Shown: piece after piece, positions 1 through 64,000 of the stretch
How positions within the stretch are numbered: position 1 is the first letter of the stretch
Layout of the letters: every line of letters starts with the position of its first letter
Source: an uncultured Candidatus Binatia bacterium
GTDB lineage: Bacteria; Desulfobacterota; Binatia; UBA9968; JAJDTQ01
Assembly (NCBI GenBank): GCA_965242525.1
Contig: OZ251459.1
Coordinates: 2,137,515 to 2,201,514 of the forward strand
DNA length: 64,000 nt
Direction: 5' to 3'
The notes under the pieces: model-generated
The model's input: the letters and a program-made list of their open reading frames with translations, nothing else
Database searches by the model: none
What the model was told of the DNA's origin: nothing
Program-made: the position numbers and the translations under genes

Positions 1-999
1 CCGCTCATGGAGATCGTCAGCGAGCCGGACATGCGGAGCCCCGACGAGGCCGGCGCGTACCTCAGGACCCTCCGGTCCATCCTCCAATACCTGGAGGTAT
101 GCGACGGCAACATGGAGGAGGGCAGCTTCCGCTGCGACGCCAACGTCTCGCTGCGGGCCCCGGGCGCCGACGCCCTCGGTGTCAAGGTCGAGATCAAGAA
201 CCTCAACTCCTTCAAGGCCGTGGAGAAGGCGTTGGAGTACGAGATCGGGCGGCAGGGCCGGGTGCTGTCGGAAGGGGGGGCGGTGGAGCAGGAGACGCGC
301 CTGTGGGACGCCGACCGGGAGGCCACGCGCCCCATGCGCTCCAAGGAGGACGCCCACGACTACCGCTACTTTCCCGACCCGGACCTGCTGCCCCTGGTCA
401 TCGACGACCGGTGGGTCGAGGAGATCCGCGCCACCCTGCCGGAGCTGGCCCGGAGCCGCCGGGAGCGTTTCCGGGAAGAGTACGGGCTGTCCGCGTACGA
501 CGCCGAGGTCCTCACCCAGCGGCGGGACGTGGCCGACTACTTCGAGGCCGCGGTCCGCGCCCACGCCAACCCCAAGGCCATCTGCAACTGGCTCACGGGG
601 GACCTCTTCCGGGCGCTCAAGGAGCGGAAGCTCGACGCCGCCCTGCGTATCGAAGCATGGCCGGTGCCGGCCGAAGACCTGGCCCGCATGGTGCAAATGG
701 TGGATGGCGGGACCATCAGCGGCAAGCTCGCCAAGACCGTCTTCACCGCCATGCTCGAAACCGGCAGGGACCCGGACGCCGTGGTCAGGGAGAAGGGGCT
801 GGAGCAGGTCTCCGACACCGGCGCCCTGGACGCCGCGGTGGACGAGGTGTTGTCCGCGTGCGCGGCCCAGGCCGCGGAGTTCCAGGCCGGCAAGGAGAAG
901 GTCTTCGGGTTCCTGGTGGGGCAGGTGATGAAGGCCACCCGGGGCAAGGCCAACCCGCAGATGGTCAACGAGATCCTCGGGCGGAAGCTGCGGGGCTGA
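1..999 (+). CDS. gatB: Asp/Glu-tRNA(Asn/Gln) amidotransferase subunit B, C-terminal ~330 aa (5' end outside window)
   Basis: ORF 7..999 stays open in frame to base 1. The translation carries GatB-typical segments (EEGSFRCDANVSLR, YRYFPDPDLLPL) and the YqeY-like tail (GQVMKATRGKANPQMVNEIL). Confidence 0.9.
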   Translation, partial: PLMEIVSEPDMRSPDEAGAYLRTLRSILQYLEVCDGNMEEGSFRCDANVSLRAPGADALGVKVEIKNLNSFKAVEKALEYEIGRQGRVLSEGGAVEQETRLWDADREATRPMRSKEDAHDYRYFPDPDLLPLVIDDRWVEEIRATLPELARSRRERFREEYGLSAYDAEVLTQRRDVADYFEAAVRAHANPKAICNWLTGDLFRALKERKLDAALRIEAWPVPAEDLARMVQMVDGGTISGKLAKTVFTAMLETGRDPDAVVREKGLEQVSDTGALDAAVDEVLSACAAQAAEFQAGKEKVFGFLVGQVMKATRGKANPQMVNEILGRKLRG

Positions 1000-1011
1000 C
1001 CCCGGGGTCAG
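996..1011. terminator. Perfect 16-nt palindrome CTGACCCCGGGGTCAG spanning both convergent stop codons (possible bidirectional hairpin)
   Basis: Read directly. The TGA of gatB (997-999) and the TCA (reverse TGA) of argJ (1008-1010) both lie inside the palindrome. There is no T-tract, so terminator function is uncertain. Confidence 0.25.
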
Positions 1012-2194
1012 GTGCGGTAGTCGGAGTTGATGCGCACGTACTCGTGGCCCAGGTCCGAGGTCCACACCGAGGCCCGGGCGTCGCCCAGGCCCAGACTGAT
1101 GCGCACCGTGAAGGACGGGCGCTGCATCACCCTGGCCGCGGCGTCCTCCCGGGCGCCCACCGCCACCCCCCGGCGCACCACCTTGACGCCCCCCAAGGCC
1201 ACGTCCACGGCCTCTTCCACCACCGGCGCGCCGGCGTTCCCCAGCGCCATCATGAAACGGCCCACGTTGGGGTCCTCGCCGAAGAAGGCTGTCTTCACGA
1301 GCTGGGAGTTGGCCACCGCGAAAGCCACCTTCCTGGCGTGGGCCCCGGTCCGGGCGCCGTCCACGCGCACCTCCACCAGCTTGGTGGCGCCCTCCCCGTC
1401 CGCCACCACCTTCAGCGCCAGATCCTTCATCACCCGGGTCAACGCGCGTTCGAGCGTCTCCTCGTCCGCGCTCCCGGGAGTGACCTCGGGGTTCCCGGCA
1501 AGGCCGTTGGCCATGCACAGCAGGGTGTCGTTGGTGCTGGTGTCCCCGTCCACGGTAATGGCGTGGAACGAGCCGTCCGCGGCCCGGCGCAGCATGGGCC
1601 GCAGGGAGGCCGCGGCAACGGCCGCGTCCGTGAGCACGTAGCACAGCATGGTGGCCATGTTGGGCGCGATCATGCCGGCGCCCTTGGCGAGGCCGGCCAC
1701 GCGCACGGCGCGGCCCCCGAGGCGGCATCGGGCCGCGGCCACCTTGGGGCCGTTGTCGGTGGTCAGGATGGCCTCGGCCGCGTCCCCGAGGCCGTCCGGG
1801 GACAACGCTGGCGCCGCGGCCGCGATGCCCGACTTGACCTTCTCCAACGGCAGCGGCGCCCCGATGATGCCGGTGGAGGACGGCAGGACCTGGCTCGCCG
1901 GGACGCCCAGGAGCCGGGCGGCCTCCTCGCAGACGGCTTCGGCGTCCCGGAAACCGCGGCGGCCCGTGCACGCGTTGGCGTTGCCGCTGTTGACCACCAC
2001 CGCCCGGATGCGCCCCCGGGCCACGCGCCGGCGGCCCGAAACGATGCTGGGGCTCCGGATCCGGTTGCGGGTGAACAACGCCGCGGCGGTGGCCGGGCGC
2101 TCGGATACGATCAGCGCCAAGTCCTTGCGGCCGCTCTCCTTGACGCCGCAGGCCACCCCGGCGAAGCGGAAGCCCGGCACCCTCGGCGGGGGCT

Positions 2195-2210
<16 letters not shown>
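1008..2210 (-). CDS. argJ: Bifunctional ornithine acetyltransferase / N-acetylglutamate synthase
   Basis: 400-aa reading frame from the ATG at 2208-2210 (verified as 'cat' on the + strand). Motifs include [13 protein letters not shown], the autoprocessing site [14 protein letters not shown], and GDTSTNDT. Confidence 0.9.
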
Positions 2211-5674
<3,464 letters not shown>

Positions 5675-5873
5675 GGCTCAAGGATAGCGGCTACGGAGGC
5701 CACATGCAATTTGTGAGGAAGGACGCATCGAAGGGACGGGTCGCCAATGATCGGAGCTAGCCATGGTGGAAAGCGGACCAGTCTCCATGACCTCAGTGGT
5801 CTTGCGGGACGGCTGAAGGATATCGAAACCGAACTTCGGAACGTCGAGAAGGAGGTCGAGTCCGCACGCGACC

Positions 5874-6923
<1,050 letters not shown>

Positions 6924-6989
6924 CGCGCCGCCGCGGTCCGGGACGCGGGCGCCCTCCCCCTCCGACGCCCTTTCCGCCGGGAACCTGAC

Positions 6990-8075
6990 ATGTTGCTCAT
7001 CGACAACGAGACCGTAGAGGAAATCCTCGACATGAAGGGGTGCATCGCGGCCCTGGAGACCGGCTACCGGGACCTGCTGGCGCAGCGTGCGGTGTACCGG
7101 CCCCGCATCGACCTGTACGTGCCCCAGGAAGAGCCCCACCGGATGTACCGTTGGGGCACCATGGAGGGCGCCAGCCGTTCCTTCGGGGTCTTCGCCATCC
7201 GCATGAAGTCCGACATGCTGGAGTGGCCCGAGGGCCGAACCGTGGAGAAATACTGCATGGAGCCCGGGACCTACTGCGGCCTCGTGCTGGTCTTCTCCGC
7301 GCAGAACGCCGAACCCCTGGCCATCATCAACGACGGCGTCATCCAGCACATGCGGGTGGGCGCCTGCGCCGGCCTCGCGGCCCGGTACCTGGCCCGGGAG
7401 GACGCATCGGTGGTGGGGATGCTGGGCTCCGGCGGCATGGCGGAGACCTACCTCCGGGCCTTCGCCGAAGTCCGGGAACTCCGGGAGGTCAAGGTCTATA
7501 GCCCCACCCCCGCCAACCGGGAAGCCTATGCGCGCAAGATGAACGAACTCCTCGGCATACCCGTGACCCCGCGCGAGACCGTGGAGGAAGTGGTGCGGGG
7601 CTCGGACATGGTGGCCACCTGCACCGATTCGGTCAGGGTGGTGGTAGAAGAACCCGGATGGGTGGAGGACGGCGCCTTCCTCACCTGCGTCCGCAGCAAC
7701 GAATGGAACCCGAAGGTCCTCGACCGCTGCGGCCTCACCGTCAAGCTCGGGCGCGGCACCATCCATACTCTGGACGAAGGCATGCAGCGCATCGCCGGGT
7801 ACGCCTCCTACGTGGCCGGCAGCGACCGCGAGACCGCCCGCATCGTCGCTCCCGGAGTCGATCTGTTCGCCGGCCAGTACCCCTTGCTCACCGAGGTCAT
7901 GGACGGCGCCGCCCCGGGCCGGAGCAACGATTCGCAGGTGGCCTTCTTCCTGAACGACGGCACCCAGGGACTGCAATTCGCCTCGGTGGCAGGCTACGTG
8001 GTGCACCGGGCGCGGGATCTCGGGGCGGGCCGGGAGATCCCCAGGGAATGGTTCACCCAGGACATACGCGATTAG
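6990..8075 (+). CDS. Ornithine cyclodeaminase / mu-crystallin family protein
   Basis: 361 aa with Rossmann motif VVGMLGSGGMAETYLRAF and a family-like N-terminus (EEILDMKGCIAALETGY). The substrate cannot be inferred. Confidence 0.7.
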   Translation: MLLIDNETVEEILDMKGCIAALETGYRDLLAQRAVYRPRIDLYVPQEEPHRMYRWGTMEGASRSFGVFAIRMKSDMLEWPEGRTVEKYCMEPGTYCGLVLVFSAQNAEPLAIINDGVIQHMRVGACAGLAARYLAREDASVVGMLGSGGMAETYLRAFAEVRELREVKVYSPTPANREAYARKMNELLGIPVTPRETVEEVVRGSDMVATCTDSVRVVVEEPGWVEDGAFLTCVRSNEWNPKVLDRCGLTVKLGRGTIHTLDEGMQRIAGYASYVAGSDRETARIVAPGVDLFAGQYPLLTEVMDGAAPGRSNDSQVAFFLNDGTQGLQFASVAGYVVHRARDLGAGREIPREWFTQDIRD

Positions 8076-8123
8076 CCGTACGGAAACTCTCGCGGGGGAA
8101 CGGCAATCCAGGGAGAGAGACTC

Positions 8124-9113
8124 ATGCTCAAGGTGATTCCGGTGGAAGAAGCGGTGGGGATGCGCCTGGCCCACGACATTACCGAGATCATACCGGGGGG
8201 CCACAAGGGTCCCCGGTTCAAGCGGGGGCACCTGATCGCCCAAGAGGACGTGCCAAGGCTGCTGGACGTGGGCAAGGCCCACATCTACATCATGGAGCTG
8301 GCCCCGGACGAACTGCACGAAGAAGACGCCGCCCTCCGGCTGGCCCGGGCCGCCGCGGGAGGCGGCCTCAGGCTCTCGGACCCGAGCGAGGGCCGGGTCA
8401 ACCTGGTGGCGGAAGGGGACGGACTGCTGGAGGTGGACCAGGATCGGCTGTTCCGCTTCAACGAGTTGGGGGACCTGATCCTGGCTACGCTGCGTTCGGG
8501 GGAGTTCGTCCGGGAAGGCACGGTGGTGGGAGGCACGCGCACCATCCCGGTGGTGGTGAAGGAAGACTTGGCGGCCCGGGCCGAAGCCCTGTGCAAGGAC
8601 GGGCCCATCGTATCAGTGGCGGCCATGCCCGCACGGAAGGTCTTCCTGCTGGTGACCGGAAGCGAGGTCTTCACCGGCCGCATCGTGGACGGCTTCGAGC
8701 CGGTGGTGCGCAAGAAGGTGGAGCGCATGGGCTCGACCCTGGAGCCCGCGGTCCTGGCCCCGGACGACCCGGACGTCATCGCCGGCCACATCCGGGAGTT
8801 CGCCGCCGGGGGCGCCGACGTCATCCTGGTGAGCGGCGGCATGTCCGTGGACCCTGACGACCTCACCCCCGAAGGCATCCGCCGAAGCGGCGCGGACGTG
8901 GTGTCCCACGGCTTCCCGGTGCTCCCCGGGTCCATGTTCCTCATGAGCTACCTGGGAGACGTGCCGGTCCTCGGCCTGTCCGGGTGCGTCCTCCACGACC
9001 CGATCACCGTCTTCGATTTCATGCTGCCCAAACTGCTGGCGGGCGCCCGTGTCACCCGCTGCGGCATCCTGCGCATGGGCCACGGCGGACTCCAGAAGAA
9101 GCACGACCACTGA
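8124..9113 (+). CDS. Molybdopterin-binding (MoCF-biosynthesis / MoeA-CinA-like) domain protein
   Basis: 329 aa. The C-terminal half resembles the MoCF_biosynth fold (KVFLLVTGSEVFTGRIVDGF, ADVILVSGGMSVDPDDLTPEGI). The assignment is by resemblance only. Confidence 0.55.
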   Translation: MLKVIPVEEAVGMRLAHDITEIIPGGHKGPRFKRGHLIAQEDVPRLLDVGKAHIYIMELAPDELHEEDAALRLARAAAGGGLRLSDPSEGRVNLVAEGDGLLEVDQDRLFRFNELGDLILATLRSGEFVREGTVVGGTRTIPVVVKEDLAARAEALCKDGPIVSVAAMPARKVFLLVTGSEVFTGRIVDGFEPVVRKKVERMGSTLEPAVLAPDDPDVIAGHIREFAAGGADVILVSGGMSVDPDDLTPEGIRRSGADVVSHGFPVLPGSMFLMSYLGDVPVLGLSGCVLHDPITVFDFMLPKLLAGARVTRCGILRMGHGGLQKKHDH

Positions 9114-9131
9114 CACCGGACAGGCGTCAAC

Positions 9132-9158
9132 AAACGTCAATACATCGTATTGACGTTT
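9132..9158. promoter_or_regulatory. Perfect 12-bp inverted repeat (AAACGTCAATAC-atc-GTATTGACGTTT) overlapping a -35-like TTGACG; candidate operator/promoter of the RHH operon
   Basis: Read directly. TTGACG lies at 9150-9155, followed by a 17-nt spacer and TATCCA at 9173-9178. An in-frame GTG at 9186 sits 8 nt after the -10-like hexamer, which would give a near-leaderless mRNA. It could instead be a hairpin ending the upstream gene. Confidence 0.4.
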
Positions 9159-9677
9159 ACCCGTGTTTCCTGTATCCAACTCATCGTGGCGAAGACTGGA
9201 CAGTTGCAGGTTCGCGTCAGTGCGGACGAGAGGGAGCGTATCAGGCAGCGCGCGGAAAACGCGGGCATGACCGTATCCGAATGGGTGCTCAGGCAGTTGC
9301 TGCCGCCCGTCGAGGATGAGTTCCAGGGGCTTTGCCTCGGTCTTGCGGAGCGGCCCGAATTCCGCACCCACGCCCTGGCCCATCTCCATGACTTCTTCCG
9401 GCGTCTGGGCGAACGGGAATTCTCCCTGGCCGTGCGGTACCCGCCGCAGGTGGAGTTGGCGCCGTTCGAGGCAAATTACGTGGCGGCGATGGTGGAGTAC
9501 GCCGCGGTCCTCAAGGGGGCGCCGATGCCGGATTGGACCCGGGACGTGCCGCCCCTGGAGACGCCCTGGTTCGCCGCCCCCGAACGGAGCTTGCGGCTGC
9601 ATCTGCTCACGCAGTCGCCGCCGCCGTTCCGCCGGCGCAACCTGTTCGTGGACGCCAGCGTCGGGAGCCGGGCATGA
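9150..9677 (+). CDS. Ribbon-helix-helix (CopG-like) domain protein, antitoxin-like
   Basis: The N-terminal segment QLQVRVSADERERIRQRAENAGMTVSEWVLRQLL is a typical RHH motif. The stop overlaps the next gene's ATG in an ATGA junction at 9674-9677. The true start may be the GTG at 9186. Confidence 0.6.
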   Translation: MTFTRVSCIQLIVAKTGQLQVRVSADERERIRQRAENAGMTVSEWVLRQLLPPVEDEFQGLCLGLAERPEFRTHALAHLHDFFRRLGEREFSLAVRYPPQVELAPFEANYVAAMVEYAAVLKGAPMPDWTRDVPPLETPWFAAPERSLRLHLLTQSPPPFRRRNLFVDASVGSRA

Positions 9678-10240
9678 CGCCGCTGGCCCGAGAGGACATC
9701 CTCCGTTTGCTGCAACGGCTGAACGACGAGTTGGCGCGCGATGGCGTGTGCGGGGAACTCTACCTGGTCGGGGGCGCGGTGTTGTGCCTTGCCTTCGACG
9801 CTCGCCGGACGACGGTGGACCTCGACGGGTTCTTTCGTCCATCGCGCGAGATGCGTACGGCCGCGCGACGAGTCGCCGCGGCCGAAGGGCTGAACGACGA
9901 CTGGCTGAACGACAGCGCCAAGGGGTTTCTCAGTAGCAAGGGGGACTTCCGACAACATCTGGCGCTGTCCAACCTGCGCGTGCTCACGGCCAGCCCGGAA
10001 TACCTGCTGGCGATGAAGTGTCTGGCCATGCGCCTCGGCGGAGAGTTCCACGACCGGGAGGACGTCAGGTTCCTGCTCCGTTACCTGAACGTCACGCAGC
10101 AGGACGCAGCCCTGGAGATGGTGAGCCGCTACTACCCGCCGGAAAAGATCCCGCAGAAGACGTTCTACGCGCTCGCGGAAATGGTCGAAGACCTGGCGGC
10201 AGCACAGGGTGTTGCACCCGCTTCGACCGGCAAGTGTTGA
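9674..10240 (+). CDS. Minimal nucleotidyltransferase-fold protein (AbiEii/DUF6036-like), toxin-like partner
   Basis: 188 aa from the ATG verified at 9674. LYLVGGAVLCLAFDARRTTVDLDGFF matches the GG...R.T.DLD nucleotidyltransferase signature. It is translationally coupled to the RHH gene. Confidence 0.55.
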   Translation: MTPLAREDILRLLQRLNDELARDGVCGELYLVGGAVLCLAFDARRTTVDLDGFFRPSREMRTAARRVAAAEGLNDDWLNDSAKGFLSSKGDFRQHLALSNLRVLTASPEYLLAMKCLAMRLGGEFHDREDVRFLLRYLNVTQQDAALEMVSRYYPPEKIPQKTFYALAEMVEDLAAAQGVAPASTGKC

Positions 10241-10352
10241 TACTCCGTCAGGTGTAGAGCGTCGTCCGACTACAAGGGTCCGAAAGGCCGAAGTAGTAGG
10301 CGGGCCCGTCCCGTTGAACGGGTCCCTGCGATGCAACCCGGGGCCGAGGTGC

Positions 10353-10358
10353 TATACT
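10353..10358 (+). promoter_or_regulatory. Extended -10 element TGcTATACT upstream of the AAA/PD-(D/E)XK gene
   Basis: TG at 10350-10351 and TATACT at 10353-10358, only 10 nt before the ATG at 10369. No clear -35 was found. Confidence 0.3.
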
Positions 10359-10368
10359 GTTTGTCGCC

Positions 10369-11961
10369 ATGCGCTTCTTCAACACGTCGGGCCCCGTGGT
10401 CGCCGAAGACCACTACCGCATCCCGCCGCTGCAACGGGTGGATCTGGGCGAGGTCCTGGAGTTGATCCGGAGCAAGCGCTACTTCGTGCTCCATGCCCCC
10501 CGACAGACCGGCAAGACCTCCGTCCTGCTCGCCTTGCGGGACCTGCTGAACAGCGGCGCGGAGGGGGATTTCCGTTGCGTTTACGGAAACGTCGAGGCCG
10601 GTCAGGCTGCCCGGGAGGACGTGGGAGAGGCCATGCGCGCCGTCCTGGGCGAACTGGCGTCCAGGGCACTATCCTTGCACGACGAGTTCCCGGACGGCGC
10701 TTGGCCCGACATCCTCGCAAGGTCGGGTCCCCACGGAGCTCTCGGAGAGACCTTGACCCGCTGGTGTCGGGCGGACCCTCGCCCTCTGGTGCTGCTCATG
10801 GACGAGGTCGATTCCCTGGTGGGCGACACGCTCATCTCCGTGCTCCGCCAGTTGCGCGCAGGCTACGACCGGCGTCCCGAGGAGTTTCCGCACAGCGTGG
10901 TGTTGTGCGGCGTGCGTGACGTGCGCGACTACCGCATCCGGTCGAGCTCGGAGAACGCGGTGGTGGCCGGGGGCAGCGCGTTCAACATCAAGGCCGAATC
11001 CCTGCGCCTCGGGGACTTCACGGAAGCCGAAGTGCGCGCGCTGCTCAGCCAGCACACCACGGAGACCGGGCAGGCGTTCACCCCGGCGGCGCTGGATGCG
11101 GTCTGGCGGCAGACCCGCGGGCAGCCGTGGCTGGTCAACGCGCTCTGCCACCAGGCCTGCTTCCGCAACGAGGCCGGGCGCGACCGCTCCCACGCCATCA
11201 CCCACGACGACGTCCTCGACGCCCAGGAACAACTCATCCTGCGCCGGGAGACCCACCTCGACCAACTCGCCGACAAGCTCCGGGAAGACCGCGTCCGCCG
11301 GGTGGTGGAGCCGCTGCTGACCGGCGGCGAGCCCCGGTACGGTTCGCGGGACCTGGAGTACGTGCGCGACCTGGGCTTGGTCACACGGGAGTCCCCGCCG
11401 CGCATGGCCAACCCCATCTACGCCGAGGTGGTGCCGCGGGAACTGTCCCACGTGGTCCAGGACAGCCTGGAACAGGAAGTGGCCTGGTACGTGGACGCCG
11501 AGGGCGGCCTCGACATGGACAAGCTGCTCGCCGCCTTCCAGACGTTCTTCCGGGAACACTCGGAACACTGGCTGGGGCGCTTCGACTACGCCGAAGCCGG
11601 TCCGCAACTCATCCTGCAGGCATTCCTCCAGCGGGTCGTGAACAGCGACGGCCGCGTCGAGCGGGAATACGGCCTGGGAAGGGGACGAACCGACCTGCTC
11701 ATCCTCTGGCCCCGGAAAGGCCGGGAAGCACCGGAACCCGCCGTGGACAAGTTCGTCATCGAGTGCAAGGTCCTGCACAAGAGCCTGGAGCAGAGCATCC
11801 GCGAAGGCCTGGAGCAGACCGCGGGCTACATGGACCGTTGCGCCGCCCAGGCCGGCCACTTGGTGGTCTTCGACCGAAACCCGGACAGGCAGTGGGACGA
11901 AAAGATCTTCCGCCGGGACGAGTCCGTGGACGGGCGGGCGGTTACCGTGTGGGGGATGTAG
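10369..11961 (+). CDS. AAA-type ATPase with C-terminal PD-(D/E)XK nuclease-like domain
   Basis: N-terminus MRFFNTSGPVVAEDHYRIPPLQR, Walker A HAPRQTGKTS, Walker B LVLLMDEVDSL, and a C-terminal GRTDLLILWP...KFVIECKV (D...E.K) motif. Confidence 0.7.
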   Translation: MRFFNTSGPVVAEDHYRIPPLQRVDLGEVLELIRSKRYFVLHAPRQTGKTSVLLALRDLLNSGAEGDFRCVYGNVEAGQAAREDVGEAMRAVLGELASRALSLHDEFPDGAWPDILARSGPHGALGETLTRWCRADPRPLVLLMDEVDSLVGDTLISVLRQLRAGYDRRPEEFPHSVVLCGVRDVRDYRIRSSSENAVVAGGSAFNIKAESLRLGDFTEAEVRALLSQHTTETGQAFTPAALDAVWRQTRGQPWLVNALCHQACFRNEAGRDRSHAITHDDVLDAQEQLILRRETHLDQLADKLREDRVRRVVEPLLTGGEPRYGSRDLEYVRDLGLVTRESPPRMANPIYAEVVPRELSHVVQDSLEQEVAWYVDAEGGLDMDKLLAAFQTFFREHSEHWLGRFDYAEAGPQLILQAFLQRVVNSDGRVEREYGLGRGRTDLLILWPRKGREAPEPAVDKFVIECKVLHKSLEQSIREGLEQTAGYMDRCAAQAGHLVVFDRNPDRQWDEKIFRRDESVDGRAVTVWGM

Positions 11962-11994
11962 ATATCGAGAGGTCAACACAATGACCGACAGGTA

Positions 11995-12023
11995 TTGACA
12001 CTTCACGGAGTATGGAGTATAGG
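11995..12023 (+). promoter_or_regulatory. Sigma-70-like promoter of the low-GC operon (-35 TTGACA, 17-nt spacer, -10 TATAGG)
   Basis: TTGACA at 11995-12000 and TATAGG at 12018-12023, read directly. It lies in the 110-nt gap exactly where GC content drops. Confidence 0.4.
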
Positions 12024-12071
12024 CCCCGACTAACTGATGCTTGGCCGCTTTCCCATGACAGGAGTTGTACC

Positions 12072-13106
12072 GTGACAGAACACCACAAAATGCTCGAGGT
12101 GAATCAAATTGACTTCGACACTGAAAATCCCAGGATAAAAATGGCGTTGGAGAAATACGGTAGCCGTCTGAATGCCGAGCGCATTCATTTTGCCTTGCGC
12201 TCCGCTACCGAAGGTTCCAGCGGTACTTCGTCCTACTCCAGCCTGAGAGATTCAATACGCTCTAGTCATGGGGTCATCGCGCCAATCATCGTAAGACCTA
12301 AAGGCCACAGCTACGTCTGCATCGACGGAAATACCCGCCTGGCGATCTACAAACAGTTTCAAAGAGAAGAAATAGAAGGAGATTGGAGCAAAATCAAAGC
12401 CATTGTTCTCGATCATGCCGAACAGCGCGATATCGAAACCGTCCGTGTATCGGCACACCTGGTTGGCGCCCGAGAATGGCCTGCCTACGAAAAGGCAAGG
12501 TATCTTCATTATCTCCGTAATCAGCAGTGTATGGATTACAGCGAAATGATAGCTCTCTGTGGCGGCAACAAAAACGAGATCGAACGTCAGATCGACGCAT
12601 ACCACGACATGAACTCATATTACCGAGATAAGGTGGACGACACCGCTTTTCGTATCGACCGTTATAGCGGATTCGTAGAACTTCAACGGCCGCAGGTCAA
12701 GCAAGCCATTTTTGACGCAGAATTGGACCTAGAGGATTTTGGCGAGTGGATCCGCGATGGCAAAATATACCGCTTGGAGGATGTCCGCAAGTTGCCGAAA
12801 ATCCTTCGAGACGATGAAGCCAAGCGGGTTTTCCTTGAAGGTGGACCTCGCTCAATAGAAGACGCCATGAAGGTTCTCGATCAGAGAACAGGGATCGGGG
12901 ACTCTACGGACAAGGGGCAGACCAGAGTAGAACATGCCACCATCTACGAACTCGCGGACGCGCTCAGCCGGCGAATCAATGACATGCCCTATTCGCAAGT
13001 ACGGGAATTGCGGGAGAAGACTGACGACGACACGGCAGATCAAATTACGCGATTAGAAGATCTATCCGTCAGGCTACGTAATTTGCTGAACGATGTCACA
13101 GAGTGA
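12072..13106 (+). CDS. ParB/Srx-fold N-terminal domain protein (ParB-like 1)
   Basis: INQIDFDTENPR...PIIVRPKGHSYVCIDGNTRLAIY matches the ParB N-domain pattern (DGN.R...A). The preferred start is the GTG at 12072, preceded by AGGAG 7 nt upstream. The ORF-track ATG at 12012 and the ATG at 12090 are alternatives. It is a paralog of 15008..16051. Confidence 0.7.
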   Translation: MTEHHKMLEVNQIDFDTENPRIKMALEKYGSRLNAERIHFALRSATEGSSGTSSYSSLRDSIRSSHGVIAPIIVRPKGHSYVCIDGNTRLAIYKQFQREEIEGDWSKIKAIVLDHAEQRDIETVRVSAHLVGAREWPAYEKARYLHYLRNQQCMDYSEMIALCGGNKNEIERQIDAYHDMNSYYRDKVDDTAFRIDRYSGFVELQRPQVKQAIFDAELDLEDFGEWIRDGKIYRLEDVRKLPKILRDDEAKRVFLEGGPRSIEDAMKVLDQRTGIGDSTDKGQTRVEHATIYELADALSRRINDMPYSQVRELREKTDDDTADQITRLEDLSVRLRNLLNDVTE

Positions 13107-13536
13107 AACACACAGAAACCTGGTCCTCCAGGTCGCAAGAGCAATTGAGGACCGTTATGCCCAAATATCCGTCATTACCGATTTGCAGCAGAACCCTGGA
13201 GATACAGTGCCACCAATGATCTGCGGCCACCGCCCTGATGTTTACGCCTACGAAGAAGTACAGCGCCTCTGCATCGTTGCAGAGGCCAAGACCGATTCGG
13301 ACCTCGACAATCTTCATACGCAACGCCAGTTGATGGCCTTTATCAACTATCTTAGCGACAGAGAAAAGAGCTTGTTCATCTTGTCGGTAAAGGGCACCAA
13401 GTCCGACCACGGGAAGACTCTGCTGCGGTTCACTCATCGACTTCTGGCTGTAAAGAACGTGCCTCTTGAAATTTTCGATGGTCATGATTTCTGGTCCTTC
13501 AACCTACAGGACGAAACTACGTGGCATTTACTTTGA
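13093..13536 (+). CDS. Small PD-(D/E)XK-like (restriction-endonuclease fold) protein
   Basis: 147 aa. GHRPDVYAYEEVQRLCIVAEAKT fits the D-x(n)-E-x-K arrangement. It overlaps the upstream gene by 14 nt and the downstream gene by 16 nt. Confidence 0.45.
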   Translation: MSQSETHRNLVLQVARAIEDRYAQISVITDLQQNPGDTVPPMICGHRPDVYAYEEVQRLCIVAEAKTDSDLDNLHTQRQLMAFINYLSDREKSLFILSVKGTKSDHGKTLLRFTHRLLAVKNVPLEIFDGHDFWSFNLQDETTWHLL

Positions 13537-15020
13537 GAAAACCACCCAGCCTGGTGGCAAGACACGAAGCCTATGCCTATCAGCTCGATGCTTTAAGAGC
13601 CGTAAAGGCGCTTCCTTATGCCGCCATATTCCACGAGCAAGGGCTCGGTAAAACAAAGATAGCTATTGACTTGATGTTGCTGTGGCTATCCAATGACTTA
13701 GTGGACACTGTATTTGTGATTACAAAAAAGAGCTTGGTTCAAAATTGGTTTGATGAACTTACCTCTCACTCATACGTAACTCCTCGAATTCTTTCCGATA
13801 ACCGTCGCGAGAACAGCCTCGCACTAAACTCACCTGTATTGATCTATATTATGAACTACGAAGCAATCTCGGCAAATCTTCATTTGATCGAGGATTTTCT
13901 CATTACCTGTAGGGTTGGCGCAATCCTTGACGAAAGTCACAAGATCAAAAACCCGCAAGCAAGGGCATCGATCTGCCTTCACTCTATCGCCGACAAATTC
14001 TCGCGTAAGGTGATAATGACGGGAACGCCAGTGGCGAACCGTCCTTATGATCTTTGGTCGCAAGTCAAGTTTTTGGACGGAGGACAGTCTCTCGGGTCTT
14101 CTTTTGCTGATTTCAAAGCAACCTTTGATCTTCCCGGTCAGCCAAGTTGCACACAGGAATACAGTGAACGACTATCCAATATCATTGACAAGATTAGACA
14201 TTTCTCGGTGCGAGAGACAAAGCGTACCGTAGAATTGAGCCTACCCGACAAGACAATACTAACTCATTTCGTGAACATGGCGCCTCGCCAAGCGGTAATA
14301 TATGACTCCTACGTGACCGAAGCGGCCTACGAGATCAACCTTGGGGACGACCTGATTCTGGACAACGCCGAAGACATCCTGAAACGCCTGTTACGCCTGG
14401 TGGAGTGCGCCTCTAATCCTTTCTTGGTTGACAAGAGATACTCTGAGGTGCCAGGGAAGTTCTCCGAACTCTTGAAGCTTCTCCAGGAAATTGACTTACG
14501 AGCACATAAAGTGGTTTTGTGGACAGGGTTTGTTGATAATGTAGAATGGATAACTGCCCAATTGAAGGAGTTTTCGCCCTTGAAGGTTCATGGTCGTATG
14601 TCCATTGAGCAACGGAACCAGTCCATAAGCAGATTCAAAACCCACCAGAAACACCGTGTCTTTGTAGCCACGCCTGGCTCTGCAAAGGAAGGCTTAACTT
14701 TGACAGTAGCCAATCATGCTGTTTTCTACGATCGAAGCTTCAGTCTTGATGATTACCTCCAGGCGCAAGACCGAATTCATAGAATCTCTCAAACTGAAGA
14801 CTGCTATGTACACAACTTGATCGCCAAACAAACCGTGGATGAGTGGGTGGATGCTTTGCTAAACGCAAAACATATCGCTGCACAGCTATCTCAAGGTGAT
14901 ATTTCTCAAGCTGAGTTTGAGTCTTCCTTTACCTTCAATTTAGCCGAAATACTGGCAGACATATTAACTTCCAGGTCGCTCGCTTCCAGGAGTCAGGAGA
15001 ACGGAAAATGGCCGAAATAA
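13521..15020 (+). CDS. SNF2-family ATPase/translocase (core-only, 499 aa)
   Basis: Motif I HEQGLGKT, motif II ILDESHKIKN, motif III MTGTPVANRPYDLWS, and motif VI YLQAQDRIHRISQT. GTG start at 13521. Confidence 0.85.
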   Translation: MAFTLRKPPSLVARHEAYAYQLDALRAVKALPYAAIFHEQGLGKTKIAIDLMLLWLSNDLVDTVFVITKKSLVQNWFDELTSHSYVTPRILSDNRRENSLALNSPVLIYIMNYEAISANLHLIEDFLITCRVGAILDESHKIKNPQARASICLHSIADKFSRKVIMTGTPVANRPYDLWSQVKFLDGGQSLGSSFADFKATFDLPGQPSCTQEYSERLSNIIDKIRHFSVRETKRTVELSLPDKTILTHFVNMAPRQAVIYDSYVTEAAYEINLGDDLILDNAEDILKRLLRLVECASNPFLVDKRYSEVPGKFSELLKLLQEIDLRAHKVVLWTGFVDNVEWITAQLKEFSPLKVHGRMSIEQRNQSISRFKTHQKHRVFVATPGSAKEGLTLTVANHAVFYDRSFSLDDYLQAQDRIHRISQTEDCYVHNLIAKQTVDEWVDALLNAKHIAAQLSQGDISQAEFESSFTFNLAEILADILTSRSLASRSQENGKWPK

Positions 15021-16051
15021 AGATCCTCAAGGAATCGGTGCAGGTAGTCAAGGAAGACTATGTGCATATCTACGAACTGAAGTTCCTGAAAGACAACCCT
15101 CGCGTATACGCGTGTACACATGAGTACCCGAATTTCGATGACTTGATGGAAGAGCAACAGCAAGACGTCATTTTCGATAAACTAAAGGAAGAGACGAGCG
15201 TCAAAAATCTCCGTCCTGAGATAGAACGGCATGGGGGCCTTATGGAGCCGATACTGGTTCGGCTCGATACACGCCAAGTCATTGAAGGCAATTCTCGCCT
15301 CGCTGTATACCGCCTGCTGTACGAAGGGACGAGGGAGAGCGACTGGGAATATATTCCGTGCAGCATGGTAAGTGGGCTAACAGAGCGTCAACAGGCCGCT
15401 TTTCTCAACGAAGTCCATGTGAAGGGCAAGACTCAATGGTCCCCCTACGAAAAGGCCAACTTCGCCTATGTCCGCAGGGAACGAGGTTGGAGTCTCAGTG
15501 ACATCGCCGAACTTTTCGGAGAGTCAGTAAATACGATTAGAACCCGAGTAAAGGTCATTGAAACCATGAAAGGGAACTCGGATGGCACAAAATCTCATTT
15601 CAGTCATTACGATGTACTAGTTCGAATACCTGCTATAGAGAAGGAGCTTTCTCAAAATGACGAGCTGCGCAATCTTCTTTACGCGGAGATCAAGAAGATC
15701 GATCCCAGAGACGACAAGAGCGCGAATGAGGACGAAACTGGCGAAGAGGACGAAAGCGGTTTCACCGCGCAGGAACTCAGGAGGAAACTGCCCGCGATCA
15801 TCGAGAAACCTAAGGTTTTGCGAAAATATATCGAAGGTGAAATAGATTTGGACGAAGGCTACCAGCGTGCGAAGATCAGCAACGCGGAAACCCGAGTTCG
15901 GAAAGCAAAAGGACTTTTGGAGGACGTTTCTCGAGAAGAGGTGACAAGGCTCGAACAGAATCGCTTCAATGCGTTCAAACAGGATGTACGGAGGATATCC
16001 CGCGTAGTGGAGCGCCTCAATGAGATCACAAAGGACCGTGAGACACCATGA
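15008..16051 (+). CDS. ParB/Srx-fold N-terminal domain protein (ParB-like 2)
   Basis: LKFLKDNPR...PILVRLDTRQVIEGNSRLAVYRLL. It aligns with ParB-like 1 beyond the N-domain (W.YEKA..., HTH-like SLSDIAELFGESVNTIRTRV). The ATG at 15008 is preceded by GGAGA. Confidence 0.7.
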   Translation: MAEIKILKESVQVVKEDYVHIYELKFLKDNPRVYACTHEYPNFDDLMEEQQQDVIFDKLKEETSVKNLRPEIERHGGLMEPILVRLDTRQVIEGNSRLAVYRLLYEGTRESDWEYIPCSMVSGLTERQQAAFLNEVHVKGKTQWSPYEKANFAYVRRERGWSLSDIAELFGESVNTIRTRVKVIETMKGNSDGTKSHFSHYDVLVRIPAIEKELSQNDELRNLLYAEIKKIDPRDDKSANEDETGEEDESGFTAQELRRKLPAIIEKPKVLRKYIEGEIDLDEGYQRAKISNAETRVRKAKGLLEDVSREEVTRLEQNRFNAFKQDVRRISRVVERLNEITKDRETP

Positions 16052-17688
16052 TTCCGTACAATGTACTGCTAGTCGAGCCCGGATACTTCAACAAGTATCC
16101 GCCGCTTGGGTTAATGAAGTTGGCAGCATATCATGGCGCTCGCGGTCGTGGCGACCGGGTCCGCTTCGTCAAAGGTGAGGATCGTGAAGTGTCGCTGGAG
16201 TCGTGGGATCGAGTTTATGTAGCTACATTGTTCAGTTTTGAATGGGCGCGTACTGCCGCGGCAATTGATTTTGCCATCCGGACCGTGCGCGGCCAGACAG
16301 AACGGGTATTTGTAGGCGGCATCGCCGCATCGCTTATGCATGAGCACTTTGAGAACGAACCACGATGGTCGGGTGTCCGTTTTATTAAAGGACTATTGAC
16401 TGATCCGCCGGCAGTTGCGCTGCGTTTATCAGCAGAAGATTGTGATTTTGGCTTTGACGACCACCAGGGACCCCCTATCGAGGAGTTGATTCCAGACTAC
16501 TCCATTCTCGATCAGATCGAATATTCCTATCCTGTCCGAGACGCCTACTTTGGATACGCTTCACGTGGTTGCGTTCGGAAATGTGCGTTCTGTGGCGTTC
16601 CTAAACTGGAAGGCGCTCAGCGCGAAATGCCTTCCCTTACTTCCTTGGTCAAAGGAATCGAAGATGCATACGGACCCAAGAAGGACCTGGTGTTGATGGA
16701 TAATAACGTCACGGCATCCCTGCGATACAAGGAGATAATTGCTGAAATCCGGGATCTCGGCTTCACGCCAGGCGCTAGGCTCGAACGCAGTGGGCGACCG
16801 CCGATCAAGCGACGCGTGGATTTCAATCAAGGCGTTGACGCGAGGATTCTTGCCAAGTCCCCGCTCTTTCTTAGGGAAATGGCAAAAATCTGTATCAGTC
16901 CTCTTCGTATCGCCTTTGACCACCTTGGGGTACGAAAAGTATATGAGACTTCTGTTCGAATGGCAGCACACCACGGAATCACCTCCTTATCAAACTATAT
17001 GCTCTATAACTTTATGGACACTCCCGCAGATCTATACGACCGCATGCGTTTGAATATTACCCTCAATAACGACTTGGGCATCCGTATTTGGTCATTTCCG
17101 ATGCGTTATCAGCCAGTCTATCTCAAGGACCGTTCCCACGTAGGCAAAAATTGGACGAGATACCAACTACGCTCCTTTCAGATTATGCTGCAGGCGACTC
17201 GAGGGGTTGTTAGCGGCAACCCTTCCTTCTTCATGCGGGCTTACGGAGAAGACAAACGCGACTTCGAACAACTTTTGAGTTTGCCACATGCTTTCATTTT
17301 TCACCGTGATTACTACGAGAGAGGACCAGGACGAGGCATCCGAGATGACTATGAGACGGCACGACGGCGCCTTTCCAAGTCTCAAGAACAGGAATTGCTT
17401 GGTTTGCTGGAAGGCTCGGACAGTGTACCGGGTTTTCGAAGGGATCGGCTTCGCTCTTTGGTAGCCGACCCTGGCATTGACACATCTATTCGTAGAGTCA
17501 TTCGATTTCACTTGCTGGATACAAAAGAGAAACCGCAGAACCCCATTCTGCCGCTCTTCCCCGACCTTAATCCTGATCCAGCTTTCCCTGACGACGATGA
17601 ACTTGTCGAGGACGCCGGACTCTTTGATCACGAACACGCCTTGGAACAATCTGAAAAGGCCATCAAAGGAAACCATCATGGTCAATGA
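16048..17688 (+). CDS. Radical SAM protein with B12-binding-like N-terminal domain
   Basis: ASRGCVRKCAFCGV contains the CxxxCxxC motif. The N-terminus VLLVEPGYFNKYPPLGLMKLAAY resembles the B12-binding-domain radical SAM class. ATGA overlap with the upstream gene at 16048-16051. Confidence 0.8.
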   Translation: MIPYNVLLVEPGYFNKYPPLGLMKLAAYHGARGRGDRVRFVKGEDREVSLESWDRVYVATLFSFEWARTAAAIDFAIRTVRGQTERVFVGGIAASLMHEHFENEPRWSGVRFIKGLLTDPPAVALRLSAEDCDFGFDDHQGPPIEELIPDYSILDQIEYSYPVRDAYFGYASRGCVRKCAFCGVPKLEGAQREMPSLTSLVKGIEDAYGPKKDLVLMDNNVTASLRYKEIIAEIRDLGFTPGARLERSGRPPIKRRVDFNQGVDARILAKSPLFLREMAKICISPLRIAFDHLGVRKVYETSVRMAAHHGITSLSNYMLYNFMDTPADLYDRMRLNITLNNDLGIRIWSFPMRYQPVYLKDRSHVGKNWTRYQLRSFQIMLQATRGVVSGNPSFFMRAYGEDKRDFEQLLSLPHAFIFHRDYYERGPGRGIRDDYETARRRLSKSQEQELLGLLEGSDSVPGFRRDRLRSLVADPGIDTSIRRVIRFHLLDTKEKPQNPILPLFPDLNPDPAFPDDDELVEDAGLFDHEHALEQSEKAIKGNHHGQ

Positions 17689-19186
17689 AGCAAGTGCTAT
17701 GACGACGACGACACGGCAGTCACTTGACTCGATTGGCAGCGACATTCTCAACCTAATTACCCTTGGAATGTACAATAACCCTCTTGCCATCTATCGCGAG
17801 TACATCCAAAACGCTGCGGATGCGCTTGCACGTTCTGGAAGTCGCACTGACGGCCAAGTGGCAATCCATTTTGACAAGTCCGCATCGTCCATAACGATTC
17901 GAGACACCGGACCAGGCCTATCACCGAAGTCCGCAAGACGCGCACTTTTGCCCATTGCCAAGAGCGAAAAGGAATTCCAGGCTGAACGCGGTTTTCGCGG
18001 CATCGGTCGCTTGTCCGGACTGGCTTTCGGCAAATCCGTCACCTTTCTTACGCGAGCACGAGGAGACCAGCCAGCAACAAGTGTCAAATGGGACGGACTG
18101 AAACTTCGGACAAACATTGACCAGCGCAAACCGATTGAACGGGTACTCAAGGAAGCTGTTACGGTAGAACCGCTAACAAGACCAGATTTCCCGCCACACT
18201 TCTTCGAGGTCCAAGTGAACGGTATCGCGCGACACGCAGCGGGACTGATACTCAATCGAGACGCGGTCCGGACGTACATTGGCGAAGTATGTCCTGTCCC
18301 TATTTCCCGATCCTTCCCCTTTGCAACCCGGATCCTCGCTTTATTCCAAGCGGAAGCTCCTTTATTCGCGCTGAACCTTGTCTTGGATGGCACCCCCGGC
18401 CCTGTCACACGCCCCTTTGACGACGCGATTCGATTTTCGGATGACAAGCTAGACAAGTTCACGGAGTTTCAGGAAATCAGGATCCCATCGGTAGACCGAG
18501 AAGGACATGCGGCAGTTGGCTGGATTGCACATTCAAATTATTTGGGCGCTATTCCCAAGGAACACGCCATTCGAGGTGTTCGAGCACGTGCGGGCAACAT
18601 ACAGATTGGGAACGAAGCTGTCTTTGATCACCTTTTTTCTGACGATCGCTTTAATCGCTGGTGTGTTGGCGAACTCCATATCATGGACTCGCGTATCATC
18701 CCCAATGCTCGCCGTGACTACTTTGAGCCGGGTCCACACATCCGAAACCTGGAGAACCAGCTTATCGCTGTATTTCGAGAAGTAGTTGCGCGATGCAGGA
18801 AGGCATCCGCAGAACGCAACAGGGAACGAAGGTTGCAGTCCGGATTGCGGGAAATCGAGGATGCTTATCACTTGGCACAATCCGGCTATTTGTCCATGGG
18901 AGATTCTCAAGCCTTGATCGCGCGCGGTCTCAACCGTCTCCAAGACTTCCGGAACAACTGGAGCGAGATGAACGCCTGTGCAAAGACGGAATTGGAAAAC
19001 CTTGAATCGAACCTTCAAAAATTCCAGCCTTCACATAGTCATCTACCCGTGGCTAATTTGTCAAAGTTGGAAGCGGCAACGTACAGAAAGCTTTTTCACG
19101 CTTTGGTAGAGACGTCCCCTTCCCCGCGCATTGCCAAAGAAACAATCGAAGCTGTCCTTGTCCACCTACAGCGCAGGGTCGCATGA
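17678..19186 (+). CDS. GHKL-superfamily ATPase (HATPase_c_3 / MORC- or Hsp90-like)
   Basis: 502 aa from the ATG verified at 17678. N-box REYIQNAADAL, G1 IRDTGPGL, G2 ERGFRGIGRLSGLAFG. It overlaps the radical SAM gene by 11 nt. The ORF-track start at 17477 is rejected because it lies inside the radical SAM gene. Confidence 0.75.
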   Translation: MVNEASAMTTTTRQSLDSIGSDILNLITLGMYNNPLAIYREYIQNAADALARSGSRTDGQVAIHFDKSASSITIRDTGPGLSPKSARRALLPIAKSEKEFQAERGFRGIGRLSGLAFGKSVTFLTRARGDQPATSVKWDGLKLRTNIDQRKPIERVLKEAVTVEPLTRPDFPPHFFEVQVNGIARHAAGLILNRDAVRTYIGEVCPVPISRSFPFATRILALFQAEAPLFALNLVLDGTPGPVTRPFDDAIRFSDDKLDKFTEFQEIRIPSVDREGHAAVGWIAHSNYLGAIPKEHAIRGVRARAGNIQIGNEAVFDHLFSDDRFNRWCVGELHIMDSRIIPNARRDYFEPGPHIRNLENQLIAVFREVVARCRKASAERNRERRLQSGLREIEDAYHLAQSGYLSMGDSQALIARGLNRLQDFRNNWSEMNACAKTELENLESNLQKFQPSHSHLPVANLSKLEAATYRKLFHALVETSPSPRIAKETIEAVLVHLQRRVA

Positions 19187-19199
19187 GAGGAAACGGCGT

Positions 19200-20681
19200 T
19201 CAGAGTTTCTCTACGCGGCTTGCCCTCGAACGCAGAAAGTTGAAATCGGCGTCGTCACCGACATCCGGCATCGCGAGCAAGCGTTCGATAAAAGTCTCCG
19301 GCTGACGCTGCTTCCGCTGTGTCTTCAAGCCGCCCCGCCATTCCAGCAGGACGACTTCTTCTCGAAGCTGTTCGCCGGTCACCGTCGAAGGGCGTGTCCG
19401 AAAGAGGTCGATGCCCATGACCCGGTAGTGCAACGACCGGGCCAAGTCGGCCAGGAGTCGGCCCGTGGGGATACGGACCCGCAGATACGACGCCTGGTCG
19501 CCGACCACGTAGGCGAGCCTGGCCCCCGGCTTGAGGACGGCGCGGAGCGACGCGAGGTGTTTCGCCATGCCGCCGAAGTAGAGCCGCGTGACGCGCGGAT
19601 ACAACCGCTCGAAGCCGGAGGTCTTGCCCAACTCGATACGGCGCTTCTCGATGGCTTCGGCGATGTCCCGTATCTCGGCATGGTCGGCAACCTCACGATC
19701 GTCCGTGTCCGCCTTATAGACGCCCCGGGTGTTGGACCGGATCAGGTTCCGTTTCATGGACCGCAATTCCTGCCGGTCGCGCACCAGTCCCAGGATGACG
19801 GACTCCAACCGTGTGGTGCGCGTGTAGTCCTTTTCGTTGGGATACGGCGGGGAGGTGATCACGGTATCGACGGACCCCGGCTCCAGCGCTCGATGGATCG
19901 CGCGGGCGTCCGCCTCCACGACCCGGGACGGCGCGTCCGTCCGGCCCTTGAGGAGTTCCAGGTCGCCGACGATGGTTCGGAAGCAGTCGAGCCAGGCGTC
20001 GACGGCCGGCGCGTCGTCCTTGATCCGGCCCACGCCGACTTCGGGACCGAACTTCAGGTTCCCGATGCGCAGCACCAGCGCGTTGGCAAGCGCCAGGCGG
20101 CCATAGGGCCGCAGTTGCGGCCGGTCGTGCCGGTCCATGGCGTCCAGCAGGGTCAGCGTCTTGTGGAGGGGCAGCGGACTGATGGAGTCCTTCAGCAGCA
20201 GTTTCGACCGGTCGGGGGGAAGACCCTGCAACACGGGTGGTCCGCTCCCGTTCGCGGCGAAGAGCGGAAGCCCCGCGGCCTCCCGGATGCCCTGCCGTTC
20301 CAGCGTCCTTCGCGCCGCCGCCGCAACCCGACGGGAATAGTCCGAAAGCGCCGCCGGGTCGGCCGACCAATCGACCTTCACCGAACTCGCAAAAGACCCC
20401 ATGGGGTTCGACTCGACGCCCACGCTGGGAATGCCGAGTTTCTTGCACTCCACCAACGTCGTGCCCGTGCCGCAGAAGGGGTCCAGGACCGTATGGGAGC
20501 GGTCCACGCCGAGCCGTTCCATGTAGTCCCTTACCAAGTGGGGCGGGAACGACAGGACGAACCGATACCATTGATGGGCCGGACGGTCTTCAGGCCGCAG
20601 CCTGTTCCGGTCGCCTTGGGTTCCGCCGGTGTCGGCAACCGCGGCCCGGCCGCTGCGCGTATCGGAAATCAGATCCGCCAT
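19200..20681 (-). CDS. DNA methyltransferase (motif I before motif IV SPPY; N6-adenine or N4-cytosine type)
   Basis: LDPFCGTGTTLVECKKLG (AdoMet-binding motif) and VDTVITSPPYPNEKDY (catalytic motif). The ATG at 20679-20681 is verified as 'cat'. The gene has host-like high GC and its stop lies 13 nt from the GHKL gene's stop. Confidence 0.75.
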   Translation of the reverse strand: MADLISDTRSGRAAVADTGGTQGDRNRLRPEDRPAHQWYRFVLSFPPHLVRDYMERLGVDRSHTVLDPFCGTGTTLVECKKLGIPSVGVESNPMGSFASSVKVDWSADPAALSDYSRRVAAAARRTLERQGIREAAGLPLFAANGSGPPVLQGLPPDRSKLLLKDSISPLPLHKTLTLLDAMDRHDRPQLRPYGRLALANALVLRIGNLKFGPEVGVGRIKDDAPAVDAWLDCFRTIVGDLELLKGRTDAPSRVVEADARAIHRALEPGSVDTVITSPPYPNEKDYTRTTRLESVILGLVRDRQELRSMKRNLIRSNTRGVYKADTDDREVADHAEIRDIAEAIEKRRIELGKTSGFERLYPRVTRLYFGGMAKHLASLRAVLKPGARLAYVVGDQASYLRVRIPTGRLLADLARSLHYRVMGIDLFRTRPSTVTGEQLREEVVLLEWRGGLKTQRKQRQPETFIERLLAMPDVGDDADFNFLRSRASRVEKL

Positions 20682-20745
20682 CGGAGTTCCTGGCCGAACG
20701 GGTCGAGGGAGTCCAGCCTTTCCATGGCAACACGTGCGAGAACCG

Positions 20746-21459
20746 TCAGTCCACCGGAACGCAGGTGACCTCCACCCGTCCGTCACCGTGCAGTCGAACC
20801 GCGTTGACCGTGCCGGCGTAGGTCGGAGACCCCGAGTAGTAGGCGGGCACCCCGTCTTCGCCCACGCGCACGGCGCGGTTCCAGTGGCCCAGAGCCACGT
20901 AGTCGGCGCGGCTGGCGGCCAAGTTCTCCTGCCGGATCAGCCACGAGCCCAGCAGCAGGCCCGCCCGGGGCGCGTCCTCCACGTAATGGCCGTGGGCCAC
21001 CGCCAACTGCCAGCGGGTGCGCCGCTCGGGCGGCTCGGGCAGGGGCATCATGTCCAGGTAGTCCACGTGGGGACGGCCCCATACCTCCAGGTCCAGCTCG
21101 GGGAAGCCGCTCCGGTCCTCGGTGAGGCCCAGCACGCGCACGTTACCCGCGCCGGCGAACTCGGACCGGCGATAGACCGAATCAGGAGTCAGGGGGTCGT
21201 GGTTGCCCGGCAGGACCACGATGGGGAGGCCGGAGTCGGCCATGACTCCGGCCGCGTCCTCGATGAACCGGGGACCCTGGCGGTTGTGGTCGAAGGTGTC
21301 CCCCGCCAGGATCACCAAGTCGGCGCCCTGGGCGCTCGCAATCGAGAGCACCTGTTGCAGCACCGGCAGGTTGCCGGAATCGTCTTCGTTCAGGACGCTG
21401 TCCGCGCCCAGGTGGAGGTCCGATGTGTGGACGACGAGGACTTCACGCGGTGCGTTCAT
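20746..21459 (-). CDS. Calcineurin-like metallophosphoesterase (SbcD/Mre11-like fold)
   Basis: VVHTSDLHLG, LILAGDTFDH, VVLPGNHD and AVAHGH motifs. Start verified at the ATG at 21459. Confidence 0.75.
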   Translation of the reverse strand: MNAPREVLVVHTSDLHLGADSVLNEDDSGNLPVLQQVLSIASAQGADLVILAGDTFDHNRQGPRFIEDAAGVMADSGLPIVVLPGNHDPLTPDSVYRRSEFAGAGNVRVLGLTEDRSGFPELDLEVWGRPHVDYLDMMPLPEPPERRTRWQLAVAHGHYVEDAPRAGLLLGSWLIRQENLAASRADYVALGHWNRAVRVGEDGVPAYYSGSPTYAGTVNAVRLHGDGRVEVTCVPVD

Positions 21460-21661
21460 GCTGGCGGTTTCTCCCTTCCCGGTGCGCCGCGGCCTGCGGG
21501 GACGCGGCTCCGCGGGCCGCAAGCGCGTCCGTCCCGGGGGCCTGGACCCGCCGGACACCGAGGGCCTGCCGGACGGAGGCGCCCTCTTCCAACGGCATGT
21601 GGTCGGGAGCCCTGGCGCCGGCTGCGGGACGGAAACCGCTGCGGAAGGCCTGCGGCCCGGG

Positions 21662-22684
21662 CTACTTCATCAACTCGGCGTTGATCCGGTCGAGTTGGAG
21701 CTGGGACGGCTGCACCGCGTCCTGGGTCAGATACGCCAGGGGCGTGTCGCAGAGGTTCAGGTCCTCCACGAACTCCGGCCGCTCTTCATCCAGGTAGATG
21801 AGGCCGGTCAGGAACTTGCGCTCGGCCACCGCGGCGTGGAGCGCCGTCACCGCCTGCATCCGGTTGGTGGGGTCGTAGTTGCGTCCGAGCTTGTGCAGCG
21901 TCACGCGGGAACCGTCGTGGAGCGTGACCTCCTGGTCGGTCCCCTCCTCGTAGTCCACCTCGATGTTCTCGTACGGCGGAATGAAGTCGATGTCGTGGAG
22001 CGGGTCCAGGTGCTCCCGGATGTACTTGAGGCTCTTGGTGGAGCCGTGATGGTCGTTGAACGTGACGCAGGGGCTCAGCACGTCGAGGATGGCGCTCCCC
22101 TTGTGGGCCACCGCGCCCTGGATCAGGGGCGCGAGCTGCTTCCGGTCCCCGGAGAAGCTCCGGGCCACGTAGGTGGCGCCCAGGGTGATGGCCAGCTCGC
22201 ACAGGTCGATGGCGGGCATGTCGTTGATCTTGCCGCCCTTCATCACCGTGCCCTCGTCCGCGGTGGCCGAGAACTGGCCCTTGGTCAGGCCGTACACGCC
22301 GTTGTTCTCGATGACGTAGGTGATATTCACGTTGCGGCGCATCATGTGGCAGAAGTTCCCCAGCCCGATGGCCGAGGTGTCGCCGTCGCCGGAGATGCCC
22401 AGAGGGATCATCCCGTGGTTGGCCACGTTGGCCCCGGTGGCCACCGACGACATCCGCCCGTGCACCGCGTTGATGCCGAAGGCCTGGTTCATGAAGTAGT
22501 TGGGGGTCTTGGACGAGCAGCCGATGCCGCTCAGCTTGATCACGTTGCGCGGGTCCACGCTGCTGGCGAAGAACGCGCGCATGATGGACGCGGAGATGGC
22601 GTCATGGCCGCAGCCGCGGCACATGGTGGATTCCGCCCCCTTGTAGTCCTTTTCCGTCAGATCGACGCGATTTGCTTTTGCCAT
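21662..22684 (-). CDS. korB: 2-oxoglutarate/2-oxoacid:ferredoxin oxidoreductase, beta subunit
   Basis: CRGCGHDAI, a TPP-binding ISGDGDTSAIGLGN motif, and YVIENNGVYGLTKGQ. Confidence 0.9.
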   Translation of the reverse strand: MAKANRVDLTEKDYKGAESTMCRGCGHDAISASIMRAFFASSVDPRNVIKLSGIGCSSKTPNYFMNQAFGINAVHGRMSSVATGANVANHGMIPLGISGDGDTSAIGLGNFCHMMRRNVNITYVIENNGVYGLTKGQFSATADEGTVMKGGKINDMPAIDLCELAITLGATYVARSFSGDRKQLAPLIQGAVAHKGSAILDVLSPCVTFNDHHGSTKSLKYIREHLDPLHDIDFIPPYENIEVDYEEGTDQEVTLHDGSRVTLHKLGRNYDPTNRMQAVTALHAAVAERKFLTGLIYLDEERPEFVEDLNLCDTPLAYLTQDAVQPSQLQLDRINAELMK

Positions 22685-24507
22685 GGCTCGTCCACCTTCG
22701 TTTCGATTTCCTCTTCGGTCGTCTCCCGATGCTCCCGGATCTGCCGGACGATCTCGCCCGCGGTGGCGGGGAGGCCGTCGTAGATCAGCACGCTCACGAT
22801 CCTCGTGGCGAACTCCGGGTACTCCTCCTTGAAGATCGCCGCCATCTGCGCGTCCCGGTTCTGCTCCATGAGATAGACCACCTCATGCGACGCCAGGAAC
22901 TCCCCGACCTCTTCCGTCAGGGGCAACGCCCTGAGCAGCAGGTGGTCGGTCTCCACCCCCGCAGCCCGAAGCCGGTCCCGGGCCTCCCGCACCGCCTCGT
23001 AGCTCGACCCGAAGCAGACCACGCCGGTGTTCACGCCCGGGCGGCTCTCCACCCACGGCTTGGGCACGAAACCGCGGGCGGTCTCGTGCTTGAGCCGCAG
23101 CCGGTCCAGGGTCTCCTTGTAGTCCTTCTCGTCTTCCGAGTAGCGCGCCTGGGCGTCATGCCCCGAGCCCCGGGCGAAGTAGGCCGCCTGGGGATGGCGG
23201 TTGCCGGGGATGGTGCGCTGGGGCACGCCGTCGCCGTCCACGTCCCGGTACCGCCCGAACCCTCCCTGCTTCTCGATGTCCTCGGCGCTCACGAGCTTGC
23301 CCCGGTCGAAGGGCTCCTGCAGCAGTTCCAGCGGGTCGGAACCCCAGAGGTTCATGCCCAGGTCCAGGTCCATCATGACGAACACCGGGGTCTGGAACCG
23401 GTCCGCCAGGTCGAAGCTCCGGCGCCCCAGGTCGAAGCACGACTTCATGTCGTGGGGGATCAGGACGATGTGGCGCGTGTCGCCGTGGGAGGCCAGGTGC
23501 ATCAGGTGGATGTCGGCCTGCTGGGTGCGGGTGGGAAGCCCGGTGGAAGGGCCGCCGCGCTGGATGATGAAATAGACTCCGGGGATCTCGGCGAAGTACT
23601 GGAGGCCGATGGTCTCGTTCATCAGCGACAGGCCGGGGCCGGAGGTGGAGGTCATGGCCCTGGCGCCCATCCAGCCCGCGCCCGCCACCATGTTGGTGGC
23701 GCTGATCTCGTCCTCGGCCTGGATCACCGCATAGGTGGCCTTGCCGTCGTCGTCCTTGCGCAACCGCGGCAGGTACCGTTCCAGCGCCTCGGCCAGGGAG
23801 CTGGACGGGGTGATGGGGTACCAGGCCACGAACGTGACCCCGCCGTAGATGGCCCCGATGGCGCAGGCGGTGTTGCCCTCGGTGACGATCTTCCCCTTGT
23901 TGCCGTCCGGGATCTGCTCCAGCATGGCGATGGACTGGCTCGAACCGTTGTCGCGCATGTGGTCGTAACCGAGCTCGATGCAGAGCAGGTTGGACTCGAT
24001 GACCGCGGGCTTGTTGCCGAAGGTGTCGCTCAACACCGCGCGGATGGTCTCCATGTCGATGCCGAACAGGTAGGCCAGCGCTCCCACATAGACCATGTTG
24101 CGCTGCTTGGCCCTGAGCGGACCCGCCTCCACGTGTTTCTGCACGAGGCCGTTGGCCGGGACCCCGAGGTACTGCACGCCGCCGCGCTTCAGGGAGTCGG
24201 GCAACGGCTTGGTGTCGTCGTAGAGGATCAGGCCGCCGTCCCGGACCCGGTAGATGTCCTTGTCCGCGGTGTCGTCGTTGAACATCACCATGACGTCGAT
24301 CACGTCCTTCCGCCCGAGGTAGCCGTCGGCGTTGGCCCGGATCTGGTACCAGGTGGGCAGGCCCTGGATGTTGGACGGGAACATGTTCTTGGAGGAGCAC
24401 GGGATCCCCATCTTGAATATGGACTTGAACAGGATGTTGTTGGACGAAGCGCTTCCCGAACCGTTGGCGGTAGCGACGCAGATGCTGAGATCGTTGACCA
24501 CGGGCAT
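22657..24507 (-). CDS. korA: 2-oxoglutarate/2-oxoacid:ferredoxin oxidoreductase, alpha subunit (gamma-alpha fused type)
   Basis: 616 aa with N-terminus ANGSGSASSNNILFKSIFKMGIPCSSKNMFPSNIQGLPTWYQIR and, later, AWYPITPSSSLAE. It overlaps the korB start by 28 nt. Confidence 0.9.
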   Translation of the reverse strand: MPVVNDLSICVATANGSGSASSNNILFKSIFKMGIPCSSKNMFPSNIQGLPTWYQIRANADGYLGRKDVIDVMVMFNDDTADKDIYRVRDGGLILYDDTKPLPDSLKRGGVQYLGVPANGLVQKHVEAGPLRAKQRNMVYVGALAYLFGIDMETIRAVLSDTFGNKPAVIESNLLCIELGYDHMRDNGSSQSIAMLEQIPDGNKGKIVTEGNTACAIGAIYGGVTFVAWYPITPSSSLAEALERYLPRLRKDDDGKATYAVIQAEDEISATNMVAGAGWMGARAMTSTSGPGLSLMNETIGLQYFAEIPGVYFIIQRGGPSTGLPTRTQQADIHLMHLASHGDTRHIVLIPHDMKSCFDLGRRSFDLADRFQTPVFVMMDLDLGMNLWGSDPLELLQEPFDRGKLVSAEDIEKQGGFGRYRDVDGDGVPQRTIPGNRHPQAAYFARGSGHDAQARYSEDEKDYKETLDRLRLKHETARGFVPKPWVESRPGVNTGVVCFGSSYEAVREARDRLRAAGVETDHLLLRALPLTEEVGEFLASHEVVYLMEQNRDAQMAAIFKEEYPEFATRIVSVLIYDGLPATAGEIVRQIREHRETTEEEIETKVDEPWQKQIASI

Positions 24508-24554
24508 TTCCTTCTCCAGGGTTGTTTCGGGAGACAGATTCTTGACGGGTCCCT

Positions 24555-24583
24555 ATTGTACCAACACAACGTAGCCTTAACAA
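24555..24583 (-). promoter_or_regulatory. Sigma-70-like promoter for korAB (-35 TTGTTA, 17 nt, extended -10 TGgTACAAT)
   Basis: Read on the minus strand: taacaa at 24578-24583 and attgta at 24555-24560 on the + strand. It lies ~48 nt upstream of the korA ATG, and GGAGAAGG precedes that ATG. Confidence 0.4.
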
Positions 24584-24655
24584 GGACTTAACCGTTGCCC
24601 CGAGGACTTTGCCGCTCCTCGGGCCGGGGGATGCGGCGACCCGACGGCCTCCTCC

Positions 24656-25516
24656 CTATCCCGGCGTGTAGTTCTGGTCGGACTCCCAGAACTCCTCGAT
24701 CTCCTTCCATGCCTTGCGCACCACGTCGTCGATGTCGAGCGCCTTGGCGTACTGGAGCACGTCGCCCATGGTCACGATGCCGGTCAGGTCGCCGCCCTCG
24801 CCGGCCACCGGCATGTGCCGGAACCCGTTGTCGCGCATCTTCGCCAGCACTTCCTGGACCGGCGACGCGGGGGCCATGACCAGCGGGTCGGGCGTCATCA
24901 CCTCGGCCACCGGCACCTGCCCCATGTCCCTGTCTTCCAGGGCGACCCGGGTGAGCACGTCCCGCTCGGTGAAGATGCCGCGGACCTTGCCCTCCGCGGA
25001 GACCATGACGCAACCCGTCCGGCCGCGCGCCAGCCTGTCGATGACCTCGGTCACCGGCGTGCCCGCGTCCACCGTGGGCACCGCGCCGGACACCACCTCC
25101 CCCACCGTCCGGGTGTCGCGCAGGTCGGCGCCCAACTCCACCACCAGGTTGAGTATCCGCCGCATGGAGACCAGGCCCGCGGTGCGGCGATCGTCGTCAT
25201 AGACCAGCAGGTGCCGGGACCGGCCCTTGTACATCATGCCCAGCACATCGACGATGGGCGTCCGCTCCGGCACCCCGGGAAGCGGCGTGGTCATGACCCG
25301 GCGCACGGGGGTCTTGTGGACGTCGAGGGTCCGGTTCATCACCCGCCGCAGGACGTCCTGCTCGGTGAAGATGCCGGACGGCTCGTCGCCCTCGGTGACG
25401 ACCACGCGCCCCACCCGGCGATCCACCATGAGCCGGGTCGCTTCCCGTACGGTGCTCGACGGCTCGGCCGTGATGATCGAGCGCGTCATGATCTCGCTTA
25501 CCCTGTTGGTCAGCAT
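24656..25516 (-). CDS. CBS-domain protein (four CBS repeats / two Bateman modules)
   Basis: Four repeats of the IMT..(V/I)...P...V.E....M......H.PV pattern. Confidence 0.85.
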   Translation of the reverse strand: MLTNRVSEIMTRSIITAEPSSTVREATRLMVDRRVGRVVVTEGDEPSGIFTEQDVLRRVMNRTLDVHKTPVRRVMTTPLPGVPERTPIVDVLGMMYKGRSRHLLVYDDDRRTAGLVSMRRILNLVVELGADLRDTRTVGEVVSGAVPTVDAGTPVTEVIDRLARGRTGCVMVSAEGKVRGIFTERDVLTRVALEDRDMGQVPVAEVMTPDPLVMAPASPVQEVLAKMRDNGFRHMPVAGEGGDLTGIVTMGDVLQYAKALDIDDVVRKAWKEIEEFWESDQNYTPG

Positions 25517-25595
25517 GGAAAACCTCCTTGGCGCCCTGCGCGGCCCCGCGGTCGCCGGGGACCGAAGCGTTGCCTCCGGCCGCGTATCATACTAA

Positions 25596-25789
25596 GGAAC
25601 CTCTGGACAATCGGTACAGGCGACATGAGCGCGTCCTTCGACTCCGCTTCGCTACGCTCAGGACGAACGGGGATAGCTCCGCTTCGCTCAGGACGAACAG
25701 GGAGAGATCCTCTACGCTCAGGACGAACGGGGATAGGAGTGTCAGGGTGAGGGAATCCATCCTGGATGTCTCGATTCTTCACAGGCTCC
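25596..25789 (+). mobile_element. MITE-like element, copy 1 (194 nt), with ~23-bp terminal inverted repeats and three internal ~30-nt subrepeats
   Basis: Left TIR GGAACCTCTGGACAATCGGTACA (25596-25618) and right TIR TGTCTCGATTCTTCACAGGCTCC (25767-25789). CGCTCAGGACGAAC recurs at 25655, 25685 and 25715. Confidence 0.6.
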
Positions 25790-25856
25790 CTGATTGTAGT
25801 GCCCATCGCGCGCGACGCCAAGCATAAACACGGCAAGCCGTCTTCCGCAATTTCCC

Positions 25857-27011
25857 ATGGAACCCTTCTCGCTCTACGTCCACATCCCCTACTGCGTCAG
25901 CAAGTGCCCCTACTGTGACTTCAACTCCCACGTGGCCGCCCGCATCCCCGAGGGGGAGTACACCGGCGCCGTGGCCCGGGAGCTGCGCCATCATGCCGGT
26001 TCGGAGCGGTGGGCCAACCGGTCCGTCAGGACGGTCTTCTTCGGCGGCGGCACGCCTTCGACCTTCCACGGGGACAGCATCGCCGCGCTGCTCGACCAGG
26101 CCGCCGGGCTGTTCCGCTTCGAGGAGCGGATGGAGGTCACGCTGGAAGCGAACCCCGGGGCCGCGGACGCCGGCCGGTTCCGGGACTACCGGGGCTGCGG
26201 CGTCAACCGCATCAGCGTCGGCGCCCAGACCTTCGACCCCGGGCTGCTGCGGTTCCTCGGCCGCAGCCACGGGGCCGCGGAGACGCGCCGCGCGCTGGAG
26301 GGCGTCCGGGACGCAGGCTTCGACAACTTCAGCCTCGACCTGATCTACGCGGTCCCGGGGCAGACCGTGGACGGCGTGGACCGGGACCTCAAGCTGGCCC
26401 TGGAAAGCCGGCCGCCCCACCTGTCCGCCTACAACCTCACCATCGAGGAAGGGACGCCCTTCCACGCCCGCTACCGCCAGGGCCGGCTGCGCCCGCTGGA
26501 CGAAGAGACCGAGGTCGAGATGGCCCGGCGCATCGACCTCACCCTCGCCCGGGCCGGGCTGCGGCGGTACGAGATCTCCAACTACGCGCGCCCGGGCTTC
26601 GAATCGCGCCACAACGTCAACTACTGGGAGGGCGGCGACTACCTCGGCGTGGGCGCCGGCGCCCACAGCCATTACCGAAGGCCCGGAGACCCCCTGGGCG
26701 AGCGCTGGCAGAACGAGCGGTCCCCCGCGGCCTACATGCAGCGCACGCGCGAAGACGGCCACGCGGTCACCCAACGCGAGCGTCCGGGACCGCGCCAGGC
26801 CATGGCGGAACACCTGTTCACCGGGCTGCGGATGATCGAAGGGGTCCCGGTCCCCGCCTTCCGGCGCCGTTTCGGGACCACGCCCCGGGACGCTTTCCCC
26901 GCGGTCGGGGAGTGGCTCGGCGACGGCCTCCTGGCCGAAGAAGGCCAACGCCTCCGCTTCGCGCCCGAAGGGCTGCTGCTGGCGGACGAACTCTTCCTTC
27001 GACTCGTGTGA
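25857..27011 (+). CDS. hemW: Radical SAM heme chaperone HemW (HemN-like, oxygen-independent coproporphyrinogen oxidase family)
   Basis: LYVHIPYCVSKCPYCDFNS, FFGGGTPS, and HemN_C-like tail. Confidence 0.85.
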   Translation: MEPFSLYVHIPYCVSKCPYCDFNSHVAARIPEGEYTGAVARELRHHAGSERWANRSVRTVFFGGGTPSTFHGDSIAALLDQAAGLFRFEERMEVTLEANPGAADAGRFRDYRGCGVNRISVGAQTFDPGLLRFLGRSHGAAETRRALEGVRDAGFDNFSLDLIYAVPGQTVDGVDRDLKLALESRPPHLSAYNLTIEEGTPFHARYRQGRLRPLDEETEVEMARRIDLTLARAGLRRYEISNYARPGFESRHNVNYWEGGDYLGVGAGAHSHYRRPGDPLGERWQNERSPAAYMQRTREDGHAVTQRERPGPRQAMAEHLFTGLRMIEGVPVPAFRRRFGTTPRDAFPAVGEWLGDGLLAEEGQRLRFAPEGLLLADELFLRLV

Positions 27012-27094
27012 ACGGAGGCTCGCCGGTCATCCGGCCGGGCGGCAACGCGCGTCCGGGCGGAAGCCGCTGCCGGGGGCCGTCAGGCGCCCACCCG

Positions 27095-28369
27095 TCACGT
27101 GCCCATCTCCCAGGAGGACAGGTAACGCTTCTGTTCCCGGGTGAGCTTGTCGATCCGGGCGCCCATGGCGGCGAGCTTGAGGCTCGCCACCCACTCCACC
27201 AGGGACGAGGGGACGTCATGGACCCGGGCCGACAGCTCGTCCCCCTGCTCGACCGCCCATTCGGAGGCCAGGGCCTGGGTTGCGAAGCTCATGTCCATGA
27301 CCGAGGCCGGATGGCCTTCGGCCGCGGCCAGGTTCACCAGTCGGCCTTCGCCGAGCAGGAACAGGCGCTTCCCCCCGGGCAGGGTGTAGCAGTCCACGTG
27401 GTTCCTCACGTTGCGCTCGCGCTTCACCGCCATCTCGGTGAGGCCCTCGATGTCGATCTCGATGTCGAAGTGGCCGGAGTTGCAGATGACGGCGCCGTCC
27501 TTCATGGCCCGCAGGTGCTCCTTGCGGATCACGTGCATGTCCCCGGTCAGGGTGATGAAGAGGTCGCCGGTCCGGGCGGCATCCTTCATGGGCATCACGT
27601 CGAAGCCGTCCATGGACGCCTCCAGGGCGCGCACCGGATCCACTTCGGTGACCGCCACCCTGGCCCCCATGCCCCGGGCCCGGGACGCCACGCCCCGGCC
27701 GCACCAGCCGTAGCCGGCCACCACCACCCGTTTGCCGGCCAGCAGCACGTCCGTGGCCCGGATGACGCCGTCGATGGTGGACTGGCCGGTGCCGTAGCGG
27801 TTGTCGAACAGGTGCTTGGTGGCGGCGTCGTTGACCGCGATGATGGGGATCCTGAGGGCCCCGTTGGCCTCCAGGGCGCGCAGCCGGATGACCCCGGTGG
27901 TGGTCTCCTCCATGGACGCCACCATGCCGGAGGCCAGGTGGGCGTACTCCTGGTGCAGCATGGACACCAGGTCGGCGCCGTCGTCCATGGTGATGACGGG
28001 CCGGTGGTCCAGCGCCGCCCGCAGGTGCCGGTAGTAGGTGTCGTGGTCCTCGCCGCGCACCGCGAACACCGGCACGCGCTCCTTCTTCACAAGGGCCGCG
28101 GCCACGTCGTCCTGGGTCGAAAGCGGGTTGGACGCGCACAGCGCCACGTCCGCGCCCCCGGCCTTCAACGTGCGCACGAGGTTGGCGGTCTCCGCGGTGA
28201 CGTGGAGGCAGGCCGAGAAGCGCAGGCCCTTCAGGGGCTTCTCCTGCTCGAACCGGGCGCGCACGCTCCGCAGCACCGGCATCTCCTGGTCCGCCCACAG
28301 CACCCGCTTCCAACCGTCCGCGGCAAGGCCCGGGTCCGCCACGTCGAACTGCAACTTCGATCTCGCCAT
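27095..28369 (-). CDS. ahcY: Adenosylhomocysteinase
   Basis: 424 aa with FDVADPGLAADGWKRVLWADQEMPVL, CASNPLSTQDDVAAAL, and NAD-binding site VVVAGYGWCGRGVA. Confidence 0.95.
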   Translation of the reverse strand: MARSKLQFDVADPGLAADGWKRVLWADQEMPVLRSVRARFEQEKPLKGLRFSACLHVTAETANLVRTLKAGGADVALCASNPLSTQDDVAAALVKKERVPVFAVRGEDHDTYYRHLRAALDHRPVITMDDGADLVSMLHQEYAHLASGMVASMEETTTGVIRLRALEANGALRIPIIAVNDAATKHLFDNRYGTGQSTIDGVIRATDVLLAGKRVVVAGYGWCGRGVASRARGMGARVAVTEVDPVRALEASMDGFDVMPMKDAARTGDLFITLTGDMHVIRKEHLRAMKDGAVICNSGHFDIEIDIEGLTEMAVKRERNVRNHVDCYTLPGGKRLFLLGEGRLVNLAAAEGHPASVMDMSFATQALASEWAVEQGDELSARVHDVPSSLVEWVASLKLAAMGARIDKLTREQKRYLSSWEMGT

Positions 28370-28451
28370 GTTCCTCTCCCTCTCCGGCGGCCCGCGCGCA
28401 CCGGGGCCGCCCGACGGTCACCGCCGGAAGGGCGCCGGGTGGGTCTCCAGC

Positions 28452-29627
28452 CTATTCTTCGAGTCCGCTCTTCAGGCCCGCCGCCCGGTCGGTCCGTTCC
28501 CACGTGAACAGGCCGTCCTCCGGGTTGCGGCCGAAATGGCCGTAGGCCGCGGACTTCTGGTAGATGGGCGCTCGCAGCTTCAGGGCTTCGATGATCCCCT
28601 TGGGGGTGAGCTCGAAATGCTCCCGCACCAGCCTCGCGATCTCGCGGTCCGGGGCCACGCCGGTGCCGAAGGTGTCGATGGCGATGGACACCGGCTCCGC
28701 CACGCCGATGACGTAGGCGAGCTGGATCTCGCAACGCCGGGCGAGGCCCGCGGCCACCACGTTCTTGGCCACGTAGCGGGCCACGTAGGCCGCGCTCCGA
28801 TCGACCTTGGAAGGGTCCTTGCCCGAGAACGCGCCGCCGCCGTGGCGCCCCATGCCGCCGTAGGTGTCCACGATGATCTTGCGTCCCGTAAGGCCGCAGT
28901 CGGCCTGGGGGCCTCCGATCTCGAAGCTGCCGGTGGGGTTCACCAGGAACTGCGTGCGGTCGTCCAGGTATCCGGCCGGCACCACCGCCCGGACGACGCT
29001 GTCGATGATGGTCTCCCGGAGCTTGTCGTAGGGGACCTCCGGGACGTGCTGGGTGGAAACCACCACGTTGCTGACCCGGTGCGGCCTGCCGTCCCGGTAC
29101 TCGACGCTGACCTGGGACTTGGAATCGGGCCGAAGGAAAGGCGCCTCCCCCGACTTCCTGACCTTGGCCAGGTAGCTCACCAGGTTGTGGGCGAGCTGGA
29201 TCGGCAGGGGCATCAACTCATCGGTGTCGTCGCAGGCGTAGCCGAACATCATTCCCTGGTCGCCCGCGCCCTGCTCCTTGAACAGCCCCTGGCCTTCCGT
29301 GACCCCCTGGGAGATGTTGGGGGACTGGCGCTCCAAGTGCACGAGGACCTTGCACGTGTTGCCGTCGAAGCCCTTGGCCGGGTCGTCGTAGCCGATGTCC
29401 AGCGCCACCCGGCGCGCCACGCTCTCGTAATCCACCTTGCCCTTGCTGGTGATCTCCCCGGCGATGACCACCAGGTCGTTCTTGACCAGGGTCTCGCATG
29501 CGACCCGGCTGTCGGGGTCCTCCGCCAGGTGGGCGTCGAGGACCGCGTCCGATATCTGGTCGCACATCTTGTCGGGGTGCCCCTCCGAGACCGATTCCGA
29601 GGTAAAGACAAAATCTTTGTTCGTCAT
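28452..29627 (-). CDS. metK: S-adenosylmethionine synthase
   Basis: [37 protein letters not shown] and [19 protein letters not shown]. Confidence 0.95.
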
Positions 29628-29666
29628 GGATGTTCCCTGTCCGGCCCTTCCTTCCCGGAAGGGCCG

Positions 29667-29948
29667 CTAGTCACTCTCGCGAAACTTGTCGTCGATGAGC
29701 TGCTCGATGGCGAGCATCGCTTCCCGGGCGTCGTCCCCCCTGGTCTCGACGCGGATCTTGCTCCCCTTGGCGGCTCCCAGAGTCAGCACGCCCATGATGC
29801 TGCGCGCGTCCACCACGTTGTCGTCCTTGGAGATCTTCACCTCCGAGGAGAACCGGTTCACGGTCTGCACCAGCAACGCGGACGCCCGGGCGTGCATCCC
29901 GAGGCGGTTCTTTATCTCGATCCTCTTCTTGACGCGGTGCATGGGCAT
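29667..29948 (-). CDS. ptsH: HPr-family phosphocarrier protein
   Basis: IKNRLGMHARASALLV contains the active-site His context, and SIMGVLTLGAAKGSKI matches the regulatory-Ser region. The start is taken at ATG 29948; the ATG at 29942 is equally possible. Confidence 0.8.
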   Translation of the reverse strand: MPMHRVKKRIEIKNRLGMHARASALLVQTVNRFSSEVKISKDDNVVDARSIMGVLTLGAAKGSKIRVETRGDDAREAMLAIEQLIDDKFRESD

Positions 29949-30030
29949 GGGCCAGCGTCCCGGCTCCCCGGCCGGGCGCGCCGCGGCCTCCAACCCACTA
30001 GCAAAAAACCGGGCGGGAAGAAACCGCGGG

Positions 30031-30492
30031 TCACAGGTCCCGTTCCTTCTCCTCGATCAGGCTCACCACTTCCTCCGGGGTCTCCACGCGCATGAGGCGT
30101 TCCCGCAGCCCGGCGTCCTTCACCAGCCGCGACACCCGCGCCAGGGCGTTGAGGTGCTCGGAAGTCGATCCTTCGGGCGCAACCAGCAGGAAGAAGATGT
30201 GGGTCGGGGCGCCGTCCTGGGCGTCGAAATCGACCCCTTCCGCACTGCGGGCGAAGGCGACGAACAAGCGCTCCAGCCCCGGGAGCTTGCCGTGGGGTAT
30301 GGCGACTCCTTCCCCGATGGCGGTGCTGCATATCCTCTCCCGGGCACGGATCACCTCGAGCAGCCGCTGCGAGTCCTCGAACCCGTAGTGCCTCGACACC
30401 CGGGTCACCATCTCTTCCAGGACAGCGCCCTTGTCCCGCGCCCGGAGGCTCGGAATCACCGCTTCCGGGTCCAGAACGTCCGTGATTCGCAA
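30031..30492 (-). CDS. ptsN: PTS IIA-type nitrogen regulatory protein
   Basis: STAIGEGVAIPHGKL is the IIA-Ntr active-site His motif. The TTG start at 30492 is preceded by AAGGAGG 7 nt upstream (read from the reverse complement). Confidence 0.8.
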   Translation of the reverse strand: MRITDVLDPEAVIPSLRARDKGAVLEEMVTRVSRHYGFEDSQRLLEVIRARERICSTAIGEGVAIPHGKLPGLERLFVAFARSAEGVDFDAQDGAPTHIFFLLVAPEGSTSEHLNALARVSRLVKDAGLRERLMRVETPEEVVSLIEEKERDL

Positions 30493-30536
30493 CCGCCACC
30501 CTCCTTTCCGGGGCTGCCGCGCCCGGCCCGCCGGCG

Positions 30537-31979
30537 TCAGCCGGAGCGGACCCGACGGCTCGCCAACGGCTCCCGTCTCCGGGACGAAGGCAGAATCCCC
30601 AGTTGGTCCCGATATTTTGCCACCGTACGGCGCGCAATGTCGATGCCGAGGTCCGCGAGCGCGCCCGCGATCTCCTGGTCGCTCAGGGGCTTCCCGGGGT
30701 CCTCGGACTCCACCATCGTCTTGATCCGGTCCCGGACCGACTCCGAGGAGACCACACCGGAGCCCCCGTTGTGGGGTATCCCGCTCTGGAAGAAGAACTT
30801 CAACTCGAAGACGCCCTGGGGGGTGAACGCGTACTTGTTGGAGGTGGCGCGGCTGACCGTGGACTGGTGCATGCCGATCTCCGCGGCCACGTCGCGCAGC
30901 ACCAGCGGCCTGAGACGGGCGACGCCGTGGTCCAGGAACTCGCGCTGGAAGCCGAAGATGCTCTCGCTCACGCGGTAGAGGGTCTGCTGGCGCCAGTGGA
31001 CGCTCTTGATCAACCACATGGCCGCCCGGACCTTCGCCTCCAGGTATTCCCTGGCCTTGCGCGCCTCTTCCCCCTTCTCCCGGGCCAGGCGCCGCACCAG
31101 CGGACTCACCCGCAAGGGCGGGACGCCGTCGTCGTTCAGGGAAACCGCGTACTCGCCTCCCACCTTCTGGACCACCACGTCGGGGACGATGGCGCGGACC
31201 TCGCCGTCGTCGAACCCGCGAGCCGGCTTGGGCTCCAGGCAGGCGATGAGGCGGGCCGCCTCCACCACCTGGTCCAGGCTCGCCCCGAGGCCGTCGGCGA
31301 TCCTCTCGTACTGCCGGTACTCCAACTCGTGCAGGTGGTTCGCCACCATGCGGGCGGCCAGGCCGTCCTTCATTCCGGCGTTGCGGAGCTGCGCCAGCAG
31401 GCACTCGCGCAGGTCCCGGGCGGCGATGCCCACCGGGTCGAAGGACTGGACACGGGCCAGGACGTCCTCCACCGCGCCGGGGTCCGCCCGAGCCAACTCG
31501 CCGACCTCCTCCACGGACGCCTCCAGGTAGCCCCGTTCGTCCAGGTTGCCGATGATGAACATCCCGATGCTCTCGCCCGCGTGGTCCAGCCCGGCCATGC
31601 GGAGTTGCCACAACAGGTGCTCCTGCAGCGTCTCCTTGCGGGTGACGGTGTCCTCCAGCGACGGGAAGTCCTCGTCCTCCCGGGCCGCCTCGGGACTCCC
31701 CATGTCGTGGCGCGAGTTGGCGTTCAGGTAGTCCTGCCACTCCAGGATGCGGTCGGTGACCGTGGCGTCGGGGGTCGATTCGGGCTCCCGGACCATTTCC
31801 GGGGCGCCGTCGTCCTCGCCGGGGGCTTCCTCCAGGGCGGGGTTCTCCTGCAACTCCTGGGAGACCCGCTGCTGGAGGTCGAGATGGGACAACTGGAGCA
31901 GCTTGATGGCCTGCTGCAACTGGGGCGTCATCACCAGTTGCGGCGCGAGCTTCTGGGAGAGCTTGATCTCGAGCGCCAT
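30537..31979 (-). CDS. rpoN: RNA polymerase sigma-54 factor
   Basis: N-terminal LSQKLAPQLVMTPQLQQAIKLLQLS, HTH HQSTVSRA, and RpoN box ARRTVAKYR. Confidence 0.95.
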   Translation of the reverse strand: MALEIKLSQKLAPQLVMTPQLQQAIKLLQLSHLDLQQRVSQELQENPALEEAPGEDDGAPEMVREPESTPDATVTDRILEWQDYLNANSRHDMGSPEAAREDEDFPSLEDTVTRKETLQEHLLWQLRMAGLDHAGESIGMFIIGNLDERGYLEASVEEVGELARADPGAVEDVLARVQSFDPVGIAARDLRECLLAQLRNAGMKDGLAARMVANHLHELEYRQYERIADGLGASLDQVVEAARLIACLEPKPARGFDDGEVRAIVPDVVVQKVGGEYAVSLNDDGVPPLRVSPLVRRLAREKGEEARKAREYLEAKVRAAMWLIKSVHWRQQTLYRVSESIFGFQREFLDHGVARLRPLVLRDVAAEIGMHQSTVSRATSNKYAFTPQGVFELKFFFQSGIPHNGGSGVVSSESVRDRIKTMVESEDPGKPLSDQEIAGALADLGIDIARRTVAKYRDQLGILPSSRRREPLASRRVRSG

Positions 31980-31997
31980 CCCGGTGTCCCGCCTCCG

Positions 31998-32720
31998 CTA
32001 CAGGCTGAACCCCTCGCCCAGATAGACCTTGCGGGCCTCGTCGCTGGAAGCGATGTGGCCCGGGGTCCCCTCGGCGAGCACCACCCCCCGGCTCAGGATG
32101 TAGGCCCGGGTGCAGAGCCGGAGGGTCTCCCTGACGTTATGGTCCGTGATGAGTATGCCGATGCCGGACTCGGTGAGCCGCCGGATGACCGACTCGATGT
32201 CCGCCAGGGCGATGGGGTCCACCCCGGTGAAGGGCTCGTCCAGGAGCACGAAGAAAGGCGACAGCACCAGCGCCCGGGCGATTTCCACGCGCCGCCGCTC
32301 GCCGCCGGACAGGGTGTCGGCCCTCCGGTCGGCCAAGTGGACGAGGCCGAACGTCCCCAGGAGCCGGCGGCTCCGTTCCTCCTCCTCTTCCTTGCCGAGC
32401 CGCAGGGTCTCCAGTATGGCCAACAGGTTCTGCCTGACCGTCAGGCCCCGGAACACCGAAGACTCCTGGGGCAGGTAGCTGATGCCGGCCCTGGCCCGAC
32501 GGTAGATGGGCGCCGCGGTCAGGTCGGTCCCGTTGAGGGCGACCTTCCCTTCGTCGGCCCGGACCAGGCCGATCACGATGTGGAACAGGGTGGTCTTGCC
32601 CGCCCCGTTGGGACCCAGGAGCCCCACGACCTCGCCACCGTGGACCTCCAGCGTGACCCGGTCCACCACACGCCGCCCCTGATATGCCTTGACGATTCCT
32701 TCCGCGTTGAGAACGCTCAT
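31998..32720 (-). CDS. lptB: LPS export ABC transporter ATP-binding protein
   Basis: Walker A GPNGAGKTT, signature LSGGERRRVEIARAL, and Walker B FVLLDEPF. It sits between lptA and rpoN. Confidence 0.9.
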   Translation of the reverse strand: MSVLNAEGIVKAYQGRRVVDRVTLEVHGGEVVGLLGPNGAGKTTLFHIVIGLVRADEGKVALNGTDLTAAPIYRRARAGISYLPQESSVFRGLTVRQNLLAILETLRLGKEEEEERSRRLLGTFGLVHLADRRADTLSGGERRRVEIARALVLSPFFVLLDEPFTGVDPIALADIESVIRRLTESGIGILITDHNVRETLRLCTRAYILSRGVVLAEGTPGHIASSDEARKVYLGEGFSL

Positions 32721-32741
32721 GGGGGAGCTACCCGGCGGGCC

Positions 32742-33326
32742 TCAACGGTTCCACTGGCCGGGAAAGATGACCGCCTTGACCCGTCCGCCGCGGTTCTCGA
32801 CGACGCTGCGGTCCTCTTTCAGGTAGATGGTGACGCGGCCGCCCGAGACGCTGTTGTCGCCGTCGCGCATGACCGTGTTCCCGGACACGGTGATGGTCTC
32901 GTTCGAGTCGTCGAAAACCGCCTTGTCGCCGGTCATCTCGCGGGCGCCCTGGCTCACCCGCACCTTCCCTTCGGCCACCACGGTCTTCAACGATCCGTCC
33001 CCGGGGTCGTAGCGCGCCGACAGGACGTCGCTGCGGATCTTCACGTCGCCCCGCTCCGCCAGCACGTTCCCCCTATAGACGATGAGGTTCTCCTTGCGGC
33101 GGAGCTCCATGCGGTCCGCGGTGATCACCAGGGGCGACTCCCGGTCCGGGGCGGCGCGGCCCGGGGCCGGCTTCGGGGCGTCCGGGCCGTCGTCCGCGGC
33201 CCAGCCCGCGGGACCCGCGGCGTGGAGCGCAACCAGCACCGCAAGACACGCCAACCGCCATCGCCGTCCCGGGCCGGACGGCTTCCCGTGAGGGACCTCC
33301 GTTCCGTGAGTCGTGGGGCGCTTCAT
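32742..33326 (-). CDS. lptA: LPS transport periplasmic protein LptA (OstA-like domain)
   Basis: Signal-peptide-like N-terminus followed by OstA-type beta-jellyroll repeats (ITADRMEL...VYRGNV...GDKAVFD...). Its position between lptC and lptB supports the call. Confidence 0.75.
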   Translation of the reverse strand: MKRPTTHGTEVPHGKPSGPGRRWRLACLAVLVALHAAGPAGWAADDGPDAPKPAPGRAAPDRESPLVITADRMELRRKENLIVYRGNVLAERGDVKIRSDVLSARYDPGDGSLKTVVAEGKVRVSQGAREMTGDKAVFDDSNETITVSGNTVMRDGDNSVSGGRVTIYLKEDRSVVENRGGRVKAVIFPGQWNR

Positions 33327-33348
33327 GGAGCCGTACCCGGTCCTCCGG

Positions 33349-33942
33349 TCAACTCCCGGCCACGTTCGCCAGGACCGGGCGCCGCGGCGGAAGGGTGGTC
33401 CTGACCGCGCCCCGGACCTCCAGGACCTCGTCCCGGAGCGAATAGCTCATGTCCCGGCCCTCGAACTCCACCCCGTCCACCCTGGCCCGGAACTTGCCGG
33501 GGCAGACCACCCGCTCCTCGGCGTGGAGGTAGATGAGCCGGTCGGCCCGGAACCGCGCGTTGTCGTAGGTCACGTCCACCGGACCTTCCAGCACCGCCCG
33601 TCCCAGTCGGCCGCGGGGAAGGAACACTTTCCCCTCCGGGCTCGCGGCTTCCAGGGTCTTGCCGTCCGGATGGTGGAACACCAGTTCCGGGCGCACGATC
33701 ACCGCCCTTTCCTCGGACTCGTACCAGGCGCCTTCGGCGCCCTTGACCTCCCAGGTCTTCCGTCCGTCCTCGATCATGCTCCGATGGAAGTCCTTGACGT
33801 GCAGGGCCGCTCCCGGGGTGAGTTGCAACAGGGCCCGGGGATCCGGAAGCGCCTGCCCCCGCATGTGCCGCGCGACCTCGACGACCACGAAGGCCACGCC
33901 CAGAGCCGTGGCCAGCAAGAGTCCTGTCCTTACGGACCGCAT
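33349..33942 (-). CDS. lptC: LPS export system protein LptC
   Basis: 197 aa from the ATG verified at 33942. It has an N-terminal TM helix (LLLATALGVAFVVV) then a beta-rich domain. The call rests on synteny upstream of lptA. Confidence 0.65.
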   Translation of the reverse strand: MRSVRTGLLLATALGVAFVVVEVARHMRGQALPDPRALLQLTPGAALHVKDFHRSMIEDGRKTWEVKGAEGAWYESEERAVIVRPELVFHHPDGKTLEAASPEGKVFLPRGRLGRAVLEGPVDVTYDNARFRADRLIYLHAEERVVCPGKFRARVDGVEFEGRDMSYSLRDEVLEVRGAVRTTLPPRRPVLANVAGS

Positions 33943-34085
33943 ACGTTCGACCTGCGGGCATTCCCCCGCACGACGCCCTGCCGGTTTCGGGATAACAGTT
34001 CCGCGGTGGAGTGTAAAGCAACGGGCATGGGAACGGGCATGGAATTTGCTTGAACGCCCCGGGTCCGCGGGCGGCGCCCGGGGGG

Positions 34086-35072
34086 TCAGACCACGCCGGC
34101 CTTGAGGAGGTCGTGGAGGTGGATGATCCCCTGGGGCCGGTCCGAGTCGGGAGCCTTGACGAAGAGGGAGGTGATGGAGAACCTTTCCATCAACGCCACC
34201 GCTTCCGCGGCCAGCGCCTCGCCGCCGATGGTCTTGGGGTCCCGGGTCATGATCTCCCCGGCCGTGCAGTCGAGGACGTCCGCCTTGCCGCCGCTCCGAG
34301 CGAGGCAGCGTCTCAGGTCCCCGTCGGTGATGATCCCCGCCAGCGCGCGGTTTCGGGTCACGACCCCGGTGACCCCCAGGCGCTTGGACGTGATCTCCAG
34401 CAGCACGTCCCTGAGCGGCGTGTCTTCGCCGACCAGGGGTATTTCCTCGCCCCGATGCATCAGGTCCCCGGTGCGAAGGAGCAGCTTCCGGCCCAACGCG
34501 CCGCCGGGGTGCCGGAGCAGGAAGTCCTCCTTCCCGAACCCCCGGCGCTCCAGCAGCACCACCGCAAGGGCGTCCCCCATGGCCAGGGCCGCGGTAGTGC
34601 TCGCGGTGGGCGACAGCCCCAGGGGGCAGGCTTCCTCGGGGACCCCCACGTCCAGGACCACGTCCGCGGCCAAGGCCAGGGCCGAACGTCCGTTGCCGGT
34701 CATGGCGATGAGCTTGAGTCCCCAACGCTTGACGAAGGGCAGGACCTTCAGCACCTCTTCGGACTCGCCGCTGTTGGACACCGCCAGGACCACGTCGTCC
34801 CGCATGATCATGCCCAGGTCCCCGTGGCTGGCTTCCCCGGCGTGGAGGAAGAAGGCGGGGGCGCCGGTGCTCGCCAGCGTGGCGGCGATCTTGCGGCAGA
34901 CGAGGCCCGACTTGCCCACGCCCGTCACGATGACCTTGCCGGGACAGCCGCGGAGGATCTCCACCGCCCGGGCGAACTCTTCGCCCATGCGGTCCCTGGC
35001 CGCGGCGATCCCGCGGATCTCCATGTCCAGCACGTCACGGGCCTTGCGGACCGCGTCCGGCGCCCCGCCCAT
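34086..35072 (-). CDS. kdsD: Arabinose-5-phosphate isomerase (SIS + tandem CBS)
   Basis: VTGVGKSGLVCRKIAATLASTGAPAFFLHAGEASHGDLGM, with a C-terminal CBS pair. Confidence 0.9.
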   Translation of the reverse strand: MGGAPDAVRKARDVLDMEIRGIAAARDRMGEEFARAVEILRGCPGKVIVTGVGKSGLVCRKIAATLASTGAPAFFLHAGEASHGDLGMIMRDDVVLAVSNSGESEEVLKVLPFVKRWGLKLIAMTGNGRSALALAADVVLDVGVPEEACPLGLSPTASTTAALAMGDALAVVLLERRGFGKEDFLLRHPGGALGRKLLLRTGDLMHRGEEIPLVGEDTPLRDVLLEITSKRLGVTGVVTRNRALAGIITDGDLRRCLARSGGKADVLDCTAGEIMTRDPKTIGGEALAAEAVALMERFSITSLFVKAPDSDRPQGIIHLHDLLKAGVV

Positions 35073-35073
35073 G

Positions 35074-35906
35074 TCATCCGCTCCCGTGTTGCTTGACCCG
35101 GCGGTCGATGTCCTTGACGGTCCGCAGCAACTCGTCCAGGCCGGACAGGGGGAAGGAGGTGGGGCCGTCGCTCAGCGCCCGATCCGGGTCTTCGTGCACT
35201 TCCATGAAGAGGCCGTCCACCCCCACCGCCACCCCCGCCCGGGCGAGGGGCGCGATGAACCGCCGGTCGCCGCCCGACGCCCGGCCCAGGCCGCCGGGAA
35301 GCTGCAAGCTGTGGGTTGCGTCGAAGACCACCGGGAAACCCGTGTCCCGCATGATGACCAGCGAGCGCATGTCCGACACCAGGTTGTTGTAGCCGAAGGA
35401 GGCCCCGCGCTCGGTCAGCAGCACGTTGGCGTTGCCCGCGGCCACGATCTTGGCCGCCACGTTCTCCACGTCCCAGGGAGCGAGGAACTGGCCCTTCTTC
35501 ACGTTGACGACCTTGGCGGCCCGGGCCACTCCCGCGACGAAGTCGGTCTGCCGGCAGAGGAACGCGGGGATCTGGACCACGTCCGCCACTTCCGCGGCCG
35601 GCCCCACCTGGTCGGGCTCGTGCACGTCCGTGAGCACCGGGACCCCCAACTCCCGCTTCACCTCCTGCAGTATGCGCAACCCTTCGTCGAGGCCCGGACC
35701 CCGGAACGATTCCAGCGAAGTGCGGTTGGCCTTGTCGTAGGACGACTTGTAGATGAACGGGATGTCCAGGCGCCGGGTCAGCTCGCGCAGGTACGACGCG
35801 TGCCGGAACGCCGAGTCCCGGTCCTCGATGACGCACGAACCGGCGATCAGGGCCAGCGGCCGGCCGCCGCCCACCCGGACCTCGCCGATGCGGACCTCGC
35901 CGGCGC

Positions 35907-35910
<4 letters not shown>
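35074..35910 (-). CDS. kdsA: 3-deoxy-8-phosphooctulonate synthase
   Basis: [25 protein letters not shown] and [12 protein letters not shown]. The ATG at 35908-35910 was verified and forms an ATGA overlap with the pyrG stop. Confidence 0.9.
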
Positions 35911-37557
<1,647 letters not shown>

Positions 37558-37565
<8 letters not shown>

Positions 37566-38313
37566 GGCCCTCACTCGCCCGGACTCGGCTCCAGTAGGCC
37601 TCCGCCCGTTCCAGGTCCTCCGGCGTATCGACTTCCACCCCCGTCTCCGCGGCGTCCACGACCCGGATGCGGAAACCGTAGTGCAGGACGCGCAACTGCT
37701 CCAACCCCTCGGCCAGCTCCGCCGCCGCCGCGGGCATGGAGGCGATGCGCAGCAGGAACTCCCGCCGATAGACGTAGATGCCCAGGTGGCGATGGCCCCA
37801 GCATACGGGCTCCGCGGGCGGCGTCCGGGGCCAGGGGATCGGCGCCCGGGAGAAATAGCACGCGAAGCCGTCCCGGTCGGTCACCACCTTGACCACGTTC
37901 ACGTCGCGGAACTCGCGCTCCGAGGCGATGGGGGTGCGCGCGGTCGCCATGGGCGCGGCCGGGTCCCGCACCAGGCAATCGACGCTCTCGCGGATGGTCT
38001 CCGTCCGAATGAACGGAAGGTCCCCCTGGACGTTGACGATCCACTCCGCCCGGAGGTCTCCGGCGACCTCGGCCAGGCGGTCGGTGCCGCTCGCGTGGTC
38101 CCCGGATGTCATTACCGCCTCTCCGCCAAAGCCCCGCACCGCGTCCAGGATGCGCGGGTCGTCGGTGGCCACCAGGGTGCGGCGGACCAGGGGCGCGTTG
38201 GCCGTGCTCTCGTACACGTGCTGGATCATCGGCTTGGCGCCGATCCTGGCCAGGGGTTTTCCGGGGAACCGCGTCGATCCGTAACGCGCCGGTATGATCG
38301 CTACGACGGACAT
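37558..38313 (-). CDS. kdsB: 3-deoxy-manno-octulosonate cytidylyltransferase (CMP-Kdo synthetase)
   Basis: [20 protein letters not shown] and [15 protein letters not shown]. The ATG at 38311-38313 was verified. Confidence 0.9.
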
Positions 38314-38416
38314 GGGGTTCGACGCGACGGCAGGCAGCGAGGGGACGCCCCGACGCCGGATACGCCGATGGTCCGCGGCATCATATCCCCGGCCCGTGGA
38401 AACTGTCAAACCGAAG

Positions 38417-38573
38417 GAGCCGGTAACGACCGAGACATCCGGGATGGATCCCCTCCCCCTGGCCTTCCTGTCCCCGTTCGTCCTGACACTCCTATTCCCG
38501 TTCGTCCTGAGCGTAGCGAAGCGAAGTCGAAGGACGCGCTCATGCCCCCTGTCCCGATTGTCAAGAGGTTTCC
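38417..38573 (-). mobile_element. MITE-like element, copy 2 (157 nt, inverted orientation)
   Basis: It contains CCGTTCGTCCTGAGCGTAGCGAAGCGAAGTCGAAGGACGCG (the reverse complement of the copy-1 core) and ends in TGTCCCGATTGTCAAGAGGTTTCC. The left end ...CGACCGAGACA is a degenerate TIR. Confidence 0.6.
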
Positions 38574-38733
38574 GAAGTCCGCCCGGAGGTCCGGGCGCGG
38601 GGAATCAACTTGATTTCGACGCGGATTTTCTATATCGTGCCGCCATCCGTCAACTTGCCGGGTGGCGCGGGGGCGGGGCGGTTTGCAAAGACTCCCGTGC
38701 ATGGTCGGCGCGCGCTGCCAAGGAGGAGTGGAG

Positions 38734-38916
38734 ATGGAATTGCCGAAATGTCAGAAATGCGGCAATGGCACGTTGATCCCCCTGTCGGACTATGGCCAGG
38801 ACGGCGCTTCCGTGATGTACAAGGCCTGGGTCTGCACCATGCCTGATTGCGGGTTCTCCCTCAGGATAGACAAGGGCGAGGTCAGCTTCGGGCGCAAGAT
38901 CGACCTGAAGCGCTAG
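38734..38916 (+). CDS. Small zinc-ribbon protein (60 aa)
   Basis: CQKCG...CTMPDCG form two CxxC pairs. The ATG at 38734 is preceded by AAGGAGGAG. Confidence 0.4.
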   Translation: MELPKCQKCGNGTLIPLSDYGQDGASVMYKAWVCTMPDCGFSLRIDKGEVSFGRKIDLKR

Positions 38917-38976
38917 TGCGGGACGGCGCGCCGGACGGGGGCGCCCCGCGGCGCCGAACCGTCAGCACCCGGATCG

Positions 38977-39699
38977 TCAGCCCTTGTCCCGGCTCGCGAA
39001 GAAGTTCGCCAACCGCGTAACCCCGTACTGCGCCGCGGCGCCGGTGGACCACTCCGCGGTGTCCCGGAAGAACGCCTTGGCGGCCCGGAGGCCCTGTAGG
39101 TCGCGGCTCGCCAGGGTCTCCATCCAGCGCCGCTTCTCCTCCGCCAGCCGCTCCGGCGGCGCCACCCGGTTCACCAGGCCTTGCCGCTCGGCCTCCTGTG
39201 CGCTGACCTCGCCTCCGGTCAGGACCAGTTCCAGGGCCTTCTTCCGGTGCATCCATCGGCTCAGGTAGGACATGACCACGGTGGGCGGGAACCCGGCGCG
39301 GATCTCCGGGAACGCGAACCTCGCGTCGTCCGCGGCAAGTGTCACGTCGCTCTGCACCGCCAGTCCGCAGCCGAACCCGAAGGCCTTGCCCCGGACCACC
39401 GCCAGGCTGACGCCCGGGAACGATTGCAGCAACTCGTTGACGCGGACGATCCGACCGAGGGCTTCCGCCCACTGGGCGGCGTTTTCGGGCCTGGGCGCGT
39501 CCGGCTCGCGCCCGGAGCAGAAGTGGTCTCCCCTCCCCTCGATGACCAGGAGCCGGAGCCCCTTGTCCGCGGCCGCCTCGGCCAGGCTCTCCGTCAGCAG
39601 GGCCATGGTCTCGGAGTCCACCGCGTTGCCCTCGTCCGGACGGTTCAGAGTGAGGCTCGCCGCGTCGCCCGTCTTCTCCAGGATCACCTTGTCGGACAT
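38977..39699 (-). CDS. Enoyl-CoA hydratase/isomerase (crotonase) family protein
   Basis: 240 aa with LTLNRPDEGNAVD, GRGDHFCSGRE, FGFGCGLAVQSDVTLAADDARFAFPEIRAGF. Confidence 0.8.
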   Translation of the reverse strand: MSDKVILEKTGDAASLTLNRPDEGNAVDSETMALLTESLAEAAADKGLRLLVIEGRGDHFCSGREPDAPRPENAAQWAEALGRIVRVNELLQSFPGVSLAVVRGKAFGFGCGLAVQSDVTLAADDARFAFPEIRAGFPPTVVMSYLSRWMHRKKALELVLTGGEVSAQEAERQGLVNRVAPPERLAEEKRRWMETLASRDLQGLRAAKAFFRDTAEWSTGAAAQYGVTRLANFFASRDKG

Positions 39700-39710
39700 G
39701 GGGGGTCTCC

Positions 39711-42143
39711 CTATCCGGCCGCGCCGCGGCTCGCGCCCCGGGCCTCCCGGATGAGCGACCAGAGGTACTGCGGCGTGAGCGGGAGGCGGCGGACGGCGAC
39801 GCCCAGGGGCTTGAGCGCGTCCTCCACCGCGTTGGCCAGCACCGCGGGCGGCCCCACCGTGCCGGTCTCGCCGGCGCCCTTGAAGCCTCCGGGCGTGAAG
39901 GGGTTGGGGGTCTCGATGTGCTCCAGCACCAGCTCGGGGATCTCCATGGCCGTGGGCAGGAAATAGTCCTTGAAGCTCGCCGCCATGGGCTGGCCCTCTT
40001 CCGTGTAGGGCAACTCCTCGTAGAGCGCCCCGCCGAAACCGTGGGCCAGGGCGCCCACGTGCTGGCCCCTCACGATGAGCGGGTTCAGCATGTTGCCGCA
40101 GTCGTGGACGGAGACGAACTTCAATATCTTCAACAGGCCGGTGTCCGGCTCCACTTCCACCGCCGCGGCTTCGGCGTCGTAGGGGAAGCTGCTGAACATG
40201 GCCACGCGGCCGCGCTCGTCCGCCTCGAACTCGATGTTGGGGTCGCGGAAGTGGTACAGCACCTCCAGCCCCGGGTCCATGCCCTCGGGCAACTGGAACG
40301 GGTAGAAATAGGCGGTGCGGGCGACCTCCGACAGGGACACGGCCCGGTCCGGGCGGCCTTCGACGCACACCCCGCCGGCGGAGAACTCCAGGCCGCCCGG
40401 AGGATGCCGCAGCATGACCGAAGCGATCCCGGTGATCTTCTCCCGCAGCGCCCGCGCGGCCAGGGTCACCGCGGTGGTCCCCACCACGGAGAAGCGGCTG
40501 GAGTACGAGCCGGAGCCGTAGGGACAGGCGAGGCTGTCCCCCTCCACCACCATGACGTCGTGGAAGGAGACCCGGAGCTCGTCCCCCACGAGCTGGGAGA
40601 TGGAGGTGGCGTGGCCCTGGCCGTCGTCGCTGCCGCTCGGGAACACGTAAACCCTGCCGTTGGGGTCCATGCGCATGCGGACGCTGTAGTAGCCCGCGTT
40701 GTAGGAACCCATGCGGGTGGAGCTCGACGGCTCGATGACCAGGCAGGTCCCGACGCCCACGTAGCGCCCCCGGGCCGCGAGCTCCGCCCGGACCTTGCGC
40801 CAGTGGTCGTAGTCCAGCAGCTCCAGCGCCTTGTCCAACGCTTCCCGGTAGCGGCCGCTGTCGTAGCGCGGGCCGGTGACGGAGCGGTAGGGGAAGGCGT
40901 CCGGGGGGATGAAGTTGCGCCGCCGCACCTCCACCGGATCCATGTCCAGGCGCGCGGCGATGCGGTCCACCAGCCGTTCGATGACGAAGCAGGCTTCCGA
41001 CTTCCCGAAGCCCCGGTGCGCGCCGTAGGGGGTCTTGTTGGTGACCACCCCCAGCACCTCCCCCTGGTAGTTCTCGATGCGGTAGGCGCCGGGCACGAAC
41101 ATGCCGGTGGTGACGATGGAGGCCAGGCCGCCGGTGGGATAGGCGGCGCCGATGTTGGCCACGATCCGGTCCTTCACCCCGAGTATGGCGCCGTCCCGGC
41201 GCACCGCGGCCTCGATGTGGTGGGTCTGCTCCCGGGCGTGGATGGTGCCGGTCATGTGCTCGCTCCGGGTCTCCACCCACTTGACCGGACGGTGGGTGAG
41301 GATGGACAGCAGCGGCAGCAGGATCTCCTCCGGGTAGAACGCCCACTTCTGCCCGTAACCGCCGCCGATGCGCCGGAACATCACGTGGACCTTCAGGTCC
41401 GGGAGCGCGATGGTGTTCTCGATCAGCGTTCCGATGACGTGCCCGATCTGGGTGGTGCTCCACACCCTCAGCGTCTTGCCGCCGGCGTCGTAGCTGGCCG
41501 CCACCGCCCGGGTCTCGATGGGCGTGCCGGTGAAGCGGCCGCTGTGGATCTCTTCCCGGACGATGACGTCCGCCTCCCGGAACGCGGCCTCCACGTCCCC
41601 GCCGGACACGCGGAACGTCAGCATGACGTTGTCGTCCCAGTCCTCGTACAGGCGCTCGGCTTGGGGCTCCAGGGCCGCGGCGGAATCCACCACCGGCGGC
41701 AGGGGCTCCAGGTCCACCTCCACCAGGTCCAGGGCGTCCTCCGCCACGTAACGGTCCACCGCGGCCACCGCGGCCACGGGCTCGCCCACGAACCGCACCT
41801 TGTCCCAGGCGAGGCAGTAGTGGTCGAAGAACTTGATGGTGGGGTTGCCCCGGCGGAACGGGTCTCGGCTCTGGAACGGGAAGGGCGACAGCGGGTTGAC
41901 GTAACCGAGCCGCCGCACCTGCTCGCCGGTCAGGCCCGCCACCACGCCGGGCAACTCCAGCGCCCGGGAGAGGTCCACTCGCCGTATCCTCGCGTGGGCG
42001 GCCGGACTCCGATAGACGGCCACGTGGAGCATGTCCGGCAGGTCCACGTCGAAGGTGTAACGGGCCTCGCCCCGGAGGATGTCCGGGTCTTCCTTGCGCA
42101 CCAGGGGTTGGCCCACGAGGGGCGGGCGCTCTGCGGAGCTCAT
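39711..42143 (-). CDS. Xanthine dehydrogenase / aerobic CO dehydrogenase family, molybdopterin-binding large subunit
   Basis: 810 aa from the ATG verified at 42143. Motifs include GQPLVRKEDPDILRGEARY and GGGYGQK. Neither CODH signature I remember (AYRCSFR, AYRGAGR) is present; the corresponding segment reads YGAHRGFGKSEA. Confidence 0.85.
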   Translation of the reverse strand: MSSAERPPLVGQPLVRKEDPDILRGEARYTFDVDLPDMLHVAVYRSPAAHARIRRVDLSRALELPGVVAGLTGEQVRRLGYVNPLSPFPFQSRDPFRRGNPTIKFFDHYCLAWDKVRFVGEPVAAVAAVDRYVAEDALDLVEVDLEPLPPVVDSAAALEPQAERLYEDWDDNVMLTFRVSGGDVEAAFREADVIVREEIHSGRFTGTPIETRAVAASYDAGGKTLRVWSTTQIGHVIGTLIENTIALPDLKVHVMFRRIGGGYGQKWAFYPEEILLPLLSILTHRPVKWVETRSEHMTGTIHAREQTHHIEAAVRRDGAILGVKDRIVANIGAAYPTGGLASIVTTGMFVPGAYRIENYQGEVLGVVTNKTPYGAHRGFGKSEACFVIERLVDRIAARLDMDPVEVRRRNFIPPDAFPYRSVTGPRYDSGRYREALDKALELLDYDHWRKVRAELAARGRYVGVGTCLVIEPSSSTRMGSYNAGYYSVRMRMDPNGRVYVFPSGSDDGQGHATSISQLVGDELRVSFHDVMVVEGDSLACPYGSGSYSSRFSVVGTTAVTLAARALREKITGIASVMLRHPPGGLEFSAGGVCVEGRPDRAVSLSEVARTAYFYPFQLPEGMDPGLEVLYHFRDPNIEFEADERGRVAMFSSFPYDAEAAAVEVEPDTGLLKILKFVSVHDCGNMLNPLIVRGQHVGALAHGFGGALYEELPYTEEGQPMAASFKDYFLPTAMEIPELVLEHIETPNPFTPGGFKGAGETGTVGPPAVLANAVEDALKPLGVAVRRLPLTPQYLWSLIREARGASRGAAG

Positions 42144-42637
42144 GGAGTCCCTCCCTCGCCGCCGGCCTTCCGCCCCCGGGCCGCGGCCTCCACCGCTTCC
42201 ACCACCGGCAGGTATCCGGTGCAGCGGCACAGGTTGCCGATGATCCCCCGGCGTATCTCGTCCCGGGAGGGGTTCGGGTTCCGGGCGAGCAGCGCATGGG
42301 CGGACATGACCATGCCGGAAGTGCAGAAGCCGCACTGGAGCGCGTGGGCCTCCTGGAACGCGGCCTGCAGGGGATGGAGCCCGCCTTCCGCGGCAAGGCC
42401 CTCGATGGTGGTGAGCTCGCGCCCGTCCGCCTGCACCGCCAGGAAGGTGCAGGACTTGGCGCTCCTGCCGTCCATCACCACCGTGCACGAGCCGCAGTTG
42501 CTGGTGTCGCACCCGTAGCGCGTGCCCTTGAGGCCGATGACGTCCCGGACGTAGTCCACCAGCAGCATGCGCGGCTCGGCCTCGCCCTGGTGGAGCCTTC
42601 CGTTGACCGTGACCGAGATCTTCCGCCTAGCGGACAT
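42140..42637 (-). CDS. (2Fe-2S)-binding small subunit of the molybdoenzyme
   Basis: GCDTSNCGSCTV and ALQCGFCTSGM...GNLCRCTGY cluster motifs. ATGA overlap with the large subunit. Confidence 0.9.
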   Translation of the reverse strand: MSARRKISVTVNGRLHQGEAEPRMLLVDYVRDVIGLKGTRYGCDTSNCGSCTVVMDGRSAKSCTFLAVQADGRELTTIEGLAAEGGLHPLQAAFQEAHALQCGFCTSGMVMSAHALLARNPNPSRDEIRRGIIGNLCRCTGYLPVVEAVEAAARGRKAGGEGGTP

Positions 42638-43529
42638 GCCCTCCCTCCACCGTTTCGCCTCGATGGCGCCGCAGGGCCACGTCCACCGCCTTCCGGAACA
42701 ACGCGCCGCATACGGCCCGCTTGTAGTCGCTCGAACCGCGGACGTCGGCCAGGGGGCTCGCGGCGTCGCGGACCTGTTGGGCCGCGGCCTCCACCACGTC
42801 CGGGTCCATGCCCTGGCCCCGGAGGGTCTCCTCGGCCGCGGTCGCCCGGATGGGCGTGAGTCCGGCCGCGCCCAGGGCCACGCCGGCGTCCCGGCAGCGC
42901 CCGGACTCGTCCAGGCCGAGCTGGACCGCCACGCTGGCCACCGCGAAATCCCCGGCCCGACGCTCCAGCTTGAGGTAGGCGCCCGCGCTGCCGGCCGGCG
43001 GCAAAGGCGCCCGGACTTCCGTAATCAACTCGTCGTCGGCCAGGACCGTGGTGTAGGCATCCACGAAGAACTCCCCGGCGTCCACCACCCGGCTCCCGCG
43101 CGGTCCGACGCACACCACCTGCCCCCGCAGGGCCTGCACCACCGGACCCCAGTCCCCCGCGGGGTCTGCTTCGGCCAACGCCCCGCCCAGGGTCCCCCAA
43201 CCCCTCACCTGGGCGTCGCCGATGACTCCCGCGGCCTCGGCCATCAACCCCAGCTTCTCGCGGACCACGGGGGACGCGCCCACCTGCGCGTGCGTGGCCA
43301 GGGCGCCCACCAGCAGGAGGCCCGCGGCCTCGTCTTCCCGCACGTGCGCCAGCCCGGGAACCCGTCCGATGTCGATGACCCGGGTCGGCCGGACCAGCCG
43401 CAGCTTCATGAGCGGCACCAGGCTCTGCCCGCCGGACAGCAGCTTGGCCCCTTCTCCCGAACCCTGGAGCAGGTCGATGGCGTGTTCCACAGAATCGGCG
43501 ACGGCGTAGTCGAAGGAGGCGGGGTACAT
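42627..43529 (-). CDS. FAD-binding medium subunit of the molybdoenzyme (CoxM/CutM-like)
   Basis: FDYAVADSVEHAIDLL...KLLSGGQSLVPLMKLRL. Confidence 0.85.
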   Translation of the reverse strand: MYPASFDYAVADSVEHAIDLLQGSGEGAKLLSGGQSLVPLMKLRLVRPTRVIDIGRVPGLAHVREDEAAGLLLVGALATHAQVGASPVVREKLGLMAEAAGVIGDAQVRGWGTLGGALAEADPAGDWGPVVQALRGQVVCVGPRGSRVVDAGEFFVDAYTTVLADDELITEVRAPLPPAGSAGAYLKLERRAGDFAVASVAVQLGLDESGRCRDAGVALGAAGLTPIRATAAEETLRGQGMDPDVVEAAAQQVRDAASPLADVRGSSDYKRAVCGALFRKAVDVALRRHRGETVEGGHVR

Positions 43530-43752
43530 GGTGCGAGGACCTGACGTGAGAGACGCGACGTTGATAGCCCAACGCTACCCGTGAGTCAAACCAGGCAGGC
43601 GCAGGCCACGGAGAAAGACGCCTTCCATTGCGAACATGGTGACCGGCATCCTCCGTCCACCGGCTCGACCGGGACAGGAAGACGTGCTAAGCAGGAACCT
43701 GCGGTGGCGGGATGGACCGGGCGGGCCGTCATCGTGAGGAGGCCGAACATTC

Positions 43753-44022
43753 ATGGAAAACATGGAAGACAGAGAGCTATTGAAACGCATCGAATTGAAT
43801 CCAGGGGTGATGGGAGGGAAGGCCGTCATCAAGGGCACACGTTTGACGGTGGAACACATCCTCAACCTGCTCGCCCACGGCGAGACCGTTGAAAAGATCA
43901 CGGCGGAGTACGACGGAATCGCCCAAGAAGACGTTTTGGCCTGCGTCCTGTTTGCCGCGAAAGCCCTGGGGGACACCACCTTCGCACCGTTGGCTGCAGA
44001 GACGCCTGGATGCGGTTCCTGA
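43753..44022 (+). CDS. DUF433-family antitoxin-like protein
   Basis: IELNPGVMGGKAVIKGTRLTVEHILNLLAHGETVEKITAEYDGIAQEDVLACVLFA matches the DUF433 pattern as I remember it. Confidence 0.75.
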   Translation: MENMEDRELLKRIELNPGVMGGKAVIKGTRLTVEHILNLLAHGETVEKITAEYDGIAQEDVLACVLFAAKALGDTTFAPLAAETPGCGS

Positions 44023-44363
44023 TAGACGAATGCGTTGGCCCCACGGTAGCGCAGTGGTTGCGACAAGAAGGGCACGACGTATTCTCCGTCTTCGAGGAGG
44101 CGCGCGGCGCAACCGACGAAGAACTCGTTCGCAAAGCGCACCGGGAGAACCGAATTCTCCTGACGACCGACAAGGATTTTGGCGAGAAAGCATTCCGAGA
44201 ACGCAGGTCGCACAGGGGGATTGTCTTGCTGAGGCTGCAAGACGAACGCCCAATGAACCAAGTGAGGGTCATTCGGCGCCTCCTACAGCTTTACGAAAAT
44301 CAACTGCCGGATCGATTCTCGGTAGTCACGGAGGCTGGCGTTCGGTTCGCCATGAACATGTAG
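44010..44363 (+). CDS. DUF5615-family PIN-like (Mut7-C-like) toxin candidate
   Basis: MRFLIDECVG...ATDEELVRKAHRENRILLTTDKDFGE. It overlaps the DUF433 gene by 13 nt. Confidence 0.7.
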   Translation: MRFLIDECVGPTVAQWLRQEGHDVFSVFEEARGATDEELVRKAHRENRILLTTDKDFGEKAFRERRSHRGIVLLRLQDERPMNQVRVIRRLLQLYENQLPDRFSVVTEAGVRFAMNM

Positions 44364-44520
44364 CGAGGCGCGTCCGATCGGATTTGCCTGAGCCGTTGAC
44401 GGCGTGCCGGGGCCGAGCCGTCCCGCGCAACGCGGCGCCATCTCTTCGTACCCGCCCGGCGAGGCAGGGGTAGCCGCCGCTCACCGGCCGGCGGTCTCGC
44501 CGCCGGCCGGTGAAAACCTC

Positions 44521-45186
44521 ATGATCGACGTCCGGTCACTTTCCGTCACGGGGATGCAGTGGCGGGCGGGCCGACTGTGGCTTGCGTCCGCGGACGAGTC
44601 CCTGGTGGCAGCCTACGACCCCGCAAGCGGGTCGTGCGACGAGGTCCTTTCGTTTCCGGGGGTCCGGCACGCCTGCCCGTCCAACGAAGGCCTCTGGCTC
44701 ATCACCGCCGGCGGACGGCTGGGGCAACAGTTGCTCCTGTGGTCCCTCGAAACCAACCGGGTGACCCGGCGTTTCGACTGCCCTGACGGCGCCGCGTCCG
44801 GCGTCACCGTGCTGAACGACAAGCTGTGGCTGAGCCACCGGCGCAACCGCAAGCTGTTCTGCATGGACCCGCAGAGCGGCCGCCCACTGTGGACCATCCG
44901 CACCGAGAACCAGATCCTCAACCCCACTTCGCACCAGGGCGAGCTCTGGTTCGTCGAATGCGACCCCGGACCCTTGGGAGACTGGAGCGACGAGAGCCAG
45001 GCGGGGTACTCGTTCCTCCGTTACGACCCCGTGCGCGAACTGGCGGCGGAGCGTCTCCCCGTGCCCTTTCGCCCGACGTGCCTGGCTCTGGACGGGGAGC
45101 GTTTCTGGTACGCCGTGCAGGACGAGCCCGGCCTCCGTGTTCGGAGCCGGAGGGCGCTGCTTCCCCGCAGACGGATGCTCGACTGA
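44521..45186 (+). CDS. Hypothetical protein, beta-propeller-like repeats
   Basis: 221 aa from the ATG at 44521, with recurring L/GxLW(L/F) strands (GRLWLAS, EGLWLIT, DKLWLSH, GELWFVE, ERFWYAV). No family is assigned. Confidence 0.35.
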   Translation: MIDVRSLSVTGMQWRAGRLWLASADESLVAAYDPASGSCDEVLSFPGVRHACPSNEGLWLITAGGRLGQQLLLWSLETNRVTRRFDCPDGAASGVTVLNDKLWLSHRRNRKLFCMDPQSGRPLWTIRTENQILNPTSHQGELWFVECDPGPLGDWSDESQAGYSFLRYDPVRELAAERLPVPFRPTCLALDGERFWYAVQDEPGLRVRSRRALLPRRRMLD

Positions 45187-45396
45187 CCGTCCGGGGCTCC
45201 CGCCCAGTCAGGCACGACTGCGTGGGATGCTGTTGCTCAGCCGGCCTCCCTTGATGAGCCTCTTCCCCGCCAAGCACGGCTACATCCTTACCCTGGCCGC
45301 CACGTGGGCGGGAAGCATCGGAGGGCAGGGGATAGCTGCCAACGGACCGTCTCCTTGACACGACTCGAAATGTAAAGCAGGATTTCACAACCGAAA

Positions 45397-45450
45397 GGAA
45401 CCACTGAACAACGATCCTCGTTCATCCTGAGCGAAGGCGAAGGTCGCGCC
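45397..45450 (-). repeat. Degenerate fragment of the MITE-like family
   Basis: GGAACCACTGAACAACGATC (TIR-like) followed by CGTTCATCCTGAGCGAAGGCGAAGGTCGCG (a diverged core in inverted orientation). Confidence 0.4.
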
Positions 45451-45677
45451 TTTCCATAGGGAGAAGGAACTCAAGCCGAGTTGGATCAGACGGTCCAAAA
45501 GGCAACCAGAGATCTTGCCATGGTCACATCCACGATTACCCTAAGGGCAGACCACGCTGCCCGGCTTCGATCCGTTGCGACAGCTATCCATGGCCGACGG
45601 ACCTTACAGCTACCAGACCGACGCGGATTCCTGTGCACGGACCACCAGCAGACTGAACGCGCGAAGGAGGTCTTGTC

Positions 45678-47024
45678 GTGGACGCGAGAGAACTGATCTT
45701 GCAGGACGTACGCTGCTTCCAGGACGAACAGCGTGGCCGCTTGCGGCCCGTCACGCTGCTCGTGGGCGAGAACAGTACCGGCAAGACGACCTTCCTGGGC
45801 TGTTACAGGGTGTTGCATGGGATGTTTTCCAATCCAGGGATCGGCGAATTCCTGGATTTCAACGGAGAGCCTTTCGTCATGGGTTCGTTCCGCGACATCG
45901 TCCGGTCACGACGCGGCCCGAGCGGCCGTATCGACGAGTTCAAGATCGGGGTCCGAGTCGATCGATCGCCAGACGACGTCATGTCACCGTGTGAGCTGTC
46001 GGTTGCTTTTCGCGAGAAAGGCTCGGAACCGGTGGTCTCGTCCTTGCGTTTCCAGTTCGATTCCGATGCGTTCCTAGAGATGAGTTCAGATGAGGAAGGA
46101 ACCATCGTGCAGATTCCAGGCCTTACCGAGCACGCCAAGGGTGTTCCGCTTGTTCGCACGATGGCCATGTTGGACTTCGTGATCCGCGATCCCGATTTTT
46201 GGGGAATGCCCCCCGGATGGTCAAACTTGGAAACCAGCTTCGAGTATCTCCATGGCCTGTTCTTCCGCCGAGGAGCCGCAAAGAGAAAACACACCGAACT
46301 TCAATGGCCTTTCGACGACGAGCTCCCGCGTTTGCCCGACCTGATTCCGGTCGCACCGCTTCGTTCCAAGCCCAAACGTACCTACGATCCGATACGCGAG
46401 ACCGCTTCCCCGGAAGGGGAACATGTCCCGATGCTGATGATGAGGCTGGATCGCACGGACACGCCGCACTGGAAATCGCTGCACAACGACCTCGTGAAGT
46501 TCGGCCAGGGTTCCGGGCTATTCGCCGACATCAAGGTGAAACGCCACGGCAAGCAGATGAGCGACCCTTTTCAGTTGCAGGTCAAGGTACGATCCGGACC
46601 TCATTCGAACCTCATGGACGTCGGTTACGGCGTCAGCCAGAGCCTGCCGATTCTCGTGGATGTGCTGAAAGGGTCCAGCAGCGGACGCAAGTGCGAGTTC
46701 CTGCTCCAGCAGCCGGAGGTTCACCTGCACCCTCGAGGCCAGGCGGAACTCGCCAGTCTGTTCGTCCAAGCGTTCAAGCAGAGTGGAAACCGGTTCCTGA
46801 TCGAGACCCACAGCGACTACATCATCGACCGCGTGCGCATTTCGGTCCGAAAAGGGCTGCTGAAGCCCGACGACGTGTCCCTTCTCTACTTCGAACCCAA
46901 GAGCAACGCCGTCGAGATCCACAACATGACCCTGGACGAGCATGGAAACCTCCTTGGCGCGCCGAGGGGATACCGTGACTTCTTCCTGAAGGAAACCGAC
47001 AGACTGCTGGGGTTCACGGACTGA
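45678..47024 (+). CDS. ABC/OLD-type AAA ATPase (AAA_15/21-like with DUF3696-like C-terminus)
   Basis: Walker A LVGENSTGKTT, signature-like GYGVSQSLPIL, Walker B FLLQQPEVHLHP, and H-loop IETHSD. The GTG start at 45678 is preceded by GAAGGAGG. Confidence 0.75.
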   Translation: MDARELILQDVRCFQDEQRGRLRPVTLLVGENSTGKTTFLGCYRVLHGMFSNPGIGEFLDFNGEPFVMGSFRDIVRSRRGPSGRIDEFKIGVRVDRSPDDVMSPCELSVAFREKGSEPVVSSLRFQFDSDAFLEMSSDEEGTIVQIPGLTEHAKGVPLVRTMAMLDFVIRDPDFWGMPPGWSNLETSFEYLHGLFFRRGAAKRKHTELQWPFDDELPRLPDLIPVAPLRSKPKRTYDPIRETASPEGEHVPMLMMRLDRTDTPHWKSLHNDLVKFGQGSGLFADIKVKRHGKQMSDPFQLQVKVRSGPHSNLMDVGYGVSQSLPILVDVLKGSSSGRKCEFLLQQPEVHLHPRGQAELASLFVQAFKQSGNRFLIETHSDYIIDRVRISVRKGLLKPDDVSLLYFEPKSNAVEIHNMTLDEHGNLLGAPRGYRDFFLKETDRLLGFTD

Positions 47025-47036
47025 GGGCCACCGAAG

Positions 47037-47516
47037 ATGTGCATCATCGTGGACGCCAACAAGCTCGATGTCTTTCTCGCCGACCCGGCCGACGAGAATT
47101 CCAGGCCGATACGCAGGTGGCTAAGTCAGGGCGCGGGGAGCATCGTGTATTCGACGGAAGGCAAGTTTGCGCAGGAGATCCGAGGTCGAGCCAAGGCCAA
47201 GCTGGCCGATTACGTTCGAGCCGGCAGAGCGAAGCACGTCCCCGCGAGCCTGTTCGCCGACGAAGAACGCAAGCTGGAAACTCACGCAGACCTCCGCTCC
47301 GATGATCCGCACGTGCTCGCGTTGGCGAGAGCGACCGGTGTACGTCTCCTGTACACCGCAGACGGGAAACTCACGTCGGACTTCAAGAACAAGAACATCA
47401 TCGACCGGCCGAGGGGCAAGGTTTATTCCGGCGCAGGCAATGCCAATCTGCTGACCCCCTCGGCATGTGCGTCGTCATGGCCAAGGTCTGCTTCGAAATC
47501 ATGGCCGACTTCATAG
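47037..47516 (+). CDS. PIN-like domain protein (predicted nuclease partner of the ATPase)
   Basis: MCIIVDAN... and SDDPHVLALARATGVRLLYTADGKL resemble PIN acidic-residue motifs. It starts 12 nt after the ATPase stop. The assignment is tentative. Confidence 0.45.
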   Translation: MCIIVDANKLDVFLADPADENSRPIRRWLSQGAGSIVYSTEGKFAQEIRGRAKAKLADYVRAGRAKHVPASLFADEERKLETHADLRSDDPHVLALARATGVRLLYTADGKLTSDFKNKNIIDRPRGKVYSGAGNANLLTPSACASSWPRSASKSWPTS

Positions 47517-47586
47517 ACACCGGCATCGCCGGGAACCTGAAGCGTCCGGGATCCAGCAATTGAGGACAGGATCGAGAAATCCGGCA

Positions 47587-49347
47587 ATGCGGTTCAGCGA
47601 CGCGGACATCGAGCACCGGTTGCGCTTGGGCGAGGACAGCGCCTGGGAGTTCAAGCAGGTCGAGTTCGCCGGGAACCGTCCGAGCCGCCCGAGCCGGGAC
47701 GACTGGGCGGACGAGATCGCGGCGTTCGCCAATGCGCGCGGCGGCGTGTTGCTCTGCGGCGTCAGCGACGATGGACAGGCGCAGGACATGTCGCGGGAGC
47801 AGATGGCCGCACTGGATGCCTTGCTCGTGGAAGTCAGCACCGATTCCATCAAACCGCCGGTACGCGTCCAGACATGGCACAGGATGCTGCCGGAGGGCAG
47901 GCGGGTGCTGCTGCTCGAAGTCCCGGAGAGCGACTCGCAGCACGACAGCCCTGGCGGAAGCTACCTTCGAGTAGGCGCCTCGAAGCGCAGGATGACGAAC
48001 GACGAGCGATTGCGTCTGGCGCAGCGGCGGGGACAGGCGCGGTTCCGCTGGTTCGACGAACAGACCGTCCCGAATACGGGCTTCCGAACGCTGGACGAGT
48101 CCCTGTGGCGGCATCTGCTCAGCGCCGAGGGCGCGGCGAATCCCGAGGCGGCGCTTGAAAAACTGGCGCTCCTGGCGCCCGACGAGGCCGGGGTCATGCG
48201 GGCAACCGTGACCGGCGTGTTGCTGTGCACCCGGAACCCGGAGGAGCGGCTGCCCAACGTCGGCATTACGGCGACGCACTATCGGGGAAGGGACCGCGCC
48301 TCCGGCCAGATCGACGCACGCGAGATCGGCGGCCCGCTGGACCAGCAGGTTGCGGACGCGATGGTCTTCGTGGCGCGGAACATGCGGGTGGCGGCGCGCA
48401 AGGAGCCGGCCCGCGTGGACGTGCCGGAATACAGCGACCGTGCGCTGTTCGAAGCCCTGGTCAACGCAGTGGCGCATCGCGACTATTCCATGCGCGGCAG
48501 CCGCATCCGGCTTTCCATGTTCGAAGACCGCCTGGAGATCCAGTCGCCCGGCTCGCTGCCGAACAACCTGACGGTGGACAGCATGGCGACGCGGCAAGCC
48601 GCCCGCAACCAGACGTTGACCTCCGTGCTCGGGCGCATGCCGGTGGGAGGAATCCGGGGTTCCGAGGAAAGACGGTATTTCATGGAACGGCGCGGGGACG
48701 GCGTTCCGATCATCCTGCGCGAAACCCGGGGGCTTTGCGGGAGACCGCCCGAATACCGGGTGATCGACGACGCGGAAGTCTGCCTCGTCATTCCCGCGGC
48801 GCCGCAGGAGCCGAGCCCCGTCCGCGCCGTCGTCAGCGTGCAGTGCGCCGGGAAGCCGCTGGCGGATGTGGACGTGCTGGCGCTGTTTCCCAACGACACA
48901 TGGAAACGCGCCGCCACCGACGAACACGGAGAGGCGCGCCTGGAACTGCACTCCGGCCGTCTGCCGATGACGGTGTTCGCCGCGGCAACGGGTTTCTCCG
49001 CCCATGTCCGTCTCGACTGGCTGCCCGCGGAGGAGGGCCGTCTCCGTCTCGAACTGGATGCCTTGCCCGGCGGCGGCGCAGTCATCCTCACCGAGGACAC
49101 CGGCGCGCTCCCGGGGCTCAAGGGAACGTTGAATCCCGTCCGCGACGCCCTCGACCGCACCTGGCTGTACGCCTCCAACATCGCCGTCAACCAGGGCCAG
49201 CCCCAGCCCGTGCACTTCATTCCCGGCGAAGACCTGCGCCTCACGGACGCCGACGGAAACGAGGCGTGGGCGCGTATCGTCGCCGTCACCGGCAGGTCGT
49301 CGCTGGTGGAGTACCGCCCGGCGGCGAAGCAGGGTCAAGTGAAGTAG
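47587..49347 (+). CDS. Schlafen/AlbA_2 DNA-binding domain + HATPase_c_4-like protein with C-terminal beta-rich extension
   Basis: EDSAWEFKQVEF...IAAFANARGGVLLCGVSDDG (AlbA_2 pattern) and LFEALVNAVAHRDYSMRGSRIRLSMFEDRLEIQSPGSLP (HATPase_c_4 pattern). Start verified at ATG 47587. Confidence 0.65.
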   Translation: MRFSDADIEHRLRLGEDSAWEFKQVEFAGNRPSRPSRDDWADEIAAFANARGGVLLCGVSDDGQAQDMSREQMAALDALLVEVSTDSIKPPVRVQTWHRMLPEGRRVLLLEVPESDSQHDSPGGSYLRVGASKRRMTNDERLRLAQRRGQARFRWFDEQTVPNTGFRTLDESLWRHLLSAEGAANPEAALEKLALLAPDEAGVMRATVTGVLLCTRNPEERLPNVGITATHYRGRDRASGQIDAREIGGPLDQQVADAMVFVARNMRVAARKEPARVDVPEYSDRALFEALVNAVAHRDYSMRGSRIRLSMFEDRLEIQSPGSLPNNLTVDSMATRQAARNQTLTSVLGRMPVGGIRGSEERRYFMERRGDGVPIILRETRGLCGRPPEYRVIDDAEVCLVIPAAPQEPSPVRAVVSVQCAGKPLADVDVLALFPNDTWKRAATDEHGEARLELHSGRLPMTVFAAATGFSAHVRLDWLPAEEGRLRLELDALPGGGAVILTEDTGALPGLKGTLNPVRDALDRTWLYASNIAVNQGQPQPVHFIPGEDLRLTDADGNEAWARIVAVTGRSSLVEYRPAAKQGQVK

Positions 49348-49364
49348 AGGGGAGAGATTTCGCC

Positions 49365-49598
49365 ATGCTCACGTCCGCGATTACCTCGAAGGGCCGGACG
49401 ACGCTGCCCAAACCGGTTCGGGAGGCCCTTGGAGTGGGGGCCGGAAACCGTGTGCGCTACGTCATCCTCGACAACGAGGTTCGGGTTCTGCCCATGCGGC
49501 CCATCGGGCGGTTGTTCGGCGCACTGAAGCACGACGGCCCGCGGGTTACGGTGGAGGACATGGAACGCGCCATCACGGAAGGGGCGTGCGAGGAATGA
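49365..49598 (+). CDS. AbrB/SpoVT(MazE)-family antitoxin
   Basis: 77 aa. MLTSAITSKGRTTLPKPVREALGVGAGNRVRYVI is the swapped-hairpin motif. Its stop forms an ATGA junction with the next ATG at 49595-49598. Confidence 0.75.
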   Translation: MLTSAITSKGRTTLPKPVREALGVGAGNRVRYVILDNEVRVLPMRPIGRLFGALKHDGPRVTVEDMERAITEGACEE

Positions 49599-50926
49599 GC
49601 GCGTTGGACACCAACTCCGCAGCCAGTAGAAAACCGCCGGCTAGCTGGCTCTATCGTCCACTGTTTCCGGCTCATTGGGAGCGCAGGCCACTTTACTCCA
49701 TGGCGCAATGGGTCAACGGACTGGCCTATCGGAATATCGAGTTCAGTGCGGCGGGACGCCCGATTATCAAGATCGCAGAGATCAAGGGCGGCATCTCGGA
49801 TCAAACCAGGTTTACATATCAAAACTTCGACGAATCGGTACGCGTGCGTGCAGGCGACCTATTGTTTTCCTGGTCTGGACAGCCGGAAACTTCCATTGAT
49901 GCGTTCCGGTGGCGTGGTCCGGAAGGCTGGTTGAACCAACATATCTTTCGTGTCACTCCCGCCGCCGGAATCGATGCCACCTTCTTTTTCTATCTCTTGC
50001 GATACCTGAATGCTCATTTCGTTGCCATTGCACGGAACAAGCAGACGATAGGTCTCGGACACGTCACAAAGCACGACCTGGAAAATATCGAGGCGGCTCT
50101 ACCCGACCGCCAGGAGCAACGCGCCATCGCTCACATCCTGGGCACGCTGGACGACAAGATCGAGTTGAACCGGCGCATGAACGAGACGCTGGAGGCCATG
50201 GCGCGGGCGCTGTTCCAGTCATGGTTCGTCGATTTCGATCCCGTGCACGCCAAGATGGAAGGCCGTGATACCGGCCTCCCCAAGCCAATCTCCGACCTCT
50301 TCCCCGATCACCTCGTGGATTCCGAGCGTGGCGAGATCCCCGAGGGATGGAAAATCAAGTCCCTGAGAGAATGTTTCCGTCTTACGATGGGGCAATCACC
50401 CCCGGGCAACACCTACAATGACCGTAGCGACGGGTTGCCTTTCTTTCAGGGACGAACTGACTTCGGGTTTCGATTTCCCGAGAATCGGAAATTCTGCACT
50501 GCTCCAACGCGGGTCGCTCAACCTGGGGATACGCTTGTCAGTGTCAGAGCGCCCGTGGGAGACATCAACATGGCATGGGAAGAATGCTGCATTGGACGCG
50601 GCGTTGCCGCACTCCGGCACCAGTCGGGTTCAAGCTCGTTCACCTATTACTCGGCTTGGGCAGTACAGAACAAAATCAGAGAGTATGAGGACACGGGTAC
50701 GGTGTTCGGAGCCATCAATCGAAAACAATTTGAAGCACTCCAGACGCTGGAACCCTCACCGGATATTGTCAATGCGTTCGACGCCCAAGCTGGACCGGTA
50801 GATGTCCGCATCAGGAACAACGTAACCGAGTCCCGAATCCTTACGACCCTGAGAGAAATCTTGCTGCCCAAGTTGATCTCCGGCGAAACCCGCCTCCGAG
50901 ACGCCGCGGAGCAGGCGGATTTGTAG
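49595..50926 (+). CDS. hsdS: Type I restriction-modification specificity subunit (orphan), with vapC-like first codons
   Basis: Two target-recognition domains separated by the conserved spacer LPDRQEQRAIAHILGTLDDKIELNRRMNETLEAMARALFQSWFVDFDP, plus the distal conserved helix TTLREILLPKLISGE. The N-terminus MSALDTN resembles a PIN/VapC start. No hsdM or hsdR occurs in the window. Confidence 0.85.
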   Translation: MSALDTNSAASRKPPASWLYRPLFPAHWERRPLYSMAQWVNGLAYRNIEFSAAGRPIIKIAEIKGGISDQTRFTYQNFDESVRVRAGDLLFSWSGQPETSIDAFRWRGPEGWLNQHIFRVTPAAGIDATFFFYLLRYLNAHFVAIARNKQTIGLGHVTKHDLENIEAALPDRQEQRAIAHILGTLDDKIELNRRMNETLEAMARALFQSWFVDFDPVHAKMEGRDTGLPKPISDLFPDHLVDSERGEIPEGWKIKSLRECFRLTMGQSPPGNTYNDRSDGLPFFQGRTDFGFRFPENRKFCTAPTRVAQPGDTLVSVRAPVGDINMAWEECCIGRGVAALRHQSGSSSFTYYSAWAVQNKIREYEDTGTVFGAINRKQFEALQTLEPSPDIVNAFDAQAGPVDVRIRNNVTESRILTTLREILLPKLISGETRLRDAAEQADL

Positions 50927-51127
50927 GCCATCCCATGAAAAACCAATCGAAGTATTCCAGTTCCGAGACCATCGCCGAGACTTTTCGATATCTGGGACTT
51001 GACGATCCAAAACTGCGCAGTCGATTACGAGGGTTCTCCAAACCGGGGATATCGCCTCCTCGAGTCGAGAGACGCAGCAGCAAACTTGTCACTCGGAACA
51101 ACACCGCGCCAGATCAAGGAGACGATC

Positions 51128-51854
51128 ATGCCCAACTGGAATCAACTACTTGACGAGATTCGCGCCGCTGGCAGCATGTATGATGTGGTTCGCCGTCGGT
51201 ATCTGTCCAGGATCCATGAACTGACCGGTCGAAATGTGATAGTCTATTCCTCAGGTTGGCTTCAAAGAGGCAACTTGCCGGGCGTAGAGATCAACGATGA
51301 TGACAAGAACGGATTCATGACCGTCATTCATCAGATGAAGCGCGATATCGGCCTCGATCTTGTCTTGCACACCCCTGGCGGCGATGCGGCTGCCATCGAA
51401 TCCATCGTCGATTACCTGCGCTCCATGTTTCAAACAGACATACGGGCGCTCGTGCCACAGCTCGCCATGTCCGGCGGTACGATGATTGCATGCGCATGCA
51501 AGGAAATATTCATGGGAAAGCAGTCGAGTCTCGGTCCGATTGATCCTCAATTGGGAGGTATTCCAGCCCATGGCTTGGTGGAAGAGTTCAACCGCGCCAA
51601 ACTTGTCCATCGAACGATGCCGGGAGATGGGCCTGAAGGTCACCGAACTCGAAAAGAGTCAAGAGCTACAGGACGCGGTACTTTCATTGCACCATGCTTG
51701 CATGCTCACATTTACAGCTACTTCGGCCTTCAAGATCATCGAAAATCATAGGGGAATTGCATTCATCAAGATGGCACAGCCGGTCCTGGTCTCCGGGGCG
51801 CCGACCGGCAACCCGGAGCCAAGCAGGGCGCCACTGGAGCAACCGGAGAAGTGA
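51128..51854 (+). pseudogene. SDH-family (ClpP-fold, SppA-like) serine protease, disrupted by frameshift/internal deletion near 51600
   Basis: The N-part in one frame (VLHTPGGDAAAIESIV..., LAMSGGTMIACACKEIFMG, GPIDPQLGG) loses similarity after EEFNRAK. The C-part (LSIERCREMGLKVTELEKSQELQDAVLSLHHACMLTF) continues in another frame from ~51603. Confidence 0.55.
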
Positions 51855-51905
51855 TCGCCTTGGGGAATCGCAAAGCGGCGCTTCGGCAATCCCGGAGATG
51901 GTACA

Positions 51906-53147
51906 ATGATCCCGATGATCCCACAGCCCCATGAACCACCGCGCGTCCAGCGCTTGAAAGTCCGTAACTTCCGCGCCTTGCGGGAGGTCGAGATCAGGAA
52001 CCTGACGCCGATGACGGTGCTGCTCGGTCCCAATGGCAGCGGCAAGTCCACCGTGTTCGACGTGTTTGCGTTCCTCTCGGAGTGCTTCGCATCCGGACTT
52101 CGGCGCGCATGGGACCGTCGCGGCCGGGCCAGGGAGATCAGGACCCGCGACGCCGAAGGGCCGATGACGATCGAGCTTCAATACCGCGAGCAGCCGAAAC
52201 CGCCGCTCATCACCTACCACTTGGAAGTGGACGAGCACCGGGGCGCGCCGGTGGTCGTCCACGAATGGCTGCAATGGACGCGGGGCAGAGCAGGGAAGCC
52301 GTTCCGTTTCCTCGAATACCGGAACGGCTTGGGCAAAGCGACCAGCGGCGAGGCGCCCGATGCGGAAGACGAGAGGCGGGAGATCCCGCTCAAATCGCCT
52401 GATCTGCTGGCGGTCAACGCGCTTGGGCAGTTCCAGGAACACCCGCGCGTGGCGGCGCTTCGCGACTTCATCATGGGCTGGCACGTTTCGTACCTCTCCG
52501 CAGACAGTGCGCGCGGCCAACCCGAAGCGGGGCCGCAGGAACGGTTGACCACCACCGGCGACAACCTCGCCAACGTGGTCCAGTACCTGAGCGAGCAGCA
52601 TCCGGCGCGGCTCGACGCCGTCTTCGAGACGCTGCGCAGGCGCGTGCCTCGTATCGATCGCATGTGGACCGAGCTCATGCCGGACGGCCGGCTGTTGCTG
52701 CAAATCAAGGACGCCCCGTTCAGCCACCCGGTTCTGTCGCGCTTCGCCTCCGACGGCACACTGAAGATGCTGGCCTACCTGGTGCTGCTGCACGACCCGG
52801 AACCGCCGCCGTTCATCGGTATCGAGGAGCCGGAAAACTTCCTGCACCCGCGGTTGCTTCCCGAGTTGGCGGAGGAGTGCCGCGCGGCCTGCGAGCGCAC
52901 GCAGTTGATGGTCACTACCCACTCGCCGTTCTTCCTGAACGCGCTGAGACCCGAGGAAGTCCGCGTCCTGTGGCGCGACGAAGCGGGCCATACGCGGGTG
53001 CAGCGGGTCGCCGACCTGGACCGTGTCCGTGCTTTCGTGGATGAAGGCGCACTGCTCGGCGATCTGTGGATGGAAGGCCAGTTCGGCGTGGGCGATCCGT
53101 TGACCCGGCATGGAGCTCCGGCGCGCGGCAGCGGAGATCGTCGATGA
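51906..53147 (+). CDS. ABC/OLD-type AAA ATPase (AAA_15/21-like)
   Basis: [10 protein letters not shown], Walker [12 protein letters not shown], signature-like [11 protein letters not shown], Walker [15 protein letters not shown], and H-loop VTTHSP. Confidence 0.8.
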
Positions 53148-53761
53148 CGGCCGCGCGGCACCTGGAGTTCCTGGTCGAAGAACAGTCGATGGAGGCTTTT
53201 CTGCGAGGACTGCTACCGCGCCTGCTTCCCGAAGGCTGCACGTTCGAAATTCGTGTATTCCAAGGCAAACGCGATCTGATGCGACGACTCGATAGTCGTC
53301 TGCGCGGCTACAGACACTGGCTGTCCGATGAATACCGGCTCGTGGTGATGGTCGATTGCGACCGTGACGATTGCCGAACGCTCAAGGCGCGGCTCGAAGA
53401 TGCGGCAGCCGGTTCGGGACTGCACACTCGTTCGCGAGCCGAAGATGACCGCTGGCAGGTGCTCAACCGCATCGTGATCGAAGAACTGGAGGCGTGGTAT
53501 TTCGGCGATTGGGAAGCTGTGCGCAACGCCTTTCCCCGAGTGTCTTCCACAATCCCGAATAAACCGCGTTACGGGAAACCCGACGCGATCCCGGACACAT
53601 GGGAGGAATTCGGGCGCATACTGAAAAAGCACGGATACCACAGGGCCGGGCTGCGCAAGATCGAAGCCGCACGGCTCATCGCGCCGAAGATCAATCCGGC
53701 GCGCAACCGTTCGCCGAGCTTTGCGGCCTTTCGCGATGTCCTCGCCGAGGCGACCGCATGA
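53144..53761 (+). CDS. DUF4276-like (Toprim-related) protein, partner of the ATPase
   Basis: [23 protein letters not shown] and an acidic cluster [15 protein letters not shown] overlap with the ATPase stop at 53144-53147. The family is assigned from memory of its consensus. Confidence 0.65.
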
Positions 53762-53840
53762 GGCGCCTGCCGACCGGGAGCGGCGGCGCATAACGGGACG
53801 ACGGGCGGCGCGGCACAGGGACGGCGCAAGGACAGAATCG

Positions 53841-55439
53841 ATGACACAATCGGAAACGGGTTCGGACCCGCGCGCAGCGCGGCGGAAACTCCCCATCGGT
53901 ATCCAGACCTTCCGCGAGATCCGCGAAGACGGCTGCTACTACGTGGACAAGACCGCCTACGTCCAGCGGCTGGTGGACGAAGGCAAGCACTACTTCCTGT
54001 CGCGTCCGCGACGCTTCGGCAAGAGCCTCCTGGTGGACACCATCAAAGAGCTGTTCGAAGGCAACGAGCCGCTGTTTCGGGGTCTCGCCATCCACGACAG
54101 GTGGGACTGGTCCGCTCCTCGTCCCGTGCTGCGCTTCGACTTCGGGGACGGCGGCTATGACGAACCCGGCCTCGTGCACAAGGAGGCCGCGGCGCGCCTG
54201 GGCGCCCTGGAGCGGGGGTTCGCGGTCGCCCCCCACGACGACATCGCCCCGGCCCGTTTCCGGCACCTGTTGCAGACGCTGCACGAACGCACCGGCCGGC
54301 GGGCCGCGGTGCTGATCGACGAATACGACAAGCCGATCCTGGACGCGCTGAGGTCGCCGGAGACAGCCCGCGCCAACCGCGACTTTCTGCACGGGTTGTA
54401 CTCCGTCATCAAGTCCGCGGACGCACACGTCGAATTCACCCTGCTCACCGGGGTGAGCAAGTTCTCCAAGGTCAGCCTGTTCTCGGGCTTGAACAACCTC
54501 AAGGACATCACCCTGGACCCGCGCTACTCCGCCATCTGCGGCTACACCGAGGCGGACCTCGACACGGTGTTCGCCCCGGAGTTGCTGGGACTGGACCGGG
54601 GCGAGATCCGCCGCTGGTACAACGGCTACGGCTGGCTCGGCGACGAGAAGGTCTATAACCCCTTCGACATCCTCCTGCTCTTCGACACCCGACGGTTCAA
54701 GGCATGGTGGTTCGAGACCGGCACGCCGACGTTCCTCATCGACACGCTGCTGGAGCGGGGGGTCGGCTCGCTGGCCCTCGAGGACATGCTCGGCGACGAT
54801 GCCTTGCTGTCCGCCTTCGACGTGGGCGCCATCGCCACCGAGGCGCTGCTGTTCCAGACCGGCTACCTCACCATCCATGACGAACGGGACGTGGGCGGAG
54901 AGGCCGCTTACCGGCTGGGCTATCCCAACCGGGAGGTGCGCCAGAGCCTGAACCGGAGCCTGTTGAGCCGCCTCGCGGACGATCCATCCGGCCCGACAGG
55001 GCACCGCGTCCGGCTGTACGACCTGTTGCGGGACAACGATTTCGACGGCATGGAGGCGCTGCTCAGGGCATTCTTCGCCGGGATTCCGTACCAGTGGCAT
55101 ACGAAGAACGACATCGCCGACTACGAAGGCTACTACGCGAGCGTGTTCTACGCCCTGTTCGCGTCCGCGGGGCTGGACATGACGGTGGAAGACAGCAGCA
55201 GCCGCGGGCGGGTGGAACTCACGGTGCGCCTCGACGGCAGCGTGTACCTGTTCGAGTTCAAGGTGGTGGACCCGGCCCCCCCGGGGTCGTCGGCGCAGCA
55301 AAGCGCCGCGATGACCCAGTTGCGCGAGCGGGGCTATGCGGACAAGCACCGGAGTTCCGGCCGGCCGATCCACCTGATCGCAGTGGAGTTCAGCAAGGAG
55401 ACCCGCAACCTGGCCGTGTTCGAGGCAGCGCCGGCCTGA
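53841..55439 (+). CDS. AAA-ATPase_like (PF09820-type) + PD-(D/E)XK (PDDEXK_9-type) protein
   Basis: LPIGIQTFREIREDGCYYVDKTAYVQRLVDEGKHYFLSRPRRFGKSLL is the classic N-terminus of this family. The C-terminal GRVELTVRLDGSVYLFEFKV is nuclease-like. Confidence 0.8.
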   Translation: MTQSETGSDPRAARRKLPIGIQTFREIREDGCYYVDKTAYVQRLVDEGKHYFLSRPRRFGKSLLVDTIKELFEGNEPLFRGLAIHDRWDWSAPRPVLRFDFGDGGYDEPGLVHKEAAARLGALERGFAVAPHDDIAPARFRHLLQTLHERTGRRAAVLIDEYDKPILDALRSPETARANRDFLHGLYSVIKSADAHVEFTLLTGVSKFSKVSLFSGLNNLKDITLDPRYSAICGYTEADLDTVFAPELLGLDRGEIRRWYNGYGWLGDEKVYNPFDILLLFDTRRFKAWWFETGTPTFLIDTLLERGVGSLALEDMLGDDALLSAFDVGAIATEALLFQTGYLTIHDERDVGGEAAYRLGYPNREVRQSLNRSLLSRLADDPSGPTGHRVRLYDLLRDNDFDGMEALLRAFFAGIPYQWHTKNDIADYEGYYASVFYALFASAGLDMTVEDSSSRGRVELTVRLDGSVYLFEFKVVDPAPPGSSAQQSAAMTQLRERGYADKHRSSGRPIHLIAVEFSKETRNLAVFEAAPA

Positions 55440-55465
55440 AGCGCCCGGCCGTACGGCACGCAACG

Positions 55466-56431
55466 TCACCGCCGCCGCACGTGCGGGTCCAGGGCGTCGC
55501 GCAGGCCGTCGCCCATGTAGTTCACGCTCAGGACCGTGAGCGAGATGGCGAGACCCGGCCAGAGGACCCGGGCGGGGGTGATGCCGAGGAAGGGCACGCC
55601 ATCGTAGAGCAACCGGCCCCAGGTGGGGAAATCGGACGGGAAACCGAGGCCCAGGAAGCTCAGGGCGCTCTCGGTGATGATGGCATGGGCGATGCCGAGG
55701 GTGGCCGCCACCGTGATGGGGTTCAGGGCGTTGGGGAGGACGTGCTTCACGATGACGTGGTGCGGCCCCGCGCCCATGCCGCGGGCGGCGAGTACGAACT
55801 CCCGCTGCTTGACCGAGAGCACCTCCCCGCGAACGATGCGCGCGGTCTGCATCCAGCTCGTCATGCCGATGACCGCGACCACCAGGACGAATATCCCGAG
55901 CTCCGGTCCCAGGGCGGCGCGCAGCGGGTCCCGGAACAGCATGATGGCCACCAGCAGCAGCGGCAGCACCGGCAGGGCCAGGAACAGGTCGGTGAGCCGC
56001 ATGAGCGGACCGTCGAGCCTCCGGAAGAAGCCTGCGGTGACGCCGGCGAACGTCCCCAGTGTCAGTGACAGCACCATTGCGCCGACTCCCACCGCGAGCG
56101 AGACCCGCCCGCCCGCCAGCACCCGGGCCAACATGTCGCGGCCCAGGTTGTCCGTGCCCATGGGGTGGGCCAGCGACATGCCCCGGTTCCGGGCCGCGTA
56201 GTCGAGGTATTGCGGATCCACGCCGTGGACCGCGGACCCGAGCAGCACCGCCAACGCGACCACCGAGAACACCGCGGCGCCGGCCAGGGCGCCCTTGTGT
56301 CGCAGGAACTGGCGCCACACGTCCCGGGCCGGCGAGGGGCGCGCCGGCGCCGCGGCCGGTCTCCGGTCGAGCGAGGGGCCTCCCGATCCCGCGGCCGGTT
56401 CCCGGGCGGACTCCGGAACCCCGTCAGTCAT
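55466..56431 (-). CDS. ABC transporter permease (DppC/OppC-like)
   Basis: Multiple TM segments and a binding-protein-dependent transport motif region (ESALSFLGLGFPSDFPTWG). Confidence 0.85.
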   Translation of the reverse strand: MTDGVPESAREPAAGSGGPSLDRRPAAAPARPSPARDVWRQFLRHKGALAGAAVFSVVALAVLLGSAVHGVDPQYLDYAARNRGMSLAHPMGTDNLGRDMLARVLAGGRVSLAVGVGAMVLSLTLGTFAGVTAGFFRRLDGPLMRLTDLFLALPVLPLLLVAIMLFRDPLRAALGPELGIFVLVVAVIGMTSWMQTARIVRGEVLSVKQREFVLAARGMGAGPHHVIVKHVLPNALNPITVAATLGIAHAIITESALSFLGLGFPSDFPTWGRLLYDGVPFLGITPARVLWPGLAISLTVLSVNYMGDGLRDALDPHVRRR

Positions 56432-56535
56432 GCCGGTCCCTCGAGTCCGGCGCGCCGCGGCGGCATCCGCCTCCGGATGGAACGCCGTGACCGGCGCCGC
56501 GAAGAGGAACCCCGGGAACGCCGCCGTCCAAGACG

Positions 56536-57549
56536 TCAGTCATACCGGATCCTCGGGTCCAGCACGCCGTAGAGGACGTCCGCTGCCAGGTTGAACGCCA
56601 CGATCAGCACCGCGAAGAGGAAGGTCACGGTCTGTACGGTGGGGATGTCCGCGCTCTCGATGGCGCCGATGAGCAACTGGCCCACGCCGTTGATGCGGAA
56701 TATCTGCTCGGTGATGATGGCCCCTGCGAAGGTGGACGGCAGCCCCAGGGCCGCCACCGTGACCACTGGGATCATGCTGTTGCGCAGCACGTGGACCAGG
56801 ACCACCACCGGCTCGGCCAGCCCCTTGGCCCGGGCCGTGCGCACGTAGTCCCGGTTGAGGTTCTCCAGGACCGCGGAGCGCGTGAACCGGCTGAGTTGCG
56901 CCGCGTTGAACAGGCCCAGCACCGTCACCGGCATGATCATCTGCTTGACCTGGTAGCCGAAGCTCTCCAGGTCCGTCACTCTATGGGTGGTGTCGTAGAT
57001 GGACGGCAGCCAGTCGAGGCCGACGCTGAAGACCACGATGAGCACCGTTCCGGTGAAGAACGTAGGGATGGAGAAACCCACCATGGTGACGAAGGCGCCC
57101 ACCTGGTCGAAGACCGAATACTGCCGGTAGGCGGAGAAGACGCCCACCGGCACAGCCAGGACCAACGCCGCCAGGTAGGAGAGGCCCACCACGGTCAGGG
57201 TCTGCGGCAGCCGCTCCGCGATCAGGTCCACCACCGGCGCCCGGGTGGACCAGGAGCGCACGCGCAGGCGCTCCGCGGAGTCGCCGACCTCGATCCCCCA
57301 CAGTCGCTCGACGAGGTTGAGGGGCTCGTTGACCATGAACTGGCCGAGCCACCTGAAATAGCGCACGTGGAACGGTTGCCCGAGCCCCAGGCTCTCCCGG
57401 ATGGCTTCCCGGGTCTCCGGAGGGATCGTCAGCGGGAGCCGGGCCGTGGGGTCGTTGGGGGCGAGGTCGAGCAGGGCGAAGACGATGAAGCTGATGGCCA
57501 GCAGCGTCGGGACCGAGAACAGCAAGCGTCTGGCCGCGTACCTGGACAT
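56536..57549 (-). CDS. ABC transporter permease (DppB/OppB-like)
   Basis: MSRYAARRLLFSVPTLLAISFIVFALLDLAPNDP and RTARAKGL motifs. Confidence 0.9.
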   Translation of the reverse strand: MSRYAARRLLFSVPTLLAISFIVFALLDLAPNDPTARLPLTIPPETREAIRESLGLGQPFHVRYFRWLGQFMVNEPLNLVERLWGIEVGDSAERLRVRSWSTRAPVVDLIAERLPQTLTVVGLSYLAALVLAVPVGVFSAYRQYSVFDQVGAFVTMVGFSIPTFFTGTVLIVVFSVGLDWLPSIYDTTHRVTDLESFGYQVKQMIMPVTVLGLFNAAQLSRFTRSAVLENLNRDYVRTARAKGLAEPVVVLVHVLRNSMIPVVTVAALGLPSTFAGAIITEQIFRINGVGQLLIGAIESADIPTVQTVTFLFAVLIVAFNLAADVLYGVLDPRIRYD

Positions 57550-57614
57550 GGACGGGACCCGTGCGCCCTACCGGCCGGGGAGGGCGCGGGAGGAGTTGCC
57601 GTGCGGGTCCCGGA

Positions 57615-59342
57615 TCAGCGCGGCGGCCGGCGATGCCACTCCTGGACGTTCCACAGGGTTGCGTCCCAGGCGTTGTGGCGCACCCCTCCGAGGGACAGCG
57701 CCCGGGCCGCCACCTCGCCCCGGTGGACCAGCGGGATCACCGCCCCGTCGCCCACCAGCATGTCGTTCATGCGCTTGGCGATTTCGGCGCGCCTCCCGAT
57801 CCCCGGAGTCTTGGCAAGCAACGCCGCGAGTTCGTCGTACTCCGGGTTGCAGTAGCGTGAGATGTTGCGGCCGATCCACTGGTTCCCGGGCGCCGGGATC
57901 TCCTCGCACAGCCAACCCTGCAGGTATGCCTGGGGATCGGTGCCGTCGAAGTTGTTGGTGTACATCTGGATGTCCGCGTAGAACTTCTGGTAGGTGTCCG
58001 GGCTCGCCGGATCGCTGCCGAAGAACACCGACCCGCTGATGTTCTTCAACTCGGTCTCGACGCCGATCTCCCGCCACATCTGCTTGACCAGGGCCTGGGT
58101 GCCCTGGCGGACCGAATTGGTGGAGGTCTGGTAGAGGATCGAAAGCCGCACCCCGTCCCTGGCGCGGACCCCGTCCGGGCCGCGCGCCCAGCCGGCTTCG
58201 TCCAGCAGCCGGTTGGCCCCGGCCACGTCCCGGGTCCTGCACCAGTCGTTGGCCGCGGAGGCATAGACCGGCGGGGCCGGGAGCACGTTGCAGGTGACCC
58301 GACCCGCGGGGCCGTAACCCGCGTCCACCAGGACCTCCCGGTCGATGGCCATGGACAGGGCGCGCCGCACCGCGGGGTCCGAGAGGAAGGGGTGGGGGTT
58401 CCTGCCGTCCTGATAGGTGGAACGCTTGGCGCCCAGGGCCGGATCGGGGTTGGTGAGCTGCACCACCAGGCGCTCCACCAGGGTGCCGAAAGCGGACAAC
58501 ACTTCGCCCTTGCCCGCCTTGGCCATGACGGCGAGGATCTCCGGCTCCACCTGCAGGTTCCAGCCATAGTCGAACTCGCCGGTCTCCAGCACCGCCCGAG
58601 CCGACGAGACCGCGTCTCCACCGCCCTTCAGCAGGACCGAGGAGAAGGCCGGGCGGTCAGGGTCTCGGTAGCGGTCGTTGAGTACGTAGCGGACCACGTC
58701 GTTGGCCCGGAACTCCTGCACCTCGAAGGGGCCGGTGCCCACGGGACCGAAGTTCTCCTCCGTGCACTCCGGCGCCCTGGCGCCCATGCACTTCTCGAAC
58801 TGCTTCTTCTGGAGGACCGGACAGACCGAGCCGGCGAACGGGGCATAGGGGAACGGCATGGGGACGGCGAAGGAGATCCGCACCGTGTGGTCGTCCACCG
58901 CCTCCACGGACGCCACGTTCTGGAACCGGCTGGCCGCGTTGCAGCCGCCCTCGGGATGCATGCAGTAAGCCGCGGTGAAGGCCACGTCCGCGGCGGTGAA
59001 CGGCGTGCCGTCCGACCACACCACGTCCTTTCGGAGCTTCCAGGTGATGGACTTGAGATCCGCGGCGACTCCGCGGTTGGCCACGGTGGGGATCTCCGAC
59101 GCCAGGGCCGGCGACATGACGCCGTTCTCGTCGTAGCGCACCAGCGGCTCCAGGACCAGGGCGGCCGCGTGGATGTCCTTGGTCCCCCCCGACAGGAGCG
59201 GGTTCAGGATCGACGGCGCCTGCCAGTAGAGCAGCTTCAACTCGCCGTCCGCGCCGCGCCCGGCTTGCGCCGGGGACGCCAACGCCGCCAGAGCCGCCGC
59301 GGCCGCGATGAACAGTCCGAGCAATCGCATCTTCGCCCTCAT
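57615..59342 (-). CDS. ABC transporter substrate-binding protein, family 5 (peptide/nickel type)
   Basis: 575 aa from the ATG verified at 59342, with a signal peptide MRAKMRLLGLFIAAAAALAALASPAQA and family-5-like ITWKLRKDVVWSDGTPFTAADV. Confidence 0.85.
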   Translation of the reverse strand: MRAKMRLLGLFIAAAAALAALASPAQAGRGADGELKLLYWQAPSILNPLLSGGTKDIHAAALVLEPLVRYDENGVMSPALASEIPTVANRGVAADLKSITWKLRKDVVWSDGTPFTAADVAFTAAYCMHPEGGCNAASRFQNVASVEAVDDHTVRISFAVPMPFPYAPFAGSVCPVLQKKQFEKCMGARAPECTEENFGPVGTGPFEVQEFRANDVVRYVLNDRYRDPDRPAFSSVLLKGGGDAVSSARAVLETGEFDYGWNLQVEPEILAVMAKAGKGEVLSAFGTLVERLVVQLTNPDPALGAKRSTYQDGRNPHPFLSDPAVRRALSMAIDREVLVDAGYGPAGRVTCNVLPAPPVYASAANDWCRTRDVAGANRLLDEAGWARGPDGVRARDGVRLSILYQTSTNSVRQGTQALVKQMWREIGVETELKNISGSVFFGSDPASPDTYQKFYADIQMYTNNFDGTDPQAYLQGWLCEEIPAPGNQWIGRNISRYCNPEYDELAALLAKTPGIGRRAEIAKRMNDMLVGDGAVIPLVHRGEVAARALSLGGVRHNAWDATLWNVQEWHRRPPR

Positions 59343-59413
59343 GCCCCCGCCCTCCGGGTCTCTTCCGGAACCTCCGGTCAATTCCGGCTCGACGTGTTTC
59401 TCCCTGTGAAAAA

Positions 59414-59475
59414 GCGCGTCCTTCGACTTCGCTACGCTACGCTCAGGACGAACGGGGCAATCGTTCGGGGTTTCC
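59414..59475 (+). repeat. Truncated copy of the MITE-like family (core + right TIR-like end)
   Basis: GCGCGTCCTTCGACTTCGCTACGCTACGCTCAGGACGAACGGGG followed by CAATCGTTCGGGGTTTCC. Confidence 0.5.
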
Positions 59476-59497
59476 TTCGGCAAGGCCCGGTCCGCGG

Positions 59498-60349
59498 TCA
59501 ACTGAACAGGACCTTGGCCATCTCCGACCGGTACCGGTCCGCCAACTCGCTTCCCGGCCCCAGGACCTCGAAGATCCGGACCATCGCCTTGCGGGCGCCG
59601 TCGTCCTCGAAGGCGCGGTCTTTGCGCAGCACCGCCAGGAACTCTTCCAACGCGGCCTCGTAGAGCTCTTCCGCGGCAAGGGCCTGGGCCAGCCGGAAAC
59701 GCAACTCCACGCTGTCCGGGGCCGACGACAACCGCTGCCTGAGGGAATCCACGTCCGCGCCGTCCCCCTGGCTCAACTGCTGCCGGGCGATCAGCCGGTC
59801 GGCCTCCCTGCGCTCGGGCGAGCCCGGGGGCACCCGCTCGAGCAGCGCCAAGCCGCGCTCCGCATCCGTACCGAGCAGGATGCGTCCCATGCCGAGCAGC
59901 GCCCCCGCGTGGGGCGGCGACTCGTCCAGCACCTGTTGGTAGATTTTCGATGCCCCTTCCGCGTCGCCCCGGGACCACAACCCGTCCGCCTCGGCCGCCA
60001 TCTCGTCCTGACGCGAGGGCGCCACCGAACCCAGGACCTCGCGGACTCCGGCTTCGGGAAGCGCCCCGGTGAACTCCGCGGCAACGGCGCCGTCCTTGAA
60101 GACCTTGACCGCGGGGATCCCCTGTATGCCGAAGCCGGACGCAAGCCCGGGGTTCTCGTCCACGTTGACCTTGGCCAGGAGGAGCTTGCCCTCGTATTCC
60201 TCCACCACCCGCTCCAGCACCGGACCCAGGACCCTGCACGGGCCGCACCACGGCGCCCAGAAGTCCACCGCCACCGGCGTTTCTTCGGAACGCTTCAGCA
60301 CTTCCGCTTCGAACTCGGCGTCGCCAACGTCGAAAACCAGCGATTCCAT
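59498..60349 (-). CDS. Thioredoxin-domain protein with C-terminal TPR-like domain (YbbN/CnoX-like)
   Basis: 283 aa from the ATG verified at 60349, with VDFWAPWCGPCRVLGP and a TPR-like tail. Confidence 0.85.
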   Translation of the reverse strand: MESLVFDVGDAEFEAEVLKRSEETPVAVDFWAPWCGPCRVLGPVLERVVEEYEGKLLLAKVNVDENPGLASGFGIQGIPAVKVFKDGAVAAEFTGALPEAGVREVLGSVAPSRQDEMAAEADGLWSRGDAEGASKIYQQVLDESPPHAGALLGMGRILLGTDAERGLALLERVPPGSPERREADRLIARQQLSQGDGADVDSLRQRLSSAPDSVELRFRLAQALAAEELYEAALEEFLAVLRKDRAFEDDGARKAMVRIFEVLGPGSELADRYRSEMAKVLFS

Positions 60350-60405
60350 GATGTTCCGGGACCTTTCCGCAGGGCCGGACCGGGTACGGGCGAGAGCCCG
60401 GCCCG

Positions 60406-60891
60406 CTATTCCCCGAGCGGGTCGAAGTCCGACCCGTTGAGGGTGAACCGACGCTCCACCGGGGTGGGCTTCAGGATCGTCTGCATGACGTAGCACCCGT
60501 TCTCGGCGTTGCGGACCACTGCGGCCACCCGCTCCGCGGGCTCGTCGGACTCCAGGTCCAGCCTGGTCTCGAACCCGACCCCCTGGGCCTCCACGGTCTC
60601 CCGCAGCACCGACCCCTGGCTCTTGAAACGCCCGGTCACGTGGACCCGGGCCTTGCCGATCTTCACCTTCATCATTTCCCCGTACCGGGAAACCTGGGTC
60701 AGCAGTCAGAACCCCAGGGAAAGCGCGAAGTACGCCAACGGCGGCGGCGCGCTGTTGTCGCCGCCGGTCCGCTCGGCCTCGTCGCACAGGACGGTGAACC
60801 CCCGGGCCTCGCCGCTCTTCTTCTGCCGTTCCAGGGCCGCGGCGTCGGCCTCGATCACGATCTCCCGCTTGACGGTCACGTCTTCGGCCAT
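60406..60891 (-). CDS. OsmC/Ohr-family peroxiredoxin-like protein with in-frame TGA (candidate selenocysteine) at codon 62
   Basis: ORFs 60706..60891 and 60406..60675 are in the same frame and separated only by the TGA at 60706-60708. The joined product reads ...PPPLAYFALSLGF[TGA]LLTQVSRYGEMMKV...AENGCYVMQTI. The TGA aligns with the first conserved OsmC Cys, and the second Cys is present. Confidence 0.55.
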
Positions 60892-60923
60892 ATATCAACC
60901 TCCAGGGTTTGGTTTGCGAAACA

Positions 60924-61163
60924 GGAACCTCCGAACGATCGGGACAGGGGGCAAGGCTTCCTTCGACTTCGCCTCGCGTCCTTCGACTCCGCTTCGCTAC
61001 GCTCAGGACGAACGGAGATGGGAGTCCACGCTCAAGGCGAACGGGGATGGGAGCGCAACCCTTCCCAACCGACTCGTGCTGGTCACCCATGTTCAAGGCG
61101 AACGGGGATGGAGTGTCAGGGCGAGGGAGTCCATCCCGGATGCCTCGATCGTTCAGCGGTTCC
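60924..61163 (+). mobile_element. MITE-like element, copy 3 (240 nt)
   Basis: TIRs GGAACCTCCGAACGATCGGGACA (60924-60946) and TGCCTCGATCGTTCAGCGGTTCC (61141-61163), with an internal core plus diverged ..CAAGGCGAACGGGGATGG.. subrepeats. Confidence 0.6.
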
Positions 61164-61229
61164 AAAGGTAACCCATCAGCCGGAGACCGTCAATCGACCC
61201 GGCTGCACGAAGCACCGTCAAGCACCGTC

Positions 61230-61730
61230 ATGGCCCGGCGACACGCAGCCCTGATCCCGCTTTCACGCGACCATCACCAGGGGTTGACCCTGGCCTTGCG
61301 CTGCCGCAAGCACGCCCTCGGGCAGCTCAACCCCGGCGACGCCGCATCCCTGGAGGCATGCGCCGCGGAAGCCTCCCGTTTCTTCGGCGAGAGCCTGACG
61401 CCCCACTTCGAGGCCGAAGAGAAGGTCCTGTTCCCGCTGATGGCGGAATACCGGGAGAGCCGGGAGCTCGTGGCCGAGCTCCGGGGCGAGCACCGGGAGT
61501 TCCACCGTCTGCTGGCGCGGGCCGGGGATCCCCGCGGGCTGCGGAAGTTCCTGTTCGACTTCGGCGACCTGCTGGAGCGGCACATACGGAGCGAAGAGCG
61601 CGGCCTCTTCCCCGCCTTCGAGAGGCTCGTGCCGCAGGAGGAAGCCGACCGGGCCGGCCGGGAGTTGCGGCAAACCCTGGAAGGGAGCCGTGGGGCGTCC
61701 CGAGACCCCGAACTGCCGGAGTCGTCATGA
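61230..61730 (+). CDS. Hemerythrin-like (HHE cation-binding) domain protein
   Basis: 166 aa with H...E and H...E spacing in LTPHFEAEEKVLFPL, LRGEHREFHRLL and LLERHIRSEERGLFP. Confidence 0.65.
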   Translation: MARRHAALIPLSRDHHQGLTLALRCRKHALGQLNPGDAASLEACAAEASRFFGESLTPHFEAEEKVLFPLMAEYRESRELVAELRGEHREFHRLLARAGDPRGLRKFLFDFGDLLERHIRSEERGLFPAFERLVPQEEADRAGRELRQTLEGSRGASRDPELPESS

Positions 61731-61749
61731 CGAAACCCCGAACGGCCCT

Positions 61750-61793
61750 CCCCGTTCGTCCTGAGCGCAGCCGAAGCCGAGTCGAAGGACGCG
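61750..61793 (-). repeat. Isolated core of the MITE-like family (inverted orientation)
   Basis: CCCCGTTCGTCCTGAGCGCAGCCGAAGCCGAGTCGAAGGACGCG. Confidence 0.5.
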
Positions 61794-61804
61794 TAGCGTA
61801 GTAT

Positions 61805-61901
61805 CCTGTAACAGTGTCCAAGTCACTGGCATGGAGTATCTTGTCATGCACGGAAAACATGTCTTGCGCCGCATCCCCGCTGACAGAGCGAATGTTACAG
61901 G
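61805..61901. repeat. 97-nt element E1 bounded by 9-bp inverted repeats CCTGTAACA / TGTTACAGG
   Basis: Read directly. It is homologous to E2 (shared blocks AGTCACTGGC, TCATGCAC, AACATG, ATCCC, GTTACAGGGTAG). Confidence 0.55.
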
Positions 61902-61904
61902 GTA

Positions 61905-62045
61905 GAAACCTCTGAACAATCGGGACAGAGAGCATGGGCGCGTCCTTCGACTTCGCTTCGCTACGCTCAGGACGAACGGGAATAGGGGCGTCAGGGTGAG
62001 GGAATCGGGAATCCATCCTGGATGTCTCGATTGTTCAGAGGTTTC
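61905..62045 (+). mobile_element. MITE-like element, copy 4 (141 nt; best-preserved TIRs)
   Basis: GAAACCTCTGAACAATCGGGACA (61905-61927) versus TGTCTCGATTGTTCAGAGGTTTC (62023-62045): 22 of 23 positions are complementary. It has a single core subrepeat. Confidence 0.7.
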
Positions 62046-62055
62046 GGTAGTAGTT

Positions 62056-62154
62056 CCCTGTAACAGCGACCGAGTCACTGGCGTGGAACATTCCATCATG
62101 CACCGCGAACATGGCTCGCGCTGTATCCCTGATGATAGAGTAACTGTTACAGGG
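62056..62154. repeat. 99-nt element E2 bounded by perfect 11-bp inverted repeats CCCTGTAACAG / CTGTTACAGGG
   Basis: Read directly. It is a second copy of the E1 family in the same orientation. Confidence 0.55.
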
Positions 62155-62163
62155 TAGTAGTTT

Positions 62164-62205
62164 CCCGTTCGTCCTGAGCGAAGCGAAGCGAAGTCGAAGG
62201 ACGCG
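62164..62205 (-). repeat. Isolated core of the MITE-like family (inverted orientation)
   Basis: CCCGTTCGTCCTGAGCGAAGCGAAGCGAAGTCGAAGGACGCG. Confidence 0.5.
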
Positions 62206-62242
62206 CTTTCCCAAGGGAGAGCCGGCATTGAACGGACGTTCC

Positions 62243-62452
62243 ATGAACACCAAGACCGCGATCCTGTCCATCGACGGCCTGACCCCCGACACCGCAGCCG
62301 AGCTGTCGAAGACGCTCCGGGATGTCACGGGCGTCACCGAAGTCGATTTCTCGCTGGAACGAAAGGTAGTCGTGGTGGAGTTCGACCCGGAGGCCGCAAG
62401 CGTGGACGGGCTCACGCGCGTGGTCCTGTCCAACGGCTACAAGGTCCTCTGA
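62243..62452 (+). CDS. Small HMA-fold-like protein lacking the CxxC metal site
   Basis: 69 aa. AILSIDGLTPDTAAELSKTLRDVTGVTEVDFSLERKVVVVEFD follows the ferredoxin-like HMA pattern, but the usual GMTCxxC is replaced by GLTPDTA. Confidence 0.45.
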   Translation: MNTKTAILSIDGLTPDTAAELSKTLRDVTGVTEVDFSLERKVVVVEFDPEAASVDGLTRVVLSNGYKVL

Positions 62453-62515
62453 CCCGCGGGGGTGAAACTCCCGTCCACGAGATGCGGACGGGGCCTTCGC
62501 CGTCTCGTTGGCCGG

Positions 62516-64000
62516 CTACTTGGTCACGTTGCGGTAATAGACCTGGTCGAAGTTCGAGCCGGCCACGAACCCCCGGACGTTGCGGCGGCGCGCGAACTGC
62601 TCGCTCTGCTGGAACATGACCACGTAGGGTCCCTCGGTCTGGAGACGCTCCTGTAGTTGCAGGTAGAGCTGCCTGCGCTTGGCCGGATCCATCTCGTCGC
62701 GGGCCTGCACCACCATGGCGTTCAGGTCGTCCTGCGCCCATGCGTTGCGCCATGCGAGCACGCCGGTGAGCCCGGCCTCGGGGCGGTTGTCCGGGTTGTG
62801 CGCGAAGGAGTCCGCGTTGGAGTGCGGGTCCACGTAGTCCGGCGACCAGTGGGCCAGGATCAACTCGTGCTTGCGCCCCCGGTACCTGGGCCACAGGACC
62901 TTGCCTTCCCGGGCCACGACCCGGGCCTTGACGCCGACCCGCGCGAGGGTCGCCTGGACCGACCGCGCGATCAGTGGGAACGGCGGCGTGGTGAGGGTAT
63001 CGATGCGCACTTCGAACCCGTCGCCGTGGCCTGCCTCGGCCAGCAGCGACTTGGCTTTCTCCACGTCGAGCCGGTACGGCGTCCCGGTATAGGCCGCCCA
63101 CAGCCCCCTGGGCCAGAACGCCTGGTGCACCATGAACTGGCCCGCCAGGAAGGACTCCGCCATGCCCCGGTAGTCCACCGCGTGCCGCAGGGCCTGCACC
63201 ACCTTGGCCTTGCCGAGGATCGGGTGCGATGCGTTGGCCGCCATATAGACCACCGTGCCGGTGGGAGAGCCGTCGATGGCCACGTCCGGGCGGCCCTCCA
63301 CGGCCTTGATCTGGTCGGAGGTGAGGTTGCGCGCCAAGTCGATGTCGCCCTGCTCCAGCATCCGCCTCTGGGCGGAGGACTCGGGCACGTGGCGCAGGAC
63401 CACGCGCCGGGTCCCCGGAGGTCCCCGGCGGTAGTCGGGGTTGGCTTCGAGCGCCACCGACTCGTTGGCGGTCCAGCTATCGAGCCGGAACGGACCGGAG
63501 CCCGCGCTGTGGGACTTCAGCCACTCGTGGCCCAGGTCCCCGTCCTTCTCGTGGGCGAGCGCGAGTCGTTTGTCCACCACCGAGCCGACGCCGGCCGAGA
63601 GCACGTTCAACACGAGACCCGGGGAGAAGTCCTCCACGATGGTGACGCGCACGCGGCGTTGGTCCACCACCTGGACCAGGTCCTCTACGTTGTCCGCGTT
63701 CCAGCCCAACTGGGTGAGGATGAAGGCCGGGGTCTTGTCGAGTTTCACCACCCGCTCCAGGGAGAACTCCACGTCCTCGGGACGCACCGGGTTGCCGGAG
63801 TGGAACCTGAGACCCTGCCGGATCCGGAAGGTGACGGTCTTGCCGTCGGCGCTCACCGTGTGGCTCTCGGCGACGCCGCCCACGAGCCTGTCCGGGGCCT
63901 CGGGCTCGAACGTCATGATGCGGTCGTAGATGTTGGCCAGGAGCTCGCCGGCGGTGAACTCGAAGGCTTCGGCCGGGTCCAGGGTAACCATGTCGGCCAT
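62516..64000 (-). CDS. ABC transporter substrate-binding protein, family 5 (N-terminus outside window)
   Basis: LDPAEAFEFTAGELLANIYDRIMTF...KTVTFRIRQGLRFHSGNPVRPEDV are family-5 motifs. No signal peptide is present, so the gene runs off the window edge. Confidence 0.8.
   Translation of the reverse strand: MADMVTLDPAEAFEFTAGELLANIYDRIMTFEPEAPDRLVGGVAESHTVSADGKTVTFRIRQGLRFHSGNPVRPEDVEFSLERVVKLDKTPAFILTQLGWNADNVEDLVQVVDQRRVRVTIVEDFSPGLVLNVLSAGVGSVVDKRLALAHEKDGDLGHEWLKSHSAGSGPFRLDSWTANESVALEANPDYRRGPPGTRRVVLRHVPESSAQRRMLEQGDIDLARNLTSDQIKAVEGRPDVAIDGSPTGTVVYMAANASHPILGKAKVVQALRHAVDYRGMAESFLAGQFMVHQAFWPRGLWAAYTGTPYRLDVEKAKSLLAEAGHGDGFEVRIDTLTTPPFPLIARSVQATLARVGVKARVVAREGKVLWPRYRGRKHELILAHWSPDYVDPHSNADSFAHNPDNRPEAGLTGVLAWRNAWAQDDLNAMVVQARDEMDPAKRRQLYLQLQERLQTEGPYVVMFQQSEQFARRRNVRGFVAGSNFDQVYYRNVTK

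Follow-up and report, generated by a model that had tools for sequence, protein, structure and literature searches.

A DUF3696 ABC-type ATPase paired with a predicted PIN nuclease: a two-gene candidate phage defence cassette from an uncultured Candidatus Binatia bacterium

Introduction

HEC-03 (Hma-embedded candidate 3; Payne et al., 2024; 10.1101/2024.01.29.577857), represented by the Pseudomonas cichorii proteins WP_025259138 and WP_025259137, is a validated pair of a DUF3696 ABC-ATPase and a VapC-like PIN protein in which phage defence depends on both genes. In a second system, Menshen (NsnABC; Millman et al., 2022; Li et al., 2025, PMC12065111), the ATPase NsnB (ABC plus DUF3696) pairs with the PIN-like domain of NsnC, and AF3 models of NsnB4-NsnC2 predict that the DUF3696 tails of NsnB clamp this domain (PMC12065111). 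Menshen also encodes NsnA, a ParB-DUF262 plus ParBDB sensor, upstream of NsnB, and its NsnC begins with an inactive PIN domain that is fused to a separate C-terminal toxin domain. In PARIS (AriA/AriB), Septu (PtuA/PtuB) and Gabija (GajA/GajB) an AAA_15/AAA_21 ABC ATPase oligomer keeps a nuclease, separate or fused, sequestered or under control until a phage cue frees it, the effectors being Toprim/DUF4435, HNH or Toprim plus helicase. Here we describe an ATPase and PIN gene pair from a 64,000-nt stretch of an uncultured Candidatus Binatia contig (hereafter the window) and compare it with these systems.

The two-gene locus

The original prediction, made from the DNA letters, proposed an ATPase gene followed after 12 nt by a 159-aa open reading frame (ORF2), and both frames were found at those positions. 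The features of the locus are as follows.

45187-45677, + strand: gene-free leader of 491 nt, 5' of the ATPase gene, without a convincing ORF
45663-45670, + strand: Shine-Dalgarno sequence GAAGGAGG, read from the sequence, 7 nt ahead of the ATPase GTG
45678-47024, + strand: ATPase gene, GTG start, 448 aa; ABC-type ATPase with DUF3696 tail, NsnB / HEC-03 / PDC-M55A clade
45765-45788, + strand: Walker A / P-loop GENSTGKT, residues 30-37
45918-46337, + strand: hypervariable beta-rich insert, residues ~81-220; candidate trigger-sensing surface
46617-46640, + strand: ABC signature-like motif DVGYGVSQ, residues 314-321
46698-46733, + strand: degenerate Walker B FLLQQPEVHLHP, residues 341-352, with Gln-Gln where an Asp-Glu dyad is expected
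46803-46817, + strand: H-loop / switch ETHSD, residues 376-380, 99-100% conserved
46860-47006, + strand: C-terminal DUF3696 tail, residues 395-443; the PIN partner is predicted to dock here
47037-47516, + strand: ORF2, predicted stand-alone PIN-domain nuclease, 159 aa; PIN core residues 1-~140, clade-specific low-confidence tail residues ~145-159

The ATPase

Pfam, PADLOC, PDB profile and Foldseek searches agreed with the assignment of the first protein to the ABC/OLD clade; its tail is DUF3696-like, and no nuclease is fused to it. The ATPase matched AAA_15 (3e-12) and AAA_21 (3e-11) above the Pfam cut-offs, and over its full length it matched the PADLOC models for NsnB (2.3e-43), the best-scoring defence model, and for the 'A' ATPase of PDC-M55 (4e-38). 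A PDB search with the ATPase sequence profile returned OLD (6p74) at 4e-10 and PtuA at 1e-4, whilst the Foldseek matches (GajA, retron-Eco8, SMC and Rad50) had low TM-scores and confirm the fold class only, because the AF2 model (pLDDT 63.8, with residues 199-350, one third of the protein, at low confidence) is just partly usable. Only in its ABC core did the protein resemble the PARIS, Septu and Gabija ATPases (E 1e-6 to 1e-15), in which, unlike in the window protein, Walker B is canonical and the DUF3696 tail is missing. Weak matches to RecF, SMC_N and Rad50 head domains were also seen, and phrog_21420 matched the C-terminal part only. The Pfam DUF3696 profile scored 20.8 bits on the window ATPase against a cut-off of 22; amongst divergent members of the ATPase family it was matched in 16/19 (best 5e-6), and the NsnB model in 19/19 (best 1.3e-48).

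The Walker A, signature-like, Walker B and H-loop motifs follow one another in ABC order. The original prediction had called this a complete ABC-type set, and every motif it quoted is present (GENSTGKTT, residues 30-38; GYGVSQSLP, 316-324; LLQQPEVHLHP, 342-352; ETHSD), but completeness does not extend to the Walker B dyad, which is Gln-Gln in 73/73 family members. The same members share invariant residues Q344, Q345, P346, E347, V348, H349, H351 and P352 around this dyad and G30, N32, S33, G35 and K36 in Walker A (73 members), and the Walker B residues are kept in the distant members L088-L091 as well. The signature-like motif is a GxG variant of SGG with V315-G316-Y317-G318 and Q321 invariant, a variant also described for NsnB (PMC12065111). 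Judged from sequence, the invariant Gln-Gln at the catalytic dyad predicts impaired ATP hydrolysis. Within the insert at residues ~81-220 the mean top-residue frequency was 0.23-0.49, compared with 0.7-0.9 in the core, and most of the insert was modelled as strands and helices (pLDDT about 65-92).

The PIN partner

The predicted structure of ORF2 is a Rossmann-like alpha/beta/alpha PIN fold of a single domain (~145 aa), with VapC toxins as its closest structural relatives. In PIN proteins the canonical acidic positions lie at the end of beta1, in helix 3, at the N-terminus of the post-beta3 helix and after beta4, and ORF2 has acidic residues (D-E-D-D) at each: D6 after the strand at 2-5, E47 in the helix at 43-47, D90 ahead of the helix at 91-100 and D109 after the strand at 104-106. 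Each was at least 90% conserved in alignments down to 32% identity, and further family-specific invariants were C2, W28, S88, H92, Y130 and C144. The three signatures on which a PIN-like nuclease had been proposed are all in the translation (IIVDAN, residues 3-8; SDDPHVLALA, 88-97; LLYTADGKL, 104-112), and the fold together with the retained catalytic residues supports that proposal.

The PIN assignment comes from member-by-member family scans and structure only. Scanning ORF2 itself against Pfam (PF01850 included, at E<=0.01), NCBIfam, PADLOC and PHROG returned nothing, and PDB sequence searches with the single sequence or a profile gave chance-level matches (RuvBL2, Mg-chelatase and, at E 1.4, the Nob1 PIN). 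PF01850 was matched by 50/111 members of the ORF2 family; the relatives P0046 and P0081 (63-70% identical to ORF2) and 8 others scored 26-29 bits, above the cut-off of 23.6 bits, and covered profile positions 1-116 of 120.

Conservation and genomic context of the pair

ORF2 has more than 400 close homologues, and its family comprises 1,739 clusters at 50% identity. The ATPase gene lay immediately 5' of the PIN gene in 76/79 genome loci, and the two were also adjacent in L001-L003, L088-L091 and L092, so that the pair is kept as neighbours elsewhere, as the original prediction required. Spacers in other genomes were 0-50 nt. The two proteins co-evolve (Mantel r 0.88, a value reached by 0/999 permutations), and the pairing occurs far more than by chance. 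Clustering of the flanks yielded no conserved third gene, the biggest cluster spanning 6/76 loci. DUF8091 was considered as a third component and rejected, since it lies upstream in one lineage only (L001/L007) and no remnant of it was found in the window gap.

The cassette is patchily distributed over about 11 phylum-level lineages, with 105 matches among 185,579 species genomes (a count limited by the search patterns), and its flanks differ in every lineage. In the window it sits in a defence island: its neighbours include a DUF433/DUF5615 pair, a Schlafen-AlbA_2 protein, HsdS and a complete HEC-01 pair, the upstream side reading DUF433, DUF5615, a PQQ-like protein and then the gene-free gap. 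The codon composition of the locus departs from that of the host, with a GC3 of 0.72-0.75 compared with 0.90-0.96 in flanking housekeeping genes. No tblastn match to the PIN was obtained in curated plasmid and phage collections (72,556 plasmids), and the ORF2 family matched no PADLOC model (0/111 members) and no PHROG.

Relationship to known systems

Our preferred reading, to which we assign a probability of about 0.68, is that the two genes form a self-contained conflict cassette, most likely acting in anti-phage abortive infection, in which the DUF3696 ATPase gates a catalytically competent PIN ribonuclease. Because the PIN matches no PADLOC, PHROG or plasmid/phage entry, the defence role is argued from ATPase homology, architecture and context. 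The suggestion that an ATPase acting with a separate nuclease follows an abortive-infection logic is retained as the best reading of the pair, with HEC-03 and Menshen as precedents; these same precedents overturn the earlier remark that a PIN-like partner could not be tied to a named system. Very probably the two genes serve in phage defence; the cassette is related to both systems but belongs to an unnamed sister family.

An ordinary HEC-03 system, which would make the cassette nothing new, is an unlikely identity for it, close though the resemblance is. The two share gene order and architecture (a ~450-aa DUF3696 ATPase, then a ~155-aa VapC-like PIN), and the window ATPase is homologous to the tested HEC-03 ATPase (24% identity, E 4e-15, nearly full length), with a degenerate Walker B (xQ-PE-HLHP) in common. 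Their diagnostic motifs, however, are unlike (LLQQPE vs MEQPE, GENSTGKT vs GTNSSGKS, DVGYGVSQ vs DVGFGVSQ), and the HEC-03 ATPase model (PADLOC PDLC04148) matched the window protein at 7.5e-23 over residues 260-430 only, its C-terminal third, compared with 5.4e-231 for a true member, which places it outside the score range of the family and below its own score on NsnB. The PINs fall into separate sequence families. The HEC-03 PIN model (PADLOC PDLC04147) recovered a true HEC-03 PIN at 9e-86 and a 38%-identical homologue at 1e-37, but 0/111 ORF2 family members at E<=0.01; BLASTP gave no alignment between ORF2 and the HEC-03 PIN, and profile-profile comparison (hhalign) covered just the generic motif-3/4 region, with a probability of 22-46%. 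Membership of ORF2 in the HEC-03 PIN family was ruled out on these three results. HEC-03 is moreover found inside Hma systems, whilst the window cassette stands alone in variable contexts.

We consider it about equally improbable that the pair is a toxin-antitoxin or addiction module, in which a VapC-like toxin with the ATPase as its 'antitoxin' would stabilise the genomic island and sense no phage. The structural proximity of ORF2 to VapC toxins, the tight coupling and co-evolution of the genes and a further TA-like pair adjoining the cassette are in keeping with such a module, and it overlaps the preferred reading because PARIS-type systems also sequester toxins. VapC antitoxins, though, are small, DNA-binding and encoded upstream; the window cassette has no VapB-type antitoxin, and a 448-aa ABC ATPase with a hypervariable insert in the upstream position is unlike one, an argument that has been put forward for HEC-03 too. 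ORF2 also differs from VapBC toxins in its family-specific invariants, homologous ATPases work in validated defence systems, and the plasmids searched gave no match.

A housekeeping pair for nucleic-acid repair or processing, made up of a RecF/SMC-like ATPase and a PIN nuclease, would account for the weak RecF, SMC_N and Rad50 head-domain matches, but sits poorly with the sporadic distribution (105 matches, within the limits of the search patterns), the lineage-specific flanks, the atypical codon composition and the defence-island location, and we regard it as very improbable.

Among named defence models Menshen NsnB is closest to the window ATPase: each has an ABC head followed by a DUF3696 tail, a signature of the GxG type and a Walker B that departs from the canonical form (Gln-Gln in the window, EN in NsnB), and both systems have a PIN-fold downstream partner. 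The window cassette differs in having no NsnA and in its single-domain PIN with the D-E-D-D residues kept. No NsnA-type gene lies upstream in the window, DUF262 was absent from the Pfam-annotated genes of 8 contigs with the cassette, and NsnC models matched neither ORF2 nor its family. Since it was seeded on DUF262, the Menshen survey could not have recovered the cassette. A decayed Menshen, shorn of NsnA and of the toxin half of NsnC, was rejected as the least probable reading of all and largely refuted; the best PADLOC match of the ATPase to NsnB and the PIN-like start of NsnC speak for it.

The untested PADLOC candidate PDC-M55, whose 'A' model fits the window ATPase over its full length, is a three-gene cassette (FAM_00005>>FAM_02935>>FAM_00004) compared with the two genes here, and its non-ATPase models matched neither ORF2 nor its family. 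The PIN effector likewise separates the window cassette from PARIS, Septu and Gabija.

Proposed mechanism

With a 12-nt spacer here and 0-50 nt elsewhere, the two genes would share one operon, probably with coupled translation. By analogy with the AF3 NsnB4-NsnC2 models and with Septu and PARIS structures, the ATPase would oligomerise through ATP-sandwich dimers of its ABC heads, with the DUF3696 tails holding the PIN sequestered and inactive; docking of the PIN partner on these tails is predicted from the NsnB-NsnC models (PMC12065111). The Walker B dyad is invariantly Gln-Gln and the ATPase therefore probably acts as a switch that binds ATP and hydrolyses little or none of it, although it could be merely a scaffold. 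As the cassette lacks a dedicated sensor gene of the NsnA kind, we place sensing of the phage cue in the ATPase itself, probably at the insert (residues ~81-220). The cue would then free or activate the PIN, whose D6-E47-D90-D109 site may cut an essential RNA, candidate substrates being tRNA, rRNA or mRNA as for VapC toxins. Such cleavage would stop translation and abort the infection; the fold and the conservation of these residues are what was observed.

A bolder and rather doubtful extension is that the cassette represents the minimal core, free of any sensor gene, on which Menshen-type systems were built. Here an NsnB-like, non-hydrolysing Gln-Gln ('E-to-Q') ATP switch would sense phage through its insert, DUF3696 tails would gate an active PIN RNase, and the inactive PIN of Menshen NsnC would be a fossil of such an effector; with about 1,700 clusters at 50% identity and enrichment in sponge-symbiont lineages, this would be a widespread defence system escaping current detection tools.

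PADLOC v2 lacks a model for the PIN as well as one specific to the ATPase. If the proposal is true, a large family invisible to current tools joins the ABC-ATPase-plus-nuclease phage defences, and the defence systems of marine and sponge-associated bacteria are probably undercounted in censuses. The cassette would also offer a simple two-protein system for asking how DUF3696 ATPases gate PIN-fold partners and a naturally occurring case in which to see whether gating needs ATP to be bound but not hydrolysed (Gln-Gln Walker B), and it would hint at the origin of the inactive PIN adaptor of Menshen.

The upstream leader

The non-coding gap that had been noted ahead of the ATPase gene was borne out, an independent gene call in the syntenic nearest relative (L092) also leaving the corresponding gap without genes. 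The promoter and 5' UTR of the ATPase gene presumably lie in this leader. Searches of positions 45187-45677 gave no Rfam match, no sigma-70 or terminator consensus and no DUF8091 remnant. The degenerate MITE fragment once read into this gap was not recovered either: MITE-type terminal inverted repeats were looked for and none found, and the window holds a single further copy of leader sequence (36 nt, 86%, at 59398-59433). These searches thus gave no support for a MITE, small RNA, promoter or terminator. A 65-nt segment of the leader is common to two related genomes, and the final 40 nt of the leader are kept in L004 and L006.

The ATPase and PIN genes

The original prediction of an ABC-type ATPase gene paired with a separate PIN-like gene is real, and its reading of the pair broadly right. 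Both open reading frames were confirmed on the window sequence at the positions first proposed, and every motif quoted from them was found in the translations of the ATPase and of ORF2, the PIN-like gene:

45663-45670, + strand: strong Shine-Dalgarno GAAGGAGG, with the GTG start of the ATPase 7 nt after it
45678-47024, + strand: ATPase gene, 448 aa, GTG start
47037-47516, + strand: ORF2, 159 aa, beginning 12 nt past the ATPase stop

The 491 nt preceding the ATPase gene hold no credible gene, and the non-coding character claimed for this gap was borne out by an independent gene call of L092, the syntenic nearest relative of the window locus (99% ATPase identity), in which the same gap is empty. 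The degenerate MITE fragment also claimed here is unsupported, since the gap matched neither Rfam nor any consensus for a promoter or terminator, and held no DUF8091 remnant and no MITE-like inverted repeats. Short GC-rich segments of the gap recur, 45430-45465 once elsewhere in the window at 59398-59433 (36 nt, 86%) and 45497-45562 in two related genomes (L005 8360-8426 and L006 4214-4281; 65 nt, 82-84%), and may represent a small dispersed repeat without MITE structure.

ORF2 itself matched nothing in Pfam, NCBIfam, PADLOC (a defence-model collection) or PHROGs. It has more than 400 close homologues and belongs to a family of 1,739 clusters at 50% identity, nearly all of whose members are free-standing proteins 144-155 aa long. 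When 111 diverse members were scanned individually, 50 matched Pfam PIN and 10 PIN_3, whilst relatives at 63-70% identity to ORF2 scored above the curated PIN cut-off, the match covering positions 1-116 of the 120 in the profile. ORF2 is a single-domain PIN with intact catalytic residues and is putatively active. Cys2 (window 47040-47042) and Cys144 near the C-terminus (47466-47468) vary little if at all across the whole family and could form a metal site or disulfide; the PIN family of the defence system HEC-03 likewise has invariant cysteines (C23, C27 and C150).

The ATPase falls in Pfam AAA_15/AAA_21, i.e. the SMC/OLD-type ABC ATPases, with a DUF3696 tail just below threshold (20.8 vs 22 bits) that was matched in 16 of 19 divergent orthologues. 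The best PADLOC model was NsnB of the Menshen system, matched at full length, and PDC-M55A scored 4e-38; the HEC-03 ATPase model matched the C-terminal third only, and matches to AriA, PtuA, GajA and OLD were confined to the ABC core. A sequence-profile search of the PDB returned the OLD-family nuclease 6p74 (4e-10) and PtuA, and Foldseek with a partly confident AF2 model (pLDDT 63.8; residues 199-350 poor) retrieved ABC heads throughout (GajA, the retron-Eco8 effector, SMC, Rad50, RecF and JetC). PHROG phrog_21420 (654 positions, function not assigned there) matches the C-terminal 160 residues (4.6e-32), and phage-encoded relatives of the tail therefore exist.

The ABC motif set, described as complete, proved so in part: Walker A (GENS[TS]GK[ST]), a signature-like DVGYGVSQ and the H-loop ETHSD are near-invariant among 73 orthologues, but in Walker B (LLQQPEVHLHP) Gln-Gln replaces the canonical Asp-Glu dyad, invariantly in the same 73 and also in distant members at 38% identity. 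It is established for ABC ATPases that exchange of the catalytic Glu for Gln leaves ATP binding and dimerisation of the heads intact whilst blocking hydrolysis, and we infer that the protein probably works as a switch that binds ATP. An insert at residues ~81-220 is beta-rich and hypervariable, with conservation of 0.23-0.49 vs 0.7-0.9 in the core.

Linkage and distribution

The ATPase gene lies directly upstream of an ORF2 relative, on the same strand, in 76 of 79 reference-genome loci, one of which (L011) retains only a C-terminal ATPase fragment; of the other three, one is cut short where its contig ends, and in two the PIN survives as a remnant truncated at its N-terminus. This order is also kept in 8 further loci, some with members only 31-40% identical to ORF2, where the spacer is 0-4 nt, so that the neighbourhood proposed for the pair is upheld. 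Over 68 loci, pairwise identity of the ATPases closely tracks that of the PINs (Mantel r 0.88, reached by 0 of 999 permutations). No third conserved gene was found, the largest flanking family being common to 6 of the 76 loci at most, and no DUF262/NsnA gene occurs in the gene calls of the 8 contigs with Pfam annotation. Hosts span Gamma- and Alphaproteobacteria, Acidobacteriota, Spirochaetia, Latescibacterota, Poribacteria, Chloroflexi, Planctomycetota, Calditrichota, Rhodothermales and Entotheonella, many being sponge-symbiont lineages. Linkage, correlated identities, variable flanks and host span together mark the two genes as a self-sufficient cassette that moves horizontally.

By record title (L004-L082), most cassette genomes are MAGs from lineages that typify marine sponge microbiomes (Poribacteria, Entotheonella, Poriferihabitans/-aceae, Azotimanducaceae, Vicinamibacterales, Arenicellales and Latescibacterota), which suggests habitat-linked horizontal spread. 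In one gammaproteobacterial lineage the gene upstream of the ATPase is a DUF8091 gene whose N-terminus is Fic-like (L001 5471-6436); the corresponding region of the syntenic L002 (5289-7988) was called as one 899-aa Fic-DUF8091-ATPase fusion. The arrangement represents a lineage-specific accessory/sensor domain or else a gene-calling/frameshift artefact.

Comparison with known systems

The original prediction could tie a PIN-like partner to no named system, which is not supported: the architecture has precedents in HEC-03 and Menshen, both of which join a DUF3696 ABC ATPase to a PIN-fold partner. HEC-03 comprises an ABC ATPase and a VapC-like PIN, both needed for defence in E. coli (Payne et al., 2024). 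Using the tested sequences from Table S2 of that study, the two ATPases proved homologous (24% identity, E 4e-15), as simple HEC-03 membership would have it, but their diagnostic motifs differ and the PINs are not detectably one family. BLASTP gave no alignment, hhalign a probability of 22-46% that was confined to the generic motif region, and the PADLOC HEC-03 PIN model, which gives a true member 9e-86 and a homologue at 38% identity 1e-37, matched 0 of 111 ORF2-family members. With its own model the true HEC-03 ATPase reaches 5e-231, and with NsnB 2e-52, against 7.5e-23 and 2.3e-43 for the window ATPase. We consider HEC-03 membership improbable.

Menshen consists of NsnA (a ParB-DUF262 sensor), NsnB (ABC plus DUF3696) and NsnC (a toxin fused to a PIN-like domain that is inactive), and AF3 models show the PIN-like domain clamped by the DUF3696 tails (Li et al., 2025, PMC12065111). 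The cassette differs in lacking NsnA and in its single-domain PIN with intact catalytic residues, where that of NsnC is inactive and toxin-fused. The survey for Menshen systems took DUF262 as its seed (Li et al., 2025, PMC12065111) and so was bound to miss the cassette. Partner models of PDC-M55, an untested three-gene candidate, did not match ORF2. From these comparisons the cassette is best described as a third lineage in the clade of DUF3696 ATPases that includes NsnB, HEC-03 and PDC-M55A, paired with a PIN family of its own. What goes beyond the routine is a large family that current tools miss, the invariant Gln-Gln Walker B, and a putatively active PIN suggesting an evolutionary link to the inactive PIN adaptor of Menshen.

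Proposed mechanism

We favour a two-gene phage-defence class built on an ATPase-gated PIN (probability about 0.68), the details being less sure. What is shown comprises folds, motifs, residue conservation, linkage, co-evolution, sensor-gene absence and island context. An ATPase oligomer, held ATP-bound by its Gln-Gln Walker B, would sequester the PIN through the DUF3696 tails; a phage-derived cue, probably sensed by the ATPase itself via its hypervariable insert, would release or activate the PIN, which may then cut an essential RNA in the manner of VapC toxins and so abort infection. An addiction-type toxin-antitoxin module would overlap with this mechanism, and we hold it to be an outside chance, on a par with HEC-03 membership. 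A housekeeping repair or processing pair is very improbable, being contradicted by the patchy distribution and variable flanks, and a decayed Menshen system was rejected.

Island neighbourhood

GC3 around the cassette is 0.65-0.83 vs 0.90-0.96 in the flanking housekeeping genes, and this stretch carries further genes:

43753-44363, + strand: DUF433 (89 aa) and DUF5615/PIN_10/Mut7-C (117 aa), overlapping genes, kept in the syntenic L092
47587-49347, + strand: Schlafen AlbA_2 + HATPase_c_4 protein, 586 aa, immediately 3' of the PIN gene
49586-50926, + strand: HsdS, type I restriction-modification specificity subunit (PADLOC 5e-76)
50999-51751: SDH/ClpP-like protease
51906-53761, + strand: complete HEC-01-type pair, ABC ATPase (HEC-01A 7e-160) then overlapping DUF4276
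53066-53761: DUF4276 (Toprim-like) gene of that pair
53721-55439: AAA-ATPase_like + PDDEXK_9 protein, after the HEC-01 pair

The DUF433/DUF5615 pair is a second PIN-like module, of toxin-antitoxin type, just upstream of the cassette, and the HEC-01 pair a second ABC-ATPase-plus-nuclease module 5 kb away. HsdS is an orphan, neither HsdM nor HsdR being found among the island genes scanned. The Schlafen protein weakly matched pAgo-associated and SIR2-PNTD models in PADLOC; its gene is probably separate cargo, because it does not adjoin the cassette in other lineages. A second low-GC island lies at ~12000-20800 (GC 0.48-0.57 vs 0.65-0.71 around), with ORFs lacking a clear Pfam family between an AAA_22/AAA_16 protein (10369-11961) and an N6/N4 DNA methylase (19200-20786).

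Follow-up and report, generated by a model that had tools for sequence, protein, structure and literature searches.

The gene at positions 60406..60891 on the minus strand of the window (the whole 64,000-nucleotide stretch of Candidatus Binatia DNA analyzed here) is, as judged from its sequence, that of a 161-residue redox protein of the OsmC superfamily belonging to the COG1765/YhfA-like branch. There is strong confidence that the gene truly encodes a selenoprotein, with selenocysteine (Sec) decoding predicted at a single in-frame UGA. Almost as firm is the fuller reading, which is the best explanation of the data as a whole: the UGA at codon 62 most probably specifies Sec by way of a hairpin located within the coding sequence. 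The locus is thus very probably an unannotated member of a selenoprotein family known since 2005. Because this family has been known for so long and is already catalogued, the find is correct but ordinary and leaves the current understanding of selenoproteins unchanged.

Reading frame, annotation and family assignment

The complete gene comprises 161 codons followed by a TAG stop, with the predicted Sec at codon 62. It starts with the ATG at 60891..60889, which lies 7 nt downstream of a GGAGG Shine-Dalgarno sequence read directly from the DNA (60899..60903, minus strand), and it ends with the TAG at 60408..60406. The N-terminus MAEDV..VKRE is also kept in the homolog P0001. A single in-frame TGA occurs at codon 62 (60708..60706) in the context ...PPPLAYFALSLGF-TGA-LLTQVSRYGEMMK..., and the window copy carries no other lesion. 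The open reading frame fragments on its two sides, 60706..60891 and 60406..60675, share one frame and are parted only by this TGA, as the initial annotation had stated, and the joined protein amounts to a full OsmC domain. The recoding is local, since TGA serves as the ordinary stop codon for 19 of the 30 long open reading frames in the window. The same TGA is found in three independent metagenome assemblies from the same species (L001–L003), which excludes a base-call error.

Public gene calls divide the locus into two unnamed open reading frames of 61 and 89 aa, and the majority of the top-scoring database homologs have likewise been annotated as C-terminal fragments of 89–103 aa, a pattern typical of selenoproteins that gene callers have missed. 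The reading proposed here would correct the annotation both at this locus and in its relatives, replacing the two unnamed frames, or the lone C-terminal fragment, with one selenoprotein of 161 residues.

Family profiles place the joined translation among known OsmC-like selenoproteins. It scores 178.2 bits against the NCBIfam model NF041052, “OsmC-related (seleno)protein” (OsmC_like_Se), for which the cutoff is 95, and the match extends over profile positions 4–144 of 144. The Pfam OsmC domain (PF02566) is matched by residues 44–146 with an E value of 2.2e-13, and the TGA lies inside the matched span. The residues U62-L-L-T65 constitute the UxxT motif that was published in 2005 for OsmC-like selenoproteins. 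Such proteins (UxxT; COG1765/pfam02566) were first described from Sargasso Sea and GOS metagenomic data (PMC1088965, PMC2398784). The family (NF041052) and the present copy have in common the same domain, the Sec position in the U-x-x-T motif, another conserved Cys further along, and, just past the UGA, a SECIS-like hairpin. The copy differs in its public annotation as two unnamed frames and in its hosts, which are soil/groundwater metagenome-assembled genomes (MAGs) of Candidatus Binatia here and marine plankton in the published cases.

Conservation of the UGA codon

The UGA at codon 62 (60706..60708, minus strand; motif U-L-L-T) is predicted from homolog comparison to encode Sec at the peroxidatic position. 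TGA occupies the equivalent codon in 49/49 related genome loci, most of which belong to Candidatus Binatia while the remainder come from Verrucomicrobiota, Chloroflexota, Actinomycetota, and others; it is also present in L001–L003 and L054. Position 62 is Cys in 39/39 aligned full-length homologs, in nearly all alignable representatives, and in the PDB entries 3CJE, 2OPL, 9WO1, 1VLA, and 2ONF. In the genes of Cys-form homologs, TGC stands at the position of the UGA. The initial annotation had placed the TGA at the first conserved Cys of OsmC, a placement confirmed by these homologs and by 3CJE, 1VLA, and 2ONF, and the ortholog alignment that it had recommended returned TGA throughout the related loci and Cys in the full-length homologs.

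The ratio dN/dS is 0.09–0.25 either side of the TGA (codons 1–61; codons 73–158), with values of 0.13–0.24 for codons 73–158, which lie downstream of the UGA and in frame with it. Ratios so far below 1 on both sides indicate purifying selection. Upstream of the first ATG that follows the TGA, codons 63–66 retain their amino acids with synonymous variation present; T65 is conserved in 100% of sequences as an amino acid, with four codons in use. The NF041052 match, the invariant TGA, and the selection on both sides together uphold the original proposal of a candidate selenoprotein. Decoding of UGA as Sec would then be implied in Candidatus Binatia and in several other soil/groundwater lineages.

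ARAGORN detected no tRNA-Sec in the 64-kb window or among the 41 fetched loci that were scanned, and tblastn searches with E. coli SelA, SelB, and SelD matched neither the window nor any fetched locus. The absence of sel genes from 64 kb of a chromosome of ~4.15 Mb is uninformative rather than negative. A screen of the window for further selenoprotein genes, looking for in-frame TGA codons flanked on either side by high GC3, found none; at every other such junction an ordinary gene ends and the next one begins. A literature search combining Binatia and selenocysteine retrieved nothing relevant.

The hairpin downstream of the UGA and alternative readings

In the register favored by covariation, the hairpin spans 60676..60692 on the minus strand and consists of a 5′ arm UUUCCCG (60692–60686), a loop GUA (60685–60683), and a 3′ arm CGGGGAA (60682–60676). 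When the closing G-C pair is open, the same element is a 6-bp stem with a GGUAC loop. The initial annotation had described the hairpin as UUUCCC-GGUACG-GGGAAA at 60692..60675, beginning 13 nt past the UGA. Its location stands, whereas its stem register gives way to a one-base shift on the 3′ arm that covariation favors. The alternative, register A, corresponds to the original pairing with one pair added and spans 60693..60674. In the covariation register, 96.9% of cells are paired, three pairs have changed on both sides, and 0/500 shuffles equal the observed score. Compensatory changes in distant homologs convert U.G to G-C, C-G to U-A or G-C, and U-A to C-G or G-C. Register A was rejected as the favored stem, with 90.9% of cells paired and covariation not above that of the shuffles. 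Since L017 and L022 fit register A better than the covariation register, both conformers may exist.

The consensus for bacterial SECIS elements (bSECIS; PMC13188914 Fig. 2A) comprises an apical loop of 3–9 nt on an upper stem of 4–16 bp, G in the first two loop positions within the pattern N1-G-[G/U]-N-N2, a distance of 16–37 nt from the UGA to the apical loop, and a minimum free energy (MFE) of ≤ -7.5 kcal/mol. The present hairpin lies within these bounds. It has a GUA loop (3 nt) on 7 bp or a GGUAC loop (5 nt) on 6 bp, and in register A a 6-nt loop on 7 bp; the loop reads G-G-U-A-C, with N1 = G pairing with N2 = C. The loop is found 19 nt from the UGA, or 20 nt if the closing G-C pair is formed. 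The covariation register stays within the energy limit only marginally (MFE -7.6 kcal/mol); register A, to which a flanking G-U pair is added, reaches -9.5 kcal/mol. Like the published bacterial SECIS (PMC13188914 Fig. 2) and that of E. coli fdhF, it is a stem-loop inside the coding sequence with the loop pattern N1-G-[G/U]-N-N2. In contrast to these models, the stem is shorter (6–7 bp) and has no clear conserved bulged U, and the Binatia-type hairpin can adopt two alternative registers. In E. coli fdhF, the spacing from the UGA to the loop residues G23/U24 is nearly the same.

Judged by itself, the hairpin is not beyond chance, and its significance derives from comparative data. Under a simplified bSECIS model restricted to uninterrupted stems, 13% of the UGA trinucleotides in the window precede a fitting hairpin and 6% precede one that is at least as stable. 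The 81-nt region folds no better than its shuffles (z = -0.03); fold energy was therefore set aside as evidence, and the chance estimate and comparative tests were used instead. Rfam searches of the whole window at gathering thresholds, and of 60560–60800 at E values up to 10, yielded no relevant family, whether SECIS or otherwise.

The UGA and the hairpin are both conserved and are specific to the Sec forms: the hairpin is found in 50/51 of these as opposed to 0/6 Cys-form genes. Codons 68–72 (TCC CGG TAC GGG GAA) each use one codon in 95–100% of sequences, compared to a codon entropy of 1–2.5 bits elsewhere, and the loop GGU (columns 23–25) is unchanged in 50/50 sequences. A search of 700 kb with the covariance model R1 matched only the hairpin sites of these loci. 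Residues 68–72 are constant as S-R-Y-G-E in the Sec forms, apart from joint changes to A/H, V/R, or G/H that keep the stem, whereas they vary freely in the Cys forms. The predicted SECIS within the coding sequence thus visibly dictates the protein sequence and provides a clean comparative example of how such an element constrains codon and amino acid choice within a gene. The earlier suggestion that the hairpin resembles a bacterial SECIS is accordingly strengthened by its agreement with the bSECIS model, its frozen synonymous sites, its covariation, and its restriction to Sec forms. A short hairpin within the coding sequence, its apical GGU located 19–21 nt past the UGA, would serve as the bacterial SECIS and bring SelB, loaded with Sec-tRNA(Sec), to the ribosome; both the binding of SelB and the insertion of selenium are predicted steps.

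Readings without Sec have to be weighed against this evidence. Insertion of Trp, Cys, or Gly at the UGA by near-cognate or suppressor read-through, for example after loss of the Sec machinery and with the hairpin acting as a generic read-through stimulator, is improbable. It would be compatible with the lack of observed Sec machinery in the 64-kb window and the fetched loci, and one JGI call does render a homologous TGA as W, although this reflects the choice of the caller rather than data. However, the site is that of an invariant redox Cys in homologs, the classic place for Sec replacement, and the hairpin follows the SelB-type bSECIS pattern N1-G-[G/U]-N-N2 at the canonical distance. The family is, moreover, curated as a selenoprotein family, and Trp or Gly in place of the catalytic Cys would abolish the function of a protein on which purifying selection is nonetheless strong.

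Still less probable is a split OsmC in which the UGA is a genuine stop that separates a 61-aa N-terminal peptide from an independently initiated 89-aa C-terminal protein (ATG at 60675). Exactly those two open reading frames are listed in public collections, and in nearly every homolog two successive ATG codons come after the hairpin, yet no Shine-Dalgarno sequence stands out before the internal ATG and the Cys-form homologs are single polypeptides. Codons 63–72, which would be untranslated between stop and ATG, are conserved as amino acids, with synonymous variation at 63–66; the hairpin is specific to TGA-containing genes; and the resulting product would be without the catalytic residue. The notion of a pseudogene, or of a sequencing or assembly error for TGC or TGT, draws on a few MAG copies with additional frame disruptions (L043, L048, and L049), but it is effectively refuted by the identical TGA in the three same-species assemblies and in 49/49 loci of other species, by dN/dS far below 1 on both sides, and by the otherwise intact window copy.

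Predicted active site, proposed chemistry and gene neighborhood

With Sec predicted at codon 62, the second conserved Cys becomes the presumptive resolving residue. This Cys133 (AENGCYVMQT; TGC at 60493..60495, minus strand) is intact, as had been noted initially, and alignment with homologs and PDB structures supports its assignment: it is invariant in the Sec forms and in 39/39 aligned full-length homologs, and 3CJE, 1VLA, and 2ONF have their second Cys at the aligned position. In Pfam coordinates, U62 and C133 fall at profile positions ~19 and ~85, as do Cys59 and Cys125 of E. coli OsmC, and the family profile also recovers OsmC and Ohr structures. OsmC and Ohr proteins have a peroxidatic first Cys and a resolving second one. 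The present protein has the Pfam domain in common with the two-Cys hydroperoxide reductases E. coli OsmC and Xylella/Pseudomonas Ohr, but Sec replaces the first Cys, and it belongs to a different subfamily, which is YhfA/COG1765-like with a DE...GG...P.P motif.

The nearest solved relative is PDB 3CJE, an OsmC-like protein from structural genomics that is matched with E = 1.6e-12 by the single sequence and 2.3e-31 by the family profile. Both of the corresponding residues are Cys in this structure (GLTGCVMTQ and KKGCFLEQT), including the one that is predicted to be Sec in the present protein. The molecule name given by its depositors states no function. An hhalign comparison with E. coli OsmC, aimed at the catalytic Arg/Glu of Ohr/OsmC, returned an insignificant probability of 10.9% and a mis-registered alignment; E38, which may be the equivalent of the catalytic Glu, is invariant across the family. 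Cys36 was rejected as an extra redox residue, as it is C or S in the Cys forms, and a single-sequence AF2 model of the Cys-form homolog P0007 was discarded at a pLDDT of 34.

By homology with OsmC/Ohr, Sec62, at the peroxidatic-Cys position on the first helix, would attack a hydroperoxide to generate a selenenic acid, with which Cys133, at the resolving-Cys position, would condense to an intramolecular selenenylsulfide. The latter would be reduced by a thiol-disulfide oxidoreductase, for which gene linkage points to the neighboring WCGPC thioredoxin-TPR protein as the likeliest candidate. The hydroperoxide reductase activity itself is assumed by analogy with the superfamily and is proposed with moderate confidence.

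The thioredoxin-TPR gene (59498..60349, minus strand) lies 56 nt downstream of the OsmC-Sec gene. The neighbors named in the initial annotation, this gene and a hemerythrin-like one, are both recovered by Pfam. The thioredoxin-TPR translation contains WCGPC and matches Thioredoxin (4e-26), TPR_20 (4e-24), and TPR_19 (4.5e-11). It has the YbbN/CnoX layout, with an N-terminal thioredoxin domain, C-terminal TPR_19/TPR_20, and a CxxC as in the reductase-type subgroups (PMC10998233). A thioredoxin-TPR gene is present on the same strand at most about 1.1 kb downstream in 28/49 loci, mostly immediately after the OsmC-Sec gene and down to 54% identity, while 21/49 loci are without such a neighbor. This conserved downstream gene is not mentioned for the published OsmC-like selenoproteins in the accessible portions of their descriptions (PMC1088965, PMC2398784). 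No terminator-like site was found on the coding (minus) strand within 59300–61400. Judging from this arrangement, the thioredoxin-TPR protein is probably a co-transcribed reductant partner, and the linkage offers a candidate reductant for a poorly characterized OsmC subfamily.

CxxC-type YbbN proteins are thioredoxin-like reductants for a peroxiredoxin (PMC10998233). Xylella YbbN, on the other hand, failed to sustain Ohr activity (PMC10998233), and a thioredoxin-TPR reductant for an OsmC-fold enzyme would therefore be without precedent. Ohr depends on a lipoyl system, and neither thioredoxin nor YbbN reduces it (PMC10998233), whereas the gene context here suggests a thioredoxin-type partner. 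That the thioredoxin-TPR protein is the dedicated reductant of the OsmC-Sec protein is a possibility raised by gene linkage and falls short of being probable. Slightly more doubtful is the proposal that OsmC-Sec and the YbbN/CnoX-type WCGPC protein form a dedicated two-gene selenoperoxidase-reductase module. Such a module, if real, would entail thioredoxin-type recycling of an OsmC-fold enzyme, unlike the lipoyl-dependent Ohr system, and would mark the uncultured Binatia as a Sec-using soil/groundwater lineage.

The divergently oriented hemerythrin-domain gene (Pfam Hemerythrin; 61230..61730, plus strand) is part of the context only. Its synteny is confined to L001–L011, L032, L036, and L037, and the hemerythrin linkage is thus limited to close Binatia relatives.

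Reading frame and family assignment

The minus-strand gene at 60891..60406 (OsmC-Sec) is clearly a member of the OsmC-like selenoprotein family and very probably a genuine selenoprotein gene, as the initial annotation proposed; TGA conservation, selection, the Sec/Cys pair, and hairpin comparisons support this reading. Its 161-codon frame runs from an ATG at 60891, with a GGAGG read from the sequence 7 bases upstream, to a TAG at 60408..60406, and is interrupted solely by the TGA at 60708..60706 (codon 62, the predicted Sec, U62). The mechanical ORFs 60706..60891 and 60406..60675 share this frame, which confirms the earlier description of two fragments split only by the TGA, and the peptides quoted around the stop (...NSAPPPLAYFALSLGF-UGA-LLTQVSRYGEMMK...) and further on (...RNAENGCYVMQT...) match the translation. 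Public gene calls leave the gene unannotated, as unnamed 61-aa and 89-aa ORFs.

With Cys in place of the stop, the protein matches Pfam OsmC (E = 2.2e-13) over residues 44-146, a match that therefore spans the TGA, and reaches 178.2 bits (curated cutoff, 95) for NF041052 (“OsmC_like_Se, OsmC-related (seleno)protein”), the NCBIfam HMM that NCBI curates for OsmC-like selenoproteins. The nearest solved structure is PDB 3CJE, an OsmC-like protein with Cys at both conserved positions; OsmC (1VLA), Ohr (6MJN, 3EER, 1N2F), YhfA (1ML8), and others are also recovered by the family profile. In OsmC/Ohr proteins, the first conserved Cys is peroxidatic and the second resolving. U62 and the second conserved Cys, C133, fall at about Pfam profile positions 19 and 85, the same positions as Cys59 and Cys125 of E. 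coli OsmC, and these coordinates agree with the Cys homologs in placing the TGA at the first catalytic Cys, where it had been assigned.

A 2005 study of the Sargasso Sea (PMC1088965) described a selenoprotein family of OsmC-like proteins whose Sec motif is UxxT, and a study of the GOS dataset (PMC2398784) reported them again, in line with the earlier remark that such proteins are known from metagenomic surveys; reviews from 2022 and 2026 list them too. With the family already known, the gene is unsurprising to a specialist. The modest novelty lies in the host lineage, in how clearly the SECIS is seen to constrain codon and amino acid choice, and, as far as the available text of those studies goes, in the conserved thioredoxin-TPR (Trx-TPR) neighbor.

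The UGA as a coding codon

A search over 5.8 billion proteins returned 579 homologs, of which the best are almost all C-terminal fragments of 89-103 aa beginning just past the TGA, the pattern commonly left when gene callers cut a selenoprotein gene. P0007, with codon TGC, is a true Cys form. P0001, the only apparently full-length close homolog, is a 166-aa JGI call (L054, 400-900) with Trp at the Sec position, where the DNA codon is TGA; the UGA is read through only in this call, the family being truncated to C-terminal fragments elsewhere, and both types of call are annotation artefacts.

A genome scan restricted to one genome per species yielded 49 loci, mostly Candidatus Binatia or “Deltaproteobacteria” MAGs, with other hosts among Udaeobacter and other Verrucomicrobiia, Chloroflexota, Acidimicrobiia and other Actinomycetes, Eisenbacteria, and Acidiferrales. 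In all 49 the corresponding codon is TGA. In a set of representatives from 1.8 billion clusters, Cys occupies positions 62 and 133 in nearly all the full-length relatives that could be aligned, and both columns are invariant in a 40-sequence alignment. The ortholog alignment suggested initially thus gives TGA in the genome loci and Cys in full-length relatives.

Together, the gene calls, loci, selection, Cys homologs, and genetic code rule out that the TGA is a sequencing error or that the gene is split or a pseudogene. Three metagenome assemblies of the species, independent of one another, carry the identical TGA, which upholds the base call. Comparison with the window gene gives dN/dS values of 0.09-0.25 before the TGA (codons 1-61) and 0.13-0.24 after it (codons 73-158). 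At codons 63-66, past the TGA but ahead of the following ATG, amino acids are kept while synonymous variation is present; T65 is 100% conserved with four codons in use. TGA is the ordinary stop in 19 of 30 long, coding-like ORFs of the window, so the code in use is the standard one and the recoding is local. The same body of sequence evidence matches the standard Sec/Cys-pair criterion for selenoproteins. Three orthologs (L043, L048, L049) carry additional frame disruptions or lack residues around the gene; either misassembly or true decay in those lineages could account for this. The window copy itself is intact.

Searches for the Sec machinery covered the 64-kb window of the 4.15-Mb chromosome and the loci. 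SelA, SelB, and SelD had no match in either, tRNA-Sec was absent from 41 scanned loci, and the window holds no tRNA gene of any kind and no second selenoprotein gene. Absence of the machinery from the genome appears unlikely, because eight complete Binatia chromosomes, and many other genomes besides, keep the UGA and the SECIS.

The hairpin downstream of the UGA

The hairpin UUUCCC/GGUACG/GGGAAA lies at 60692..60675 on the minus strand, 13 nt past the UGA, as first described. On its own, it is weak evidence. The fold comparison proposed initially reveals no excess stability over shuffled sequence (z = -0.03). In the window (65% G+C), 13% of all UGA trinucleotides precede a hairpin fitting a simplified bSECIS model limited to uninterrupted stems, and a hairpin of at least equal stability follows 6%.

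Comparison among homologs argues strongly for the element. Across 43 orthologs, S68 (TCC), R69 (CGG), and Y70 (TAC) use a single codon in 100% of cases, G71 uses GGG in 98%, and E72 uses GAA in 95%; codon entropy for Ser, Arg, and Gly elsewhere in the gene is 1.2-2.5 bits. Pairwise pS, which is 0.4-0.9 in the flanks, falls to 0.1-0.35 within the hairpin segment. In distant homologs both arms are altered together (e.g., GCCCGGUACGGGC, GUCCGGUACGGAC, GGCCGGUACGGCC, UGUCCCGGUUCGGGACA). When 60692-60686 is paired with 60682-60676 (columns 17-23 with 27-33; the covariation register), 96.9% of cells pair, three pairs have changes on both sides (12 cells), none of 500 shuffles reaches the observed score, and slid registers score lower. 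The register drawn initially pairs 90.9% of cells, not above shuffles; covariation favors a 3′ arm shifted by one base. On the window sequence, the initial register is the more stable (-9.5 versus -7.6 kcal/mol), and loci L017 and L022 favor it. Both conformers may form in Binatia-type mRNA.

The features demanded by the published bSECIS consensus (PMC13188914) are all present: a loop of 3 nt (GUA) or 5 nt (GGUAC) (required, 3-9 nt), a stem of 7 or 6 bp (4-16 bp), a UGA distance of 19 nt (16-37 nt), and a G within the first two loop positions in N1-G-[G/U]-N-N2 with N1 and N2 paired (here G-G-U-A-C, G and C paired). The MFE (-7.5 kcal/mol or lower) is -9.5 in the alternative register and, marginally, -7.6 in the covariation register. 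The SECIS-like character noted earlier, with GGU in the apical loop, accords with this consensus.

Six genes of Cys-form homologs have no model-satisfying hairpin after the codon, against 50 of 51 Sec forms that do. Over 700 kb (window plus loci), a covariance model built on the hairpin matched only these sites, scoring 52-78 bits for Sec forms and 24 bits for the Cys form; an Rfam search gave no relevant match to the element. In six loci (L044-L047, L051, L052), residues 68/72 covary with the stem homologous to window 60676-60692, S/E (TCC/GAA) becoming A/H (GCC/CAC or CAT), V/R (GUC/CGA), or G/H (GGC/CAU). Residues 68-72 vary freely in Cys forms, and so the in-CDS SECIS shapes the protein sequence.

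Gene neighborhood and divergent relatives

Domain searches confirm the redox neighbors named initially on either side. Trx-TPR (59498..60349, minus strand, 283 aa) begins 56 nt past OsmC-Sec in the same direction and combines a WCGPC thioredoxin domain with TPR_19/TPR_20 in a YbbN/CnoX architecture; a scan of 59300-61400 revealed no terminator-like site on the coding (minus) strand. The pair recurs in 28 of the 49 loci, with Trx-TPR identity down to 54%. Linkage to the divergent hemerythrin-domain gene (61230..61730, plus strand) is confined to close Binatia relatives. Thioredoxin reductase reduces YbbN proteins of the CxxC type, and these support peroxiredoxin Q; Xylella YbbN did not support Ohr (PMC10998233). 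The linkage recurs, yet Ohr lacks YbbN support in Xylella; a partner role for Trx-TPR is thus a reasonable inference from gene order, rather than established.

Downstream of Trx-TPR lie genes for an SBP_bac_5 peptide-type ABC transporter substrate-binding protein (57615..59342, minus strand, 575 aa) and two permeases (block 55466-59342, minus strand), an order kept in the closest Binatia genomes; no functional tie to the redox pair is obvious. Intergenic repeats of 45-48 nt, roughly CCCGTTCGTCCTGAGCG(A/T)AGCGAAGCG(A/G)AGTCGAAGGACGCG, occur in both orientations at 59411-59462, 60956-61022, 61746-61802, 61938-61986, and 62162-62209, with further copies at 60923-60956, 61904-61937, and 62013-62045. 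They look like REP/MITE-type extragenic elements, and one copy sits within the 340-nt spacer between OsmC-Sec and the hemerythrin gene.

A groundwater MAG contig (L040) carries two tandem OsmC-Sec paralogs (1182-1649 and 1813-2307). In both of them the homologous codon is TGA, and each has a hairpin variant of its own, which in the second reads UUUCCCGGUUCGGGAAA. The second is only 33% identical to the window protein, and L050 carries this divergent type as well, so there is a second Sec-containing subfamily. Many of the distant relatives consist of two OsmC domains in tandem and are about 380-416 aa long (P0136, P0151-P0155, P0162, and others). One domain retains both Cys; in the other, the first is usually lost, mostly to Ser or Asp (in some to Thr, Ala, Gly, Glu, or Val), and the second is often lost too. 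PDB 9WO1 (400 aa) may belong to this tandem type.
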